DNA of 63,454 nt, counting the filler, from Phoronis australis (taxonomy: Eukaryota > Animalia > Phoronida): NCBI GenBank assembly GCA_002633005.1. It is 7 parts of 7 records of this genome, joined end to end, with 100 filler letters (N's around TTAATTAATTAA, not from the genome) between each part and the next. Parts side by side here need not be neighbours in the genome. Positions count along the whole stretch, not along the records: positions 5,264 to 12,545 come from NMRA01000549.1; 6 more parts are not named here. One strand, 5' to 3'. Shown here piece after piece: positions 1 to 63,454 of the stretch; positions within the stretch are counted from its first letter, which is position 1; each line of letters starts with the position of its first letter. The notes under the pieces are model-generated. The model ran no database searches. It was given only the letters and a program-made list of their open reading frames with translations, and was not told the DNA's origin. The position numbers and the translations under genes were made by a program.

Positions 1-3000
1 CAAACCCTCCCCTGATAGAAACTCATTTCAGTTTTGTTCTTGCCTAGCTTCCCTATCCCTGTCCCCTGTTCATGCAATGCCTCACATTACAGTCATTGGT
101 TCCCAACAGTTTCAAGTTAAGTAACCTCTTGAATAATTCTGACTACACCAGTGTTGCTATAGAAATAGGTTACTAAAGACCCGACTGCCATTCAAGTTGC
201 ACATTCCCTGCCTTGTGAAAGCATAAACCATTATGAAATTAACACCTGGACCCTGGGTTTCAACTTTTTACTCAGAATTATTTTTGTTATTTTCTATTAT
301 AGTTTTGTTTGAACTTGAGATAATTTTCTTTTATTATATATGCTTATTGATGGCAATTAATGATCCCAGCATTAGAGCTAAGAGTTCGAGTAAGAGGTTT
401 TGCTAGAAATCTTGAGTTTTTACTCAAATTTTAGCTTGAATCTATTGGTCATTAAGTACTATCTTGATCTCCCAAGAAAGTGGACTAGAAGTGACAAAAA
501 CAATTTCGAGTTCGATTTGGATGGAAAGTTTCACTCTAGAGGTGTATTCCCAAAACATGATCGCATAGTCCCTTTTCAGGGTTTTAAATCAATCCATACA
601 AGACTGGGCTGGAATCTGTTTAGCCCAAAAAGCATTTAAATGCTATTTGGAGAATAATAAAACATCTGTACTAAACTGTGTTGAAAAAATGAACCCTTTT
701 GAAGTTCCTTATCCACAAATTGTACCATTTTTCTAGCTGCCAACCTCTTTTTAGAATCGTCATGTAACAATATAAGATTGGTCTGGTACAAACAATGTTG
801 TTTTTGGCCAAATTAGTAGCCAAAATCACAAGCACTCACATGAAGATTGGCATTGGATTTAGATACTAGTGTCTGATGTCAATCTTCATGTGTCCGCTCG
901 TGATTAGACTCTTGATCTCGTACTGTTTCGTACTGAGATTACATGTGGTATATTGGCTTCGGCTGAACTGATAGTTTGTTATTGCGTAAGACCTGGTGCA
1001 ATAACTATGGCTTTGAGCAATAACAAAATTTGAATTCTTCCAAGTCCATTAAAGAACAAGTTGAGACAGGGATATATAAAGGGCTTCGAATTTTCCTTTT
1101 TTGTTTTTATTTCCTCTTATTCGATTTCCAGCTTCTTTTTTATCATCATTTTTTGGCTAACTTGATTCATGCGAAAACATTTATTTCAGTTTAATTTTAC
1201 AACACAAAAATATTTCTATCACACAAGCCTATTTGTGAAATGATAGATCACCTGGAAAATTTTCCTCTTATAGTCATTCCAATTCCTGTATATAGTGGTA
1301 ATTTGTTCAGATCAAAATTTATTATTTTTCACAAAAGACGCATTTATAGCAACTTTAAGGGATTTAATTCGAAGGAAATCTGGAAGCTAGAAGACACCAT
1401 CTGATAAGCGCATTCTGAAATAACAATTGAGCTTGTACTTTCCAAGATGTTCAACTCACATTGTTAGGTATATAGGGATAGGGTTCATTCCACCATCCTT
1501 GGGCTTTCAGAGTGCCCTCCTAAAACCAATCCAAGGTGGTACTCCCATAGGTTTATACAAGATACGACACTCAACTGGGTGATTTTTCTCAAACAATTTC
1601 TCTTCACAATGGTGCTTGAAAAAATCCCTACCAAAGCAAACTTTTTCCCATGAATACAACGGGTTTGACTATGGAAGTTAAAAACACTGCAAATGGTACC
1701 TTTTTCTTACTGCAAAAGGGGTTTTAATACGATACCTGTATTTTTAAAACCTTGGACATCAGACTCATTTTTGACAACAGGAATCTGAGCCGACTTCTTC
1801 AAGCTTAATGGGGGAAAAAGACAGCTGTCCAAGAATTAATACGAAAGGATTCAGTTGTTAGCATTAGCTCTTATAAAAAGATTACGCATTTGAAACATTA
1901 GGCTACAATTTTATTGAAGTCCAAATCTCGGACCACAAACATAATGTTTTTAGCCACTGTCTAAAAGGGTGGAGATTCTTCTAGTACCAGATATGCACAA
2001 AACCAAAGGTTAGGGCCCATTTGGAACACCTCTCGGGTATTTTCGTAGCTACAAATTTACCCTTGGAACATCTGGAGCACCTCGGCTATTTTTCTATTTA
2101 CATGTACAAATTTTTCTTAGAAACACTCCAGGTATTTTCGTAGTCTCATGAATGCTATCCAAAATATGGCAAGTCACGTGATTTTCAATCTTGACAATAA
2201 TAGGCTAACTGAAGTCCGCACACATGCAGAGAGTGTTCACCTATTAGGTGAAATTTGATGTTACGAAAACACCCGAGGTGTTCTGGATGCCCTTGGAAGT
2301 TAATGTTTTCAATGCATGCTCGAACTTTATGGCCAATCATTCTCCACTAAATTTGATAATCACGCAGGTTTAATTCACCTCGAATGAGAAGTTTGAGGTC
2401 CCGAATACACCCACGGTGATCTGAATGGCTTAGGACCCTCAAGTTGTGCGGGGTCCCACCTCAAAAAGGGAAATGGGAAAGAAAAAATTAGCATGTCAAC
2501 GAGGTGAGGTGTGTAGCTTGAGAATTTTGGCTACCTGGAGGGTCAAAAATTGTGTTGTTCTAGGAGGCGAAGACTGTGTAGGCTGCGAAGTGGTGGAAAT
2601 TGGGTGCCAGCAGNACTGAAAAAATGCCAAGTGAAAAGACTGAGGCCATTGTTAATTCAGGTTTATTTTCATAATAAGTAATCGATAATTACAGGATTTT
2701 ACTTCAGTTATTTGGTAATATCACAATATATAAACAGCTACCTCACCAGAGAGTTCCCCCCGACCGCAAACGCGACCCAGTCGCAAAATAACTTTTTACT
2801 CTAGGGACACCTAGCGACCTGATAACGTAATACCGGATGTCAGCATGCGCAGAGCTAGCTTCCTGGTTAAAAATTGCCAGCTGACAGCCAATGAAATCCA
2901 TCGTTCTAGTGCGCTGTACCTGAGCCTTCACAAGCAATCCGTGACGTCAGCTTGTGAGGCCCGGGAACCAGGTTAGGTCGACCGTATGCGAGGCGAAGTG

Positions 3001-3500
3001 GATATAGACCGATTAAGACGGCAAAAAAACTAATTAAATCGGGTGGCATTCTCCTTTAACGGATATAGGAATCGGTGTTACCGTGTAGTAGCCTATTATT
3101 AAAGGTTACTTCAAACTCAGCTGATCTGACCGAAGCGACCTCAGCTAAAACTTCACCGATATTTACGGAGAGAGCGCGTATAGAGGTCAAAATTTTATGA
3201 AGATTTTGAACTTTCTATCAGTTTAAATCCACCAGAAAAGCGAAAAAGTGAAAACAGACCTGCAGTTTCATTAGGCAACTCGTATCAGCTAATGTGTATT
3301 CGCGTGAAATTGCATGTTACGGGCCAAATAAAGGCATGTGGTTAACTCAGGAATTTCGACCGACCCGAAAATGAGAGGAGGATTTTCGAGCTGGTCTATC
3401 ACGACCAAAACACGTTATGTCTTCCGGTCGACCTGTCATGGAGGACAAACACGCTCTGTAAGTGCTGCGAGTGAGCCCTCCGATACTACCCATGTTTTCA

Positions 3501-4158
3501 CACAGGCGTCCTCAGCTTCTGATCGTCCCCAATACACTACATATAATACTACAAGGTATGACATTCCCGACTAGAAATTCCACGGGTGCTTCACTTCAGC
3601 CCTCCATAGGGAACATAAAACTCAATAAATTTACACAAAACAAGGTTTCAACAAACTATTGGCAATTGTTCTTTCTTCCAATACCATTCACGGTCTCCTG
3701 TGCCGGCGACTTCGTAAGAAATTCGCAGTCAAAGAACAAAAATGTTCACAAAAAGCTCACACACACTTTTATCTTGGACCGCTCGGAAATTGCCAGTTCG
3801 TCGCGTAAAGTCACGATGTCGATAACGCCGTCCATCCGTAATTCATCGGTAATTTCCGTTCCTTCCTTGACCTTCAGCGGTCCAAGATGAAAGTGTGTGG
3901 GGGCTTTTGGTGAACATTTTTGTACATTGACTGCGATTTTCTTACGAAGTCGCCGGAACAGGACACCGTGAATGGTATTAGAAGAAAGAACAATTGCCAA
4001 TAGTTTGTTGAAACCTTGTTTTGTGTAAATTTATTGAGTTTTATGTTACCTATGGAGGGCTGAAGTGAAGCACCCGTGGAATTTCTAGTCGGGAGTGTCA
4101 TACCTTGTAGTATTATATGTAGTGTATTGGGGACGATAAGAAGCTGAGGACGCCTGTG
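3501..4158. repeat. Long inverted repeat (fold-back): arms 3501-3783 and 3876-4158, 92-bp spacer
   Basis: Arms are reverse complements over 283 bp with about 13 substitutions counted by eye. The near-identical antisense ORFs 3462..3890(+) and 3874..4197(-) reflect this. Confidence 0.97.
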
Positions 4159-4957
4159 AGTTTTTACCGAAATGAGCAAGCAGACACCGTCACGCAAGCG
4201 TTAGCCGAGCAAGGAAATACTGGTTTAAAGCAACCAACTTTAGAGGAAATTTTGAAGTCAGCAAAAGGTATGGCCGGCTCCGGGGGTGACTCTATTAGGA
4301 ATGACTTGAAGACAGCTTTTCTTTATCTTGACGTCCAGCAGTGTTTTAAGAATATGTTTCAAACGTGGATTGACTTAGCCAGGGGTATAGAGATGAAATT
4401 TGTGGATGAGTTACGAGAGAGGGGCCGTGAGACAGCGTTTTTGAATTCTGAGCTGAATGAACTGAAAACTCAAACGCAGAAGAAATTTTCGAACCTGGAA
4501 AGAGAGTTTGGCGACCAACAACAGTACATTCTGCGAAACGTGTTGGTTATATCTGGCAAAAGCGAAACTCAGGTTGAATGCACATATGACATTGTCATAG
4601 AAGTGGCAACCAAGATGAACGTGAACATCCAAAGGTCAGGTATTAGCCGCTCGCATAGAATGGGTAAAGTCATCCCCCGGGGCCAGAAGCCTCGTCCTAT
4701 TGTTGTAAAATTCACAACATATGATGCCGGTTCAGAGTTTATCCGGAATAGAAAAACGCTGTGGTCAGGAGATGCGGGTAGGCTTAGCATTTTCATCAAT
4801 GAGTCTTACGCAGAGGAGAACCGTGCTTTTCAAGGCAGTCAGAGATCTAGGACCCCGGATTAACAGTTACTGGACCAGAGACGGACGCACTTATTTGAAA
4901 GACAAGACTGATTGTATTCACCATGAGAAAGACCCGAAGGATTTGGAGAGCTTTTGA
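4156..4957 (+). mobile_element. Non-LTR retrotransposon ORF1-like protein (coiled coil + RRM + CTD, CR1/L2/L1-type), frameshifted
   Basis: Coiled-coil segment, then RNVLVISG, SRSHRMGK, PRPIVVKF, IFINES. A frameshift near 4806 continues as LTQRRTVLFK...YWTRDGRTYLK. This is the typical LINE ORF1p motif order. No ORF2 occurs before the contig ends. Confidence 0.8.
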
Positions 4958-5125
4958 ATTGTGGTGTTTATCTTTTTTCGTGCACGTTTGAAGACTATGG
5001 TGGGTGCGGTATAATTTACAGACTGTAGTTTTTTATCGCATGCTTGCGTACGGACTCTATGAGAAGTCGGAGGGGGCACTAACCCTCGTGTAATGTGTTG
5101 TCTTGCGCTGTTTACTTTCTTTGTT

Positions 5126-5163
5126 GTGTGTGTGTGCGTGTGTGTGCGTGTGTGTGCGTGTGT
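5126..5163 (+). repeat. (TG)n / (TGTGTGTGCG)n microsatellite at contig end
   Basis: tgtgtgtgtgtgcgtgtgtgtgcgtg... runs into the N linker. Confidence 0.95.
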
Positions 5164-5263
5164 NNNNNNNNNNNNNNNNNNNNNNNNNNNNNNNNNNNNN
5201 NNNNNNNTTAATTAATTAANNNNNNNNNNNNNNNNNNNNNNNNNNNNNNNNNNNNNNNNNNNN
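5164..5263. other. Artificial contig linker N44-TTAATTAATTAA-N44 (also 12546-12645, 31927-32026, 50253-50352, 58064-58163, 60567-60666)
   Basis: The same 100-bp spacer occurs six times. TTAATTAATTAA puts stops in all six frames, a standard concatenation linker. Confidence 0.98.
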
Positions 5264-5482
5264 CTTATAATAACGTGGCTTTGATGTTTTAATCAATGTG
5301 AGGCATAATTTGCTTGAAAGCTTTCAGCGTATGAAGCGCCTATATTAGCAGCTTCATTGTCTCTTAGGGCCAGCTAGAAACGGTGGTCACTGTCTAGGCA
5401 GCACATAGCCTCTCTCTAACTTTGTGTAACTACTGTAACTTGTTTTACTTTATACATGGATCTAAATAATTTTTTGGTGCAG

Positions 5483-6887
5483 AATCTGGTGGCTACGTCC
5501 AATATTGTACACAAAACAGCTGCAGATGAGGAATCGACCTTGATTAGCAGCTTTAAAGAAAGAAGTGACCTCTTTGAAAGTGTCAAGCCTCTTTTACCAT
5601 ACACACGGATACCTGAACCACCTCAAGTAGACTCGCCTACACCGTCCGGTTGGATCGGCCCTACAGGTAATACTAGTACACTCCAAAGTACGTATATGCT
5701 GCAGTGTGTTGATATAGTATAAGTAACAATTAATAGTCTTCTTACATGCCATATGTTGGTCTTATCATGTGAAATGAGCCAAGTTTCTTCTCAGTCATCT
5801 CAAGGTAAAATAAATCTGCAGGTTTGCTCCACTTTACTTCAACTGTTTGTTGCCTGTATCACCAAAAATCTAACATTGTCAGCTTGGAATATTTGAAAGC
5901 TATTTCTCAATGTGGCTCCTATCAGCCCTTTTAATATTTCAGGTCACCTAGGCAACAGGTACTTTGTTGGACGAAGTAAAAACCACATGTTACCTGTGTA
6001 TGAAGAAGTGAAGAGCGATATTAACAGAAAATACACACGGGTCGGCAAGGTTGAAGGAGATATCTGGGTAGGTGTACTTGAATAATGTGCTAGGCATGGT
6101 TGAATGAGATATCTGGGTGGGTGTACTTTCAAAACAATATTATTGGCAAGGTTGAAGGAGATGTCTGAGTGTGTGTATTAAGATTTTTTTTGACTTTTTT
6201 ACTGATGATATTTTAGGTACAAAACTAAAGCAGACTACATCCCAAGGTCTAATCTTTTTACTCGAAATCTAGTTCGGAGTTATTTCATTCTAGGTGATTA
6301 GATCATTTCAAGATGGGGGTTTGTTTTTGTTTGCTGGAATACATTATGTATTTCATATAAGAGTGTCTAGTTTGATTTGATGACCCCTAGACTCAAGCTG
6401 CAAAATCAAGTAAAAACTCGAGATTTCAAGGAAGAACTTGAAATTTCGAGTTTAGACTCGAAATTATAGCATTAAGGCTGTTGTCATCAAGTCAAAACTA
6501 GGATTAGAAAGTCATCCACATAAACCATAATGTACTCAGGCACACAATAATAGACACTGGTCTTGTATTGGCACAAAAGCAGAATGGAATATGGCAAAAA
6601 TAATTTTTAGTTTGATCTCAAGTACAAAGACAGCAGACCCTGAAGACTAAAGTGACATCATGACTTCTTGGACACTTTGATTGCATGGTTATGATCAAAC
6701 TCTGTAGTATCATTAATGGGAAAATATTTGTTTTTTTCAGAAACTTGAAGAGGATCTTAAAGAATATTTGAGCCAGTATATAAAGGGACATATTTATACT
6801 CAAGTGAATGAAGTTACTCGAAGTATTCGTGTTAAAGGAACTCATGCTCAACATGTTGCACAATTTCTTCTGCAGAAAGGGTTTTGA
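5483..6887 (+). CDS. MRPL49: Mitochondrial ribosomal protein L49 (mL49), 5'-partial; exons 5483-5666, 5943-6067, 6741-6887
   Basis: GT-AG introns with matching phases (1, 0) give ...LLPYTRIPEPPQVDSPTPSGWIGPT-GHLGNRYFVGRSKNHMLPVYEEVKSDINRKYTRVGKVEGDIW-KLEEDLKEYL...TQVNEVTRSIRVKGTHAQHVAQFLLQKGF*. This matches mL49 motifs PTPSGW, YFVxRS, KVEGDIW, QVNEVT and C-terminal KGF. Confidence 0.95.
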
Positions 6888-7009
6888 AACAAGTCTTGGA
6901 ATAGATTACTTGTATCATTGTTTGCGTCATTGATCAAGAACGGTAATTTTGTTAATGTGTAATGCATCAAGATTGGCTGTTTATGCTACCACATAGCCTT
7001 TCCATCCTG

Positions 7010-7457
7010 CCGGGGTTTTCTGTAGATAAGCCCACCCAATGAAACGCCCATGGGCGTTTATTCGGAAAATTATGCCATGTACACGCCCATGGGAGTTTAT
7101 TTGGGGCTACAACTTCTTGTGTCAAGTGTCCAGATAGTGGGAGGTTTATTCGGAAAATTTTCTCTTAAAAGCCCACTCCCAGTCAACTTTTTGTCACAAG
7201 TTCAGTTTTATGAAATATTCATCATTTATAAAAACGAGCAAGGTGTGGGCGAACTGTGCGTTTATGAACATAAATTTAAATTTAGAAACAGTTTCAAGTG
7301 AAAAATGTCAAAGTCAGCAAAACTATGACTTTCTGTTTACACGCCCCCTTTTCGGAATAAACGCCCGGACGTTTATTTGGTGTTTAATATTAAAACACCT
7401 TAAAATTTTCATTTTCCGAATACACGCCCATGGGCTTATCTACAGAAAATGCGGTAC
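7010..7457. mobile_element. MITE (Tc1/mariner/pogo-like termini) with internal acgcccatggg repeats
   Basis: Left end ttttctgtagataagccca is the reverse complement of right end tgggcttatctacagaaaa(tgcggta). Internal repeated acgcccatggg and tttattcggaaaa motifs; no coding capacity. Confidence 0.7.
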
Positions 7458-8332
7458 TACTGCTTAACACACTTTTAAACATATACTTCTGGACTTTGCC
7501 CAACTGAGTAAGTGTCCACAGTCATAAAACTTGTAATATGGAAATAAGGTACAAGTCATTAATCCCAAATAAAAGATTAGAACAATCCCAAAAGTGACTT
7601 CACAAAACAAATAAAAGTAACATACACACTTATGAACCATGTTTAATGTTGTTAAGAACGTCTGCTCTTCTGAAGCAGGCCATTGTGTTTTTATGTTTGA
7701 TTTGATGTGGTTAAAATAAACGTACACTGACAAGTAACTTATAGGAGAAACGAACGTTTTTAATGTTATTTTTTTACTGAAAATGCCTACTGGCGTTAGA
7801 TGCCCCCCCCCCCCGCCACACACAGACAAAATTTCCATTTTTTCCAGAAACTTTCCACGCTCTCTGCTAAAGTTTAGACAGAAATTGCTCCCCTTCTCTG
7901 ACACGTCTTCATAGATTCAGCTGAGTCGAAGCTTTATTTCGCCCTGGCTGAAAACGTACATCGGACTTAGCCTTTTACTTTCATAAATCGATCTTGTGAT
8001 ATTCCTTTCCGTTGTAGAATTACATTTCCGTTACCAATTCCAGTCACAAGTAATGTGCCATTTTCGAATTTGAATTTTAAGGTTGCCAACCACAATAAAC
8101 TGAATTGTATGGGTGGAGTATAATTTTATTTCTATGTTCCATGAACAAGCGAGGCGAGTAAAGATTTTCAATGATTCAAATTCGGGTAAACAAGGACTAC
8201 ATTATTTTCCAAAAGCACAACATTTACCAAAGAATGTTGGAATGCAGAACAGTATAATTGCTTTACTTTGACGAATGTTTAAGCATTTCAGGTTGTAGCT
8301 AGTGACGAGTGAACACTGCAATGCGTTGTCAT

Positions 8333-11300
8333 TTATTTTCCGCCGCCACCGTTGTAACGCCTACACTTGCAATACTTGCAGCTCTGGACGGTGTACCAGT
8401 AGTAACCGTAGCGACAGTATTTGGGGCATTTGGGTTTGTGGCAGGCTCCTCTTACTGAAATAAAAATTAGTATTGTGAGGTGAGGAAATACTCATTTCGA
8501 ACTAACACAGTTTTGGACATCACCGAAAACGGCATCGTCCGTCCAAATTCAATGTCGAAGTGGAAGGTAGATTCTATACCTATAAAGCTTCCTACATATT
8601 TGAAAAACCATTGTTTTGTGTTTCATTAGTGTCGTGTAAAGATGATGCAAATTTTCTAAGCTAATTCACTTTTATCTGCAAGAAAATGAGTCGAAATGAC
8701 AATCCAAACGTCACCTGAATCCAACATAATTGATGTGGTTACAAGCGTTGTTTTTTACCTGCAGGTACATTTTTCTTTGAAACTAAAGAAATTCTGAAAT
8801 TATTAGAGCATCCATTGACTACTTTTATTTATATCTAAGTATGCAGACTCAACACTATGCGCACGTTCACAGGCTTTTAATCCAATAAAAGATGACAACA
8901 ACCAGGGAGTGACTAAGGCAGATGCTAATCCACTGTTAAGTTATCTCCGTCACACCTCCGAAAGTTTTAAATTAGAAGATATCTCCATGGCTGTGAACCG
9001 ATGAAACGGAACCGGACAATTGAGTCTTTAAGAGTCTACTCACCGCAGTTACATCCGACAGCTTTTCTGGCGTAGAATCTGACAAGACCACAATTCCTTT
9101 TGTGCCAAGGTGTGTATCCACAGTGACCGCAGTAACCATGAGTGACGAAGGTGACATATTTGGTTTGACATTTACCGTAATAACGTGAACGACAGTTGGT
9201 ACTGAAATGAAACGTAAGACCCTAATTCCTTATATCGCAGCTTCCTGACTGGACGTGGCGTCCACATTACTTATCTAAACCTTATAAAAGTATGAGGCGA
9301 AAACCCGAGATTCCCCACCAATAAAGACTCGCAGAAAATTGTACCAGAGTCAACAGCCTGCAGTTTTATAATTTAAAGTACTATAAAGCATTAACTGCAT
9401 TTCACCCCGCTAAAATGAAAGTCGAATTAGGCATTTTACTTATTACAAAATCGACTTCGTACTATTCCCAGTATCATGATAAGATTCTTGTTCAGTTAAA
9501 GGTGAAGGCAACTTTTTTCCATGTCATTTTGAGCTAAAATAAGATTGGTTTGTTATCCTAGACATATTTTCCACTTAATTACAGCTTTTCGTAATTTTAT
9601 GAATTACTCGTCTTCTACTCCGGAAGTGACGTTTTAGGAGGCAAGCATTTCGCGCTAATTTCTTTTCATATAGTCTGACTCTGAGAGCTGCCGAGTCAGT
9701 CATTGTTCTTCCTCGGTTGTGTTAAGTTCCGTCGTCGTTTGCTTTCATTTACTAGTGAGTCAACATGCCACGCTGTTGCTGCGTACCAGGATTTACGGCT
9801 CACGCGCGCTTTGGGAGTACCTTTGCATCGCTTTCCGATGGATGGCACACTTCGCCGTACTTGGCTTGTTCGTGTGAAGAACGCAGCGTTACCCGTCCAC
9901 GCAACGTACAAGGCAGTGGAGAATTACCGTGTGTGTGGCAAGCACGTTCTGCTGTCCAATTACGAAAGGATTTGTACGCTGAACTGATGAAGGTCCCTGC
10001 GAAACAACGAAGAAGGATGCCATTCCGTCTGTGTTGATTCCCGGCAGTGCCCCGTCGCCACCCCCGAGAAGTGCGTTTTTGAAGCGAGAAGCCTCGCGAG
10101 CTGTGGCCAGTACAGTGACTGGAGCCAGTGGAGGCACTTCATCTACTGTCACCCGTACCTCCGAACGCACCCCAAGAGCGTGCAATTCCTGGAACCAGTA
10201 CTGATTCGCCCTGTGCGGTTTTCTCCAGCCCAGAGCCTCTAAGCAGCCTTGCAGCGATATTGAGTAGTGGGAGTGATTACAGGCTCAGTTCGACACCCAG
10301 TGAAGAGGGCAGTTCGTCGTTCAGTGAACAGATCGGTGAGCCAAACTTTGATAAGTTTATTGTGGACTTGTCTAAAGTGTTGGAGCTATTTAGAAGGTGC
10401 CAGGTGTGTGGCGAGAGAGTCACACGACACGATGTAAGCAGTTTGGGTGCTCAGGTTACCATCCAGTGGGAGTGTGTCGCGGGACACTCTGGCAAGTGGG
10501 ACAGTTGTTCCTCGTTTCTCTCAACAGCTGCCTGTGCCTGTGCGTACTCTGCCTCGTTATACTCGGGCTCAAACATGTACCCACCCACTGAATGTCCGTG
10601 AAAAAATTCCTCGTCACCACTGCTGTGAACAAGGTCTCCGTTTCTCACACTACTGTCACTGATACGGGTCACCGACTCCAGCCATTTTCAGCTTACAACA
10701 CACTAAACAATCCCTAAATCCAACGTAGTTGAGTTCTCTACGAACCAATCTTGCCGCAGAATACTCGCCGATGGGAAGTGGTGGCGACAATTGTTGAAAA
10801 ACAGCATAAAACAAAAGTAGAATACAACAGATTCGCACGGTAAAGTCAACGCAAAACCAAGTGGCGGGAAACGCTTGCCTCCTAAAACGTCACTTCCGGA
10901 GTAGCGGACGAGTAATTTATAAAATAACGCCGAAAACCTGTAATTAAGTGGAAAATATGTCTAGGATAACCAACCAACCTTATTTTTGCTCAAAATGACA
11001 TGGAAAAAGGTTGCCTTCGCCTTTAAGAACAAGAACGTCAGTCGAAATCTTCAGCGACTCGGAGAAAACGCTTCCGTAGTTAATTGGGGTCGGCCTACCC
11101 TAAAACTGCGAATTCGAAAATGCGCAGGTACGCATTGCCTTTGACTTGATTAATTGGTAACGGAAAAGACATCGTGAGACCGATTTTATGAAAGTAAAAT
11201 CCTAATTCGATTGTCTTTTTTTTAACCAGTTAAACAGGTTGAAATGCAGTTTTAAGTTAAACAGGCTGTGCTTACTTTTCATGTTCACATGCAACATTCC

Positions 11301-11664
11301 TGATCGGATTTTTGTATCTGAATCCTCTGTACTCGTATGTTTTGAAAACTTTGGTGTGACAGCCTCTCGTCTTGCTCCAATTACGTTTTTTTTCAACGCC
11401 TTCCTCATTAGCATCTTTGCTTCTTTCGCCAATATCCGCTTCTTCACCTTCTTCTTCCTCTAAACCTCGATCTTCCTCATCCGCCTCTTCGTCATCTTCT
11501 GTCCCCTCCATTCTCTCTTGCGCCATTTCCTCGCTGCGTTCATCTACTGCTTGCCATGCGTCTTCACTCGCCGCATCTAGTTGCCTGGGCTCTTCAGCGA
11601 TGGCCAAATTCGAGATGAGCGCGAAGGTTAGTAGCCCGACAATACACTGTAACAAACAAAACAT
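8333..11664 (-). CDS. Secreted cysteine-rich prepropeptide, 222 aa (signal + acidic pro-region + KKR + cystine-knot-like domain + antistasin-like domain + GK); exons 11664-11276, 9201-9044, 8454-8333
   Basis: Donors gtaagc and gtgagt, tttcag acceptors, phases 2 and 1 consistent, 669 nt open. Mature part: NWSKTRGCHTKVFKTYEYRGFRYKNPIRNVACEHENTNCRSRYYGKCQTKYVTFVTHGYCGHCGYTPWHKRNCGLVRFYARKAVGCNC-VRGACHKPKCPKYCRYGYYWYTVQSCKYCKCRRYNGGGGK*. Confidence 0.88.
9765..10510 (+). pseudogene. THAP domain + N-terminal part of Kolobok transposase (frameshifted, truncated)
   Basis: MPRCCCVPG...LHRFP...RRTWL...VCGKH is a THAP signature split over frames. It is followed by KFIVDLSKVLELFRRCQVCG...IQWECVAGH, a CxxC...CxxxH zinc motif. 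No DDE core remains. Confidence 0.8.
10500..10686 (-). pseudogene. N-terminal relic of the convergent second Kolobok gene (KolX-like)
   Basis: Acidic N-terminus with GYMFEPEY, oriented inward from the right TIR and truncated where it meets the transposase relic. Confidence 0.55.
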
Positions 11665-13667
11665 TGTTGTCGGTTGAACGAAGTTGAACGTTGTATTGAC
11701 CTGTGCTCCAATAACTAGATATACACAAGTGGTCTTCCGAAACCAGCCCCTACACGGTTTGGAACCTCAAACGCAGTCAAATGCACCGCTAGCGGTTCTA
11801 AATCCCAATCGAAAAATAAAGTATTATAAACCTCATTTTAGGTGGTAAAATCACCACCCTTGATTTCAGCGAATGTCTGGCAGACAAATGTGATTTCCAA
11901 TAAAATCAAAGAATACTATGGATTTTGCTTTTTTCTTGCTTAAAAAGTCTTTCCCATAAGACAGTAACCCAAAAAATGAGTTTTCGACCGTAAAAACGAT
12001 AATGTCTGTTTAATATTCAATGCCTACAGAAAGTGCATACTTTTTTATTCCAAACCCTCCTTCGTTATATTTACCCTGGGAATATAAAATGTGTTCCAAA
12101 GGCTGTGCAAGGATGTAATAAGGTACACAATTTTTCATACTGCAGATTACTGCGATTCTCCCGAAAGGTGCAATTTTTCATAATTATTCAATATCATCTG
12201 GTAACTGGCCTACTTTATTTTCGATTGGTAATGCATAGTCGCTAGTTTAAGTGATTAGTAATATAAACTTATCGTAACAATCTTCAGATTTTTTCTAAAG
12301 CCAGCTCTTCATACCTGGAAACAGTAAAAGCAGCGAGTAATTTACATGTTGGATAGTCATCCTTATCGTTGCCAACAATTGGACGCCTTGCGCGCCGACA
12401 TCGTCGCTAAAGATGAGCATCGAATCGTAGTTGACTCCAAGACAGTAAAATCGATCACGCGGTATCGTTAAAAATGAAAATGCACGTAAATGAGCCTGTT
12501 TCCACGGCGGCAAACAAATCTAGCATTGCTAAACAATTCTTTCAGNNNNNNNNNNNNNNNNNNNNNNNNNNNNNNNNNNNNNNNNNNNNTTAATTAATTA
12601 ANNNNNNNNNNNNNNNNNNNNNNNNNNNNNNNNNNNNNNNNNNNNCCCGTCAAGTAACGCCGTAACCACATCTGAGTGCTTGGGGTGGGGCGAGGGAAAT
12701 AAATTTTCGTAATTTAAGAGCGTCGATCACTGATTCTACATGCATCGACGGAAGGAGAAAATTGACGATTCATTTCTTGTACTATAACATACTTCCACAG
12801 TCTTTCTAGGGACAGAATTATTGAAGAACAGGTGTGTCACTATGTCCGAGCTCCTACACGTGAGTTTCTTCAGCAAAACCGAACGACGACGAGAAATTGA
12901 GTTACGGCTGATATGGAAGGTGAGTCCCCTTATCAGTGGCTTAAATAGACCGACTGTTGTGTTTGTGCTGTGATAAAGGGGCATTAGTCACACCCAGGGG
13001 TATAATGATGGACAAGGAACACGCAACTCGCGTGAGTTGGAGAGCAAAATGAGAGCTGATAATCATCCGGTGAATGTGCAGACATTGTAAGCCAAATTAG
13101 TTTTGAACCCCTATCGCACTGGAACTTAAAAGGGGACTGTAGTCAAAATTATGTTGTAGTTAATCGGTTCTAACATACAAATAAAACTCACATTTGCCTT
13201 ACTTGCGTGCCAAACAAAAGCCGATTCGTATTCACGGTCAAAACACTAAATCCTGAAAGCGATCGCTGATTGGCTGATGTGTCAGTGACGTGAATGGCGG
13301 GGTATCGGCTGCTTTACACATTCATTGCTTATGTCATATTTTGAAGAGTTTACATCGTAATTTATCATTGTATCAATCGTACTTATTTTTGTTGTTTGCC
13401 ACAGTGCTGTAAAAGGTTCGCTATGTCTATTTGTATGGCTGTATGACACCGGGTTCCTCAAACTCTTCGAAAAAGGTGTCTTCTAAAGGGATGGCCATCG
13501 CATACCATCGCCGGGTTACCCAAGCCTTGGCCAAAAGCTGTATACTAAATATAGGCCTACAGGTTTGAGCAGACATGGGTAAAAAATGGAGAAAATAAAT
13601 TCTGACTCAAAATTAATGCCATTAAAACTAATCTCATCCTTGAGTAAACCTATTAACCAGGTTCCTA

Positions 13668-14728
13668 GAGTAAACTAACTTCAGTATTTACCGGTGTTGG
13701 AAAAGTTAGCGATCGTTCATCGGCTGCTGCTAAAATTGTGATGAGTTCTCTTGAATCGGCTTTTTGCGGTTACGTCACCTGACCTTTACCAGTTTCTTAT
13801 CCCGGCCCCCGATTCTTATATTAAGTGGTCGTCGCTGCCGGTACCTAGGTTGCACACATGTTACAACAAATTATCGGAACTTGTTTCATTTTGTTACAAG
13901 TTTTTAGTATTTTTCTACCAGCAAACCGAGTTTCAGAACAATCTTGGTGCTGCGAAGCTGTCGTCATGTCCGGGCCGAAAGACGCCTCAAATTTTAGGAA
14001 ATGGCGCGTGCGCCGTGTCACGAGCGTGCTATTTTTGAAACGGAAGACACTTCTTTGTTACAAAAGGCGGCAAACTATGCTACCAGATGACGTTTATTTG
14101 ATTGTCAAGTTTTCCACTTAAACGGCTGCAACGAACAACGTGAGTGTCGGTATACCAGATTTTTCATGCACCCCCGCCGGTTCGTTAGCTTTAGTGTNGA
14201 GTAAACTAACTTCAGTATTTACCGGTGTTGGAAAAGTTAGCGATCGTTCATCGGCTGCTGCTAGAATTGTGATGAGCTCTCTTGAATCGGCTTTTTGCGG
14301 TTACGTCACCTGACCTTTATCAGTTTCTTACCCCGGCCCCCGATTCTTATATTAAGTGGTCGTCGCTGCCAGTACCTAGGTTGTACACATGTTACAACAA
14401 ATTATCGGAACTTGTTTCATTTTGTTACAAGTTTTTAGTATTTTTCTACCAGCAAACCGAGTTTCAGAACAATCTTGGTGCTGCGAAGCTGTCGTCATGT
14501 CCGGGCCGAAATACGCCTCAAATTTTAGGAAATGGCGGGTGCGCCGTGTCACGAGCGTGCTATTTTTGAAACGGGCGACACTTCTTTGTTACAAAAGGCG
14601 GCAAACTATGCTACCAGATGACGTTTATTTGATTGTCAAGTTTTCCACTTAAACGGCTGCAACGAACAATGTGAGTGTCGGTATACCAGATTTTTCATGC
14701 ACCCCCGCCGGCTCGTTAGCTTTAGTGT
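13668..14728. repeat. Tandem duplication of about 531 bp (13668-14197 / 14199-14728) of an interspersed repeat
   Basis: Two near-identical units separated by a single N. Diverged pieces of the same family occur at about 62150-62260 (direct) and 62310-62590 (inverted). Confidence 0.9.
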
Positions 14729-16099
14729 TGATGTAGCCCAAGTTTTACGACGAGGTGACGAGCATAAGTCTATACCCGGGTAGTCAACGGCTGTCTGAAA
14801 TTTCGAGGATAACAGAGCTCAACACGCAGTGGTACGATAGTCTTCATTCATTCTCAATGAATCGCGACAAATGCTGAAGCCAATGTTCAGCTCACCACAG
14901 AGAATGTCCGAAGTCATGAAACAACGTCAAAAGACGTTTAAAATAAAGAAAAATATGTCTAATGTGGGTGGTGTGTCTTATGACCGGCTACAGCTTATAT
15001 GGTAGGTGTCACAATGCACCATGTAGCCTAGGGTTCCATAAAATTGCGTGAAGCTGAAAAAACGACAAAGTAGAAACAGGCTCTTTTTTCTTATAATAAC
15101 TTGTCCAATCGACACGAATAATAGCGTTTTGGAAACTCAGCGAGACATATTTAAAGAGAAAGTCAACGTTTTTTACAAACAAAAAATAAATTTTCATTAC
15201 TACCATGTTTACTGAGTGAAGCCAAATCTCAAATCATTTACGAGACCTCATTGGCGTGTTTTTGTAAAAAAAGTTTCAAGAGATATTTTAGTGAATTCGC
15301 GATTAATAATTTGTAATACACAAAAAACGGCGATAACATTAATTTTTTAAACCTTTGCCTCATCTGAAAATGTCTGTGTGGCACTGCTTTTCAAGAAGCG
15401 CGGTGGAATTTTTTTTTGGAATCATTTACGAGACGTGCATAAACTCAACAATAGTGCGTTGATTAAAATGAAGATGTGGAAACTAAAATAACTCTACAAA
15501 GCTATGGTGATGTGCGAAATCAATGTACAGTTTTGAAAGTTTTTGGCGGATATTTAGGAAAAAAATTGGCATTTGAAATTGGTTGCTTATCATTTACGAG
15601 CCTTCATTTACGGGACGACAATTTTATAATTAGGTCAAGTCCAATTGATTTCACCTACTATAGGCATGTGTGACATGAATATAGGTCAATTTTTCAAGAA
15701 CGAGCATTTGCGCTTCAGCCGACATCGATACTGTCTGAAAATATTCGCTAAAGAAGTTAGCAGAACTTTTGGATAAGTTTTCAGTAATGTCACTTTTATA
15801 ATTCACATGTTTTAGGGTCGTTATTAACGTACTAGAAGAAGTGACGAAATGCTTCCAGTGAAACATACTTTGATTAGATTTTGCTTGACGTTGGTCTTGA
15901 TAAGTTCTCGTAAAAAATTGTCACGTAAATGACATCCAGTGTCCCGTAAGTGATTTGTTCTATTTTCATTCAAATTAATTTCATTTTTAGTAGTAATTAA
16001 ATTATTATCTGTGACGATACATGACTCAATGCAGCTGACCTTGCAAAAATAATGATGACATCTTTTATTTTATTTAATACCTATTAATTAGAGTTTGTC

Positions 16100-16562
16100 A
16101 CTTTGGTTTGCGTTGCGGAATGCCAAAATCCAAGTCGCAGCGGATGAAGGAATAGTCTAGAGACTCCGTAAAAAGGCACAACTTCGTGACGAATGGCTTA
16201 GAAGAGAAAGTGAACGAGTTACGGGTAGGCTCTAATTCGTACTGACAGAAGTACAAAAAGTCGAAAGATAAGAAAACAACAGAGTGGATCAACATTTATT
16301 TCGAGTCCGAGTTTTTTTTTAGTAGACACCAAAACGCTTTTGTCTCTATCACAATCACAGTACGACAGGAATTCTGTAGTGCAGTGTACTTTAGTGTACG
16401 CTACCAGTCTTCTGTGAACCTAGTGAGTATGAGGTTTGTTCCTGAGTCTCTCAGTCATTGATTTCTGTTCAGGTGCAAGCGCTGGGAGCTGACCTTATGA
16501 ATAGAGATGCAGCCTATTTGTTCAAGAACTGCAAGTACGCGTGCACATTTAATGGCTTCTGA
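16100..16562 (+). pseudogene. Possible degenerate THAP-domain relic
   Basis: Fragments CVAECQN, LRDEWLRR, FCSAVYF..Y and VQALG...DAAYLF fall in THAP-like order but are broken by stops, frameshifts or short introns. Confidence 0.3.
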
Positions 16563-18433
16563 GCGAGATTGGTTGGAAAACCGAACCACTGCACTAGAGC
16601 TTAAAAGGGAACTGTATTTTATTCTGAACAAATTCTGGATAGTTTTCTATGAATTGTTGATTAATTTCACAAATAATTCAACAACAAAAAGTAAAGTTAT
16701 ATCAAGGAATGTACTAGTACATGGACTTGTTATGGAGATCTTCTGGACCAGTGGGTGTTTATGAATTACTCATGTTTTCAAAATAGCTGTAAGATGTTCA
16801 CGTTTTCTTAATGATATTCTTTCGGCTTCATTTTAGCTGAAACATGCCAATAACTTTACGGTAACACCTTGCGTGCGTTCAGTAGCGGCTAGGGCCTAGT
16901 CAAAGTCACGTGTTCTCATTTAAAATGCACGGCAATATCTCACGTAATCTCGCGAAGTCTTGCTTTTTAGCGAACGTTACTGAACGGGAGACTGGTTTAC
17001 CTCAAAATCCAACTGCAACCTGGTTGTTTGGCAATTGGACCAATTATGTTGCACACACAGCAGAATGAATGAAGAACATAACATGGCGGCATTAAACACA
17101 GATTTTAGGTTGAAACCGTCAAATTTCCTGTCCGATTTTCAAAATTCAAAAGCCTATTCACGTATACTCGAAGTATTTAAATACCGTACGCCATTTAAAC
17201 ACTTTCAAAGCGAAACTTTAAAAAGATTCAATTGTTGCCCCAGTATGTTTATTGACTGGCCTGATTATCTAGAGAACGATTACATCAGAATCCTGAGGCG
17301 ATGCAAATTGACTACAACAGCATGGTGTCTTTGATCAATGCCGGCAGATTTTGTGGTACACAAACCAGTCACGTTGCTCAATCTCTACTGGTGATGGTGT
17401 CAACGTAGGATTCTGGCAAAAAATAAGTTGCATTTGTATTTTTCGAGTTCATATTTTAATTTACGGTGGTGTGCAGACATAATGACTTCTGCAGTTAAAT
17501 AACATTTGATTGAACGCGAAGAGTTTGTAATTTACGAAATGTGCCTATTTTGGCGACAGTTTTTTGATCAGTGTTATGAAATGATGAAAATAAAAGAAAT
17601 GGTACCGCACATTCTTAATTATTAGTCACAAATATCTGATAACAGTTAACTTGTATGAATTAATAGCCTAGTCGCATGGATCGGCGATCCTTGTGGAATG
17701 CTCTTTAATTGGTGCATTCTGACAAAAACAGTTTCAGTTTCGCCAAATACTGTAAACTATATTCAGATAAGAAGTGATTTCTGGGTTCTGTTTCACGGAA
17801 AGTGAACCAAGGCTGGTCAAGCATTCGTCTCATGCTCCACAAAACTCTTTCAAAAAAGCTCAATCTCACTTGTACACAAGTTTAAAATCTAGTTAATGCC
17901 TAGTTTATTTCTGTAAATCAGCTGTGATTTGTGGTACATACTTGTCGACAAATTTATCGGTAATTGTAAAGTAGGAGCGTGAGATCCAAGTTTCTTTCTT
18001 GCATGTAAGGCTGTTGTCACTATCATGAAACAGGCGCGTGAGCTTGGAGTGAGCTGGCAGGCGACAAATCACTTGAGACCACACCCAGTGACCCCTCCGA
18101 AGCAAGCCAACTTTGGGTGTGGTCCAAATCAACAACGAATTATTCTCCACAAGCCCACTTCTAGTCTAAGCTCAACATTTCGGGCCTGGTCTGAGAGGTC
18201 TCTTAGGGGCTCATTAAGTCCTTATCAGCTGAACCAATCTAATTGAAACTTCAGGATGCATTAGCCAGTGAGACTAGGTTTTTTAAATAATTGCAGAACG
18301 TGTCTTAAATCAAAATGTTAATTTTGGTACAGGGTGGGCGCCACAGCAGTTATTTAACTTGAAAAAGGTTTAAAATAGCGATTTCCCGGAAAGGTAAGTT
18401 TTTTATTCTTTAAGAAACGAGAAATTTACTTAC

Positions 18434-18506
18434 CCTTGTCAACTGGGGAAGACAATACTACCAGAGGTATAAACGCCAGTACTAAGATCCTCAACGCGTG
18501 TCTCAT
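18434..18506 (-). CDS. Signal-peptide-encoding first coding exon of an unidentified secreted protein (exon 18560-18434, phase-1 end)
   Basis: Acceptor ttcttttcag, then ATG, MRHALRILVLAFIPLVVLSSPVDK(g), then strong donor gtaagta. Basic n-region, hydrophobic core and small-residue cleavage site. Confidence 0.65.
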
Positions 18507-21500
18507 GCTTGAGTAGATGAGAGGTAACCGCTGATGGGAGGCCAATGTCCTTGCTTCAAACTGAAAAGAAACAAAGGTGCATCATTTCGTCTATAGCAGC
18601 TATCTACTGTAGGTGTTTATGCCAATCTCATCTTGATGCGTGACTTCAAACATCCCCATGTGTCAACGTTGTTGCGAGGACCAAAATTGTCATGACCATT
18701 CTAGTGCTAGACGCGACACGGAGGGCATAGGCCGGGAGGCCGCAGAACTTTTATCCCGCACTCCAGAAAGCGGTTCATACCGCGTGTATCGTTTTTGTAA
18801 CGTTTTCCCGTCCACTTCACTACCTTACACTCTTAAAAACGGACCTTCAAATGATTTCCCACGCACGCCTTTTGTTTTGGTTCTTCATCCACTAAGCGGA
18901 GAAATGTAACGTCCGTTTTTTTTCAAAAAGTGCGCTTTCGTCATCCTTACGTTATCAAACAGTTTACTTGCCAATGGTTCAGTGAAGATGGAAGACGGAT
19001 CTTGAGAGAAAATGGTTCCGTAATGAATGAATCAAAATCCTGTGAACTTCCCATAGCCGGCCGTGATATATACGAAATGCGCAACTAGAAAACAATTTTG
19101 CTAATTAGAATTGGTATTGTAAATCTCATTTTAATTCGAAACTTAACACAAGTCGACTACAGCGTTGTATTTTTCGAAAATCACGCTCTTAATTTAGTTT
19201 AATTATCTTCTTTGAAAATGGACAAAACTCTGACAGTTTGGCAAGGAATGCGGACTGGCCTGCCTGTGGAAGTTTGTTCGGTTGACAGGCTTACAACCAC
19301 TGACGATGCACTGGATCTTGAACAGTGAAGTGTCACACACTTATGATTCCGTTAAAAATATCTAATCTGGTGCCCGAAGTTAAAGCATTTATGGGCAAAC
19401 TCGTTGGAGGCAGTCGCTCGATAACTAATTCTCACCAAGTCTTCAGTGAATCTCAGAAGATAACCAAATACTCTGACGATGGTGAGCTCAGGGTTAGCAC
19501 AAGCATACTATCACGAAAACACCAGGCAGTACTTTAAACCGCGTCGTTTGATCGTAAATTCACCGTTTCTGGCGGCGAGCTTGAAAGAGGCAATGTGACG
19601 CAGTAAATCTAATTTTTGCCCAAGAGATTAAAACCTGTTTGTATTGGTGCAAACAGAGCTAGATAACGACGAAGTAGATAGTTTAAGAGCCTGTTTGTTT
19701 GACGGATACAACCATAACATCGAACCGCTGTTAACTAGTGCCACTGTCGGCATGGAGACCAAATGTATTTCGGCATGTTCACAACAACTTGTATACGTTT
19801 ACGCTTGAACAACTAACATTCTAGGAGCACACGTACCTTGAGCAATGGTATTAACCAAACATAAATTATTGGAGTGACTACGCAGCGACCGCTGTAAATA
19901 TATGTACAGTTCAACTCAATGCTACAGTCTTTTCTGTATTAATTCGTACACTCTATTAGTTCGTTCATTACCCTTGAAACATGCCGTTTGTCTCCAGTAG
20001 TTCGGACAGTAAGCGTCCGAGGGAAAAAGTTCGTACAAATATTTGCGTCGTAAAAAATATTTCGTACACGATTTTTGGATCGGTAAAATGGGAATTTTCA
20101 TTCTTGTAAAAGAACACAAATCAAGCGCCAATTCTATTCAGATGGTCAGAATCCGTTATAAACTTTACTACGCTAGCATAGAGCTCGAAAAGTCGCCGTT
20201 TTTCAGATCGCCATTTTTGGCGACAGAAAATGTGGAAATAGCTATAAGATTTTCCAGTGAGTCGCCAAATGGCAGTAAAATTGTCATGGCAGCGGATTTT
20301 CCCAACAACGTTCTGTTACCCTCAGATTAGTACTACACGAATAAATTTACAAAAGAGCGGGGTAACAATGATACCGTGCCGTTCCGTAGTCTTTTTAGAG
20401 CTGATTCCGGTAATAGACCGGCAGCCCAGAGCACTTAGCATAGATGAACGAGGTACCAACATCTGACCACGGGAGCATTTAAAGTCCACCTCAGTATGTA
20501 CAGAAATGGACGTCTGCCGTTGTCTGCACTCTGGGTGTGACCCCTGGGGGCCTTACAAAGACCCCAAAAAATGAGCTAGACTAGATATTCGAGGTACCAA
20601 CCAAAACTGATTTAAAACGAACAATAATACCGCACTGAACACCGAATGACCCATGACAGACAAATTGCACTCTGGAATGGGTCCGGCAGAAGCCAAAAAA
20701 GGACCCCCCAAAAATGAGCTAGCACATACATTCGAGGTACCACACAAAACNTAACCAGCACGCGGGTGGGTATTACATAATTTTCCTTGAGGTTTTCTTT
20801 ACAAAGGCGTTTCTGATTGCCCAGTCGAATTCTCAACAGGCAGCGCTTTACGCAAACAAACTGGCATCATAGATATTCTGTGGGGCATGACTGATGGACT
20901 GTTAGTGTAAATGACAAATCGGACCTTAAAATTTATGTTCAGGAAAGTGAATCCTAGAAATTGTGGTTGCGCCTTTTCAGAATGCATCTTTCCACTGTCG
21001 ATGACTTTTGTTTACTACACTTTCATGTATTCATACAGTATGAACAACGCACCCGTAAAATCGGCCAGATGTTTGTTTATTGTGCATGCTTCAGTCAAGC
21101 ACGCGGCTATTTCACATCACTGCAAAAACGAAAGAGTTGCTGCTACGCCCCTTGCATGTCAAGGCTAAAAATCGTTCACTGTCCGCCATTTTTGCTCGGT
21201 GTTGTAAAGCTAACCAATGACTGCTGAGGTTACATCAACCAATGCTAAAGCGCGTGCCACTGCGTGATACCTGCGTGCTGGCACGTAGCCGGACCAGCGA
21301 GGTGTGTCTGCATGCCGGTCATGTTGTCCTTGAAAACACATTGATATCACCGTGCCGCTAAATTCGTTGTTACTTTGTTTGGTTGCTTTTGATTCCCTTT
21401 GTGGTTCTTTTTTCAAAACTCGATTATTCATATTCTAGATTTTACCTGTTCTTTGCATATGACGAATGGCATTCAATGCACACTCATATTAATTCGTGAA

Positions 21501-22704
21501 GTCCATAAAAAACAGTGGTTTCAGAGGTGGTTCACAATTTGAGAATGATGGTTTTTACGTTAAAACGTAAAGCATGCATCTCACTCCCATTTACATCCAG
21601 CGACATAATTCAGAGAAGTTCTTTAGCGACACCAGCGTAGCAGCTGATTTGCGAATTAGTCGAGCCATATATTGAAATTGACCAGACATATATTGAAATG
21701 GATTGTCCCGCGAGACGGCGCTGAGGGTCTACCTGTAGTTCAGTAACTTTAGGACATCACTAAAAAGCAAGACTTCGCGAGATTACGTGGGAGATTTCCA
21801 AATATTTAAATATCAAATAGCAAGGTTCTAGCGTAGGCAGGGGCGGGTACCAGATTTTGAGTTACTGGGGGTCAGGGCAGGTATTAGGCAGTTTTTTGCC
21901 CGTCAGACATTCGCACTCTCGAACTGTCAAATGGAATCTTCGAGAATAATTTTTTTTTTGGGGGGGGGGCACGACCCCCTTGGCACTCCTCCAAATCCGC
22001 CAGTGGTAGGTCCTAGCGTTACTACATGTACGTGTACATGTAAACTCTATCCAGGTCCTTAGTTGACAGGCTCTCAGAGCCACCTAAAAGTACAATGTAT
22101 TGCTGACGAGCTTTCAACCAAGTTTTGCTCGTTTCTTCTCTCATGTGTTCTAAAACGTGTGTTGATTTGATTATGTAATTGTAAGCATACGTCATGTTTT
22201 ATATTTTATGGCTACATACATGTAAGTGTGTATGCAGACTCTGGAAATGACGCAGCTGACAACACGCTGTTTAATTTCGCTCCGGGTGGGCTTCATAAAT
22301 CTGTCAACGCTGTTGAATTTTTGACAATCCGGTTTTTGTAACAACATGACTGGTGTATTTTGGAAGGAAATTTTTTCATCATGGTGTTTTACATTGTATA
22401 AGGAGAAATCGATTCAATTTCTGTGTCATGAAATCTGTGACATTCATGATACATATAATTCTTAGTATGTTAGTTTGATAGTGTTATTTCTTATTGATAT
22501 TATTTCTTTGCTAGCCAATTGTTTTTGTTTATAGAAACTTCTTTGGCTGTCAGCTGAGTCAGGGACCAACCCATCCGGTGCATCCACGCATGTTGATGAT
22601 CTCTGTAGTAAACAAGATTGCGTAATGGTCATTCACAGAAACATTGCCTCAAGACAGCTGACCATTACCATATATGGCAAACACAACAGAGTAGTTCAGA
22701 TGAT

Positions 22705-24067
22705 TGTTGTGAAAGTTTTTAGAGTTGCTTCCTGTTATTTTCCTGTAGAATATTGAATCATAAAGTTTGGTGCATGCAACCCACATATTATTTGTGACTT
22801 GTATATAAATCCGTTCACTTGTCTAATAAAGACAGTCCTCATCTTGCTACTGCCAGTTGCTTTACTAGTGTAATTGAGTGTTCCACACTTAGTTACTGAA
22901 TACAACCATCTTACTGACGGACCGAGACTGTCCACAACACAACACAACGCTGCTACTAAGTCGAGTTATTCTCCACTATTCTACTACATAGCCAGAATTT
23001 CCCCACATTTTCTGGTGCCGTGGCCAACAGAGGACAAGAACCGAGAACCAACCGGCTTGACTCAACCAGCGACGACACAACGCCAACTGCAAACTACTAC
23101 AGTCTCAAAGACGATCACGACGATCACGACGACCATTAACTACAACGAAGTATGGATCTCGCCCAGAAACGCCAACAACAAGCCAGAAAGCACATCGAAC
23201 GCTACATTGATGAAGTCACCGACATGATGCAATCGCTCCAAGCCAAGGACCTCAAAACGCTAGACAACCGTCTTAGCGTCATTCGTGTTGTTGCTTTCGA
23301 TATACTTCTAATGGTCTTTGAACTTTTAGAACTCATGCCAGACGACGCCGAAAAACTCATTTACCTGGGGGACACCGACGACTTCCTCATGGAAACCTAC
23401 TGCCTGTTCAGCGATCTCCAGAATCAACGAGATGATATGTTTGAACTACTGAAGACCACGCCAGCTCCGCCATCCACAGCGCCTGCCGCCGCCAGCCCAA
23501 CCACAACAATGCCCGTAGACCCTGCCACGACTACAGCAACCACACCACCATCTACTGACCCAGCGACTGCCACACCGATAATCAGCAGCCCCACAACTCC
23601 TGCTGCCATGACTACTACGACTGCCGGAACAATGCCGGCCACCTCTACGCCTGCCACAACTATGCCAACAACGACCATGCCTGCCGCACCAATGCCGGCC
23701 GACGCCTCGACTGCAACAATGACGCCCACTGCCACGCCAATAGCTGCCTCCGCGACTACAACTACACCGCCTATGACGACTCCATCCGTGCCGAAACGAA
23801 CTCAACTACCGAAAATACAGCTTCAGAAATTCTCTGGAAATGTGCTTGAATGGATGTCATTCTGGGATTCATTCAACGCAGCCATCCACTCTGATGACCT
23901 CCTGCAACCTGTACAAAAGCTACAGTACCTACGGTCCTACCTTTTGGGAGATGCCCTCAAGGTAATAGACGGATTTCCACTGACAAACACAAACTACGAA
24001 GATGCCCTGACCGTTCTCCAACGACGATACGCCAAGCCAGAAGTTTTGCTCCGCAAACTCCACGATG
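22705..24067 (+). mobile_element. BEL/Pao LTR retrotransposon, 5' fragment (LTR about 22705-23007, PBS 23013, gag from 23152)
   Basis: TG...CA LTR candidate with gtatataaa and aataaa. PBS tggtgccgtg is complementary to the tRNA-His 3' end. The gag is nearly identical to 25120 onward and stops at an N at 24068. Confidence 0.8.
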
Positions 24068-24069
24068 NC

Positions 24070-24650
24070 TGCATGCCAAGGACAACAAAGTCGCTCAATG
24101 TTGTCGCTATGAATCGCCAAAATGACAGCTCTAGCCGTGGTGTACGTGCCACTGCTTTTGCAACATCACTGGTATTTGAAGAGTATGAGCATAATCTGAC
24201 TTATGAGCTGAAGGGAATGCGTCAACATCTTGTGATTATTGCCTAAAGAATGGAAAAGTAACACCTTTTCCATCAGAGAACAACAGCAGGTGACGCAAGA
24301 AAGTGTTTGTGCCAGTAGAAAAGAAAAATTTCTGTTCTAGTAGAAGACCAAATGAAGGCTTCAAGATACAGTGCAACAACTGCGACACGTGGCACTGTTA
24401 CAGGTAAAGTACATTAAGAACACAGAATACAACAAGAGAGAAGATTATAGATTATTATTTCTCACCTCTTGGAGAAGAGCCACCTAAAAGAAAAACACAA
24501 ACTAAGATCCAAGAGCAACCTGCCAAGATGAAAGAAAATGACTGCTAGTATGATGACATCCTCCCATCAAATGCCTGGCTAAATGACATCCACATTGATG
24601 CTGTTTGACAGGTGATCAAGCAAGCACTTAACGTGCAGAGTTCCTTCAAC
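24070..24650 (+). pseudogene. Degenerate Ulp1-like cysteine-protease / PHD module (transposon-associated relic)
   Basis: RQNDSSSRGVRATAFATSL...MRQHL...KVTPFP resembles the Ulp1 Q.N..DCG..A.AFA...MR.HL...FP tail with the catalytic Cys lost. It is followed by IQCNNCDTWH (PHD-like) and AWLNDIHID. Confidence 0.5.
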
Positions 24651-24697
24651 TCCGGAATTGGTTACGTAACAATCTGCCTTATTTAGTCTAGCTTCCT

Positions 24698-27600
24698 TGT
24701 GACGTGGAATCATTTATAAGAATTGTTTGTGTTATAGTTAGTCATTTCCTTAGTATTAGCCCACGTGTCATGGTTATTTGTCAATGATTGTGTATATAAA
24801 TGACTTGGAGTGCAGAATAAAATCAGTTGCCATTTAGTCAGCACAACGACTTGTTATTTAGATAGGTTCACTGCTGAACTGTCTAGTTATCACCACTGTG
24901 TATCTACCGACACTGCGAGGCAACTCACACGGCGAACCCCTATACTACATAGCCAGAATTTCTCCACATTTTCTGGTGCCGTGGCCAACAGAGGAGAAGA
25001 ACCGAGAACCAACCAGCTTGACTCAACCAGCCTGCTGCCAGCCCAGCGACGACACAACGCCAACTGCAAACTACTACAGTCTCAAAGACGATCACGACGA
25101 CCATTAACTACAACGAAGCATGGATCTCGCCCAGAAACGCCAACAACAAGCCAGAAAGCACATAGAACGCTACATTGATGAAGTCACCGACATGATGCAA
25201 TCGCTCCAAGCCAAGGACCTAAAAACGCTAGACAACCGTCTAGGCGTCATCGCACAACAACGAAAGCTATATGAAGATTACCAGAAAGAACTTTTAGAAC
25301 TCATGCCAGACGACGCCGAAAAACTCAATTACCTGGGGGACACCGACGACTTCCTCATGGAAACATACTGCCTGTTCAGCGATCTCCAGAATCAACGAGA
25401 TGATATGTTTGAACTACTGAAGACCACGCCAGCTCCGCCATCCACAGCGCCTGCCGCCGCCAGCCCAACCACAACAATGCCCGTAGACCCTGCCACGACT
25501 ACAGCAACCACACCACCATCTACTGACCCAGCGACTGCCACACCGATAATCAGCAGCCCCACAACTCCTGCTGCCATGACTACTACGACTGCCGCAACAA
25601 TGCCGGCCACCTCTACGCCTGCCACAACTATGCCAACAACGACCATGCCTGCCGCACCAATGCCGGCCGCCGCCTCGACTGCAACAATGACGCCCACTGC
25701 CACGCCAATAGCTGCCTCCGCGACTACAACTACACCGCCTATGACGACTCCATCCGTGCCGAAACGAACTCAACTACCGAAAATACAGCTTCAGAAATTC
25801 TCTGGAAATGTGCTTGAATGGATGTCATTCTGGGATTCATTCAACGCAGCCATCCACTCTGATGACCTCCTGCAACCTGTACAAAAGCTACAGTACCTAC
25901 GATCCTACCTTTTGGGAGATGCCCTCAAGGTAATAGACGGATTTCCACTGACAAACACCAACTACGAAGATGCCCTGACCGTTCTCCAACGACGATACGC
26001 CAAGCCAGAAGTTTTGCTCCGCAAACTCCACGATGCCATCCACGCCGAGCCGCCACCGAGTACAGATACTGCCAGCCTTCAACGCTTCCACGACCAGATG
26101 GAAACGCACGTGAGGAAACTCCACAACCTTGGGAAAGAGGAAGCCACATACAACGATTTTGTGGTCCACACCATCACTACGAAACTGCCCCAGAACCTGA
26201 TGACACAACTGAGCCGTGATCATGGTGCCAATCCATGGACAGTCACAGAACTACTGCAAGCCCTTGACAACGAGGTCACTGCCCGACAAGCCAGCCGAGA
26301 CAACGCTCCTGTAAGTACTGACAGTTTTTCCACCGCCAACTTCTACGTCAGTTCACGATCCAATCATCAGATGTCCCATACATCCCGATTTCAAAGGGAC
26401 CCCAACCGCCGACAGCACTCCACATCCCCTCAACCACGACGCCAGCAATTTCAACACCAAATGCCGAGATATCTGCAACGACCAGCGACCAACAACGCTC
26501 AACACTCCTGTGTTTTTTGTTCTCAACCTCATCAGTCTCACAGCTGCCCAGTTATATCTGATGCCGGAGGCCGCCTAGAAGTTATACGACGACAGAAGCT
26601 GTGCTTCAATTGTTTCAAGAACCACACAGCTGCAGAATGCCGAAATCCACACTCATGTAAAAACTGTAATGGAAGACATCACACCACCATATGCTCTGCT
26701 CTCCGCCAAGGACAGTCACACCAGTCTCAGCAGTCTGCCCGACCACACCAAAGCCAGGGCTCACCCAACCGAGGACAACCCGCTCATGTCAACATGATGT
26801 CCAACGAGTATGCTCCACCACCTGCACTACCCAACTACAACCTGCCACAAGTCCCTGCCCCAGTGCAAACACCCGTCCCACCTGTGCCTGCAACCGCTGC
26901 ACCACCACTGCCAGCCACTCATGTGAAATTGACACCAACGTCTGGACCTGTTTTATTGAAAACAGCTGTTGCAACAGTCTCCAGTGGTCAACACAAAGCC
27001 AAGGTCAACATCCTGCTAGATGAAGGCTCACAACGGACATTCATTAGTCAACAGACAACTGACAAGCTACAGATTGATCCCAGCAGATGCCCTGTGGAGA
27101 CCATTAATTTGTCAACATTTGGAGCTGACCAGCCAACACAGCAATGTAACCCGATCACCAGCATTGATTTGGAAACTAAACAAGGTACCCTACAGTTATC
27201 AGCACTAATTGTCAACAAGATTTCACCGCCTATGGCCAATTACACACCCCAGGTCTTGGAACATTATGGATATTTATCGACTCTGCCTACTGCACCCCAC
27301 GCTGACGGATCAACGATGGACATCGATTATTTTTGGTCCATTGTTGGAAATCACACAATTCGTGGTCCAGGACCCACAGCTGTTGACTCTAAACTCGGCT
27401 ATTTGATGTCTGGTCCAACCAATATCTCCGCGCCCACACAAACCATGATGACAACGACCTGCCTACTCACTGAAACAGAGGACACCACCCACGATGACCT
27501 CATAACTCGATACTGGGACCTAGAGACCATTGGCATAACAGATAATTCAGTGCAAATTACACAAGATTTTGAAGCCTACCGGGAAACCAGCATCACTCAA

Positions 27601-30600
27601 GACGCGGACGGTAAATACACTGCCCGTTTGCCATGGAAAGCCGACCACCCCTTCCTGCCATCGAACTACGGAACTACCTACCACAGAACTCGATCCCTGG
27701 TGCGCCGACTGCCCGCTGAGACCCTCGCTGTCTACAACAAAATCATCCAAGAACAGCTAGACAGAGATTTCATCGAAATGGTACCCCGACACAACCCTTC
27801 GGAAAGTCATTATATTCCACACCACTGCGTGAAGAAAGACAGTGTTACCATGCCCATCCAAATCGTCTATGACTGCAGCTGTTCTTCCAAGGAACACCCC
27901 AGCCTGAATGACTGCTTAGAAGTTGGACCTCCACTCNCGACTGCCCGCTGAGACCCTCGCTGTCTACAACAAAATCATCCAAGAACAGCTCGACAGAGAT
28001 TTCATCGAAATGGTACCCCGACCCAACCCTTCGGAAGGTCATTATATTCCACACCACTACGTGAAGAAAGACAGTGTTACCAAGGAACACCCCAGCCTGA
28101 ATGACTGCTTAGAAGTTGGACCTCCACTCATGAATGACCTGCTACCCATTTTGTTGAGGTTCCGCTCCCACCCCATCGCACTCTCCAGCGACATTGAGAA
28201 GGCCTTTCTCAACGTACGACTTCACGAAGATGACCGTGATTACACCAAGTTCCTGTGGCTCAGCGACCCATCTGACCCTGAAAGCCCATTTCAGGTGTAC
28301 CGATTCAAGTCCGTACTGTTTGGATCTCGCAGTTCGCTCTTCATTCTACACTCCGTGTTGAAAACCCACCTCGAGAAGTACAACTCGTCAACTGCGGAAG
28401 ACATCAAAAACAACATTTACGTCGACAATGTCCTCACTGGTGCACACAACAACAGTTCGCACACCAGCCAACCAAACAAAGAGGTCACGTCAACCGCCAA
28501 CCCACAGAGTACCACTCCAAATGCTCAGGTGCACCTGGCACCCACAGCAAGGCCAGTTTTGTTGAAGACTGCCGCTGCCAACATTGAGAGAGAGAGAGGC
28601 ATCGCACTAAGGTAAATAATTTATGCGATGAAGGTCCGCAACGAACGATTCTGACTGCCAGGGCCGCCCAGCACTTGAATGTTGACACTGACCGTGCTAC
28701 TAGAGAAACGATCGACTTATCCACTTTCGGATATTCTACTGCCCAACTGCAGGTACTGTGAGCGGCGGGGCTGTAACCGGTAATAATGGCATCAAACTTG
28801 AACCAGNGATAAAATGACACGTGATTGATGAAAAGCGCCATCTGTTAGCCGTAAAGGTTTTGGATGAGCGGGTACCTTTTGCGCCGAGCACCCATTCCTG
28901 CCATCGAACTACGGAACTACCTACCACAGAACTCGATCCCTGGTGCGCCGACTGCCCGCTGAGACCCTCGCTGTCTACAACAAAATCATCCAAGAACAGC
29001 TCGACAGAGATTTCATCGAAATGGTACCCCGACACAACCCTTCGGAAGGTCATTATATTCCACACCATTGCGTGAAGAAAGACAGTGTTACCACGCCCAT
29101 CCGAATCGTCTATGACTGCAGCTGTTCTTCCAAGGAACACTCCAGCCTGAATGACTGCTTAGAAGTTGGACCTCCACTCATGAATGACCTGCTACCCATT
29201 TTGCTGAGGTTCCGCTCTCACCCCATCGCACTCTCCAGCGACATTGAGGAGGCCTTTCTCAACGTACGACTTCACGAAGATGACTGTGATTACACCAAGT
29301 TCCTGTGGCTCAGCGACCCATCTGACCCTGAAAGCCCATTTCAGGTGTACCGATTCAAGTCNCTGTTTGGATCTCGCAGCTCGCCCTTCATTCTACACTC
29401 CGTGTTGAAAACCCACCTCGAGAAGTACAACTCGTCAACAGCGGAAGACATCAAAAACAACATTTACGTCGACAATGTCCTGACTGGTGCACACAATTCC
29501 ACAGAAGCAGCACAAACCTACATGGATTCTAATGCAATCCTACAACAAGGTGGTTTCAAGTTACGATCATGGAGCACTAATGACCCACATCTGCAGCAGA
29601 AGATGAACACAGACAACACTGGTGATTCAACCCAAGTGGTCAACGCTCTGGGACTGAAATGGAATACCACAACAGATCAACTTGGCTTCAATCAAGACAG
29701 CCATCAGCATACCGGTGACATAACCAAGCGACATGTCCTGAAGATGACTTCAGCTCTATTTGACCCACTGGGATGTTTAGCTCCAGTGCACATCCAAGCG
29801 AAATGCTTCATTCAACGATTGTGGTTACAGAAGATTACCTGGGATGAACAACTGTCTCCTGATCTATGCAAGGAATGGACAAAGACATCTGACGAATTAT
29901 TTCATTCAACAATTGTGGTTACAGAAGATTACCTGGGATGAACAACTGTCTCCTGATCTATGCAAGGAATGGACAAGGACATCTGACGAATTAACAAAGG
30001 CCAGATCAATCAATTTGCCAAGAAGATATTTCACAACAAGCCAAGCCGATGCCTACGATCTACACATATTTGCTGATGCCAGTAAACAAGCCTATGGCAG
30101 TGTAGAATACCTGACAAATGGAACCCACACTGCCCTTACACTCGCCAAGACTAGAGTAAAACCAACGAAGGACGTCACCTTGCCCCGACTGGAACTCATG
30201 GGAGCACTGATTGGTGCCCGCCTTGCACAATTCCTCAAAGACGCATTTCAACACCAACATCAAGATCCGCAACACCTACTTATGGAGTGACAGCCAAATA
30301 ACCCTCCACTGGCTCTCTTGTGAACGTAATCTGCCAACATTTGTCGCCAACAGAGTCCGAGAAATACGGGACGCCAAATTCACAGCCATCAGATACTGTC
30401 CAACCAAGAGCAACCCTGCCGACCTGCTGACCCGTGGTATCTCAGCCTCCCGCCTTCAACAATCTACGCTCTGGTGGCATGGTCCCGAGTGGCTACTCAG
30501 TGGCGAATGGCCCGAAGATTGCATACCCGACACCACAACACTGTCATGCATGGCAGACTCATGCAACACCCTTGACGGAATTCTTGGGAACCTGACACCT

Positions 30601-31800
30601 TCCCTGATGGACAACAATGACAGACAACTTGACACTGTACCTGCTACTGTCAGCCTGACGGTATTCTTGGGAACCTGACACCTTCCGTGATGGACAACAA
30701 TGACAGACAACTTGACACTGTACCTGCTACTGTCAGCCAGGATCCGCCACCCGCACCGCCACCTACCGCGCCCATTGGCATACAACACGCCATAGATATG
30801 AACAGGTTTTCGACGCTTCCTAAGCTGTTACAAGTTACAGCTCATGCCCTCAAGTTTGTTGCCAGATTACGCAAGAAGACAACCACAGTTGGACCCATCA
30901 CTACAGACGATATCCAGACTGCAAGATTCCTATGGCTACATCATATCCAAGAGCAGCACTACAGTACAGTGATTCAAGTTTTGAATGGTGCCAAGCAGAC
31001 ATCTCCATTGGTGCGACAATTGAAACTATTCCTAGATGAAGACGGTTTACTCCGATGTGGAGGGAGACTTGACAATGCCAATATACCTTACCACAACAAA
31101 TACCCGATCCTGCTACCACCGACATCACCATTCTCAACACTGCTGATCAAGGATGCACACCAGAGGTCACTCCATGCAGGAGTAGTTGGAACCATGATAC
31201 AGATCAGACAGCACTACTGGATCCCCAAACTGCGACAGACCGTCAAGAGCATATTACGCCGCTGCGTTAGATGTCTGAAAGTTATTGGCAAACCATACGT
31301 ATATCCCATACTTTTACCAGCCGATTGCGAGTTTACGAGGCTGATTGTACGATCAGCGCACCATGCAATGTTACATACACGAGTTCTGTCAACTACAGCG
31401 TACATCCAACAAACATATTGGATTCCACGCATCCGCCAAATTTTCAAAGCTGTTATTCGAAAGTGTGTTACCTGCTTGAAAGTTAATGGGATATCTTACA
31501 GTGTACCTGTGGAGCCACCTTTGCCTAAATCCCGACTAGAAAAAGCGCCACCATTTACCGTTACTGGAGTGGACTTCACAGGGGTACTATACGTACTACA
31601 AAAACGCGCAATCGCGACAAAACAAATGCTGCGTTTGTTTGTTTACCTGTGCGGTTACTAGAGCTGTTCACCTGGAGCGTGTGACTGACATGTCTACTGA
31701 GACATTCATCAATGCCTTCCGCCGTTTCGCCAGCAAACGATCTCTACCTACCAATGTGATGTCTGACAATGCTACTATACCTTTCAATCTCCTGGTGAGG
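24698..31800 (+). mobile_element. BEL/Pao LTR retrotransposon (5' LTR about 24698-24968, PBS 24974, gag-pol from 25120), rearranged, no 3' LTR
   Basis: LTR ending ...tctccaca, tRNA-His PBS, and BEL domain order gag-PR-RT-RH-IN. Internal duplications occur at single Ns. Confidence 0.93.
25120..27951 (+). CDS. BEL/Pao Gag-protease polyprotein portion
   Basis: LPKIQLQKFSGNVLEWMSFWDSF (DUF1759-type), three Cys/His knuckles (CVFCSQPH..C, CFNCFKNH...C, CKNCNGRHHTTIC) and aspartic protease LLDEGSQRTFI. Confidence 0.9.
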   Translation: MDLAQKRQQQARKHIERYIDEVTDMMQSLQAKDLKTLDNRLGVIAQQRKLYEDYQKELLELMPDDAEKLNYLGDTDDFLMETYCLFSDLQNQRDDMFELLKTTPAPPSTAPAAASPTTTMPVDPATTTATTPPSTDPATATPIISSPTTPAAMTTTTAATMPATSTPATTMPTTTMPAAPMPAAASTATMTPTATPIAASATTTTPPMTTPSVPKRTQLPKIQLQKFSGNVLEWMSFWDSFNAAIHSDDLLQPVQKLQYLRSYLLGDALKVIDGFPLTNTNYEDALTVLQRRYAKPEVLLRKLHDAIHAEPPPSTDTASLQRFHDQMETHVRKLHNLGKEEATYNDFVVHTITTKLPQNLMTQLSRDHGANPWTVTELLQALDNEVTARQASRDNAPVSTDSFSTANFYVSSRSNHQMSHTSRFQRDPNRRQHSTSPQPRRQQFQHQMPRYLQRPATNNAQHSCVFCSQPHQSHSCPVISDAGGRLEVIRRQKLCFNCFKNHTAAECRNPHSCKNCNGRHHTTICSALRQGQSHQSQQSARPHQSQGSPNRGQPAHVNMMSNEYAPPPALPNYNLPQVPAPVQTPVPPVPATAAPPLPATHVKLTPTSGPVLLKTAVATVSSGQHKAKVNILLDEGSQRTFISQQTTDKLQIDPSRCPVETINLSTFGADQPTQQCNPITSIDLETKQGTLQLSALIVNKISPPMANYTPQVLEHYGYLSTLPTAPHADGSTMDIDYFWSIVGNHTIRGPGPTAVDSKLGYLMSGPTNISAPTQTMMTTTCLLTETEDTTHDDLITRYWDLETIGITDNSVQITQDFEAYRETSITQDADGKYTARLPWKADHPFLPSNYGTTYHRTRSLVRRLPAETLAVYNKIIQEQLDRDFIEMVPRHNPSESHYIPHHCVKKDSVTMPIQIVYDCSCSSKEHPSLNDCLEVGPPLXTAR

Positions 31801-31842
31801 CCACCATACAATGGGGCTATTCGGAAAATCTACAATAACTAG
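28943..31842 (+). pseudogene. BEL/Pao Pol (RT, RNase H, integrase), frameshifted
   Basis: SLNDCLEVGP, SSDIEEAFL, YVDN (RT); FADASKQAYG, LPRLELMGA, WSDSQI, NPADLLTRG (RNase H region); HHCC zinc finger, GVDFTG, TRAVHLE, SDNAT (integrase). Confidence 0.92.
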
Positions 31843-33305
31843 AGGGCGTTCGTGTACTAGTGGTGATAGATTAACAGCCTCGATTTCGCGAGCCCTTTAA
31901 ATACATGGTGAAATGGCTTGCAGCCGNNNNNNNNNNNNNNNNNNNNNNNNNNNNNNNNNNNNNNNNNNNNTTAATTAATTAANNNNNNNNNNNNNNNNNN
32001 NNNNNNNNNNNNNNNNNNNNNNNNNNTGAATAATGGACATTGCCCGTTACTCGACTTTTATCTACAACGCTTAATTTTTTGTTTGAATGCGGTATTTAGG
32101 GATGTTTTTTTACTTTTTTTGAAATACCCATGTGTCATACATTTTTGAAAAGCCCTTGGTGTGAGCAATGAAATGGTGCAAAAATCAGGAAAAATTGGGT
32201 GAGCGGTTACCGAGAAAATGGCCGTTGAAACGCAACAATTATGCATAAAATATCTGCCTTCTTACATAATTTCGTAAAAAATAAAAGAATATACATGTGC
32301 TGCAAATAAAAATTGAGACAAACATGGTGGTGTGTATTATATACAATTTGGATCGATTTCTACAGAGATATTGCTGTTATGAGTGTTAGCATATGGAACA
32401 GGCTCATCATGAACCTCATGTTTGATAAAAACAATGGATTGCACAGCTTTAAAGGTAAAGAGCAAAAAACAACATATCAGCTCAAAAATAAATACATCTG
32501 AGCTAGGAAGAAATTTCACATCAAACCACAAAACAACATTGGTTGATTTGGGGAGAGGCAAGGCCCCCCCCCCTAAAAACTCCCAGATTTCATTTGGCAG
32601 TGTGAGGGTGCAAATATCTTACGGGTGAAATCCTGCGTAATACTCTGCCCTGCTCCCCATCTAAAAATCCTAGATCTGCCCCTGAATACTACTACATGGG
32701 CAACACATCATGGCCCGACAGGGGGCTGTGGAAGGCTATAGCACCCCCACTTTTTTCAGTGCTGGGTGCCACCCATGTACTATTTGATCGTATCATAGCA
32801 AAAAACATCAGAAAGTAGACAAAAGACCATGATTTGGGAAAACAAATCACTCTTAACATGAACGATTTCATCATTTACGCAACAAAAACACTTTGTAACA
32901 ACTTTATTTCGAACGGTGAAGTTACCATGCCCGAACTTCAACGTAGCCGCTCGTGGCGTCGACGTGCGACGACTTAGTGAACTAACGACTGCTGTTTGAA
33001 AAGTGCCAATTGGCGCAGCAGTTTGACAGAATTTCAGGAAAACATTTCGTAAACATGATTCATGGCTTCGCATGAATGATTCGTGGGTTCGTAGATGATT
33101 CTAAGTTCCTGAACTTCTGGAAGGATTTTCTAATGGACATGATAACATTTAACAAATCAGACAAATACGTTTTATTAAAATAATACATCATAATTCTTTT
33201 CAAAATCTCTAAGGAATGTAGAAGTCAAAATGGCGCAATCAGACGACATGGCGAAAAGCGAACGTCTGGCGATGGATCGTCCGATTCAGTTCATCATTAC
33301 AGTAG

Positions 33306-36300
33306 TGTTGTGAATGTTGGTTTGTGTGGTCTCGTCTTTCGTGTTGTCTTGTGTGTTCGTGTTCGTCCGTGGGTTTCCGTCAGTGGCCGGATGTTGTAAG
33401 TTCTAGTTTTGTCACGTGAATGGGGAATCGAGATCTGAGCTCTCTTCGTGTGGCTCTGCTGCACGCAGGACGTCTGCGTTTGTGGGTCGGCATCTCAAGC
33501 GTGTATTCAAGCTTTCATATGAGTAGAGGTAAGCTGCACGAGAACCTGTGTATCAAGTCACAACATTTGGCGTAGTTGGCTACGTGCAGTTTCCACCTTT
33601 GCACCGAGTGGCGGGTAATTCAAATTTTCGCGAATTATTTTACTCTTGTCATTCGGTACCACCCGTGTCGTAGCGGGTAGGTCACTGAACACGGGTGTTC
33701 AGCTGTTTCGTTTATTATATTCTTCATTTTTCATTTTTGTCTAGTAAATATAAGTACCATTAGTATAATTTTTATTTGGTATTGTTTTCAAGTTCAGTCT
33801 TTTCAGACCTACATTTAATTAGTGCCACACCCTTTGTGGTACCATAACATGGCGTCCAAGATTCTAATCAATTCTTGTGACGTTACAACACTGTTGGACC
33901 TTCCGGGTTATGACTACTGATGTTGCTGCTGCAGTTATGGACTTCAGAGCAATATTAGCTATTACTCCGGAGAATGTGTGCAAGANACATTTAATTAGTG
34001 CCACACCCTTTGTGGTACCATAACATGGCGTCCAAGATTCTAATCAATTTTTGTGACGCTACAACACTGTTGGGCCTTCCGGGTATGACTACTGATGTTG
34101 CTGCTGCATTTATGGACTTCAGAGCAATATTAGCTATTACTCCGGAGAATTTGTGCAAGATACATTCCAGTTGGAAGCCAACCAAGACTGTACAGAAGTC
34201 CATAGACTTTACAGTCCCATGCGGTCTGCCAGAAGATTTGGAGGAAGTAGTCAAGGTTTGTGACGAATATGGTAAGAAAACCTCATCAATACTTACCTCT
34301 AGCCCTGACTATTCATTTTCCAAGTTGGCAGCTAAACTGACTCCGTCGTCAGAGACTGGTAGTGGCGTTGCTTATGCAAAGTCTCATTCGCATACTAGCA
34401 TGTCACCTATGCCCTCTGGCTCTGGCACTCATTACCTGTCACGTCTCCCACGCAACCTAATCTTTAGTGGCAAGTTAGGTACATGGGAGGACTTTCTATG
34501 GAAGTTCAGTAATGTTGCCCGAGACAATTTTTGGTCAGGTCAAAAATGTAGAGCGGAGCTGGGCATGTGCTTGGAAGGTGATGCCTCTCGTTGGTTTTTC
34601 AACCATATTAAAGCTCATCCACACTCAAGTTTCGACCAAGTTGTGGATCATATGACCTATCGTTTTGGGGCAGATGTCGAGTGCAATGAAGTGCACCAAC
34701 TTAGGTTCCAGTCAGCCAAGCAGACTTCTGACGAGTCCTTAGAACAATGGGCTGACCGTCTTACAAGTTTATTGCTGTTGGCCTTTCCAGAGGCGAGGGA
34801 CTCTGATAAAGCTCAGGCGGTTCTTCGGTTCTGTTTAGGTCTACAGGATAGAGAGGTTGCGCAGTTGGCTATAAACAGTCGACCAAGTACACTCATGGCT
34901 GCCTTGAATGCCGCTAGGTGGTTTTCAACAACCAAAGACTTGATGGCTACTTCCAATTCACCGAAGTCAGTATCTTTTTGTAGAGAAGGGAATATGGAAG
35001 GAGATGAAGTTGCTGTTCGCCAAGTAACCAAGAAGCCAGATCTTAAGTTCATTCCTCGTAGCTCCTTAGAGTCTCGATTAGATGTTCTTGAGGGTAGGTG
35101 CAATGACTTAGATGCGTCGGTTTCATTTCTTATGACTGACAATGCTAAGCTTCATAAGAAGATGGATGAGTTAAAGTCTGACCTTTTAGAAAATCGGAGG
35201 GAAGTATCAAACAATTTTAACAAGTTGTTTGCAATGTTACAGACACAGTCGCCGAAGCGACCTTCTCCATCTTCACCAAGAGTTTCACCGAGTTCCTCTC
35301 AGGGAAGATCTTCTAATCCTCCTCCCAGGTGTTTCAAGTGTGGAAAGCTGGGTCATTATCAGTCGGCTTGTTGGAATTCTGTTTCAGCTCGTCGAATGAA
35401 CTTTGACCTCCCTGACAGTAAGAAATTAGTTGGCCTGTTAGGTTTCTTGAAAAAATCGGTTCAGAAATTCATGAAACGTACTAGTTCAACTGAGGCTTTC
35501 CTTTCCAAGACAGCTGAGTCATCTACTCAGACTGCTGGTGAGTTCTCTGTACCTTCAACTGAAGATGATAGAACTGTATCTAATCCAGTAGATAGTATTG
35601 AAGTTTCAGACCCATCAGTTGATAAGATTGCATATGACTCATTGATTACTCAAGATGTTGCAGTTACTGTTTCACAGAATGTCCCACTAACTCCAGGGGG
35701 GCTGTCTCAGCCTGATTTCATACGAGATGTGGCAGTGAGTAGGAACGTCTGTGTCTCTCCTGCAGCGTCAATTGGTGAGTCCGTTCCAGAGACCATAAAG
35801 ATTAAGAAGAGTGCACGTGCATTTCTTCCCAAAGTAGACAAATGTGTTGGAACTAGGCAAGTGATTACGAATCCTGACTCCAACCCTACACTGGCTACTC
35901 AGTCACTTTCTCCATGTGACCTTGACGAGACAGATTTCGGTCTGTCCGGCATTTTTGCTTCAGATGGTGCAGATAATGAAAAGTTTGATCTGAAACCTGA
36001 TGGCTGTTTTATTTATAACAATACAACATCTCCGAATGTTTTAAATATTTCAGCTAAACAGTCCGCAGATCCTGATTTTTCTTTCATTATTAATCGTGAG
36101 GTCACGCAACCAGCAGACCTCATGTTCTGTCCACCATTTGTTAATTTTCTGTAGTAGCTTACTGCGCTACCTTGCTGTTGCTTGTTGTTTTGTGCATTAT
36201 ATGTTTTGTGTTCATTACTTGTTCATATGGTCCAAATGTTAATATTTTTTTTTTAAAAATATATAGTACAGTAAATTCTTCTTGTTACAAGTTTAATTTT

Positions 36301-36826
36301 TTTTTTTTGACCATATGTACCTTGTAACTAGTATTTTTCAAATTTTCAAGTATCCCCAGTCATGTACTTTTGTGAAGTGTTTATTTTTTTTATTGTAAAT
36401 CCGGCCACATAGGTTTTAGTTACTCTAGTATTTTTCGTAGTATAGTTCTTATTTTTCATAATGTATATTAGACATTGGTCAGTTTATTTTTTACTATTTC
36501 ATTAGTTAAGGGGGGAGTAAAGGTTGGGTGGTTTTTTTTTATCATTCTTCTATTTAGGGAGGGGAGGAATGTTGTGAATGTTGGTTTGTGTGGTCTCGTC
36601 TTTCGTGTTGTCTTGTGTGTTCGTGTTCGTCCGTGGGTTTCCGTCAGTGGCCGGATGTTGTAAGTTCTAGTTTTGTCACGTGACTGGGGAATCAAGAGCG
36701 CTCTGTTCGTGTGGCACTGCTGCACGCAGGACGTCTGCGTTTGTGGGTCTTCAACTCAAGCGTGTATTCAAGCTTTCATATGAGTAAAGGTAAGCTGCAC
36801 GAGAACCTGTGTATCGAGTCACAACA
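33306..36826 (+). mobile_element. Non-autonomous Gypsy-like LTR element encoding only Gag (LTRs 33306-33565 and 36570-36826)
   Basis: Similar 257-260 bp LTRs tgttgtga...tcacaaca. PBS tggcgtagttggc resembles the tRNA-Ser complement, and PPT agggaggggaggaa precedes the 3' LTR. Single ORF with no PR/RT/RH/IN motifs. Confidence 0.9.
34025..36154 (+). CDS. Gag-like protein, 709 aa (HhH-like N-terminus, capsid-like domain, coiled coil, CCHC knuckle, long S/T/D-rich tail)
   Basis: ATG in aacATGg context. Motifs INFCDATTLLGLPGM..DVAAAF, FSGKLGTWEDFLWKF, QTSDESLEQWADRL, RFCLGL and CFKCGKLGHYQSAC. Confidence 0.85.
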   Translation: MASKILINFCDATTLLGLPGMTTDVAAAFMDFRAILAITPENLCKIHSSWKPTKTVQKSIDFTVPCGLPEDLEEVVKVCDEYGKKTSSILTSSPDYSFSKLAAKLTPSSETGSGVAYAKSHSHTSMSPMPSGSGTHYLSRLPRNLIFSGKLGTWEDFLWKFSNVARDNFWSGQKCRAELGMCLEGDASRWFFNHIKAHPHSSFDQVVDHMTYRFGADVECNEVHQLRFQSAKQTSDESLEQWADRLTSLLLLAFPEARDSDKAQAVLRFCLGLQDREVAQLAINSRPSTLMAALNAARWFSTTKDLMATSNSPKSVSFCREGNMEGDEVAVRQVTKKPDLKFIPRSSLESRLDVLEGRCNDLDASVSFLMTDNAKLHKKMDELKSDLLENRREVSNNFNKLFAMLQTQSPKRPSPSSPRVSPSSSQGRSSNPPPRCFKCGKLGHYQSACWNSVSARRMNFDLPDSKKLVGLLGFLKKSVQKFMKRTSSTEAFLSKTAESSTQTAGEFSVPSTEDDRTVSNPVDSIEVSDPSVDKIAYDSLITQDVAVTVSQNVPLTPGGLSQPDFIRDVAVSRNVCVSPAASIGESVPETIKIKKSARAFLPKVDKCVGTRQVITNPDSNPTLATQSLSPCDLDETDFGLSGIFASDGADNEKFDLKPDGCFIYNNTTSPNVLNISAKQSADPDFSFIINREVTQPADLMFCPPFVNFL

Positions 36827-37636
36827 ATACGAAGAATATTGCATTGGATAAATAAAAGTTCATTTTCCAGGAAACGCAAAGTTATTGAAAGTAATTTACG
36901 GCAGTTACCCACAATAGTAAAACTTAATGTAGCGCTGATTCAAGGATACAGTGCCAGTAATTCTGAGGCTGACGCATCTCCCACCGGCTCCTCCATCTTT
37001 GTTGTTTGCGGTCAGATAGTAGTTACTCGATTCAGTTATTTGCAAAGTTTGAATTTAGCTGTCTAATCTGTGGTAGTTTTGATTTGTACTAAGTTTAAAA
37101 TTTTGTGAAAAAATATATTATACTGTTCTTTTGTGTAACAGAGTGAAAATGAATTCCTTTTGATACTTTGTTTTCGTGCCACATCTTCACTAGTGACGTC
37201 ACTTCCGTCAATCAGTGAAAATTCGGTGGTTTGCTTTTCTTCGAGAAATTCTTCTCATGTTAAAGGTTTGCGTGGTTTTTGTGACTTTTTTCTTGAGTCA
37301 CATAGTAAAGAAGAATTCTGGAAGCACAAGTTTACTTGAATAGAGTTTTGTCCACCTTTCCCCATAATGGGGGTTCTATTTTCAAAATTGTGGAGTCTGT
37401 TCTCAAATGAAGGTGAGCAATTTGAATTTGTTTACCATTGTTATTAACACTTTCACATGTCACGTGACTTACTTTTCCCTGCTGGTTGAATTTTTATGAA
37501 ATAGGGCAAAGTAGCATAACTGCTGGTTTTGACCTGTGCTGAGTGTGGTGGGTGCCTGCAGTGTACAGGCTGACACTGACAGTGTACGTAGGAACATTGA
37601 AGTTGGTCCACCAACCTAATTTACCTATGCCTATAT

Positions 37637-37887
37637 CATGGGTGAGAAACAACATGACCGCCGGTCCTCTAAATCGGACTGACTCACCCAAAACAGGACC
37701 TCCGGGGATCAAATGGGACCGTCGCACCAGAAAATGGGACTGACGCACCTAAAAACATGACCGCCCCACCACAAAACAGGACCGAGGACTGAACATAATA
37801 ATATGCGGTTTCAATCCCCGGCAGTCCTGTTTTGGGTGAGGCGGTCCAATTTAAGAGGACCGGCGGTCATGTTGTTTCTCACCCGTG
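37637..37887. mobile_element. MITE with about 75-bp imperfect TIRs, CAY...GTG termini
   Basis: catgggtgagaaacaacatgaccgccggtcctc... pairs with ...gaggaccggcggtcatgttgtttctcacccgtg. TAT flanks both sides. Confidence 0.85.
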
Positions 37888-38009
37888 TATATGGCACTAG
37901 CAGAAGAGGTGTAAGGGCTGGAATCCTCCAAGGTAGGGACGTGACAAAGTCTTATCTCAACGCTGATTGGCTTTTCCCAGATGTTGCGTAATGGCGATTA
38001 TCGATTAGN

Positions 38010-39071
38010 TCTCCTGCAGCGTCAATTGGTGAGTCCGTTCCAGAGACCATAAAGATTAAGAAGAGTGCACTTGCATTTCTTCCCATAGTAGACAAATGTG
38101 TTGGAACTAGGCAAGTGATTACGAATCCTGACTCCAACCCTACACTGGCTACTCAGTCACTTTCTCCATGTGACCTTGACGAGACAGATTTCAGTCTGTC
38201 CGGCATTTTTGCTTCAGATGGTGCAGATAATGAAAAGTTTGATCTGAAACCTGATGGCTGTTTTATTTATAACAATACATCATCTCCGAATGTTTTAAAT
38301 ATTTCAGCTAAACAGTCCGCAGATCCTGATTTTTCTTTCATTATTAATCGTGAGGTCACGCAACCAGCAGACCTCATGTTCTGTCCACCATTTGTTAATA
38401 GTAGCTTACTGTGCTACCTTGCTGTTGCTTGTTGTTTTGTGCACTACATGTTCTGTGTTCATTACTTGTTCATATGGTCCAAATGTGAATAGTTTTTTTT
38501 TTAAATATATAGTACAGTAAATTCTTCTTGTCACAAGTTTAATTATTTTTTTGACCATATGTACCTTGTAACTAGTATTTTTCAAGTTTTCAAGTATCCC
38601 CAGTCACGTACTTTTGTGAAGTATTTAGTTTTTTTATTGTAAATCCGGCCACATAGGTTTTAGTTACTCTAGTATTTTTCGTAGTATAGTTCTTATTTTT
38701 CATAATGTATATTAGACATTGGTCAGTTTATTTTTTACTATTTCATTAGTTTAGGGGGGAGTAAAGGTTGGGTGGTGTTTTTTTATCATTCTTCTATTTA
38801 GGGAGGGGAGGAATGTTGTGAATGTTGGTTTGTGTGGTCTCGTCTTTCGTGTTGTCTTGTGTGTTCGTGTTCGTCCATGGGTTTCCGTCAGTGGCCGGAT
38901 GTTGTAAGTTCTAGTTTTGTCACGTGACTGGGGAATCNAAGAGCTCTCTGTTCGTGTGGCACTGCTGCACGCAGGACGTCTGCGTTTGTGGGTCTTCAAC
39001 TCAAGCGTGTATTCAAGCTTTCATATGAGTAAAGGTAAGCTGCACGAGAACCTGTGTATCGAGTCACAACA
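38010..39071 (+). mobile_element. Second copy of the 3' part of the gag-only LTR element (3' LTR 38814-39071)
   Basis: Near-identical to 35755-36826 including PPT and LTR; begins at a single N. Confidence 0.9.
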
Positions 39072-42000
39072 AAAGTCAAAAGTTGACTTAGTGATGAAAT
39101 TAAAACAATACAAAAAGGGCAATCGATGTTTTCACAAGCCCAAAGGTAGATTTAGGGAACTATTTTGTGTGGAGTACCGTGGGACTACTGCCCCGCCTCA
39201 CTAGCTGGTGTCGAAACACAGATGACCAAGTTTGGTCCTGCACAGAAACCTTATAGACCTATAATACTGCTCGAAACAGACTACAAACAGCTGTATCTCA
39301 CCGAACATTTGGCACGTGTTTTAAGATTAAGTGCACGCTAGCTCAGTATCAACTGAATGTTCGGTGCCATGTGTCATTTGTGCTAGTAAAACTCAGTAAG
39401 CTGCGGGCAACTTCCCACAACTCTTGCACTTTTTCTCATGATCTCTGACTAGTTAATCACGCGGGCTGCGGTAACCGGCGGGCTCCGCCGTGAAGTGTAC
39501 GGCGTGAATTAGGCTGCTAAGTAGGTAACATATGTATGGAATTCGGTTACAGGTTGAGCTCTTGCTTCGGCTTACTGAACACAGTTGTTTTGATGTTCAT
39601 TTTGAGCAAACTCCGATAAAGCCGCGAAATCTTTATTTGTTCACTCGCAGTCCCGGCGCCAGGAAAAATGTTGAAATTTTATGGTCTGCTTTAAGTCGCC
39701 TTCATAGCATCATAGTAAACCGGCGTTTTGTTTAATCTTGATTTTTGTCTAACATTTTTTCCTCAAGCACTCAGGCCTAGGCCTACACTGAGCTTACACC
39801 CTAGACGCATACACCTAGCTGATGCGTCGCCAAAAACTAACCTGGGTAAAAAAATGCCCCTGCATGGTTACTGAACTGTGCAACACAAGTGGATGACCAG
39901 TGTGTGACCGATTTGTCACAAGTCGTTTTCGGCTCTGACATTACATACTAATTAACTGAATCTGCCTTAATTTGAGAAAAAACGACTTAACTCAGTTCCA
40001 GGTTGATTTTTGGAAAACGTAGGCCAGTAAACCACAACTCTGGGATCAATTTACAAAGGCAAGAACCAACTATATGCTTCTTCAGGTCTCAGTTACTTGA
40101 AACATGAGTTGAAAGACTCGAAATAGACAAACTTTATTGCTCAGCCCCAGGCTCATTTGCAATAAGGTTACACTTGTTTCCTACTGAGTACGTTTTTACC
40201 GTATGTAGGCCTAAACATGAATTAGGCACATGCCTCCTTCACATCCGTATTATTAAAAATTTTAGTGTTTCAAAAAAATGCTCAATGATATTAAGTATGG
40301 TCTCTTTGGTTTTGCTCCAACGTTTCACATATGTTCGATAGGTGCAGCTTCGCATACCAGCGAGCTAGGCGCACGGGGGTAAGTACACGCAGCTATTGTC
40401 GGCAGACGATGCCGTTACGTGTCAGTCTTTTTGGTGAAACGGATTTTTTCGCTAGGTGATTCTATGTGGTATTGTCCAAGTACAATTAATGTACATATAG
40501 GTCGGCCGGAAGCGTCCAGAATGCTGAAGCGGTTTTAGAAAATCAAAACCATGAGAAGAAGAACGTCCCGCGCATAGATTTTGCCAGCTAATGGAATGAT
40601 TACCTTGAACGCGGTGTGTCTCTAGCCATGCAGCCGAAAATATAGTGGGGTAAATGGGTCGGAATGCCAGTTGCAATGGACAGATTCAGTTTGCTCCGGC
40701 ACACGTGCGTTCTCATTGACAGCGTAGCCCTTGCATACCGTACGTATTGCCGTCCATTCGAATTGTTCCCCGGCTTTTTTACCCAAGTGATTCGCATATT
40801 GGCTCATACGCCCAAGTTTCGCATATTAGTAAGTCCTGATGTCCCCTACACAGACACATGCATTTATGATTCTCGTGCACCCGTTTTGATTACCGTTGTG
40901 CCCCCAATGGCATGTTTTACGTTTGCCTCAGTCTGTATCTTTGGAGTTCAGTCCTTGGCACGATATTTTCAAGAAATTTGGTTAATAGTTTTATATTACC
41001 GTATTGCCGTGCCTTGGTCCATGGGCTATATCCGGCAAAAAATTCTTTTTTAACGGTCTATTTACCCAAGTGATTCGCATATTAGAGCATACGCCTACTA
41101 AGTTTCGCACATAAGCGCACTGGTTCCGAACAGACGCTCACGGGTGGCTCACACGCCCAATGACGCGGCAATACTATAAGTAGTTAGTTCTTGCGAACAA
41201 CAATTCTTTTCTCTTCTGCCAAAGTCATTTTTCCTCAAAAATCCTATTCATTTCTCACGAACGGTGTTTTTATTCCCGAGTAATTACATGGACAAGAGAA
41301 CAAAATTTAATAATTCGGTAGGAACAGAATTAAATTGCCGCGACATAAGAAAAACACTACAGTTCTTCTGAAATCTCATGTTTGGCATGAAGAGAGATTT
41401 TATCACTGTAATCTTGTCACGCGAAGTGAGTTACCCTTTGGACCAATTGATTACAAAAGCGTATATTCTAAAACAATTTACCACCGAAACATTGTCGAAC
41501 GGCCTTCCAAATAAATGATTTTCAGCAAAACCGGATATATCCCACACCTATGTGTGCTATAAAGTACAGTATTTCTTTCCAAAACGCGATTTAGTACACC
41601 AGTATCATTCAGTTTTCAAATTTGACGGATATCTCATTTTGCAACGAAACTCTAACGAATCTCAGTAATGCAGATACCACTAAAGTGGGTATGCGGGGGC
41701 ATTTCGTTGAAGCGGCTCAGTATAAACCCGCTATTGTCACAAAAACAGTCTTTTGACTTGGTGCACTTACCGTTATGAAATTAGTCTCAAATTGTTCCTT
41801 TGTCAAATTCGAAATGATTCCATGAATTTTATAGAAAGAACTGGCTGTTCGTTAGTGCTTGAAACCAAGCTCTCGAAGCTGGTTTGTCACGATGTGCCAT
41901 TTAATGCGCCGGAACATGGCGTCAAGGAAAAACGAGCAGTCAGTTCTTACTTGCCACTGAACTCAGAAATAACTTCTCGTCTGAGTAGAGACCAGAACGA

Positions 42001-44471
42001 GACCAATGATTTCGTAACAGAAAGTTCGCTTCTAGGACAGAACGTGGGTTAAAGCCGCTTTAATTTAAATTCAACTGTTTCCAATACATCAAGATCAGAT
42101 CGCTGATGTAAATTTTTAAAAAGCAGCATCGGAGCAATGTCTTTTTCATGTTTGGTCTTAGGCCGCCTGAATATTTGTGGAATTCGCCCTAAAGATCAAG
42201 CGAACCGTGCATCGTGCCACCAGAGGCATCTTCTGTCATTCATAAAGCGTTATGATTTCCGCTCCGAGTGAATAAATTGGCAGTGGGTCACCCTGGCGTC
42301 AATATGTGCGAACAGGGATATGTTTAGAAGTGAATTATGTTAAAATAACACGAAAAGACCAGCACCTATATTCAACAGGCAGACCCGTTCTATTAAACAA
42401 TGACCACTGAGAAGGGTTATTAAGAACTCACGTTCGCCCAGAGGAGTATCCACACTACACAAGAGCGCGTTGACACTGGCTTATCAATTCATATTAATTT
42501 GTATTTGTTCCACGACTCTTAAACATGTTCAAATACAACAAACAAAAGACAGGCAAGAACTCTGACAATGGGTATTCGGCAGTTTCCGTGGGTGATGCAG
42601 AAACGAAGTCGAACCCAAAGCGCTCACAATCAGACAAATGTCTCCTAAGGTAGCAGACGAAAACAAAATTTACTGCTAAACATTTAACACTTCCCGTAAT
42701 AACACAATAAATCAATTATTAGACCCACAATAATTTTCATAACAACAGCAGCTTGATAATTGCACATCTGACGTCATCAAATCATGTATCTGTCATGACT
42801 ACACCATGTCGTAACTACAGGGTTAGCCACCAAAAACGAACCAACAAAATTCCGTATAAAATTATTAACCCCTTATTCATTTGACAAGATCAAAAAAATC
42901 TCAAAGCACACTGGCTGATACGATCAAAATTGGACCTGATGTAGGATTAATGAGCATTTTTATGGGTTTGTTTTTGGGTCACCCTGTAGTTCACAAAGAA
43001 TAACTTGATTAAAGTTTCAAATAACCAGTCACAAGCAAACTTCGATTTAGAGAGATGACACTTGCTATATCCCTAAATATTTCATATTTTTCATTTTACT
43101 TTTTCATGTCCCAGATGTGCCAGCTTCCTCCCAAAGTCCACTATCAATATATTAAGGCATAAATAGTTAGCTTATTGATTACATTTGTACACTAATTTCA
43201 ACAGGGACAATAAGCTTGTCAGTACTGACGTTCTGTTACATAAGCGGCTTAATCTTGTTCATTACTCAGATTAGATGATTCTAGGCTTCAGTAGAACTGA
43301 CAGATCCAGAGCTAGTCATACTTCAAAACAGGCCCAAGTTGCTAGTCACTGCGGGTCAGTTCTAGCCACCAAGTCAGTGTGGCTGTGAGAGGAGATATAG
43401 GTGTATTTTTTAAAATATAATTCAATAAAAGGAAAAGAACACTATGACATTGGTTTGGAAGGCCAAAAACTCCTGTGAAAAATTCATGTTTTTTGTCACC
43501 AAAATATGATCTTTAGCGACTTTATTCACTCAAAGAATTTGTAAGTAATGCAATCACTCGATAATTAAGGGTAAGAACATGGGCAGTGCACCATAGGGGG
43601 CTCAGGAGGGCGGGCTATAGTTCCCCTTTTTTCAGTGCTGCACCGCCCATGAGTAATACTTATTAAGTACATTTAATCCCTCTATAGAATACACTCTGGA
43701 ACTTTTAAAACCAAATCAACCCATAAACTACAAGCATAGAAGCAATGTCCAAGCACTAGAATCCAATACACTAAACATAAGTTTTTCATTAAGTTGTGCA
43801 CGTCGGTTACCAGCTGTTCTAATGTGCGTCCATTACCAGCTCTTCTAATGAACCTGTGACCATAATTGATTGATGACTGCTTCTCCAGCCAGCTATTAAA
43901 TATTCGTTTTTTCAAACCTGATTTGTAGCCAGTTCTCAAAAGTTTCTGCAACAAGTGTTCTTACATGTACTTGCACAAATTTCTAAACGACACATCACGT
44001 GATACAGGCCCCAAGAATGCAGATTGTTACTCATAGCAAACTTTGGAAGATTAAAGGGCTTCAAAAACTTGTTAGAATATACTGACACCTTAAGTCACAA
44101 ACAGCGTACAGATACATGTACAAGCAAAAACAAAACTAGACAAGTTTTACACAAATGTCACTTAATTGAATGAATACTTTCTTAATTATTCACTCTGTTT
44201 CTATGCTGCGAAAAATTATTCCATAATGACATTCGAGCTCATTTGGCCGGGTTTCAGTGTAAACTATTAAAACTGTCTATAGACAACATAACATGAATTT
44301 TTAACGAATACATCAAGTTAACATCAAAAAACAGCATTATAAGAAAATAATGCAGGATCAAAAGAACACGTTACATCTCGATATTCAGGATCAGTTCACA
44401 GACATACATACATGTACACCTATACAATGCTTATAGAACCGCTTCAATAAAGCATGAAAGGACACATGGCA

Positions 44472-47400
44472 TCAACCTTCATTTTTAGCCATTTGGTCTG
44501 TCGACTGTATAAGTGAGATGGCCTCTTCCCAAGCCCCTAAGCACTGGAAATATAAAGCATCATCACCAATTAAAAATACGCAAAATATTACAAATGTTGG
44601 AAGGTGCACGCTATCACATCCTAAGCAAACAAAAGGGTACCTAGTCAAAGCCTAGTTTCACTGCAAGACGAGATATTTACCAAATAGAATAAATTTGAAA
44701 TTCAAAATAATGTAACTAGTCCATATCGCATTTTTGGAGCATGCATACCAGAGGGATATATCAGGTTTTGCAGACAATTAACTGAAGTGGACTTAATGAT
44801 CAATAATGTTGTGGTGAATCAGAACTTTCAAATTTTAATGGTAGATATCTCTATAAAATTTGGTACAGAGGAGAAAAAATTAGACTATGTGGGTTCTTGA
44901 ATTTTCAAAATTGGTCAATTAATATCAAGTAAACAATTTTGTAAAATAATAAACCAAGCCATGAGCTATTCATTGGAAAGTAGTTTCCAGCACAGTGTAT
45001 AATCTACAGTAATTGACTGCATCACTAACTCACAATAGGAGCTGCACCTGAAAGAACGTGGAAAAAACTGGTCCTAGTCTAGCTGAATCTTTAAAGGAAA
45101 TATTCTCAACATGGAAAATAAAATTTCACTGTTGTCCATATTGTGTCCTAATTCGGCAAAATTTTATTGTAACAGGCTTAATCAAACATCAGATAATACT
45201 TTGAAATGACCAAAGCACAAGACCCAATGGGAGACTTTCAGAAAGTAATGGAGGCTGATCAAGAGGGAATGGTGACTTTTATCGCCACCTGGCTGAATAA
45301 GAAAGAAGCTGGGTGGAACATTTTGACTTCGTGAAAAGACCTTTTATATTGTACACGATTAGAAGTGATGCATTTTAAACAAAGTTAAATTGCCTCGGCC
45401 ATTAGTATCCAGTCCCACGTGATCAGTCGCCACGTTGCTGTAAAGTCTCCCATTAACATTAGCCAGCTCTTACTCAACACTGCCTGAGAACGGATTGCCT
45501 CAGCTTTATTCCAGGCAAACTTGAATTGAGAAACCTGTCAGCATTCTGTAATACATTCTAGTTTTAGTAAGAAACAAATTAAGACAAATTTCACTAATTA
45601 AGTCCAAATCATACAAAGACAATTTTTCCCAAAAGGTGGACCCATAACAGCTTTAAGTCATGTGAGCACAAACAACAATTACCTTTTGATAATAATTAAC
45701 TTGCTTGTCAGCGATATTGGTGAACATTTCTTTCATGTCCCTCTTCTTGTTGGCATGCCACCGTTCCATGTCAGCCTTTAAATCTGCATTTGCTACAACA
45801 GTTCGGTCATTAAATACCTCGACTTGTTTTGTAAGCTGGAAAGGAAAAGAACCACAATGTCAGGAGTAACTTTCTCTTGACCAATGACCTTCTCAGTCAA
45901 AAGTGGTCAAATCCAATAACTTATTTTTTGTATCTAGCTACTCCTAATGTTTGATATTTTTTCTCTTATTCAAAAACACAAAATTATAACTTGGCAAGAA
46001 ATACAGGGAAGCATTTAGCTGACTTAAAAGTAAATAATCCCTTTCAATGGTCTAGCTAAAGGCTTGATATCTCGAAGCCATGAGCATTTTGCAAGTCTAG
46101 ATCTTTCCAATATTTCACAATAAGCAGCCAATCTTGCTAGTCAAATAAACTTGTACACATTCGAAGAGTGGTACAAAATGGAACATTAAACACTCACACC
46201 ATCCCATATAACATATCCCATTACTTGTTTGATAACAGATGTCCACGCTAGTATTATAATTAATTAACTAATAGGTGTTATTGCAGTTATTTTACCTCTT
46301 CAATTAAATGGTCAAGTTTTTCTTCTTTTTGCTGTCTGACCTCCTCTGGATTTTTTCCCATAAAAGACCCCAGAGAGTACGACTGGTCAGAGGTTTTCAG
46401 CTTGAAATTAACAGCAACAATGTAAGACACGAGATTGCATGAGATAACAAGTAAATAACTGCAAGACATGAGATTAAACGAGATAACCAGCAGCAGGATA
46501 AGGCATGACATTAAACCTGATAACCAGTAAATAACTGAGAAGTCAGAACACAAACCTAGTGAACAAAAACCGATGCCGAAAAAACAATTTAGCTTGTTTC
46601 TACAATTTGCATTTCACTTGGTTCAGACACAAACTAAGAATTTAATATTTTAATGGTATTTATAAAAAGAATATTGAAATATTCAAAAGTAAAATGCCCC
46701 CATCAGGAGGAATAAGGCTATCTTAGAAATAGTCCATAATTATCAACATGTTTTTCAAAAGCATACAAAACATTCTTAATTGGTTGTTGTGTATCAGACT
46801 AGTGGTGTGATAAGAATTTGACAGACAGCATTAGGCAAAAAACGAAAACAAATTATAGCATAATTTTCAAGGTTACACACGCTTAGTTGCATTGCGTGGA
46901 AGCTGCAGCCCCTACAGACTGTGGGGCAGGGGCATGATTATACTTAATATAGGGGGCAGCTGCATGTGCATCATTATACTTAATATAGGGGGCAATTTGC
47001 ATTCCTCCATTACTATGACTACAATGTCATTGTTTGAGCTCCGGGGGTCGGTGTCCTCTGGACCCACCCCCTGGATCTGCATCAGCTGAATGCTAGTCTT
47101 CAACTCACTTGTTCTTTCTCTTCCTTTCGTCTGTTCAGTTCCTCTAACGTTATTTCGTACTCCATTTGAATAGCATCCCTCCGTCGTAGAACAGCCTGAA
47201 AATTTGGAAACAACATTCATCGTCTTCTGCAGAACACATTTACCCAACTGATGGTGGGATTGAATTCCTAGAGTGACGTCATAACTTGTGTGGTGAATAG
47301 AACTTTACATAAACACGAGTACACAACTGAATAGTATGTAAAAATTAATCTGACAAATTCTCAGCATTCCTTACGCTTAACTTAGGTCTAGAAATCTTGC

Positions 47401-49779
47401 CCTATATATAGAAACTGGCTGCTTTATACAAACTCCTGCAGATGAAAGGTTATGTTGTTACTCTCTGTTCTTTAGTTTGTGTGTTACTATTGTCACAGTA
47501 GTGTTATTGTGACTCCTTATGGTTAAACTCTATGGATTTGACGGTACTGTGTTGCCTTGTTCAGAGCTCTTGTGTCGTTATGGAAATTAGTATGTAAGGT
47601 GTGCTCAGTGTTTGTCCTATCTAAGTTCAATTTGACACTGGACAGCATACTGAGGGTTTCTTCAATAAACCATTCTGACCATATCGTATAACAGACTTTG
47701 GCTAACATGGCCGTAACAATCTGATGTTGTTATGTTGCGACTCAAACTCAATTGAAGACAAGCTGCAATTTATGTCTGATTGTTCTTTATTATTCACTTA
47801 TTAGTCAGAACAAATTTATTTCTTTATAACATATGTCTCCACGAACCTAACTTTTAAGACTAATTAAAAGCAGGGCAGAAGAATGAACTGACAAATGAAT
47901 ATAATTTCAACATTTCCCTAAACAATTAGCCAAATTTCTTCAGTGGTATATGAGCATAGGACGGTGTAGTTATAATCAAAGAAATTAAATCTGTTCAACT
48001 GGACCCTTGCCTTCGGAGTATACCGCTCTCTGGTTAAATGTAGTTTTATTTATATTTGATTTGTTAATTCTCATTTCTTTCAATCGGAAAGCTGGATAGA
48101 GACTGTTATTAGAATAATAACATTTTGTTGCCATTAGCAAACAGTGTACCAGTCACAAAAATAAATAAACACTCCTCTACTACTGTGCTACTGAAGGTAC
48201 ATAATAAAGCAACTGAGAATAGTGAGAAAGAAGATGTTAACTAATCCGCAACATTACTCCATTTGAAAACCCACTGCACACAGAATGTAGATCAACAGTA
48301 GATAGGCTAACTGCAATCTAGTATGTAATTCCAAGTGTTTTGTAGCTTTAAAGGAGTTTGAGAGCCACACACAGGCAATTTTGGTTGAACAGAACTCATC
48401 ATGCAAAGTTTGTCATGAATCATGATAAATTCTATGATTTCTTATCACTGAGCAACGATAAATGAGCAAAGTTTTACGTTTTCCACGAATGGTGCTATGA
48501 ATGATGATCACTTATCATCAGCCTGATGTGAATTCATATCAAACAAAATAGGTGTGTAATTTTGAAAATAAACGCTGCTCACCATTTACAGACTTTGAAA
48601 TAAAGGGACAAACTGTGGTTTACCTTAATGGCGTCTGTATACAACATGTACTCCTTCAGAGGAATGCTGAACTCTGTTTCAGTTGCACACACCTGTAATT
48701 AGTAAACTATGAAACTAACAAAAAAATCTAATAAATGAGTTTCATTTACAAGAGAAAGTGCAGTTTGGAGACAGACCTAAAATTCATTATCTATGGGCAG
48801 TTAGCCCTCTGTTCTACTGAAAAGATCAAATCAGATTCAATGAATAATTGGAACGACAATTTCGAAATTGTATATTTGAAGGAACAACCTATTGGAAGCT
48901 GACTTTTGACACTAAAAAAGTGAATATTAGTGAGTTGGGATTCATACTTCTGATGGTAAACCAATTATTACATTACAACATTCCGTTCTCCTTCAGCTAA
49001 CACTGGGATATTTTGTTTTACTTCAGGTAAAAATTCCTCCCCAGTAAACAATGTGACTCCTTTGATCCTGAATGTAACATTATCATTTATTAACAAAAAA
49101 ATCATGTTTGGCTTCAACTCCAGATGACAGCTATTTCCAAATCAATGCTAAATCCAGATATCAATCTAATCCAGTTATAATGTTCCTCCAGTCTCTTGTT
49201 TAGCATCATGACTCGCCGGACAATAATCTTCTTTAAGTTCAAAGGGTTACTAAAATTAAGTGGGGTGACTTTGTCAACAGGTATCAGAATACCGAAACTT
49301 AGTTAATCTATTTTGGCTAATTTTCATAGTATTTCTGAAGGTAAAAAGGACTCCAACCTATTTTGTAAGAGCAATTCCATTACAGAAGCCAAACAGTTAA
49401 ACAGAATTTTTGGCAGAATCACATACAAATCTACTGACAAAGTACAAAACAAGCTGAGTTTCTAAGGGACTGTTTTCTCCTAAAACTTACATTATGTCAT
49501 TTCATTTCCACTCCTGAAAAAGTAAGTTCAAAATCATTGTCAGCTGAAAAGCGCATTCACCCTCCAACAGAGTAGAATTATTAGAATTCTCCAGGGTCAT
49601 ACCAACATCCAAAACTCAAGCAAGTTTGCCCTCTGGCAGTGTACATACCGCTTCCTTTAGCGCCTCCGTACATTTGTCAGATGTTGCAGCGACCGCAGTT
49701 AGTGCTTGGCTCAATGTATCTTCATAGTTCGACCATAAAGTGAAAATGGGTGACAGCTCACGCAGTTCTTGAATGTACT
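44472..49779 (-). CDS. SNX30: Sorting nexin of the SNX7/SNX30 (SNX4-family) PX-BAR group, 5'-partial; exons 49779-49649, 48692-48624, 47195-47109, 46400-46296, 45835-45683, 44543-44472
   Basis: All introns GT-AG, phase 0. Translation ...LSPIFTLWS...PLKEYMLYTDAIK-AVLRRRDAIQMEYE...NADLKADMERWHANKKRDMKEMFTNIADKQVNYYQK-CLGAWEEAI...* matches the SNX30/SNX7 BAR C-terminus. Confidence 0.92.
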
Positions 49780-50186
49780 CTACAATGATAACAAAATACA
49801 ACAGACTATAAATAGCACAAACCACATTAAAGGCAAAGTTGTATTTATAGCCACCATTTAATATAGAAGAGTTAAATGCGAATGAGTAAATGTCTGCATG
49901 ATGTAGAAAACTCGACATGAGCTTTTACTAACAGGAAACTGAAGATAATTTGAACAAATCATGTTCGCTTCGGAACTTGAAAGTCTGTGTAAATAAGATT
50001 TTAAAAGTCCCTTAGGGGTGGTATATTTAGTCAAACATGGGTGTTGAACAGTAAAAATTGGGAAAATTGATCTTGAATTGCTAATACGCAATTGTGGTGC
50101 TATAAATCATAAGAGTTAATTGGTCTTCATAAACGCCATCTGTTGGTCACATCATGTGACCTAAAGTTATGTCAGAAAAGATTTCT

Positions 50187-50252
50187 GTCCTGACCGGGGT
50201 TCAAACCTGTGACTTTCTAAGGTGCAAAGTCTCTCATCCACTGAGCTATCGG
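50187..50252 (-). mobile_element. tRNA-derived SINE head / tRNA pseudogene fragment
   Basis: The minus strand has A-box tagctcagtgg and B-box ggtttgaacccc at tRNA spacing, but the anticodon arm is degenerate. It runs into the contig end. Confidence 0.6.
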
Positions 50253-51282
50253 NNNNNNNNNNNNNNNNNNNNNNNNNNNNNNNNNNNNNNNNNNNNTTAA
50301 TTAATTAANNNNNNNNNNNNNNNNNNNNNNNNNNNNNNNNNNNNNNNNNNNNTCTTGCGACTCTTCGTACAACAATTAAGACAGTATACGAACTGGAAAC
50401 CGCCATTATTTGCCAAAATTCGTTGATTCCTAGTTGGGTATGAGCTTAATTTTTTAAATTTCCGCTATGAGCCCCTCTACTTTTAAAAATGATTTTTGAT
50501 TTTGGCTACGTACCGCTATAGAGCTGGTCTCAGCTAGTTCCTTGCTCAGATTAAAAGTGGTTTTTGGGGTTTTGAGCCAGGTCTCGAACAGCAGTGACTT
50601 TTCAGTTCTTCCAAAGACAACATAAATGAACAAACTATGTACATGTACGAGCGGTCATGCTGCGAGGACGAATAAGTCAGGAACCGAGCGGTGATTATGA
50701 CTAAACCCTAGTATAGGGTTAACACGGCCAAATGGAATTATGTAGGGTTGAGAAACAAGTTAAGTATGTCCAGCTTTCCTCACATCTCCATGTATTCCAC
50801 ATCTCGATGAGTCGAGATTTCCATCAAGGATGACGCAACATTCAACAAACGTCTGGTATCAATGTACCGAAATACTTGCAGTTGACGTATTCAACCATTT
50901 TCGATCGATGCATCGAGCGAAAACGTTACCAAACAGCGCAAATTTGAAGGACATGATGTTGTTACTACAGGCTTCTGTACACACCAGTAATATAACTTAG
51001 TACGTCAAAACAGAATCGTACTAATAAGTGTTTTGTTTAATAAAAATAGGACATAGTCGCCGTTTCCAGGCGCGGACGACATGGTTCTTGCTTGGCGGAT
51101 TGGTGTAGGCGAAATAAAAATATTCCAGTGCCAGTGTCCGCAAATATCAGGAAACCACAGCACATATACTTTTACCAGTTTGACTAACCTCAACGTAAAT
51201 TCCATGCAATTATGTGAAGTGTCTATTTTTACGCTTTTACGAACACGGCGTTGAACTCTGTGTATTTTTTGTTGTTCTAAAG

Positions 51283-51503
51283 GTAATTATCATCTATGCG
51301 CCAGTTGTTACGTTTTTACACTTCTGAACACGCAGCGTCGCGTTTGCAATAACGTGCCCATTACTGTCGACGTCGTACGACCGGTCTTACGACTTTCGAT
51401 AAAACGGGCTTCAATATCCCAACACTGGATGGTTCACGTCATCGAAGAATGTTGCAAATGGGGGTGCATGGGCGTGGTGAAACGGCTCTGTCGAGGCCAA
51501 TGA
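51283..51503 (+). CDS. Divergent insulin/relaxin-family peptide, terminal exon (B chain, C peptide, KR, A chain)
   Basis: Acceptor ttttttgttgttctaaag, phase 1, then NYHLCASCYVFTLLNTQRRVC-NNVPITVDVVRPVLRLSIKR-ASISQHWMVHVIEECCKWGCMGVVKRLCRGQ*. HLCxSxxVxxL..VC and IEECCxxxC...C are insulin B- and A-chain signatures. Confidence 0.7.
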
Positions 51504-52612
51504 TTACATGAGAGCCAACATGTAGATTTGCACATAAGACGTGACGCAGTTTCATGAACATTTCCAATTTTATCTTCACTGAGAACGACTCGAATCGTTT
51601 AATCAAAATACATGTCTGTCACAAACTCGCCACTCTTTTAATAAAACTCCGGCCCAGATAATTACGAATTCCGATTACTAAATACAGCACACCAGTGCAA
51701 TTGTAAATTGACAGTGACTTCACTTCGGGAGGGTACTCATCTTTATTAGAAAATCCACCTATTTAGAGAGTGGGTATTACTGAAATGTAGCCTATTTGCA
51801 AGGAACTCCCATGAAAAAGGTTGCCCTTCCGTACGGTTTTGGTTACAGTAGTACTACCCTTTTGTAGGGATTACTCTACAATAACCTAACCCTCGGACTG
51901 ACGAATCTTAAACCAAGTAAGCCTAAAACAATACAAGGAGAAAAGCCATAAATACGTTAAAATGAGAACATCACTTTCAAGTAGTCAAAAATACAGACAG
52001 TAACATATTTTAACTGTATGTAGTTGGCGTGCACCCTGTGCGTTAGAGAACTTTTCGTGACCACGGTAGTGTTCCGTTGACCAAGTTTTTCAGCAAAAAA
52101 AACCAAGATCTCGCACGACCTCGCAGAAATCATGCAAATGAAAGACTAATGTTTAGTGAATATGTTCGGGTGACACTGCGCAGTTAGACTGTAGCCGCGC
52201 GTACTTTGTACTGCCTAGAAAATAAATTAGTGGGGTACGCCAGGTTTGGTGGCTGTTTTGAGATATGCATTGCGAGTAGGTTTAATGAATGTGGTTTACC
52301 TAAGAAAAGTCCGCCATTTCAGCTGTGGATTTCATTAACTTGCAAAATAGCAGTCTCCTACAGAAGTGTTGCATTGCACTCAGTCCAATGACTGTGGAAT
52401 TTGTTGCGATTTCAGGTAGCTCGCCTTGAACAAACTGGAATTGCAAAAAAATATTGAATGGCAGGTCTATTGGACCACCTCTGAGGAATCTGTAGTAAAT
52501 TTGCAATCACAATCACAATGAGTGTTCTCTCGTGTCGAGCATTGGCAGGGAAGTGGTAGTTAGCGCTTAAAAGTGTTAATTGTGCATTTCTGTCAACCTT
52601 TCCGTCAATCTG

Positions 52613-53484
52613 GGCCCGGTCTCTAATCTTTGTACTCGAAACGAACTCGAAACTATTTTTGGCAATTGCTCTACTCCTTTTGTGCGAACTTAAGATAATT
52701 GGTTATCTGACTGTGCTCGAATACATTATAGTTTATGCATAGGAGTTTCTAGTTCAAGTTTGCCCTTGAAGACCCTTATATTCGTGCTACAAACTCGAGT
52801 AAAAACTCGAAATTTCGAGTTCAAACTCGAACTTATTGCTTTAATATTGGGTTTACAAACTGTGAACTAAGGGCAATAAATTATCTACGTAAGTTATTGT
52901 GTACTCGAGCATAGAATAATAGACACTTATCTTGANNNNNNNNNNNNNNNNNNNNNNNNNNNNNNNNNNNNNNNNNNNNNNNNNNNNNNNNNNNNNNNNN
53001 NNNNNNNNNNNNNNNNNNNNNNNNNNNNNNNNNNNNNNNNNNNNNNNNNNNNNNNNNNNNNNNNNNNNNNNNNNNNNNNNNNNNNNNNNNNNNNNNNNNN
53101 NNNNNNNNNNNNNNNNNNNNNNNNTATTTTTGGCAATTTCTCTGCTCCTTTTGTGCGAACTTAAGATAATTGGTTATCAGACTGTGCTCGAATACATTAT
53201 AGTTTATGCATAGGAGTTTCTAGTTCAAGTTTGCCCTTGAAGACCCTTATATTCGTGCTACAAACTCGAGTAAAAACTCGAAATTTCGAGTTCAAACTCG
53301 AACTTATTGCTTTAATATTGGGTTTACAAACTGTGAACTAAGGGCAATAAATTATCTACGTAAGTTATTGTGTACTCGAGCATAGAATAATAGACACTTA
53401 TCTTGATTTCGTCCAAAAGTATATTAGAAAATGCCAAACCTAATTTCGAGTTCCATTTCGAGTAAAAAGATTGGAGACCGAGCC
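52613..53484. mobile_element. Non-autonomous PIF/Harbinger-type element spanning a sequence gap
   Basis: TIRs ggcccggtctctaatcttt..actcgaaa / tttcgagt..aaagattggagaccgagcc with a CTG duplication at 52610-52612 and 53485-53487. Diverged family members at about 245-610 and 6245-6620. Confidence 0.75.
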
Positions 53485-56400
53485 CTGGTGTCCTTTTTAG
53501 TGGCAGTGAAAGGGTCAAAATATGAGTCAGGAGAAAGTTTCTATGGTCGTATGAAGCGTTTCCGAAGTAAAATGGCTCCAGTGATGTTTACGCAGCCACG
53601 CAAAACCTATTGAAAGCTGCACAGTGCCACCTACAGGTGGGGATGTTGAATTATGGGATAGAATTGTTTTTCTCCTTAACTGAAAGCTAGTGTATTGCTC
53701 CTATGGAACCATTGCTTGCGGAAAGTGGTCGTGAAAAGTTACCTTTCTGAGCGGCACGTCTCGTATACTTCCTTAATGGAAGTGCCCCCCGAGCTTCACT
53801 TGGTGAAATTTGTTCATCTCCTGAGTATTGAGACCCGCTGTCAGTTACTGATTCACTGATTAGTTTCAAAACAGATACCTATAATTACGTGCCTGACACA
53901 CGACTCGGCGTGCCAGGCGCCCTGACCAGATGCCTACACAGTTTCCTCGTTGGCAGCATTTATGAAACCTTTTGTGTTCATTCCTAGTCAGACTTGTTTG
54001 AGGTAAGCAGTTGATATAAAACGTGGATCTTACGCAAAGGAGGCATGCAAGAATATCTAGTGTCATCGTCCTGTGAGCACGTGCGAGGGTCACGTGAAGT
54101 TACTTCGAAACAGTTACGCCAAAATTGTGTCAAGCTCATGCTCACGATTAGAGTAAAAGACATTTCCAGTTAGTCAGAAATCAATTGACTGTATCAAATG
54201 GACAGTCACAAAAAGTCAGTCAATTGACTTATCGATTTACACCTTTGATAACACGTCATACCATGTCACTACCTCTTTCATGCTAATAAAACATCGATAA
54301 AGACTTTTTCTCGTTTAGCTAAATCATTCGTGACGATTATCCCTATTCATGAAATGTTGGTTTCGATATGGTTGGAGGCATGTATTGCATTGCAGCAAAG
54401 GTACTACATGAGAAGCGGTTTTGCAAACTGAAACAAGGTCGAGGCTTGAGGCAAATTAAAAAAAAACGAAACAAATGAAGCAGGCGGAGGGGGGCGTGAT
54501 AAGCATGTGTTTTGACCGTTCTATTCCCTGCATTAAGTAGCAGCCGGAAGGCATTAACGTCTTCCTGGTAGTACGTGGAAATGAAGATTTCAATCTTCAT
54601 TTCTCAATTCCCTAAAGATACGCTACGAGCGGATTTCACCTTTGAAATAGCATCAAATACTGCAACATCTGTTATATTGCATTTTTCAGTCAACAGATAA
54701 GAGCTTCTGAGAGTCATCTCTGCAATGTAAGTTGTCCCCGACAGTTAAACTAGGATTTCGGTAATCCACTGTGACTATTCTTCATCCCCGTCTATTCTGC
54801 GACCACCCAGAGTATAAGCACAGTCATCGGACCCGAACTCTAGACTATGTTCAATTGTCTCATAGCTATTGATTCATCTATAGTGTATTGTACCCATTGA
54901 TCTACAGAGACAAGACAAGTAATGTAATAAACGGAATATAAAGCTGGCGTGAGATTCCAAAAGGATAACGTCAGTACACCAACACAGTTCAATGTGTTGC
55001 GGGTGATTGGCGTTGAAGTGAAGTGTTCATTCAGGACAAATACCGGCTCTCTGAAAGGGACTACGACATCTAGAAAAATCGTCCAGCGTTTTTTTCGTTT
55101 TATGCGCTGTAGTTGTTCAAGTTTGGCGTCTCGGTACAAGGTGTCCCAATATAAAGGGGGTCACTGTTGATCAAAACTAGAAAACATTAATTACTGATTT
55201 TAGTTTTTGTCATCATATTTTGAGATGTTGTGGTTAGCAATGGATGTACAAAGCACTAACTATTTACACCTTAATCCAAGTCAACTTTGTGATCTATCGA
55301 ACACCAATCCGATAATTTATCATTTCCTTCCCCTGTTCAATCTATAAGTTCACCAGTATAGTCTACTTACTAGTAAGCCCTGAAAATATGGCGGCCTTCT
55401 TTCTACAGAGGTAGTTTGACTGACAGTGTTTTCCCAGGAATTCAATTTCACACAGTCGGTTGTTATAGCACAAATTGTCCTGTTTCTTTCAAGGACTTCA
55501 CTGTGTAAGAAGTAATAAGGTGTTCACAAATCATTTTTGTCATTCAGCTTCGAAAATAATTCTCAATAAATGGAGCGTCCTTAGCGCCACCTTGTGGCAA
55601 GTCATTGGATACGCCGGTAGATAGGACGGTTTTGACGCCTGGGATTAACTCGCAATGCTCTAGCCAAAGATGTCAGAATCACCTCCCGTTGACGTTTGAC
55701 CAATAAGATAGTGTGCTTTGGTCACGTGATATTATGTACGATACAATGTGAGTTGACTCCGACACGACCTAGTTAAATTTATTATATTCATGTTAATATT
55801 GACCAATAAGAGACCAGTTGATACAGCTAAATTTACGATGAATTTCGGTCTTTTTCATGTGCCGTGCGTCATTGGTTCCCTCAACTGACAGTTGTAATGT
55901 TAACAACTTTTGACTCTGCACAAACTGGCACGTGCTTCCGAACTCGTCAAGTCGCCCTACTGAATCGTCACGAGGCGATCCAAAGGGTATCAGTTCCATA
56001 CAGGCAAAGACTCCTTGATAACACGCAGGTGGGAGCAAAGATTGCTAATGACCACTATCACTTTCCATTGTCTACTGTGAGTGGAAAATAACTTAAAGCG
56101 ATGAACAAATTTCATGGATTAAAAGTTTATGCACACTACCTAACTTCAAACTCATCACATTGCAGTGTTTACTCTGTTACAAGACGGGCACGTGGTTATT
56201 TAATAAGAGTTGTGTGTTTCCTCTGCAGATCTGACGGGAAATCGAGTACGAACTACTAAGCAATGTATATAAAATGTGCCTCAAACACCATGATGTTAAT
56301 TTTTAAGCAGAAAGGCAGACCAAGCACTAGTGCGCTAGCATGTTGTCTTGGCCTTGATGACTCTCATTTCTGGGCTGATTCTGCAACGGCTGTGACTGAC

Positions 56401-58989
56401 GCCACCAACGACTGATAAAAAGTGTTCTCGCATTTTCCAGTACCACGTACAACTTTTCTTATAAATCTGCCCGTCTGTATGTATGCCTGTATTTCCGTCT
56501 GGAATTTTTACATGAGAATTGCATGATACATTACAAGTACACCTATATTAACACAACCGCGACTGCAGGCACTAATTGGAGATTTTGATAGTAGGCGTTT
56601 TTATGTTATTTTCAATAACGTCAGTCCTAACCATCAGATGTCACTTGAAGTGAGTCACACAAGGGACAAATGGGGGCTAAAGTGCTTAATGTAGGCAAGT
56701 CGCGATGATGGCGAACTATTCCATACAGGTAATCCATTGTACTGTTGAACCCTTATAAACACACTCCGTATACGGCGTCGTAAACGGCTGTCGTATACAA
56801 CTAATCGGAGTGTGTAGACAGTGCTTCACAAAATGTAATGTTAGCGCCCCCCCCCCCAACCTCTCAATCCTTTACTTTTTTCTGGTTTATTTAGTGCGAA
56901 CGTTGTCCCTCACCTTCATAAATGTGTCTCCACCTTCCTAAAGATATATGACTTAGAAATGAGAGCTGAAAGCGATGACACGAGACACTCTCCATTGAGA
57001 GCGTTACCGTTGTTACTATTATAGATATGATGCAAGTGTTTTTGAGTTATCACTAAATTTGAAGTATCGTGTACATATAGTCTGATTATAATGAAATGAA
57101 GTGCTTATGGTGGTAGAATGGTGAATATTAAAAAAAAAAGATTCGCATACCACAAACGTGACGTAATTGACAGTGACACCTGTCGATATCGCCAAAATTT
57201 ACCACTCATACCGATCGACAGTTCCCAAGACATCGACATTTCTATGAAATACCTTGAGTTTGAATTTATGGTATTTCTTGCCGTCATTGTGTTTTATAAC
57301 TCCACCAACCACGATATTTAAAAATATTGTGTAAATCCCCCCAAAAGTTGGAAAATATGATTACATGGAATGTGCGTAAATTTATTCTGGGGCCCAAGCC
57401 TTTAAATAGTGTATTTCAAATCATAATTCTTTCACAAAATCTTTCATCCTAACAGGGAGAATACAATACATCTTATCAGTGGATAATACTTTTGCAACGA
57501 TGGGAAAAGGAGATGGTGCATCATAATTTGAAAGTAGAACCCAACCACCATAAATTCGGAAACGATTTTGAGTACCTGATGACTTCGATGTTCTTCTTGA
57601 TAACGGAAATAGAAACCTAACACGGCAAGGAATATGAGGCCGATTTTATGAGAGTAAAAACCCTAACTCGATTTTCGTTTATTAGCTAGCTTAACACGGA
57701 GAAACGCAGCTTCAACCAGTAACGACGCATGATTCGATTATAAATTGGAAAGTTAACTCAACGCGTGCCACGAGTTTCAAGAAGAGAGATTATACTCCGG
57801 GCCCAGAAATACACGTGTCATGAATAGACTGACAATGTTTTGTTATGAAATCCACATGGAGCGAGTAATGTTTTTCTTATGTAACGACTCAAAAACTAAA
57901 CTCATCATTCTCCCCATGTAATAAGGTTGTGTTAGAATTCCCATGCAAGAAAGAAGGTGTTGATTTTGTCTCGATTGTGCTCCTCAGGAAACCCGTTTCC
58001 ATTAGTGCATCGTTTGAAGAGGTGTAAAACGGGAACAGTGTGATTTGTTGTTAGAGTACACTGNNNNNNNNNNNNNNNNNNNNNNNNNNNNNNNNNNNNN
58101 NNNNNNNTTAATTAATTAANNNNNNNNNNNNNNNNNNNNNNNNNNNNNNNNNNNNNNNNNNNNAAACTGACGTGATAGATTTCCATTTCAACGTGTAATA
58201 GATTTCCAGAAGACATATGATAGGGAGTAAACAAATAGTGTAATGCAATGGATATTTATCACTCACGTACCCTTTGCCATTGGGATTGGATTGTAATCTT
58301 AACTCAACCTGTATCGAGTTGACAGCATAAACATTCAGCATTGATTGATGTAACTGTCACTGATAAACTTTTATAAATCATTCCAAACAATAATAATGCT
58401 TTGATGTACGAAAAGATCCCGATTGCTACGTCAAGTATCGTATCACATTTCACAACATACAAAGATTAACCAGACTCTGGCTGGCGACTGACTGCCGCGA
58501 AGTCGACATCGGCGAGTGCCTCAGTTAACAGGCATCGGTAGAATAATCATGGAATAATCGTTAAAATAATCTCAAACCTTACCTTTGTATGAGGTCGTGC
58601 TTACTTCCTCTCATAGAAGCACCCTTTTTACGGAATCTCAGATTCAGTTGGCACGGCTGCAAGCCATTTCACCATGTATTTAAAGGGCTCGCGAAATCGA
58701 GGCTGTTAATCTATCACCACTAGTACACTCACGCCCTCTAGTTATTGCGGATTTTCCGAATAGCCCCATTAAAAGGTACATGATATTTCGAAACATACTT
58801 GTTTCTTTCTCAAGTTAATATAAAATGACGCAGTAATGGCACCACAGAGCATAAGCGGGAGACATACACAGTGGGACACGGCGGGGGTGAAATACTGCAA
58901 AGAATGATTTAGGAAGGGGGGCAACAGAAAAGTCACGCCAACAAGTGTAACATGCGGTGCGACCCTGTTTGCTGCTCATTCAAAACAGG

Positions 58990-59939
58990 CTTCTCAAATG
59001 CAATCAAAAGGCAATCTAATACTTTCAATCGCATCACATCGTGCTATACGTACCGAATTGACGTGTTTTCCACGATTTCTTGAGGGGTGATTTTGTGTTC
59101 GTGACATTGCAGAAAATGATCTTGAATGGCGCCATTTTGAAAATGCATAGATAACCGACGGGAAAGACTGCAAACCGTTTGACCAATGTTAGTAACATTG
59201 TTTGACATTTGAACGTCGGTTATCTATGCTTGAGATCTCGAATGGTCCTGGGGTTGTCCTTGTAAACCTTGTCCTTCAGATATCCCCATAAGTAAAATTC
59301 TGGGGGTTCAGATCAGGGGAATGAGGCGCCCATTCTGGATTAAGCTTACGGCTGTTGAGACGACCAGGGAACTTGCTGTCCAGCCACTCCAGACTGACAT
59401 TGGCTGTATGAGGGGTGGCCCCATCCTGATGGGGCCACTGTATATTCCTCTTCACCCTGTTTGCACCTCTTCTCCTATTTCTGACACCTAAATCTTCCCA
59501 AAACATGTGGAGGACCTCCAGGTAGAGTTCCTTGGTTAACGGAAAGATTTCTTGGGACTACATCCCACTGACTCTTGTACTCTGGCAATGTTTTCTGGAG
59601 ATCTTACAGTGAGTTTTCTGCCAACTCTGCTACGAGACGTCTCCCTCATACCATTTATTGTCCCTGCAGTCTCAAACTTCTTTACCCAGCGATAGATCTG
59701 TGGGTTATTTGTTATGATCATATTTTTGGGGAAAATGAGCGATTGCATATTTGAAGGATGTTTTCTCAGATTTTTTAACCACACAGAAAATTTTCTGCTC
59801 TTTGGTGAATGGCATTTTTGATGGGTGGCTGGGTTTCTTAACTTCTCAGTTACTTAAATCTGACACAGAAAGTCAAAATGTTAAAATATAAAAAAGTTCG
59901 AAGCATTTTAGTCGGTATCATAAATTTGTGGACACTGTA
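58990..59939 (-). mobile_element. Tc1/mariner-superfamily transposon relic (frameshifted transposase)
   Basis: MPFTKEQKIFCV start near 59815, HTH-like IYRWVKKFETAG, VRSPENIARV, then HQDGATPH...WAPHSPDLNP. One tacagtgtcc-type terminus at 59939. Confidence 0.85.
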
Positions 59940-62789
59940 TATAAAGTACTGTCATAAAATTAATACTGTATTAACCTCTTTTAAATTAGGTCCAAAATAC
60001 GCATTTGAAATTCTTTTCTTTTCTAAGTCTTAAACTTTGGACCACAGCGTCTGTGAAAGTTAACAATAATAATTTCGCATAGGCTATAACGATTTCGGTC
60101 GTAAAACACGAGCGAATTCTCGTTCGTAATTACGAGCGACACTTTCACTCGAAGGTCTACGATAGCCACCATGACTCTCCTCGTTGGGGCATCCACCAAG
60201 TCTTGTTATTCTGGTCTTGTTAACACAGACTCAATGAAACTATTAAAGAGGCATTGAACGCGAAAGGTCGTCAAAAATATCTTTTAAACAATTCCCGAAG
60301 AAAGTACCATATCGAAATGTGTAGTACAGGGTAATTCACTTTCCCCTGTGAGGAAATTCACGATTTTTGAAATACGTGCGAAGGAAAAACTGTGGTTACC
60401 ACAGAAATTCTAATCTCGACTCCACTTATAATAAATGCGCTTATGCGCTCAGTCAATGGGGCTATTCGAAGAATTCTCCTCGCGGTGTCGCTACTGTACT
60501 AGTGGTGATTGAATTGCGCATGCGTGGCTGTCTGCATGTAAACAACTGGTAAAAGATGGAATTTTTNNNNNNNNNNNNNNNNNNNNNNNNNNNNNNNNNN
60601 NNNNNNNNNNTTAATTAATTAANNNNNNNNNNNNNNNNNNNNNNNNNNNNNNNNNNNNNNNNNNNNCGGGGAGCGAAACTGGCCAATAACTCAACAGGTG
60701 ACGGTGCCGAGAACAGCATCATTCCACTAATAGTCAGCACTACACTGCAGTAAACTTGTATTATTAACTTTTGTGAGCCGAGATCGCAGACGAATTATAC
60801 ACATTAAGCACAGTTCTGTAGCCGAGAGGCATTAACCCAATGAGCTATATACAAAATAAGCTTGATTCACCTTATTGCCTTCACCCACGGTACAGCCTCA
60901 GTGACGTCAGATGCGCGTTAGCCAATAGGAATTAACATTGGAAAAACGCTTTTTTACAAAAATGTGAAAGAGTAACAAACACGTGATTTCTCATATAGAC
61001 TTTATTCGTCAATTAAATTACATTAAAAATGCATGTTATTGTACTTCAGGAACCTTTTAAAGTAACCATGCATTCGTCATATCAATGTGCTAGGACCTTC
61101 TTTCTTTTCATTAACCTCTGGTCAAATAAAAGTTGTATATGCTAAGTAAAAAATAGTGTCCTTACACTAATTTAAGTTGTAACTGGGGCCAGGGCTTTAT
61201 CCAAGATTACGAAAATAGGGTGTCCAAAATGGGGTTCCCAATATTCCAGGGCGTCCATGACTCCAATGATGCATCACCCCCACTCCCACCATCGGTCACC
61301 AGTAACCACTCCCCCCCTCACACAGAGAGCTTTTACAAAAAGTGCGTTGAACAAGGCTTTCATATGTAAGTTTACAAAAACAGCTCTCTTGTAGTGATCT
61401 TTTTACTAAAAAAACTGTGTGGATCAAGACTTTTATGTCTAAATTTACGAAAATAGCTAACCAAACAGGTATTACAGATATTACTGATTTTGGTTGAACA
61501 ATGAGTGCAAATTGCCGTTATAAAGTTTGTCATATCATCTTAACTAGCTTTATGTCATCAAAGCTGCAGTTACCAAGGAAAAAAAATGCACAGATGATGC
61601 TAAGATGTTTATGGCAGAGACACAAGGCAACCAAACAGGTGTTTATGATTGACAGGTCTACTAAATACTTTGAAAATAGTTTGAACATTGTAACATTTTA
61701 CATACATTTTATATACATTGTATATTTATTTCCAAGTGGGAAGGCCCAACTTCTCTTTCATTAACTGGAGTCCTAGTGATCTTACAATGTGGGTGTCCAA
61801 AGGAGAAATTCTGATTGACAGGGCGTCCAAATGATACATTGGGTGTCATTGCCAGATTAGTGCTAGGACGTAAGCTGCATGATGGCAGACCTCAGACAAA
61901 AAATTTAATAAGGGTGTCTACAGTCAGAAGTTTGGAAACAACAGGTGTAGGGACATGTATTAACATAAATTAATACAACAATAGATGTTTAGTAGTGAGA
62001 AATGTGTTTGTACAAGAAGTATCGTACAACTTTTCTTTGTTACAACAGGCAGAGAACTAAGCAAAAATGTTGTTTCTTTGATTGTTTTTTTACTTATAAA
62101 CAGCTTCAAATGGCAAGTCGAGTGTTTCTTGACTCCCAGATTATGCATGCACACCCGCCGGTTGTTAGCTCTACATGGAGATTTATGACAAGGTGACGAG
62201 CATAGCTACCCGGGCTATGTGATATTTCGGGGTCTAACGGAGCTCAACACACAGTGGTACCTACTAGTAGCTGTATTTTGACGGTACATACACCTAGCTA
62301 GCTGGTACATTGTTTTGAAAGTAGTACGCTTGCGACACGCAAACGCCCCATTTCCTAAAATTTTGTGACATCTCTCAGGAGATGACAGCTTCACAGCACC
62401 AAAATTTGTTCTGAAATTCGGTTTGTTGGTATTAAAATACTAAAAACTTCTATTGGAATGAAACCAGTTCCTATAATATCGTGAAGAACAGTTGTTGAAG
62501 AATCAGGGAAAAAGAAACTGGACTTTATCTGCAGAACAATGGTAGAATGCCAACCTTTCCAACACCGGTAAACAATTAAGTTTACTCAAGAAAAAGTGTA
62601 GTTTTTAATCAATTTTTTGTCACGTCTTTGCCTTTGGCCAGTTTTTCTACCAAGTAGGCGCAAAGCTGTACATTCAGTACACAGCTTTGCACCAAACCCA
62701 GCTGGCTGGCTTAACAAGTCACCTGGTTATCTTAAACACGTAACCCGTCTGAAAACAAGTATAACAAGTATGGTTTACCTGCTTACCTG

Positions 62790-63061
62790 TTTACACACCC
62801 CACACGGAATGTTTAAAAAATGGCGGCAACACGGGTGTAAAAAATGTTAACGAGACAACTAAATTATTGTTTTTTACTTATTATCACTTTTACTTTGATT
62901 TAAAAGTTTTAAAAAAAATTTAAAGTTTAAATATTGGCCTATTTTTACCTTAAATATTAATTTTGCAATTTATGAATCCTTTACCCCAACATTATCTTGT
63001 GTTTGGTTTCTCGATTTAGAGGCCACTTCCGGGTTCGATTCAAAGTAAGCTTGCACTGAAC
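62790..63061. promoter_or_regulatory. Probable bidirectional promoter
   Basis: A minus-strand exon ends in cag|gtaagc near 62790 and carries a YY1-like aaaatggcgg motif. An ETS-like cacttccggg motif near 63025 lies just before the plus-strand ATG. Confidence 0.45.
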
Positions 63062-63190
63062 ATGGGACAGGGAGAAAGCAGCGATAGCTTGTCGGTCTCT
63101 CCATTCTCAAGCAAAGAAAAAGAAAATGTCAAAGAATTGTTCAAGAAGATTGCTGTGGGGAATACCACTTTTAATGAGGAAAATCTGAAG
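63062..63190 (+). CDS. MEAK7: First coding exon of a probable MEAK7/TLDC1-like N-myristoylated protein
   Basis: MGQGESSDSLSVSPFSSKEKENVKELFKKIAVGNTTFNEENLK then aag|gttgtt. MGxxxS myristoylation motif and an F..EE...I..LF..L....F....L pattern recalled from MEAK7. Confidence 0.55.
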
Positions 63191-63454
63191 GTTGTTCTTA
63201 CATGTAATGTAACGTCCTCAACCACCTAGTATCTAACTGCTCTAGGTAGCCTTGGTGTTGTGTCACGTGACTTTCAGTTTGACGAACACTTAAATTATTA
63301 AAGGCACTCTAAATCGCTTGACAACAGGCAATTGCCTCTTGGCATATTGGTTTGGACGTTTGTCTTATATGATGGCTGCCAAGGTTTGATATTTTCAACG
63401 ATAGACAATGACCACCATCTCTACTGGCACCGCCAGCAGAGATGGTGGAGCTCC

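What the first reader, a model, noticed from the sequence alone, without database searches (positions are those of the whole stretch)
8333..11664. Hidden 3-exon precursor joining a cystine-knot-like domain to an antistasin-like domain behind an acidic toxin-style pro-region
Seen: splicing gives 222 aa. It has a signal peptide of about 23 aa, a 70-aa Glu/Asp-rich pro-region and a KKR site, then a 128-aa K/R/Y-rich mature chain with 15 Cys ending GGGGK. Domain 1 has 9 Cys with C...C...C...CQTKY...GCNC. Domain 2, on its own phase-1 exon, is C-x4-C-x3-C-x11-C-x2-C-x-C with CxYG. Known: the CQxxY...CxC pattern is typical of Spaetzle/neurotrophin/IL-17-type cystine knots, domain 2 spacing resembles antistasin protease-inhibitor modules, G-K is an amidation signal, and acidic-pro/cationic-mature design is typical of toxins and antimicrobial peptides. 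Inference: an exon-shuffled secreted effector coupling a growth-factor or Toll-ligand-like fold to a protease inhibitor, perhaps disulfide-dimeric (odd Cys count). I do not recognise this architecture.
Basis: partly seen in the sequence, partly recalled or inferred. Interest (0 to 1): 0.85.

Follow-up and report, generated by a model that had tools for sequence, protein, structure and literature searches.

The report
Orphan cationic cystine-knot secreted protein
This is a real, spliced animal gene, active in only some samples, for a small protein that is likely secreted and cut to release a strongly positive, cysteine-rich chain, predicted to join a growth-factor-type knot to a leech-inhibitor-like tail that likely cannot block proteases, and likely used in defence; no relative was found.

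Summary
The gene is real. One correction: its start codon (11664) is intronic. Reads splice at 11646 to an exon missing from the window, so there are at least 4 exons and about 220 aa. The acidic pro-region (68 aa, net -26), KKR site and 128-aa mature chain (15 Cys, net +24) are confirmed. Six cysteines of domain 1 are spaced 23/6/7/38/1, against 22/5/7/35/1 in Noggin's knot (76 of 20,000 random placements with the CxC fixed; reference chosen afterwards). I read it as a cystine knot of the Noggin/Trunk/IL-17 type (about 70%), not shown by any profile or fold hit. Domain 2 has hirustasin's disulfide distances but proline at the P1 position, so the protease-inhibitor reading is weak. No homologue turned up, but only single-exon pieces of 35-52 aa could be searched or folded. 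Expression differs over 15-fold among three runs. Best reading: an orphan cationic defence or surface effector stored behind a charge-neutralising pro-region; a cytokine-like ligand is the main rival. Novelty: new variant; interest 0.52.

The parts
11596..11646 (-). Rest of the signal peptide (17 codons) at the start of the first exon present in the window; spliced in phase 0 to an upstream exon that is missing from the window and codes M-K-L-K
   Evidence: Loose ends at 11648 in 34 (X2) and 4 (X3) reads; frame check; hydropathy peak 2.78; cleavage site inferred, SignalP not run
11392..11595 (-). Acidic pro-region, 68 aa, 32 Asp/Glu, net charge -26
   Evidence: read depth 53-64 in X2
11383..11391 (-). 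KKR, likely prohormone-convertase site
   Evidence: sequence; cleavage inferred
11276..11382 (-). First half of domain 1 (mature residues 1-35; predicted knot cysteines I and II around finger 1); donor after 11276, phase 2
   Evidence: junction reads
9202..11275 (-). Intron, 2074 nt (547 nt without the inserted element)
9496..11026 (+). Kolobok-like DNA transposon remnant inside the intron: TTAA at both ends, AGG termini, about 170-nt inverted repeats 89% alike, broken THAP-like frame, many related copies in reads
   Evidence: family traits from PMC6004289 passages; Pfam gave no family for the piece tried
9044..9201 (-). Second half of domain 1 (52 whole codons, 7 Cys; predicted knot cysteines III-VI plus three extra cysteines at the tip of finger 2)
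   Evidence: model with a two-strand hairpin, residues 12-21 and 41-51, pLDDT 66
8455..9043 (-). Intron, 589 nt, phase 1
8333..8454 (-). Last coding exon: six-cysteine antistasin-like tail (spacing 4/3/11/2/1, Pro at the P1 position), GGGGK end, stop
   Evidence: model pLDDT 75.6
8108..8332 (-). 3' untranslated region with an AATAAA near 8130
   Evidence: read depth in X2 down to the 8108-8261 bin; the poly(A) site itself was not seen
11647..11664 (-).
12546..12645 (.). Nearest assembly gap upstream; a candidate place for the missing first exon (inferred, not shown)
   Evidence: gap list; upstream-exon letters not found in the window

Best explanation
A spliced, sample-restricted gene encodes a precursor of about 220 aa that is likely secreted and likely cut at KKR to free a 15-kDa, strongly cationic chain, predicted to be a Noggin/Trunk/IL-17-type cystine knot with an antistasin-like tail, which likely acts as a defence effector binding negatively charged microbial or tissue surfaces. 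Shown: gene structure, expression pattern, composition and cysteine spacing. Inferred: the acidic pro-region (-26) pairs with the mature chain (+24) and keeps it soluble and inert until cleavage; knot disulfides join mature Cys 8-47, 32-86 and 39-88; two of Cys 60/63/73 close the tip of finger 2 and the odd one is free to link chains; the tail is a rigid basic and aromatic module rather than a working canonical inhibitor, because proline sits at P1. My odds: knot fold 0.7; antistasin-like disulfide topology 0.6; tail not a trypsin-family inhibitor 0.8; defence or surface-binding role 0.4.
For: Both junctions in reads and strand-specific. Depth on the pro-region exon about 60 in X2, 2-5 in X3, 0 in X4; my arithmetic gives about 30, 2 and 0 reads per kb per million. 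Charges -26 and +24, pI 9.7, 18% aromatic. Knot spacing 23/6/7/38/1 against Noggin's 22/5/7/35/1 (cysteine numbers from PMC9034678): matched by 3 of 20,000 random placements, 76 of 20,000 with the terminal CxC fixed, 23 of 3,000 for 15 Cys in 128. The second half alone is modelled as one long hairpin ending at the CxC, and 2 of the 3 chains reaching Z 2 among 48,161 are cystine-knot proteins (IL-17A Z 2.2, Gremlin-1 Z 2.0). Tail: Cys2-Cys5 and Cys3-Cys6 distances 19 and 17 equal those of hirustasin (Cys29-48, Cys33-50), whose P1 follows Cys29 (PMC3014083); here that residue is Pro, while leech members carry Arg, Lys or Met (PMC6265900). That anionic pro-pieces neutralise cationic defence peptides is recalled knowledge.
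Against: No family or homologue backs the fold: Pfam 0 families for 3 of 3 mature pieces. The Z scores are far below what the tool calls meaningful, and the top row (Z 2.5) is not a knot. Four of five models of the second half had pLDDT 37-42. The Noggin reference was chosen after I saw the spacing, so the chance figures are too favourable. Published IL-17 motifs match only 12 of 41 positions, reached by 417 of 10,000 shuffles and by 813 of 10,000 with cysteines fixed. The tail model matched no solved antistasin structure. No activity was measured, the tissues of the runs are unknown, and about 30 reads per kb per million is modest for a gland or mucus product. Cationic and aromatic make-up fits ligands that bind heparan sulfate and adhesive proteins too.
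Confidence: 0.4

Rival explanations
1. A fast-evolving cytokine or growth-factor ligand (IL-17/Trunk/Noggin-like). The knot would bind a receptor or a BMP, and the basic tail would hold it on heparan sulfate or matrix.
For: Knot spacing. Invertebrate IL-17s keep all six knot cysteines and share little sequence (PMC11087794; PMC4517768). Modest, sample-restricted expression suits a signal. The end of domain 1 matches 5 of 11 positions of IL-17 motif 2.
Against: Overall IL-17 motif score is marginal (813 of 10,000 shuffles with Cys fixed). No Pro-rich clip-like stretch precedes the knot (sequence; clip described in PMC9071555). Net +24 with a matching acidic pro-region is unusual for receptor ligands (recalled). 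No conserved orthologue was found.
Confidence: 0.3
2. A structural or adhesive secretion (mucus, cement, cocoon or shell-coat protein) that cross-links through Tyr/DOPA, Lys and the spare cysteine; the acidic pro-region would prevent early aggregation.
For: 16 Tyr, 27 K/R, 14 Gly, 15 Cys in the mature chain. Antistasin-like and cystine-knot domains occur in limpet adhesive mucus proteins (PMC7333891 passages). A leech cocoon-wall antistasin/notch-like protein is cited in the reference list of PMC7851590 (title only).
Against: No repeats; expression is modest in the best run; a clean KKR site and possible amidation point to a soluble bioactive product (inference).
Confidence: 0.13
3. A venom or mucus toxin acting on prey or predators.
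For: Signal, acidic pro-region, basic cleavage site, cysteine-rich cationic mature chain and possible amidation are the usual toxin precursor layout (sequence; recalled knowledge). Sample-restricted expression.
Against: No toxin family hit in Pfam or PDB sequences. Single copy in the window. Host and tissue unknown.
Confidence: 0.1
4. One reading: a growth-factor or Toll-ligand fold coupled to a working antistasin-type serine protease inhibitor.
For: Tail cysteine distances equal hirustasin's, and a C-x-Y-G motif is present.
Against: Pro at P1; no Pfam antistasin hit; no PDB sequence hit to leech inhibitors at E up to 10.
Confidence: 0.07

Closest known systems
Noggin / Noggin-like / Trunk / PTTH cystine knots (human Noggin as tested reference)
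   Same: Six cysteines spaced 23/6/7/38/1 against 22/5/7/35/1; extra cysteines inside finger 2, with 12 residues from the last of them to knot cysteine V as in Noggin (Noggin's Cys207 and Cys215 are recalled, not from a call); secreted.
   Different: No clip-like segment, no Pfam hit on the separate halves, no terminal C-x-C-x-C; adds a long acidic pro-region, net +24 mature chain, a third cysteine at the finger-2 tip and a six-cysteine tail.
Invertebrate six-cysteine IL-17 (type T1A of PMC11087794)
   Same: All six predicted knot cysteines; A-V-G-C-x-C end resembles IL-17 motif 2 (5 of 11 positions); R-Y-x-x-x-I-x-x-x-x-C is in register with motif 1 (4 of 16); weak fold row IL-17A Z 2.2.
   Different: Total motif match is near chance once cysteines are fixed; lacks the DPNR-P core; has a long acidic pro-region and a tail.
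Antistasin family (hirustasin, guamerin, piguamerin; MEROPS I15)
   Same: C-x4-C-x3-C start, C-x-Y-G, C-x-C end; Cys2-Cys5 and Cys3-Cys6 distances equal hirustasin's.
   Different: Pro at P1 instead of Arg/Lys/Met; one six-cysteine module fused behind a larger domain; no Pfam, PDB-sequence or fold hit.
Spaetzle / neurotrophin / coagulogen knots
   Same: Pro-region cleavage frees a C-terminal knot; C-Q-x-x-Y after knot cysteine IV resembles Spaetzle (recalled).
   Different: Spacing against these families was not tested here; no Pfam hit on the halves.
Cationic defence peptides with anionic pro-pieces
   Same: Signal, acidic pro-region, basic site, cationic cysteine-rich mature part, possible C-terminal amide (layout recalled; amidation of such peptides noted in PMC13208793 passages).
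   Different: Mature chain is 128 aa in two domains, much larger than defensins, with a predicted growth-factor knot.

Membership tests
Cystine-knot growth-factor superfamily | Six cysteines in knot order with a terminal C-x-C and family-like spacing | tested here: met
   Cys 8, 32, 39, 47, 86, 88; spacing 23/6/7/38/1; 76 of 20,000 random placements with CxC fixed fit Noggin as well (reference chosen afterwards)
Cystine-knot growth-factor superfamily | Two beta-hairpin fingers and I-IV, II-V, III-VI disulfides | tested here: inconclusive
   Only the second half could be folded: one long hairpin, pLDDT 66 in 1 of 5 models; IL-17A Z 2.2 and Gremlin-1 Z 2.0 are weak; whole domain not folded
Cystine-knot growth-factor superfamily | Profile match (Pfam Noggin, IL17, Spaetzle, NGF) over the whole domain | tested here: inconclusive
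   0 families for the two halves scanned separately; the spliced domain was not scanned
Noggin (canonical BMP antagonist) | N-terminal clip segment before the knot | tested here: not met
   Only 7 mature residues precede Cys I and the pro-region is an acidic low-complexity stretch; clip described; judged by eye
IL-17 | Three conserved IL-17 domain motifs in order | tested here: inconclusive
   12 of 41 positions; 417 of 10,000 full shuffles and 813 of 10,000 Cys-fixed shuffles reach it
IL-17 / Trunk / Spaetzle | Dimer that binds its receptor | not testable with these tools
   No genome held, so no receptor to test; odd cysteine count only allows a dimer
Antistasin-type inhibitor (I15) | Six-cysteine C-terminal module spacing | tested here: met
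   4/3/11/2/1; distances 19 and 17 equal hirustasin's Cys29-48 and Cys33-50
Antistasin-type inhibitor (I15) | Arg, Lys or Met at P1 directly after the P2 cysteine | tested here: not met
   Residue is Pro; P1 position and residues; register assumed from the spacing
Antistasin-type inhibitor (I15) | Profile or fold match to antistasin | tested here: inconclusive
   No Pfam family, no PDB sequence hit, no fold match for a 39-aa model; short queries are insensitive
Amidated secreted peptides | C-terminal Gly plus basic residue, amide shown by mass | tested here: inconclusive
   G-K-stop present, but an RR pair at mature 120-121 could remove the end; mass not testable

The most novel reading that the evidence does not exclude
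A growth-factor-type cystine knot of the Noggin/Trunk/IL-17 lineage has been turned into a directly acting, strongly cationic antimicrobial or toxic effector, stored behind a charge-matched acidic pro-region and fused to an antistasin module that has lost its reactive site: an architecture and use of the fold that my searches did not find in print.
Probability: 0.25. Interest if true: 0.8.

Novelty: new variant of a known kind. Interest (0 to 1): 0.52.

Why it matters
Growth-factor cystine knots are known mainly as receptor ligands or ligand traps. One that is built like a defence peptide precursor, with a non-inhibitory antistasin tail, would show the fold being recruited as a direct effector, and would give a stable, testable 15-kDa scaffold. 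Even on the signalling reading it is an unannotated, expressed orphan ligand that protein databases miss. The gene is small and its junctions are read-supported, so the tests are cheap. The limit is that it is one gene without relatives or measured activity.

Tried and rejected
No genome is held, so paralogues, orthologues and receptors could not be sought; within the window tblastn found only the gene itself. Homologue searches, all on single-exon pieces: word search of 5.8 billion proteins, no candidate for the 52-aa half among 92-2000 aa proteins or for residues 88-129 of the pro-region exon among 70-226 aa proteins; the tail was not searched there. phmmer of the 52-aa half against 1.84 billion representatives gave 1 hit, P0004, rejected as a sum of 7 weak repeat matches of about 25 bits that keep none of the terminal knot cysteines. 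Atlas: no usable hit for either half of domain 1. PDB sequences: 1 unrelated weak row each, E 0.5-4.5. Metagenome contigs: 0 of 152 pattern matches confirmed and 0 matches for the upstream-exon letters. Foldseek: 2 rows at E above 5 for the half domain, 0 for the tail; second look 0 of 2; wide search 0 of 48,161 for the tail. Co-folding the two exon-coded halves of domain 1 gave 'no answer' (score 0.00); it is not used as evidence. The eight Pfam rows for the pro-region exon are acidic-composition noise below their cut-offs. Run X1 (contigs) covers the transposon but not the exons. A search for PTTH cysteine numbers found nothing usable, so PTTH spacing was not tested. Earlier-findings look-ups by place and sequence were blank, as were two by words. 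Rejected: the signal-peptide exon at 18506-18434 as this gene's first exon (phase 1 donor against a phase 0 acceptor, and it differs from the read letters).
Full report
1. Observation. The minus strand holds coding stretches ending at 11276, at 9201-9044 and at 8454-8333, with GT-AG introns of phase 2 and 1. RNA reads confirm both junctions: 8454/9044 in 37 reads of run X2 from 24 start sites, and 9201/11276 in 30 reads of X2 and 3 of X3; none is listed for X1 or X4. All junction reads have the first mate on the plus strand, which in most stranded libraries means a minus-strand RNA. About 18-19% of each raw run was read. The three raw runs come from one study and were added by species label; 159 of the 210 X2 reads laid on 11040-12545 were at least 99% alike, and no difference was listed inside the exon.

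2. Correction. Depth is zero from 11652 to 11804 in all three raw runs. 34 reads of X2 and 4 of X3 leave the window at 11648 into one common sequence. The loose-end consensus reads M-K-L-K in frame with C-I-V-G-L-L. It is absent from the window at up to 3 mismatches in 22 letters and has no match better than 11 mismatches in 30. The first exon therefore probably lies in an assembly gap, the nearest being 12546-12645 (inferred). The precursor is about 220 aa on at least four exons: about 21 aa signal (cleavage inferred), 68 aa pro-region, KKR, 128 aa mature chain. Only 30 letters of that exon were seen, so an earlier start is not excluded.

3. Anatomy. The pro-region has 32 Asp/Glu and net charge -26. 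The mature chain has 15 Cys, 27 Lys/Arg, 16 Tyr, 14 Gly and 3 Asp/Glu, net +24, pI 9.7, about 15 kDa (the two junction residues counted as X). Cysteines lie at 8, 32, 39, 47, 60, 63, 73, 86, 88 and 93, 98, 102, 114, 117, 119. Basic pairs occur at 70, 81 and 120, and an N-glycosylation sequon at residue 1. Depth on the pro-region exon is about 60 in X2, 2-5 in X3 and 0 in X4; by my arithmetic about 30, 2 and 0 reads per kb per million. Tissues and treatments are unknown.

4. Domain 1. Human Noggin's knot cysteines are 155, 178, 184, 192, 228, 230 (PMC9034678, passages), spacing 22/5/7/35/1. Cys 8, 32, 39, 47, 86, 88 give 23/6/7/38/1. Random placement fits as well in 3 of 20,000 trials, in 76 of 20,000 with the terminal CxC fixed, and in 23 of 3,000 with 15 cysteines in 128 residues. 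I picked Noggin after seeing the pattern and tested no other family this way, so these figures flatter the match. The 52-aa second half folds, without an alignment, as one long hairpin (residues 12-21 and 41-51), pLDDT 66 in the best model and 37-42 in the other four. Foldseek found nothing useful. The wide search gave 3 of 48,161 chains at Z 2 or more: a phage chaperone (2.5), IL-17A (2.2) and Gremlin-1 (2.0), the last two aligned to the CxC end; all are far below a trustworthy Z. Published IL-17 motifs (PMC4517768, passages) match 12 of 41 positions, reached by 417 of 10,000 shuffles and 813 of 10,000 with cysteines fixed: marginal. Noggin, Noggin-like, Trunk and PTTH form one family (PMC9071555, passages), and Trunk is the closest relative of IL-17, whose invertebrate members keep six knot cysteines with little sequence likeness (PMC11087794, parts 1-2 of 6 read). 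I put the knot at about 0.7 and do not file it in a named family.

5. Domain 2. Spacing is 4/3/11/2/1. In hirustasin P2 is Cys29, P1 Arg30, P3' Cys33, with bridges 29-48 and 33-50 (PMC3014083, passages). The tail has the same two distances, 19 and 17, but the residue after its second cysteine is proline. Leech members have Arg, Lys or Met there (PMC6265900, passages). A proline would not fit the S1 pocket of trypsin-family enzymes (established knowledge). The model reaches pLDDT 75.6 with a hairpin but matches no solved structure; Pfam and PDB sequences give nothing. So it looks like an antistasin module in topology and likely does not work as one.

6. Relatives. None found. The single phmmer hit, P0004, is a repeat artefact. 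Every query was a single-exon piece of 35-52 aa and the spliced domain was never searched or folded, so this blank is weak. No genome is held. The host is an animal whose neighbouring sorting nexin 30-like exon is 67% identical to gastropod proteins (3 hits among 6 candidates); this hints at an invertebrate, perhaps a lophotrochozoan, without an identical database entry, and does not fix the phylum.

7. Mechanism. Most likely the precursor enters the secretory path, the acidic pro-region masks the cationic chain, a convertase cuts at KKR, and a disulfide-locked, basic and aromatic two-module protein is released that binds anionic surfaces in defence (0.4). Rivals: cytokine-like ligand with a matrix-binding tail (0.3), adhesive or structural secretion (0.13; PMC7333891 passages), toxin (0.1), ligand plus working inhibitor (0.07). 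Gene, splicing, expression pattern, composition and spacing are shown; secretion, cleavage, fold, dimer and function are inferred.

8. Novelty. No paper held all of 'spaetzle', 'cystine knot' and 'antistasin' (24 held two, 20 listed), and none held 'noggin', 'antistasin', 'domain' and 'invertebrate'. One paper held four of five terms on knot growth factors and anionic propeptides, and it is unrelated (PMC13208793, passages). Searches were seen as listings; passages of PMC7851590, PMC7483449, PMC6004289 and bioRxiv 2024.05.28.596352 were also read. The library lacks most subscription papers, and I read no supplements; the IL-17 and Trunk sequence sets of PMC11087794 and PMC4517768 may hold relatives. 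Earlier notes of this scan describe other orphan invertebrate knots, so orphan knots as such are not rare; the tail and the charge design are what stand out. Verdict: real gene, start corrected, new variant of a known kind, interest 0.52.

Noticed in passing
window 9496-11026: Kolobok-like non-autonomous transposon in the gene's intron: TTAA at both ends, AGG termini, about 170-nt inverted repeats, frameshifted THAP-like frame near 9760-10030. Related copies give depth of 150-450 on both strands in all three raw runs, far above the gene. The bases flanking the TTAA form a short inverted repeat.
   Followed up: partly
window 18560-18434 (-): An exon with a strong acceptor, an ATG at 18506, a 24-aa signal-peptide-like frame (hydropathy peak 3.27) and a phase-1 donor; likely the start of a second secreted-protein gene whose other exons I did not find. 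No reads were laid there.
   Followed up: partly
window about 44500-49850 (-), perhaps to 55500: Sorting nexin 30-like gene (BAR-domain exons at 49780-49646, 48692-48624, 47198-47106, 46400-46290, 45835-45683), 67% identical to gastropod proteins over one exon.
   Followed up: partly
window 23000-31850 (+): BEL/Pao-type LTR retrotransposon in several overlapping, partly duplicated pieces (DUF1759, DUF1758, protease) with a Thr/Pro/Ala-rich insert in gag; the duplications flank single-N joins and may be assembly artefacts.
   Followed up: no
window 33300-39070 (+): A second retroelement gag with zinc knuckle (719-aa frame at 33995-36154), partly duplicated.
   Followed up: no
   Followed up: no
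window 3501-4158: 283-nt inverted repeat, 95% complementary, 92 nt apart, next to a LINE ORF1-like frame at 4123-4863 (label recalled, Pfam gave no real hit).
   Followed up: no
window gaps 5164, 12546, 31927, 50253, 58064, 60567: Six 100-nt gaps carry the same 12-letter all-frame-stop spacer in the middle, an assembly mark; true gap sizes are unknown.
   Followed up: no

What the first reader, a model, noticed from the sequence alone, without database searches (positions are those of the whole stretch)
51283..51503. Divergent insulin-like peptide with non-canonical cysteine spacing, missed by the ORF track
Seen: B-like HLCASCYVFTLLNTQRRVC aligns to insulin HLCGSHLVEALYLVC with a 4-residue insertion and an extra Cys at the position of insulin His-B10. 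A short C-peptide ends in KR. The A-like chain has CC-x3-C-x7-C rather than the canonical x8 and an N-terminal extension. B, C and A are all on one exon. Inference: a lineage-specific insulin-family peptide with an unpaired or extra-bridging Cys, possibly with a non-hormonal role (secreted insulins are known from cone snail venoms), or a decaying paralog.
Basis: partly seen in the sequence, partly recalled or inferred. Interest (0 to 1): 0.72.

Follow-up and report, generated by a model that had tools for sequence, protein, structure and literature searches.

The report
Insulin-like frame without gene support
A 73-codon open frame in an animal genome carries an insulin-like cysteine pattern with wrong spacing in both chains, no matching transcript and no start exon, so it is likely a chance look-alike in repeated non-coding DNA, though a decayed or very divergent hormone gene is not excluded.

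Summary
The frame is there as described (51283-51503; 7 Cys, B-like C-x15-C, KR, A-like CC-x3-C-x7-C). It matches no Pfam family and no protein in two large libraries. The A-like piece alone hits relaxin-3 weakly (E 0.11). Both AlphaFold models have low confidence. Scored against a motif from lophotrochozoan insulin-like peptides it gets 24 of 56 bits; 5 of 35,060 locally shuffled windows reach that, so a scan of this size should give a few dozen such cases by chance. In three RNA runs of the same species label (35 million records) no read lies on the frame at 90% or better and none uses the 51283 acceptor; I had no positive-control gene. Eighteen reads from another locus share 38 nt (51323-51360). 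That relative has no first B-chain cysteine in this frame, and 4 of 9 reads in one run change the second one to Arg. No signal exon was found, but an assembly gap lies 1 kb upstream. Verdict: probably a chance frame in low-copy repeated DNA (0.52); decayed insulin-family relic 0.27; working divergent hormone 0.16. Nothing supports a venom role.

The parts
51260..51282 (+). T-rich tract and AG: putative phase-1 splice acceptor, use not shown
   Evidence: Sequence; 13 of 17 pyrimidines, A at -3, 115 of 3555 AGs score as well; no joint in RNA reads
51283..51503 (+). 73-codon open frame with 7 Cys, ending in TGA; G+C 0.49 against 0.41 and 0.38 in the flanks, CpG o/e 1.5
51291..51347 (+). B-like segment: Cys 51297, extra Cys 51306, Cys 51345; C-x15-C; internal RR
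   Evidence: scores 5.9 of 20.3 bits on the B motif, less than a chance segment reaching back into the supposed intron (7.5 bits)
51348..51407 (+). C-like linker ending in KR (51402-51407); no intron in it
51408..51500 (+). A-like segment: 14-residue extension, CC-x3-C-x7-C, internal KR, Leu before the last Cys
   Evidence: 17.1 of 34.7 bits on the A motif; best PDB hit relaxin-3 A chain, 15.8 bits, E 0.11, query cut by hand
51323..51360 (+). 38-nt piece shared at under 90% identity with a transcript of another locus in the same species label
   Evidence: 9 reads in X1, 9 in X2, 0 in X3, all first mate on minus; G>A at 51332 and 51342 (both CpG), T>C at 51345 in 4 of 9 X2 reads
51204..51254 (+). 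In-frame ATG upstream, cut off from the frame by TGA 51252-51254; not a convincing signal peptide
51640..51645 (+). AATAAA 137 nt behind the stop, use not shown
50253..50352 (.). Assembly gap of unknown true size, 930 nt upstream; could hide a signal exon
44490..49780 (-). Context: six exons of a sorting nexin-30-like gene (BAR half); its PX half is not in the window

Best explanation
The stretch is a 73-codon open frame with seven cysteines in an insulin-like order that likely encodes nothing: a chance look-alike inside a G+C-rich piece of low-copy repeated DNA. Shown: the frame, the wrong spacings, the lack of matching reads in three runs, and a homologous 38-nt piece in a transcript from another locus that lacks the cysteine frame. 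Inferred: both copies are fragments of an old dispersed element or small duplication; the other copy sits in a methylated transcribed region (both known fixed differences are CpG to CpA) while this one kept its CpGs; the 'acceptor' is one of many T-rich AGs and is not used.
For: (1) No family or relative: Pfam 0 at E up to 10; PDB sequences 0 for the whole frame; 0 hits among 5.8 billion proteins in two length classes; 1 hit among 1.84 billion, a tandem-repeat artefact. (2) Departs from the family at most fixed points. All 13 named phoronid and brachiopod peptides I could read in the supplement of PMC8557429 (counted by eye, only part of the list seen) have C-x11-C, CC-x3-C-x8-C and Tyr or His before the last Cys. 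The frame has x15 or x12, x7 and Leu, an odd Cys, and dibasic pairs inside both chains. (3) No intron in the C domain, which PMC8286064 calls characteristic of all the ambulacrarian insulin genes it examined. (4) 0 of 81 laid reads were 90% alike or better on 50620-52300, out of 35.1 million records in three RNA runs; no joint. (5) The one homologue: in this frame its 30 upstream letters give no Cys, and T>C at 51345 turns the second B-like Cys codon to Arg in 4 of 9 reads of X2. (6) Chance supplies such cases: 24.0 of 56 bits, reached by 5 of 35,060 shuffles, a few dozen expected in about 250,000 windows; the same window holds a second chance-grade site at 17.7 bits with canonical x8 spacing, and the best 'B chain' found lies partly in the supposed intron. 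(7) No signal or B-chain exon found upstream on the plus strand.
Against: The score is in the top 0.02% of shuffled windows. The A-like piece's best hit among 177,635 PDB sequences is an insulin-family chain. Removing four residues gives a B-like x11 segment with Leu-Cys, Thr-Leu-x-Asn and Val-Cys as in phoronid and brachiopod peptides (by eye). Both length changes are in frame. The stop follows 3 codons after the last Cys, a phase-1 AG lies just in front and AATAAA behind. G+C is raised (10 of 470 stretches in 38000-63454 reach it) and falls at the stop. Gonadulins have variable spacing and often low, patchy expression (PMC7357564). Only about 18-19% of each run was read, tissues are unknown, and no expressed single-copy gene of the window was laid as a control. 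No transposon family was identified for the stretch, and only one related locus was seen.
Confidence: 0.52

Rival explanations
1. Decayed relic of an insulin/relaxin-family gene: a B-C-A exon that took a 12-nt insertion in the B helix, lost one codon in the A chain and drifted at key residues; no longer expressed. The related transcript would hold a second, more decayed copy.
For: Motif score and order of parts; relaxin-3 A chain as best hit; exon-like G+C, acceptor, stop and AATAAA; in-frame ATG at 51204 cut off by one stop, as an intronless relic might show; no reads.
Against: A neutral relic would be expected to take frameshifts or stops, yet both length changes are in frame. The homologue shares the 'inserted' letters in register (8 of 13 identical next to the core; the whole 30-nt flank is not above shuffles, 2027 of 5000) and has no Cys at the B7 position. 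No parent gene was found, but no whole genome was held.
Confidence: 0.27
2. Working, very divergent insulin-family hormone of gonadulin/relaxin type: a signal exon in or beyond the gap splices to 51283; the precursor is cut at KR; three disulfides would form with one spare cysteine; it would act through a leucine-rich-repeat GPCR in a tissue or stage not sampled.
For: Open frame with six core cysteines in order and both indels in frame; AlphaFold gives helix-break-helix in the A-like part (H47-60, H62-69, pLDDT 63-67); gonadulins vary in spacing (louse gonadulin CC-x7-C-x8-C) and a seven-cysteine decapod relaxin is described (PMC7357564).
Against: No read in three runs; no signal exon found; dibasic pairs inside both chains; conserved Gly, Leu and aromatic positions not met; no homologue in any library; homologous transcript lacks the cysteines.
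Confidence: 0.16
3. The exon is the last exon of an ordinary insulin-like gene: 51283 is the family's phase-1 intron in the C domain, the 'B chain' is really C-peptide, and the true signal-plus-B exon is lost in the gap.
For: The acceptor is phase 1, the phase of the family's conserved intron (PMC8286064); an unconstrained C-peptide would explain the Cys-to-Arg change in the relative.
Against: Three cysteines in a C-peptide would be unusual (own knowledge); the A chain is still x7; no CG-x9..11-C exon with a signal peptide upstream in the window; no reads.
Confidence: 0.05

Closest known systems
Human relaxin-3 A chain (PDB 2fhw_A)
   Same: CC-KWG-C core identical, Leu-Cys end; N-terminal extension in front of CC
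   Different: One residue shorter between the last two cysteines; 15.8 bits, E 0.11 on a hand-cut 26-residue query; no match of the B-like part to any insulin-family chain
Phoronid and brachiopod insulin-like peptides (supplement of PMC8557429)
   Same: Order B-C-A, Leu-Cys and Val-Cys ends of B, Glu-Cys-Cys in A, dibasic site before A
   Different: 13 of 13 read have C-x11-C and x8, Gly/Ser/Asn after the first Cys, Leu/Val at B15 and Tyr/His at A19; all have a signal peptide and an even number of core cysteines
Arthropod gonadulins / Drosophila Ilp8 class (PMC7357564)
   Same: Variable cysteine spacing, hard to detect by similarity, IEECC in the louse peptide
   Different: Those are shown transcripts with signal peptides; their variation in the louse example lies between CC and the third Cys, with x8 kept
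Cone-snail venom insulins
   Same: Only the general idea of a modified insulin
   Different: No sequence, expression or context evidence links this frame to venom

Membership tests
Insulin/IGF/relaxin superfamily | Six core cysteines in the order C..C (B) and CC..C..C (A) | tested here: met
   Cys 6 or 9, 22, 57, 58, 62, 70; one extra Cys
Insulin/IGF/relaxin superfamily | B chain C-x11-C with Gly after the first Cys | tested here: not met
   x15 or x12; Ala or Tyr after the Cys; feature stated in PMC8698791
Insulin/IGF/relaxin superfamily | A chain with eight residues between the last two cysteines and an aromatic or His residue before the last | tested here: not met
   x7, Leu; 13 of 13 comparison peptides have x8 and Tyr/His
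Insulin/IGF/relaxin superfamily | Match to the Pfam insulin model | tested here: not met
   0 families at E up to 10 for the whole frame and for each part; HMMER's filters drop weak gapped matches
Insulin/IGF/relaxin superfamily | Insulin fold with three disulfides | tested here: inconclusive
   Single-sequence models, pLDDT 58 and 57, pTM 0.41; disulfide geometry not available
Insulin/IGF/relaxin superfamily | Signal peptide | tested here: inconclusive
   No candidate exon found in 38940-51283; in-frame ATG 51204 blocked by a stop; gap at 50253-50352
Insulin/IGF/relaxin superfamily | Phase-1 intron in the C domain | tested here: not met
   No AG between 51336 and 51443 and an unbroken frame; feature from PMC8286064, stated there for ambulacrarians; intronless exceptions exist in insects (recalled)
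Insulin/IGF/relaxin superfamily | Dibasic convertase site between C and A | tested here: met
   KR at 41-42; further RR and KR inside the chains
Insulin/IGF/relaxin superfamily | Spliced transcript | tested here: inconclusive
   0 reads at 90% or better and no joint in three runs; no control gene, tissues unknown
Gonadulin / relaxin class | Gonad or neuroendocrine expression and action through an LGR-type receptor | not testable with these tools
   No tissue labels, no genome to search for the receptor
Transposon-derived fragment | Many dispersed copies, or a transposon protein domain or terminal repeat | tested here: inconclusive
   One related locus in RNA; no second copy in the window; no Pfam domain in twelve read-through frames

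The most novel reading that the evidence does not exclude
A working seven-cysteine insulin-family hormone of a lophotrochozoan animal, with a B helix four residues longer and an A chain one residue shorter than any peptide compared here, all on one exon: a spiralian counterpart of the fast-evolving gonadulins that profile searches miss.
Probability: 0.16. Interest if true: 0.55.

Novelty: not a real feature. Interest (0 to 1): 0.2.

Why it matters
If it is a chance frame, it is a useful calibration: insulin-like cysteine patterns with relaxed spacing turn up about once in 7,000 such windows and need transcript or orthologue evidence. If it is a working gene, it would show that the insulin fold tolerates length changes in both core helices and point to a class of spiralian hormones hidden from Pfam.

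Tried and rejected
No RNA holder listed for 51200-51800; four runs came by species label only, and contig run X4 gave nothing on the frame. Fold searches of the low-confidence models listed no insulin-family chain: PDB Foldseek 34 matches, none at E 0.001; VIA wide, best Z 6.3, generic helical bundles; viral library, none at E 0.001; second model, best Z 4.5. This is not exclusion. Folding the B-like and A-like pieces as two chains gave no answer (score 0.03). ESM Atlas: no usable hit for the whole frame or the A-like part. P0001 (E 3.6e-8) is a 22-fold tandem repeat matching a few residues: rejected. L001 is the antisense strand of a helicase-like viral frame, 32 of 63 nt alike: rejected. Metagenome and viral DNA scans: 0 matches; 245 pattern hits, none confirmed. 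An apparent tandem copy of the B-like part at 51225-51251 is not above background (124 of 1555 adjacent pairs; no tandem array). A decayed LINE or WD40 reading in other frames was considered by eye and got no Pfam support. Rfam: two sub-threshold hits, both outside the frame. A signal-like stretch at 47443 carries a stop and lies inside the SNX30-like gene: rejected. Literature string searches for the x7 pattern found nothing, but the canonical pattern found nothing either, so they say nothing about novelty. Motif searches in three supplements found no matching peptide. dN/dS could not be computed: no orthologue.

Full report
Observation. The frame is present as described. After an AG at 51281-51282 a phase-1 reading gives 73 codons up to TGA 51501-51503. 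Cysteines sit at residues 6, 9, 22, 57, 58, 62 and 70; KR is at 41-42, with further dibasic pairs at 19-20 and 67-68 inside the supposed chains. The stop-to-stop frame starts at 51255; the nearest in-frame ATG upstream (51204) is cut off by TGA 51252. The acceptor tract is good but common: 115 of 3555 plus-strand AGs match or beat it, and position -3 is A.

Setting. The window is animal DNA rich in mobile elements. A sorting nexin-30-like gene lies on the minus strand at 44490-49780; one exon is 67% identical to three mollusc proteins, which suggests, but does not prove, a lophotrochozoan. Its PX half is not in the window. A gap at 50253-50352 separates it from the candidate, and CpG o/e rises across the gap from 0.2-0.7 to about 0.8-1.5. 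Whether the candidate lies in an intron of that gene is unknown. No whole genome was held.

Similarity. Pfam gave no family for the whole frame, its parts or twelve read-through frames. PDB sequences gave none for the whole frame and two unrelated weak hits for the B-like part. The A-like part, cut by hand to 26 residues, had the relaxin-3 A chain as best hit, 15.8 bits, E 0.11. The large protein libraries gave no relative. Two single-sequence AlphaFold models had pLDDT 58 and 57 and cannot decide the fold.

Comparison with the family. PMC8698791 (passages read) states the C-x11-C and x8 framework and the conserved Gly. In the supplement of PMC8557429 (passages; 11 of 223 text places plus motif hits) all 13 named peptides I could read keep x11, x3, x8 and Tyr or His before the last Cys. 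PMC8286064 (passages) finds a phase-1 intron in the C domain of all ambulacrarian insulin genes. The candidate fails these points. In its favour, removing four residues gives a B-like x11 segment much like the phoronid and brachiopod ones, and PMC7357564 (passages and one supplement row) shows that gonadulins vary in spacing and that a seven-cysteine relaxin exists. PMC6425005 (passages) added nothing specific. Other papers were seen only as search listings. bioRxiv supplements were not available and may hold further divergent peptides.

Chance. Patterns drawn after seeing the candidate occurred in 14 of 1500 simulated windows when loose and 0 of 1500 when an acidic residue before CC was required (similar). 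A residue-class motif read off the 13 comparison peptides, with one indel allowed per chain, gave the exon 24.0 of about 56 bits (A 17.1, B 5.9). 5 of 35,060 locally shuffled windows reached 24; 237 reached the A score alone. A better-scoring 'B chain' lies partly in the supposed intron, and a second site near 21138 scores 17.7 with canonical x8, which only 48 of 35,060 shuffles reach, so real DNA probably beats the null. At about 1.4 in 10,000 per window, a scan of some 250,000 windows should yield a few dozen cases if they were all of this kind (my extrapolation). The motif was chosen by me after seeing the candidate, though its classes come from the comparison set.

RNA. Three raw RNA runs with the same species label were read in part (18-19%, 35.1 million records). 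On 50620-52300, 81 reads were laid and none was 90% alike or better; there was no joint. I had no expressed single-copy control and do not know the tissues, so this is moderate evidence only. Eighteen reads (9 in X1, 9 in X2, none in X3) fit 51323-51360 at under 90% and continue on both sides in one consistent other sequence, so they come from another locus. All have the first mate on minus, so the RNA is likely the plus strand. The two listed fixed differences are CpG to CpA; two more per read are not listed. In the insulin-like frame the relative's upstream 30 letters contain no Cys codon, and T>C at 51345 changes the second B-like Cys to Arg in 4 of 9 X2 reads. Homology probably runs on downstream with small gaps (93 of 5000 shuffles, 25 of 4868 random places score as well) but not clearly upstream (2027 of 5000). 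Which frame, if any, the relative uses cannot be told from about 100 letters.

Points for a gene. G+C is 0.49 against 0.41 and 0.38 in the flanks and drops at the stop; 10 of 470 nearby stretches reach it. The stop lies three codons behind the last Cys and AATAAA 137 nt further on. Both length changes are in frame, which a neutral relic would seldom show.

Verdict. I put a chance frame in low-copy repeated DNA first (0.52), a decayed insulin-family relic second (0.27), a working divergent hormone third (0.16) and a last-exon reading at 0.05. These are judgements from the counts above, not computed posteriors. It should not be filed as an insulin-family member: B spacing, A spacing, profile match and C-domain intron were tested and not met. 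The full related transcript and a genome-wide copy count would settle most of it.

Noticed in passing
window 11272-11694, minus strand: Single-exon frame that looks like a secreted precursor: hydrophobic start, long acidic pro-region, KKR, then a 36-residue basic peptide with two cysteines. It suggests a hairpin defence peptide or neuropeptide; no Pfam match above cut-off and no PDB hit. Better gene evidence by anatomy than the finding itself.
   Followed up: partly
window 44490-49780, minus strand: Six exons of a sorting nexin-30-like gene covering residues about 269-460 of mollusc proteins; the PX half is absent from the window.
   Followed up: yes
window 20958-21227, plus strand: A second open frame with KR followed by CC-x3-C-x8-C (17.7 bits on my motif), without a convincing B part; taken as chance.
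   Followed up: partly
window 23140-31840 and 33995-36151: BEL/Pao-type retrotransposon pieces (DUF1759, reverse transcriptase, integrase zinc finger), partly duplicated, and a gag-like frame with a zinc knuckle.
   Followed up: no
window 52610-53485: Small element with inverted ends; its left end draws hundreds of reads from many other loci on both strands. A 282-nt duplicate flanks the gap at 52936-53124, probably an assembly overlap.
   Followed up: partly
window 59279-59853, minus strand: Helix-turn-helix and transposase-like frames, likely a decayed Tc1/mariner element (family name recalled).
   Followed up: no
window 52181-52227: Another short piece shared at under 90% with a transcript of a different locus (7, 3-4 and 51 reads in X1, X2, X3), showing that such shared pieces are common here.
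   Followed up: no
window 47443-47500, plus strand: Signal-peptide-like stretch behind a TATA-like box, ended by a stop after 19 codons, inside the sorting nexin gene; probably chance.
   Followed up: partly
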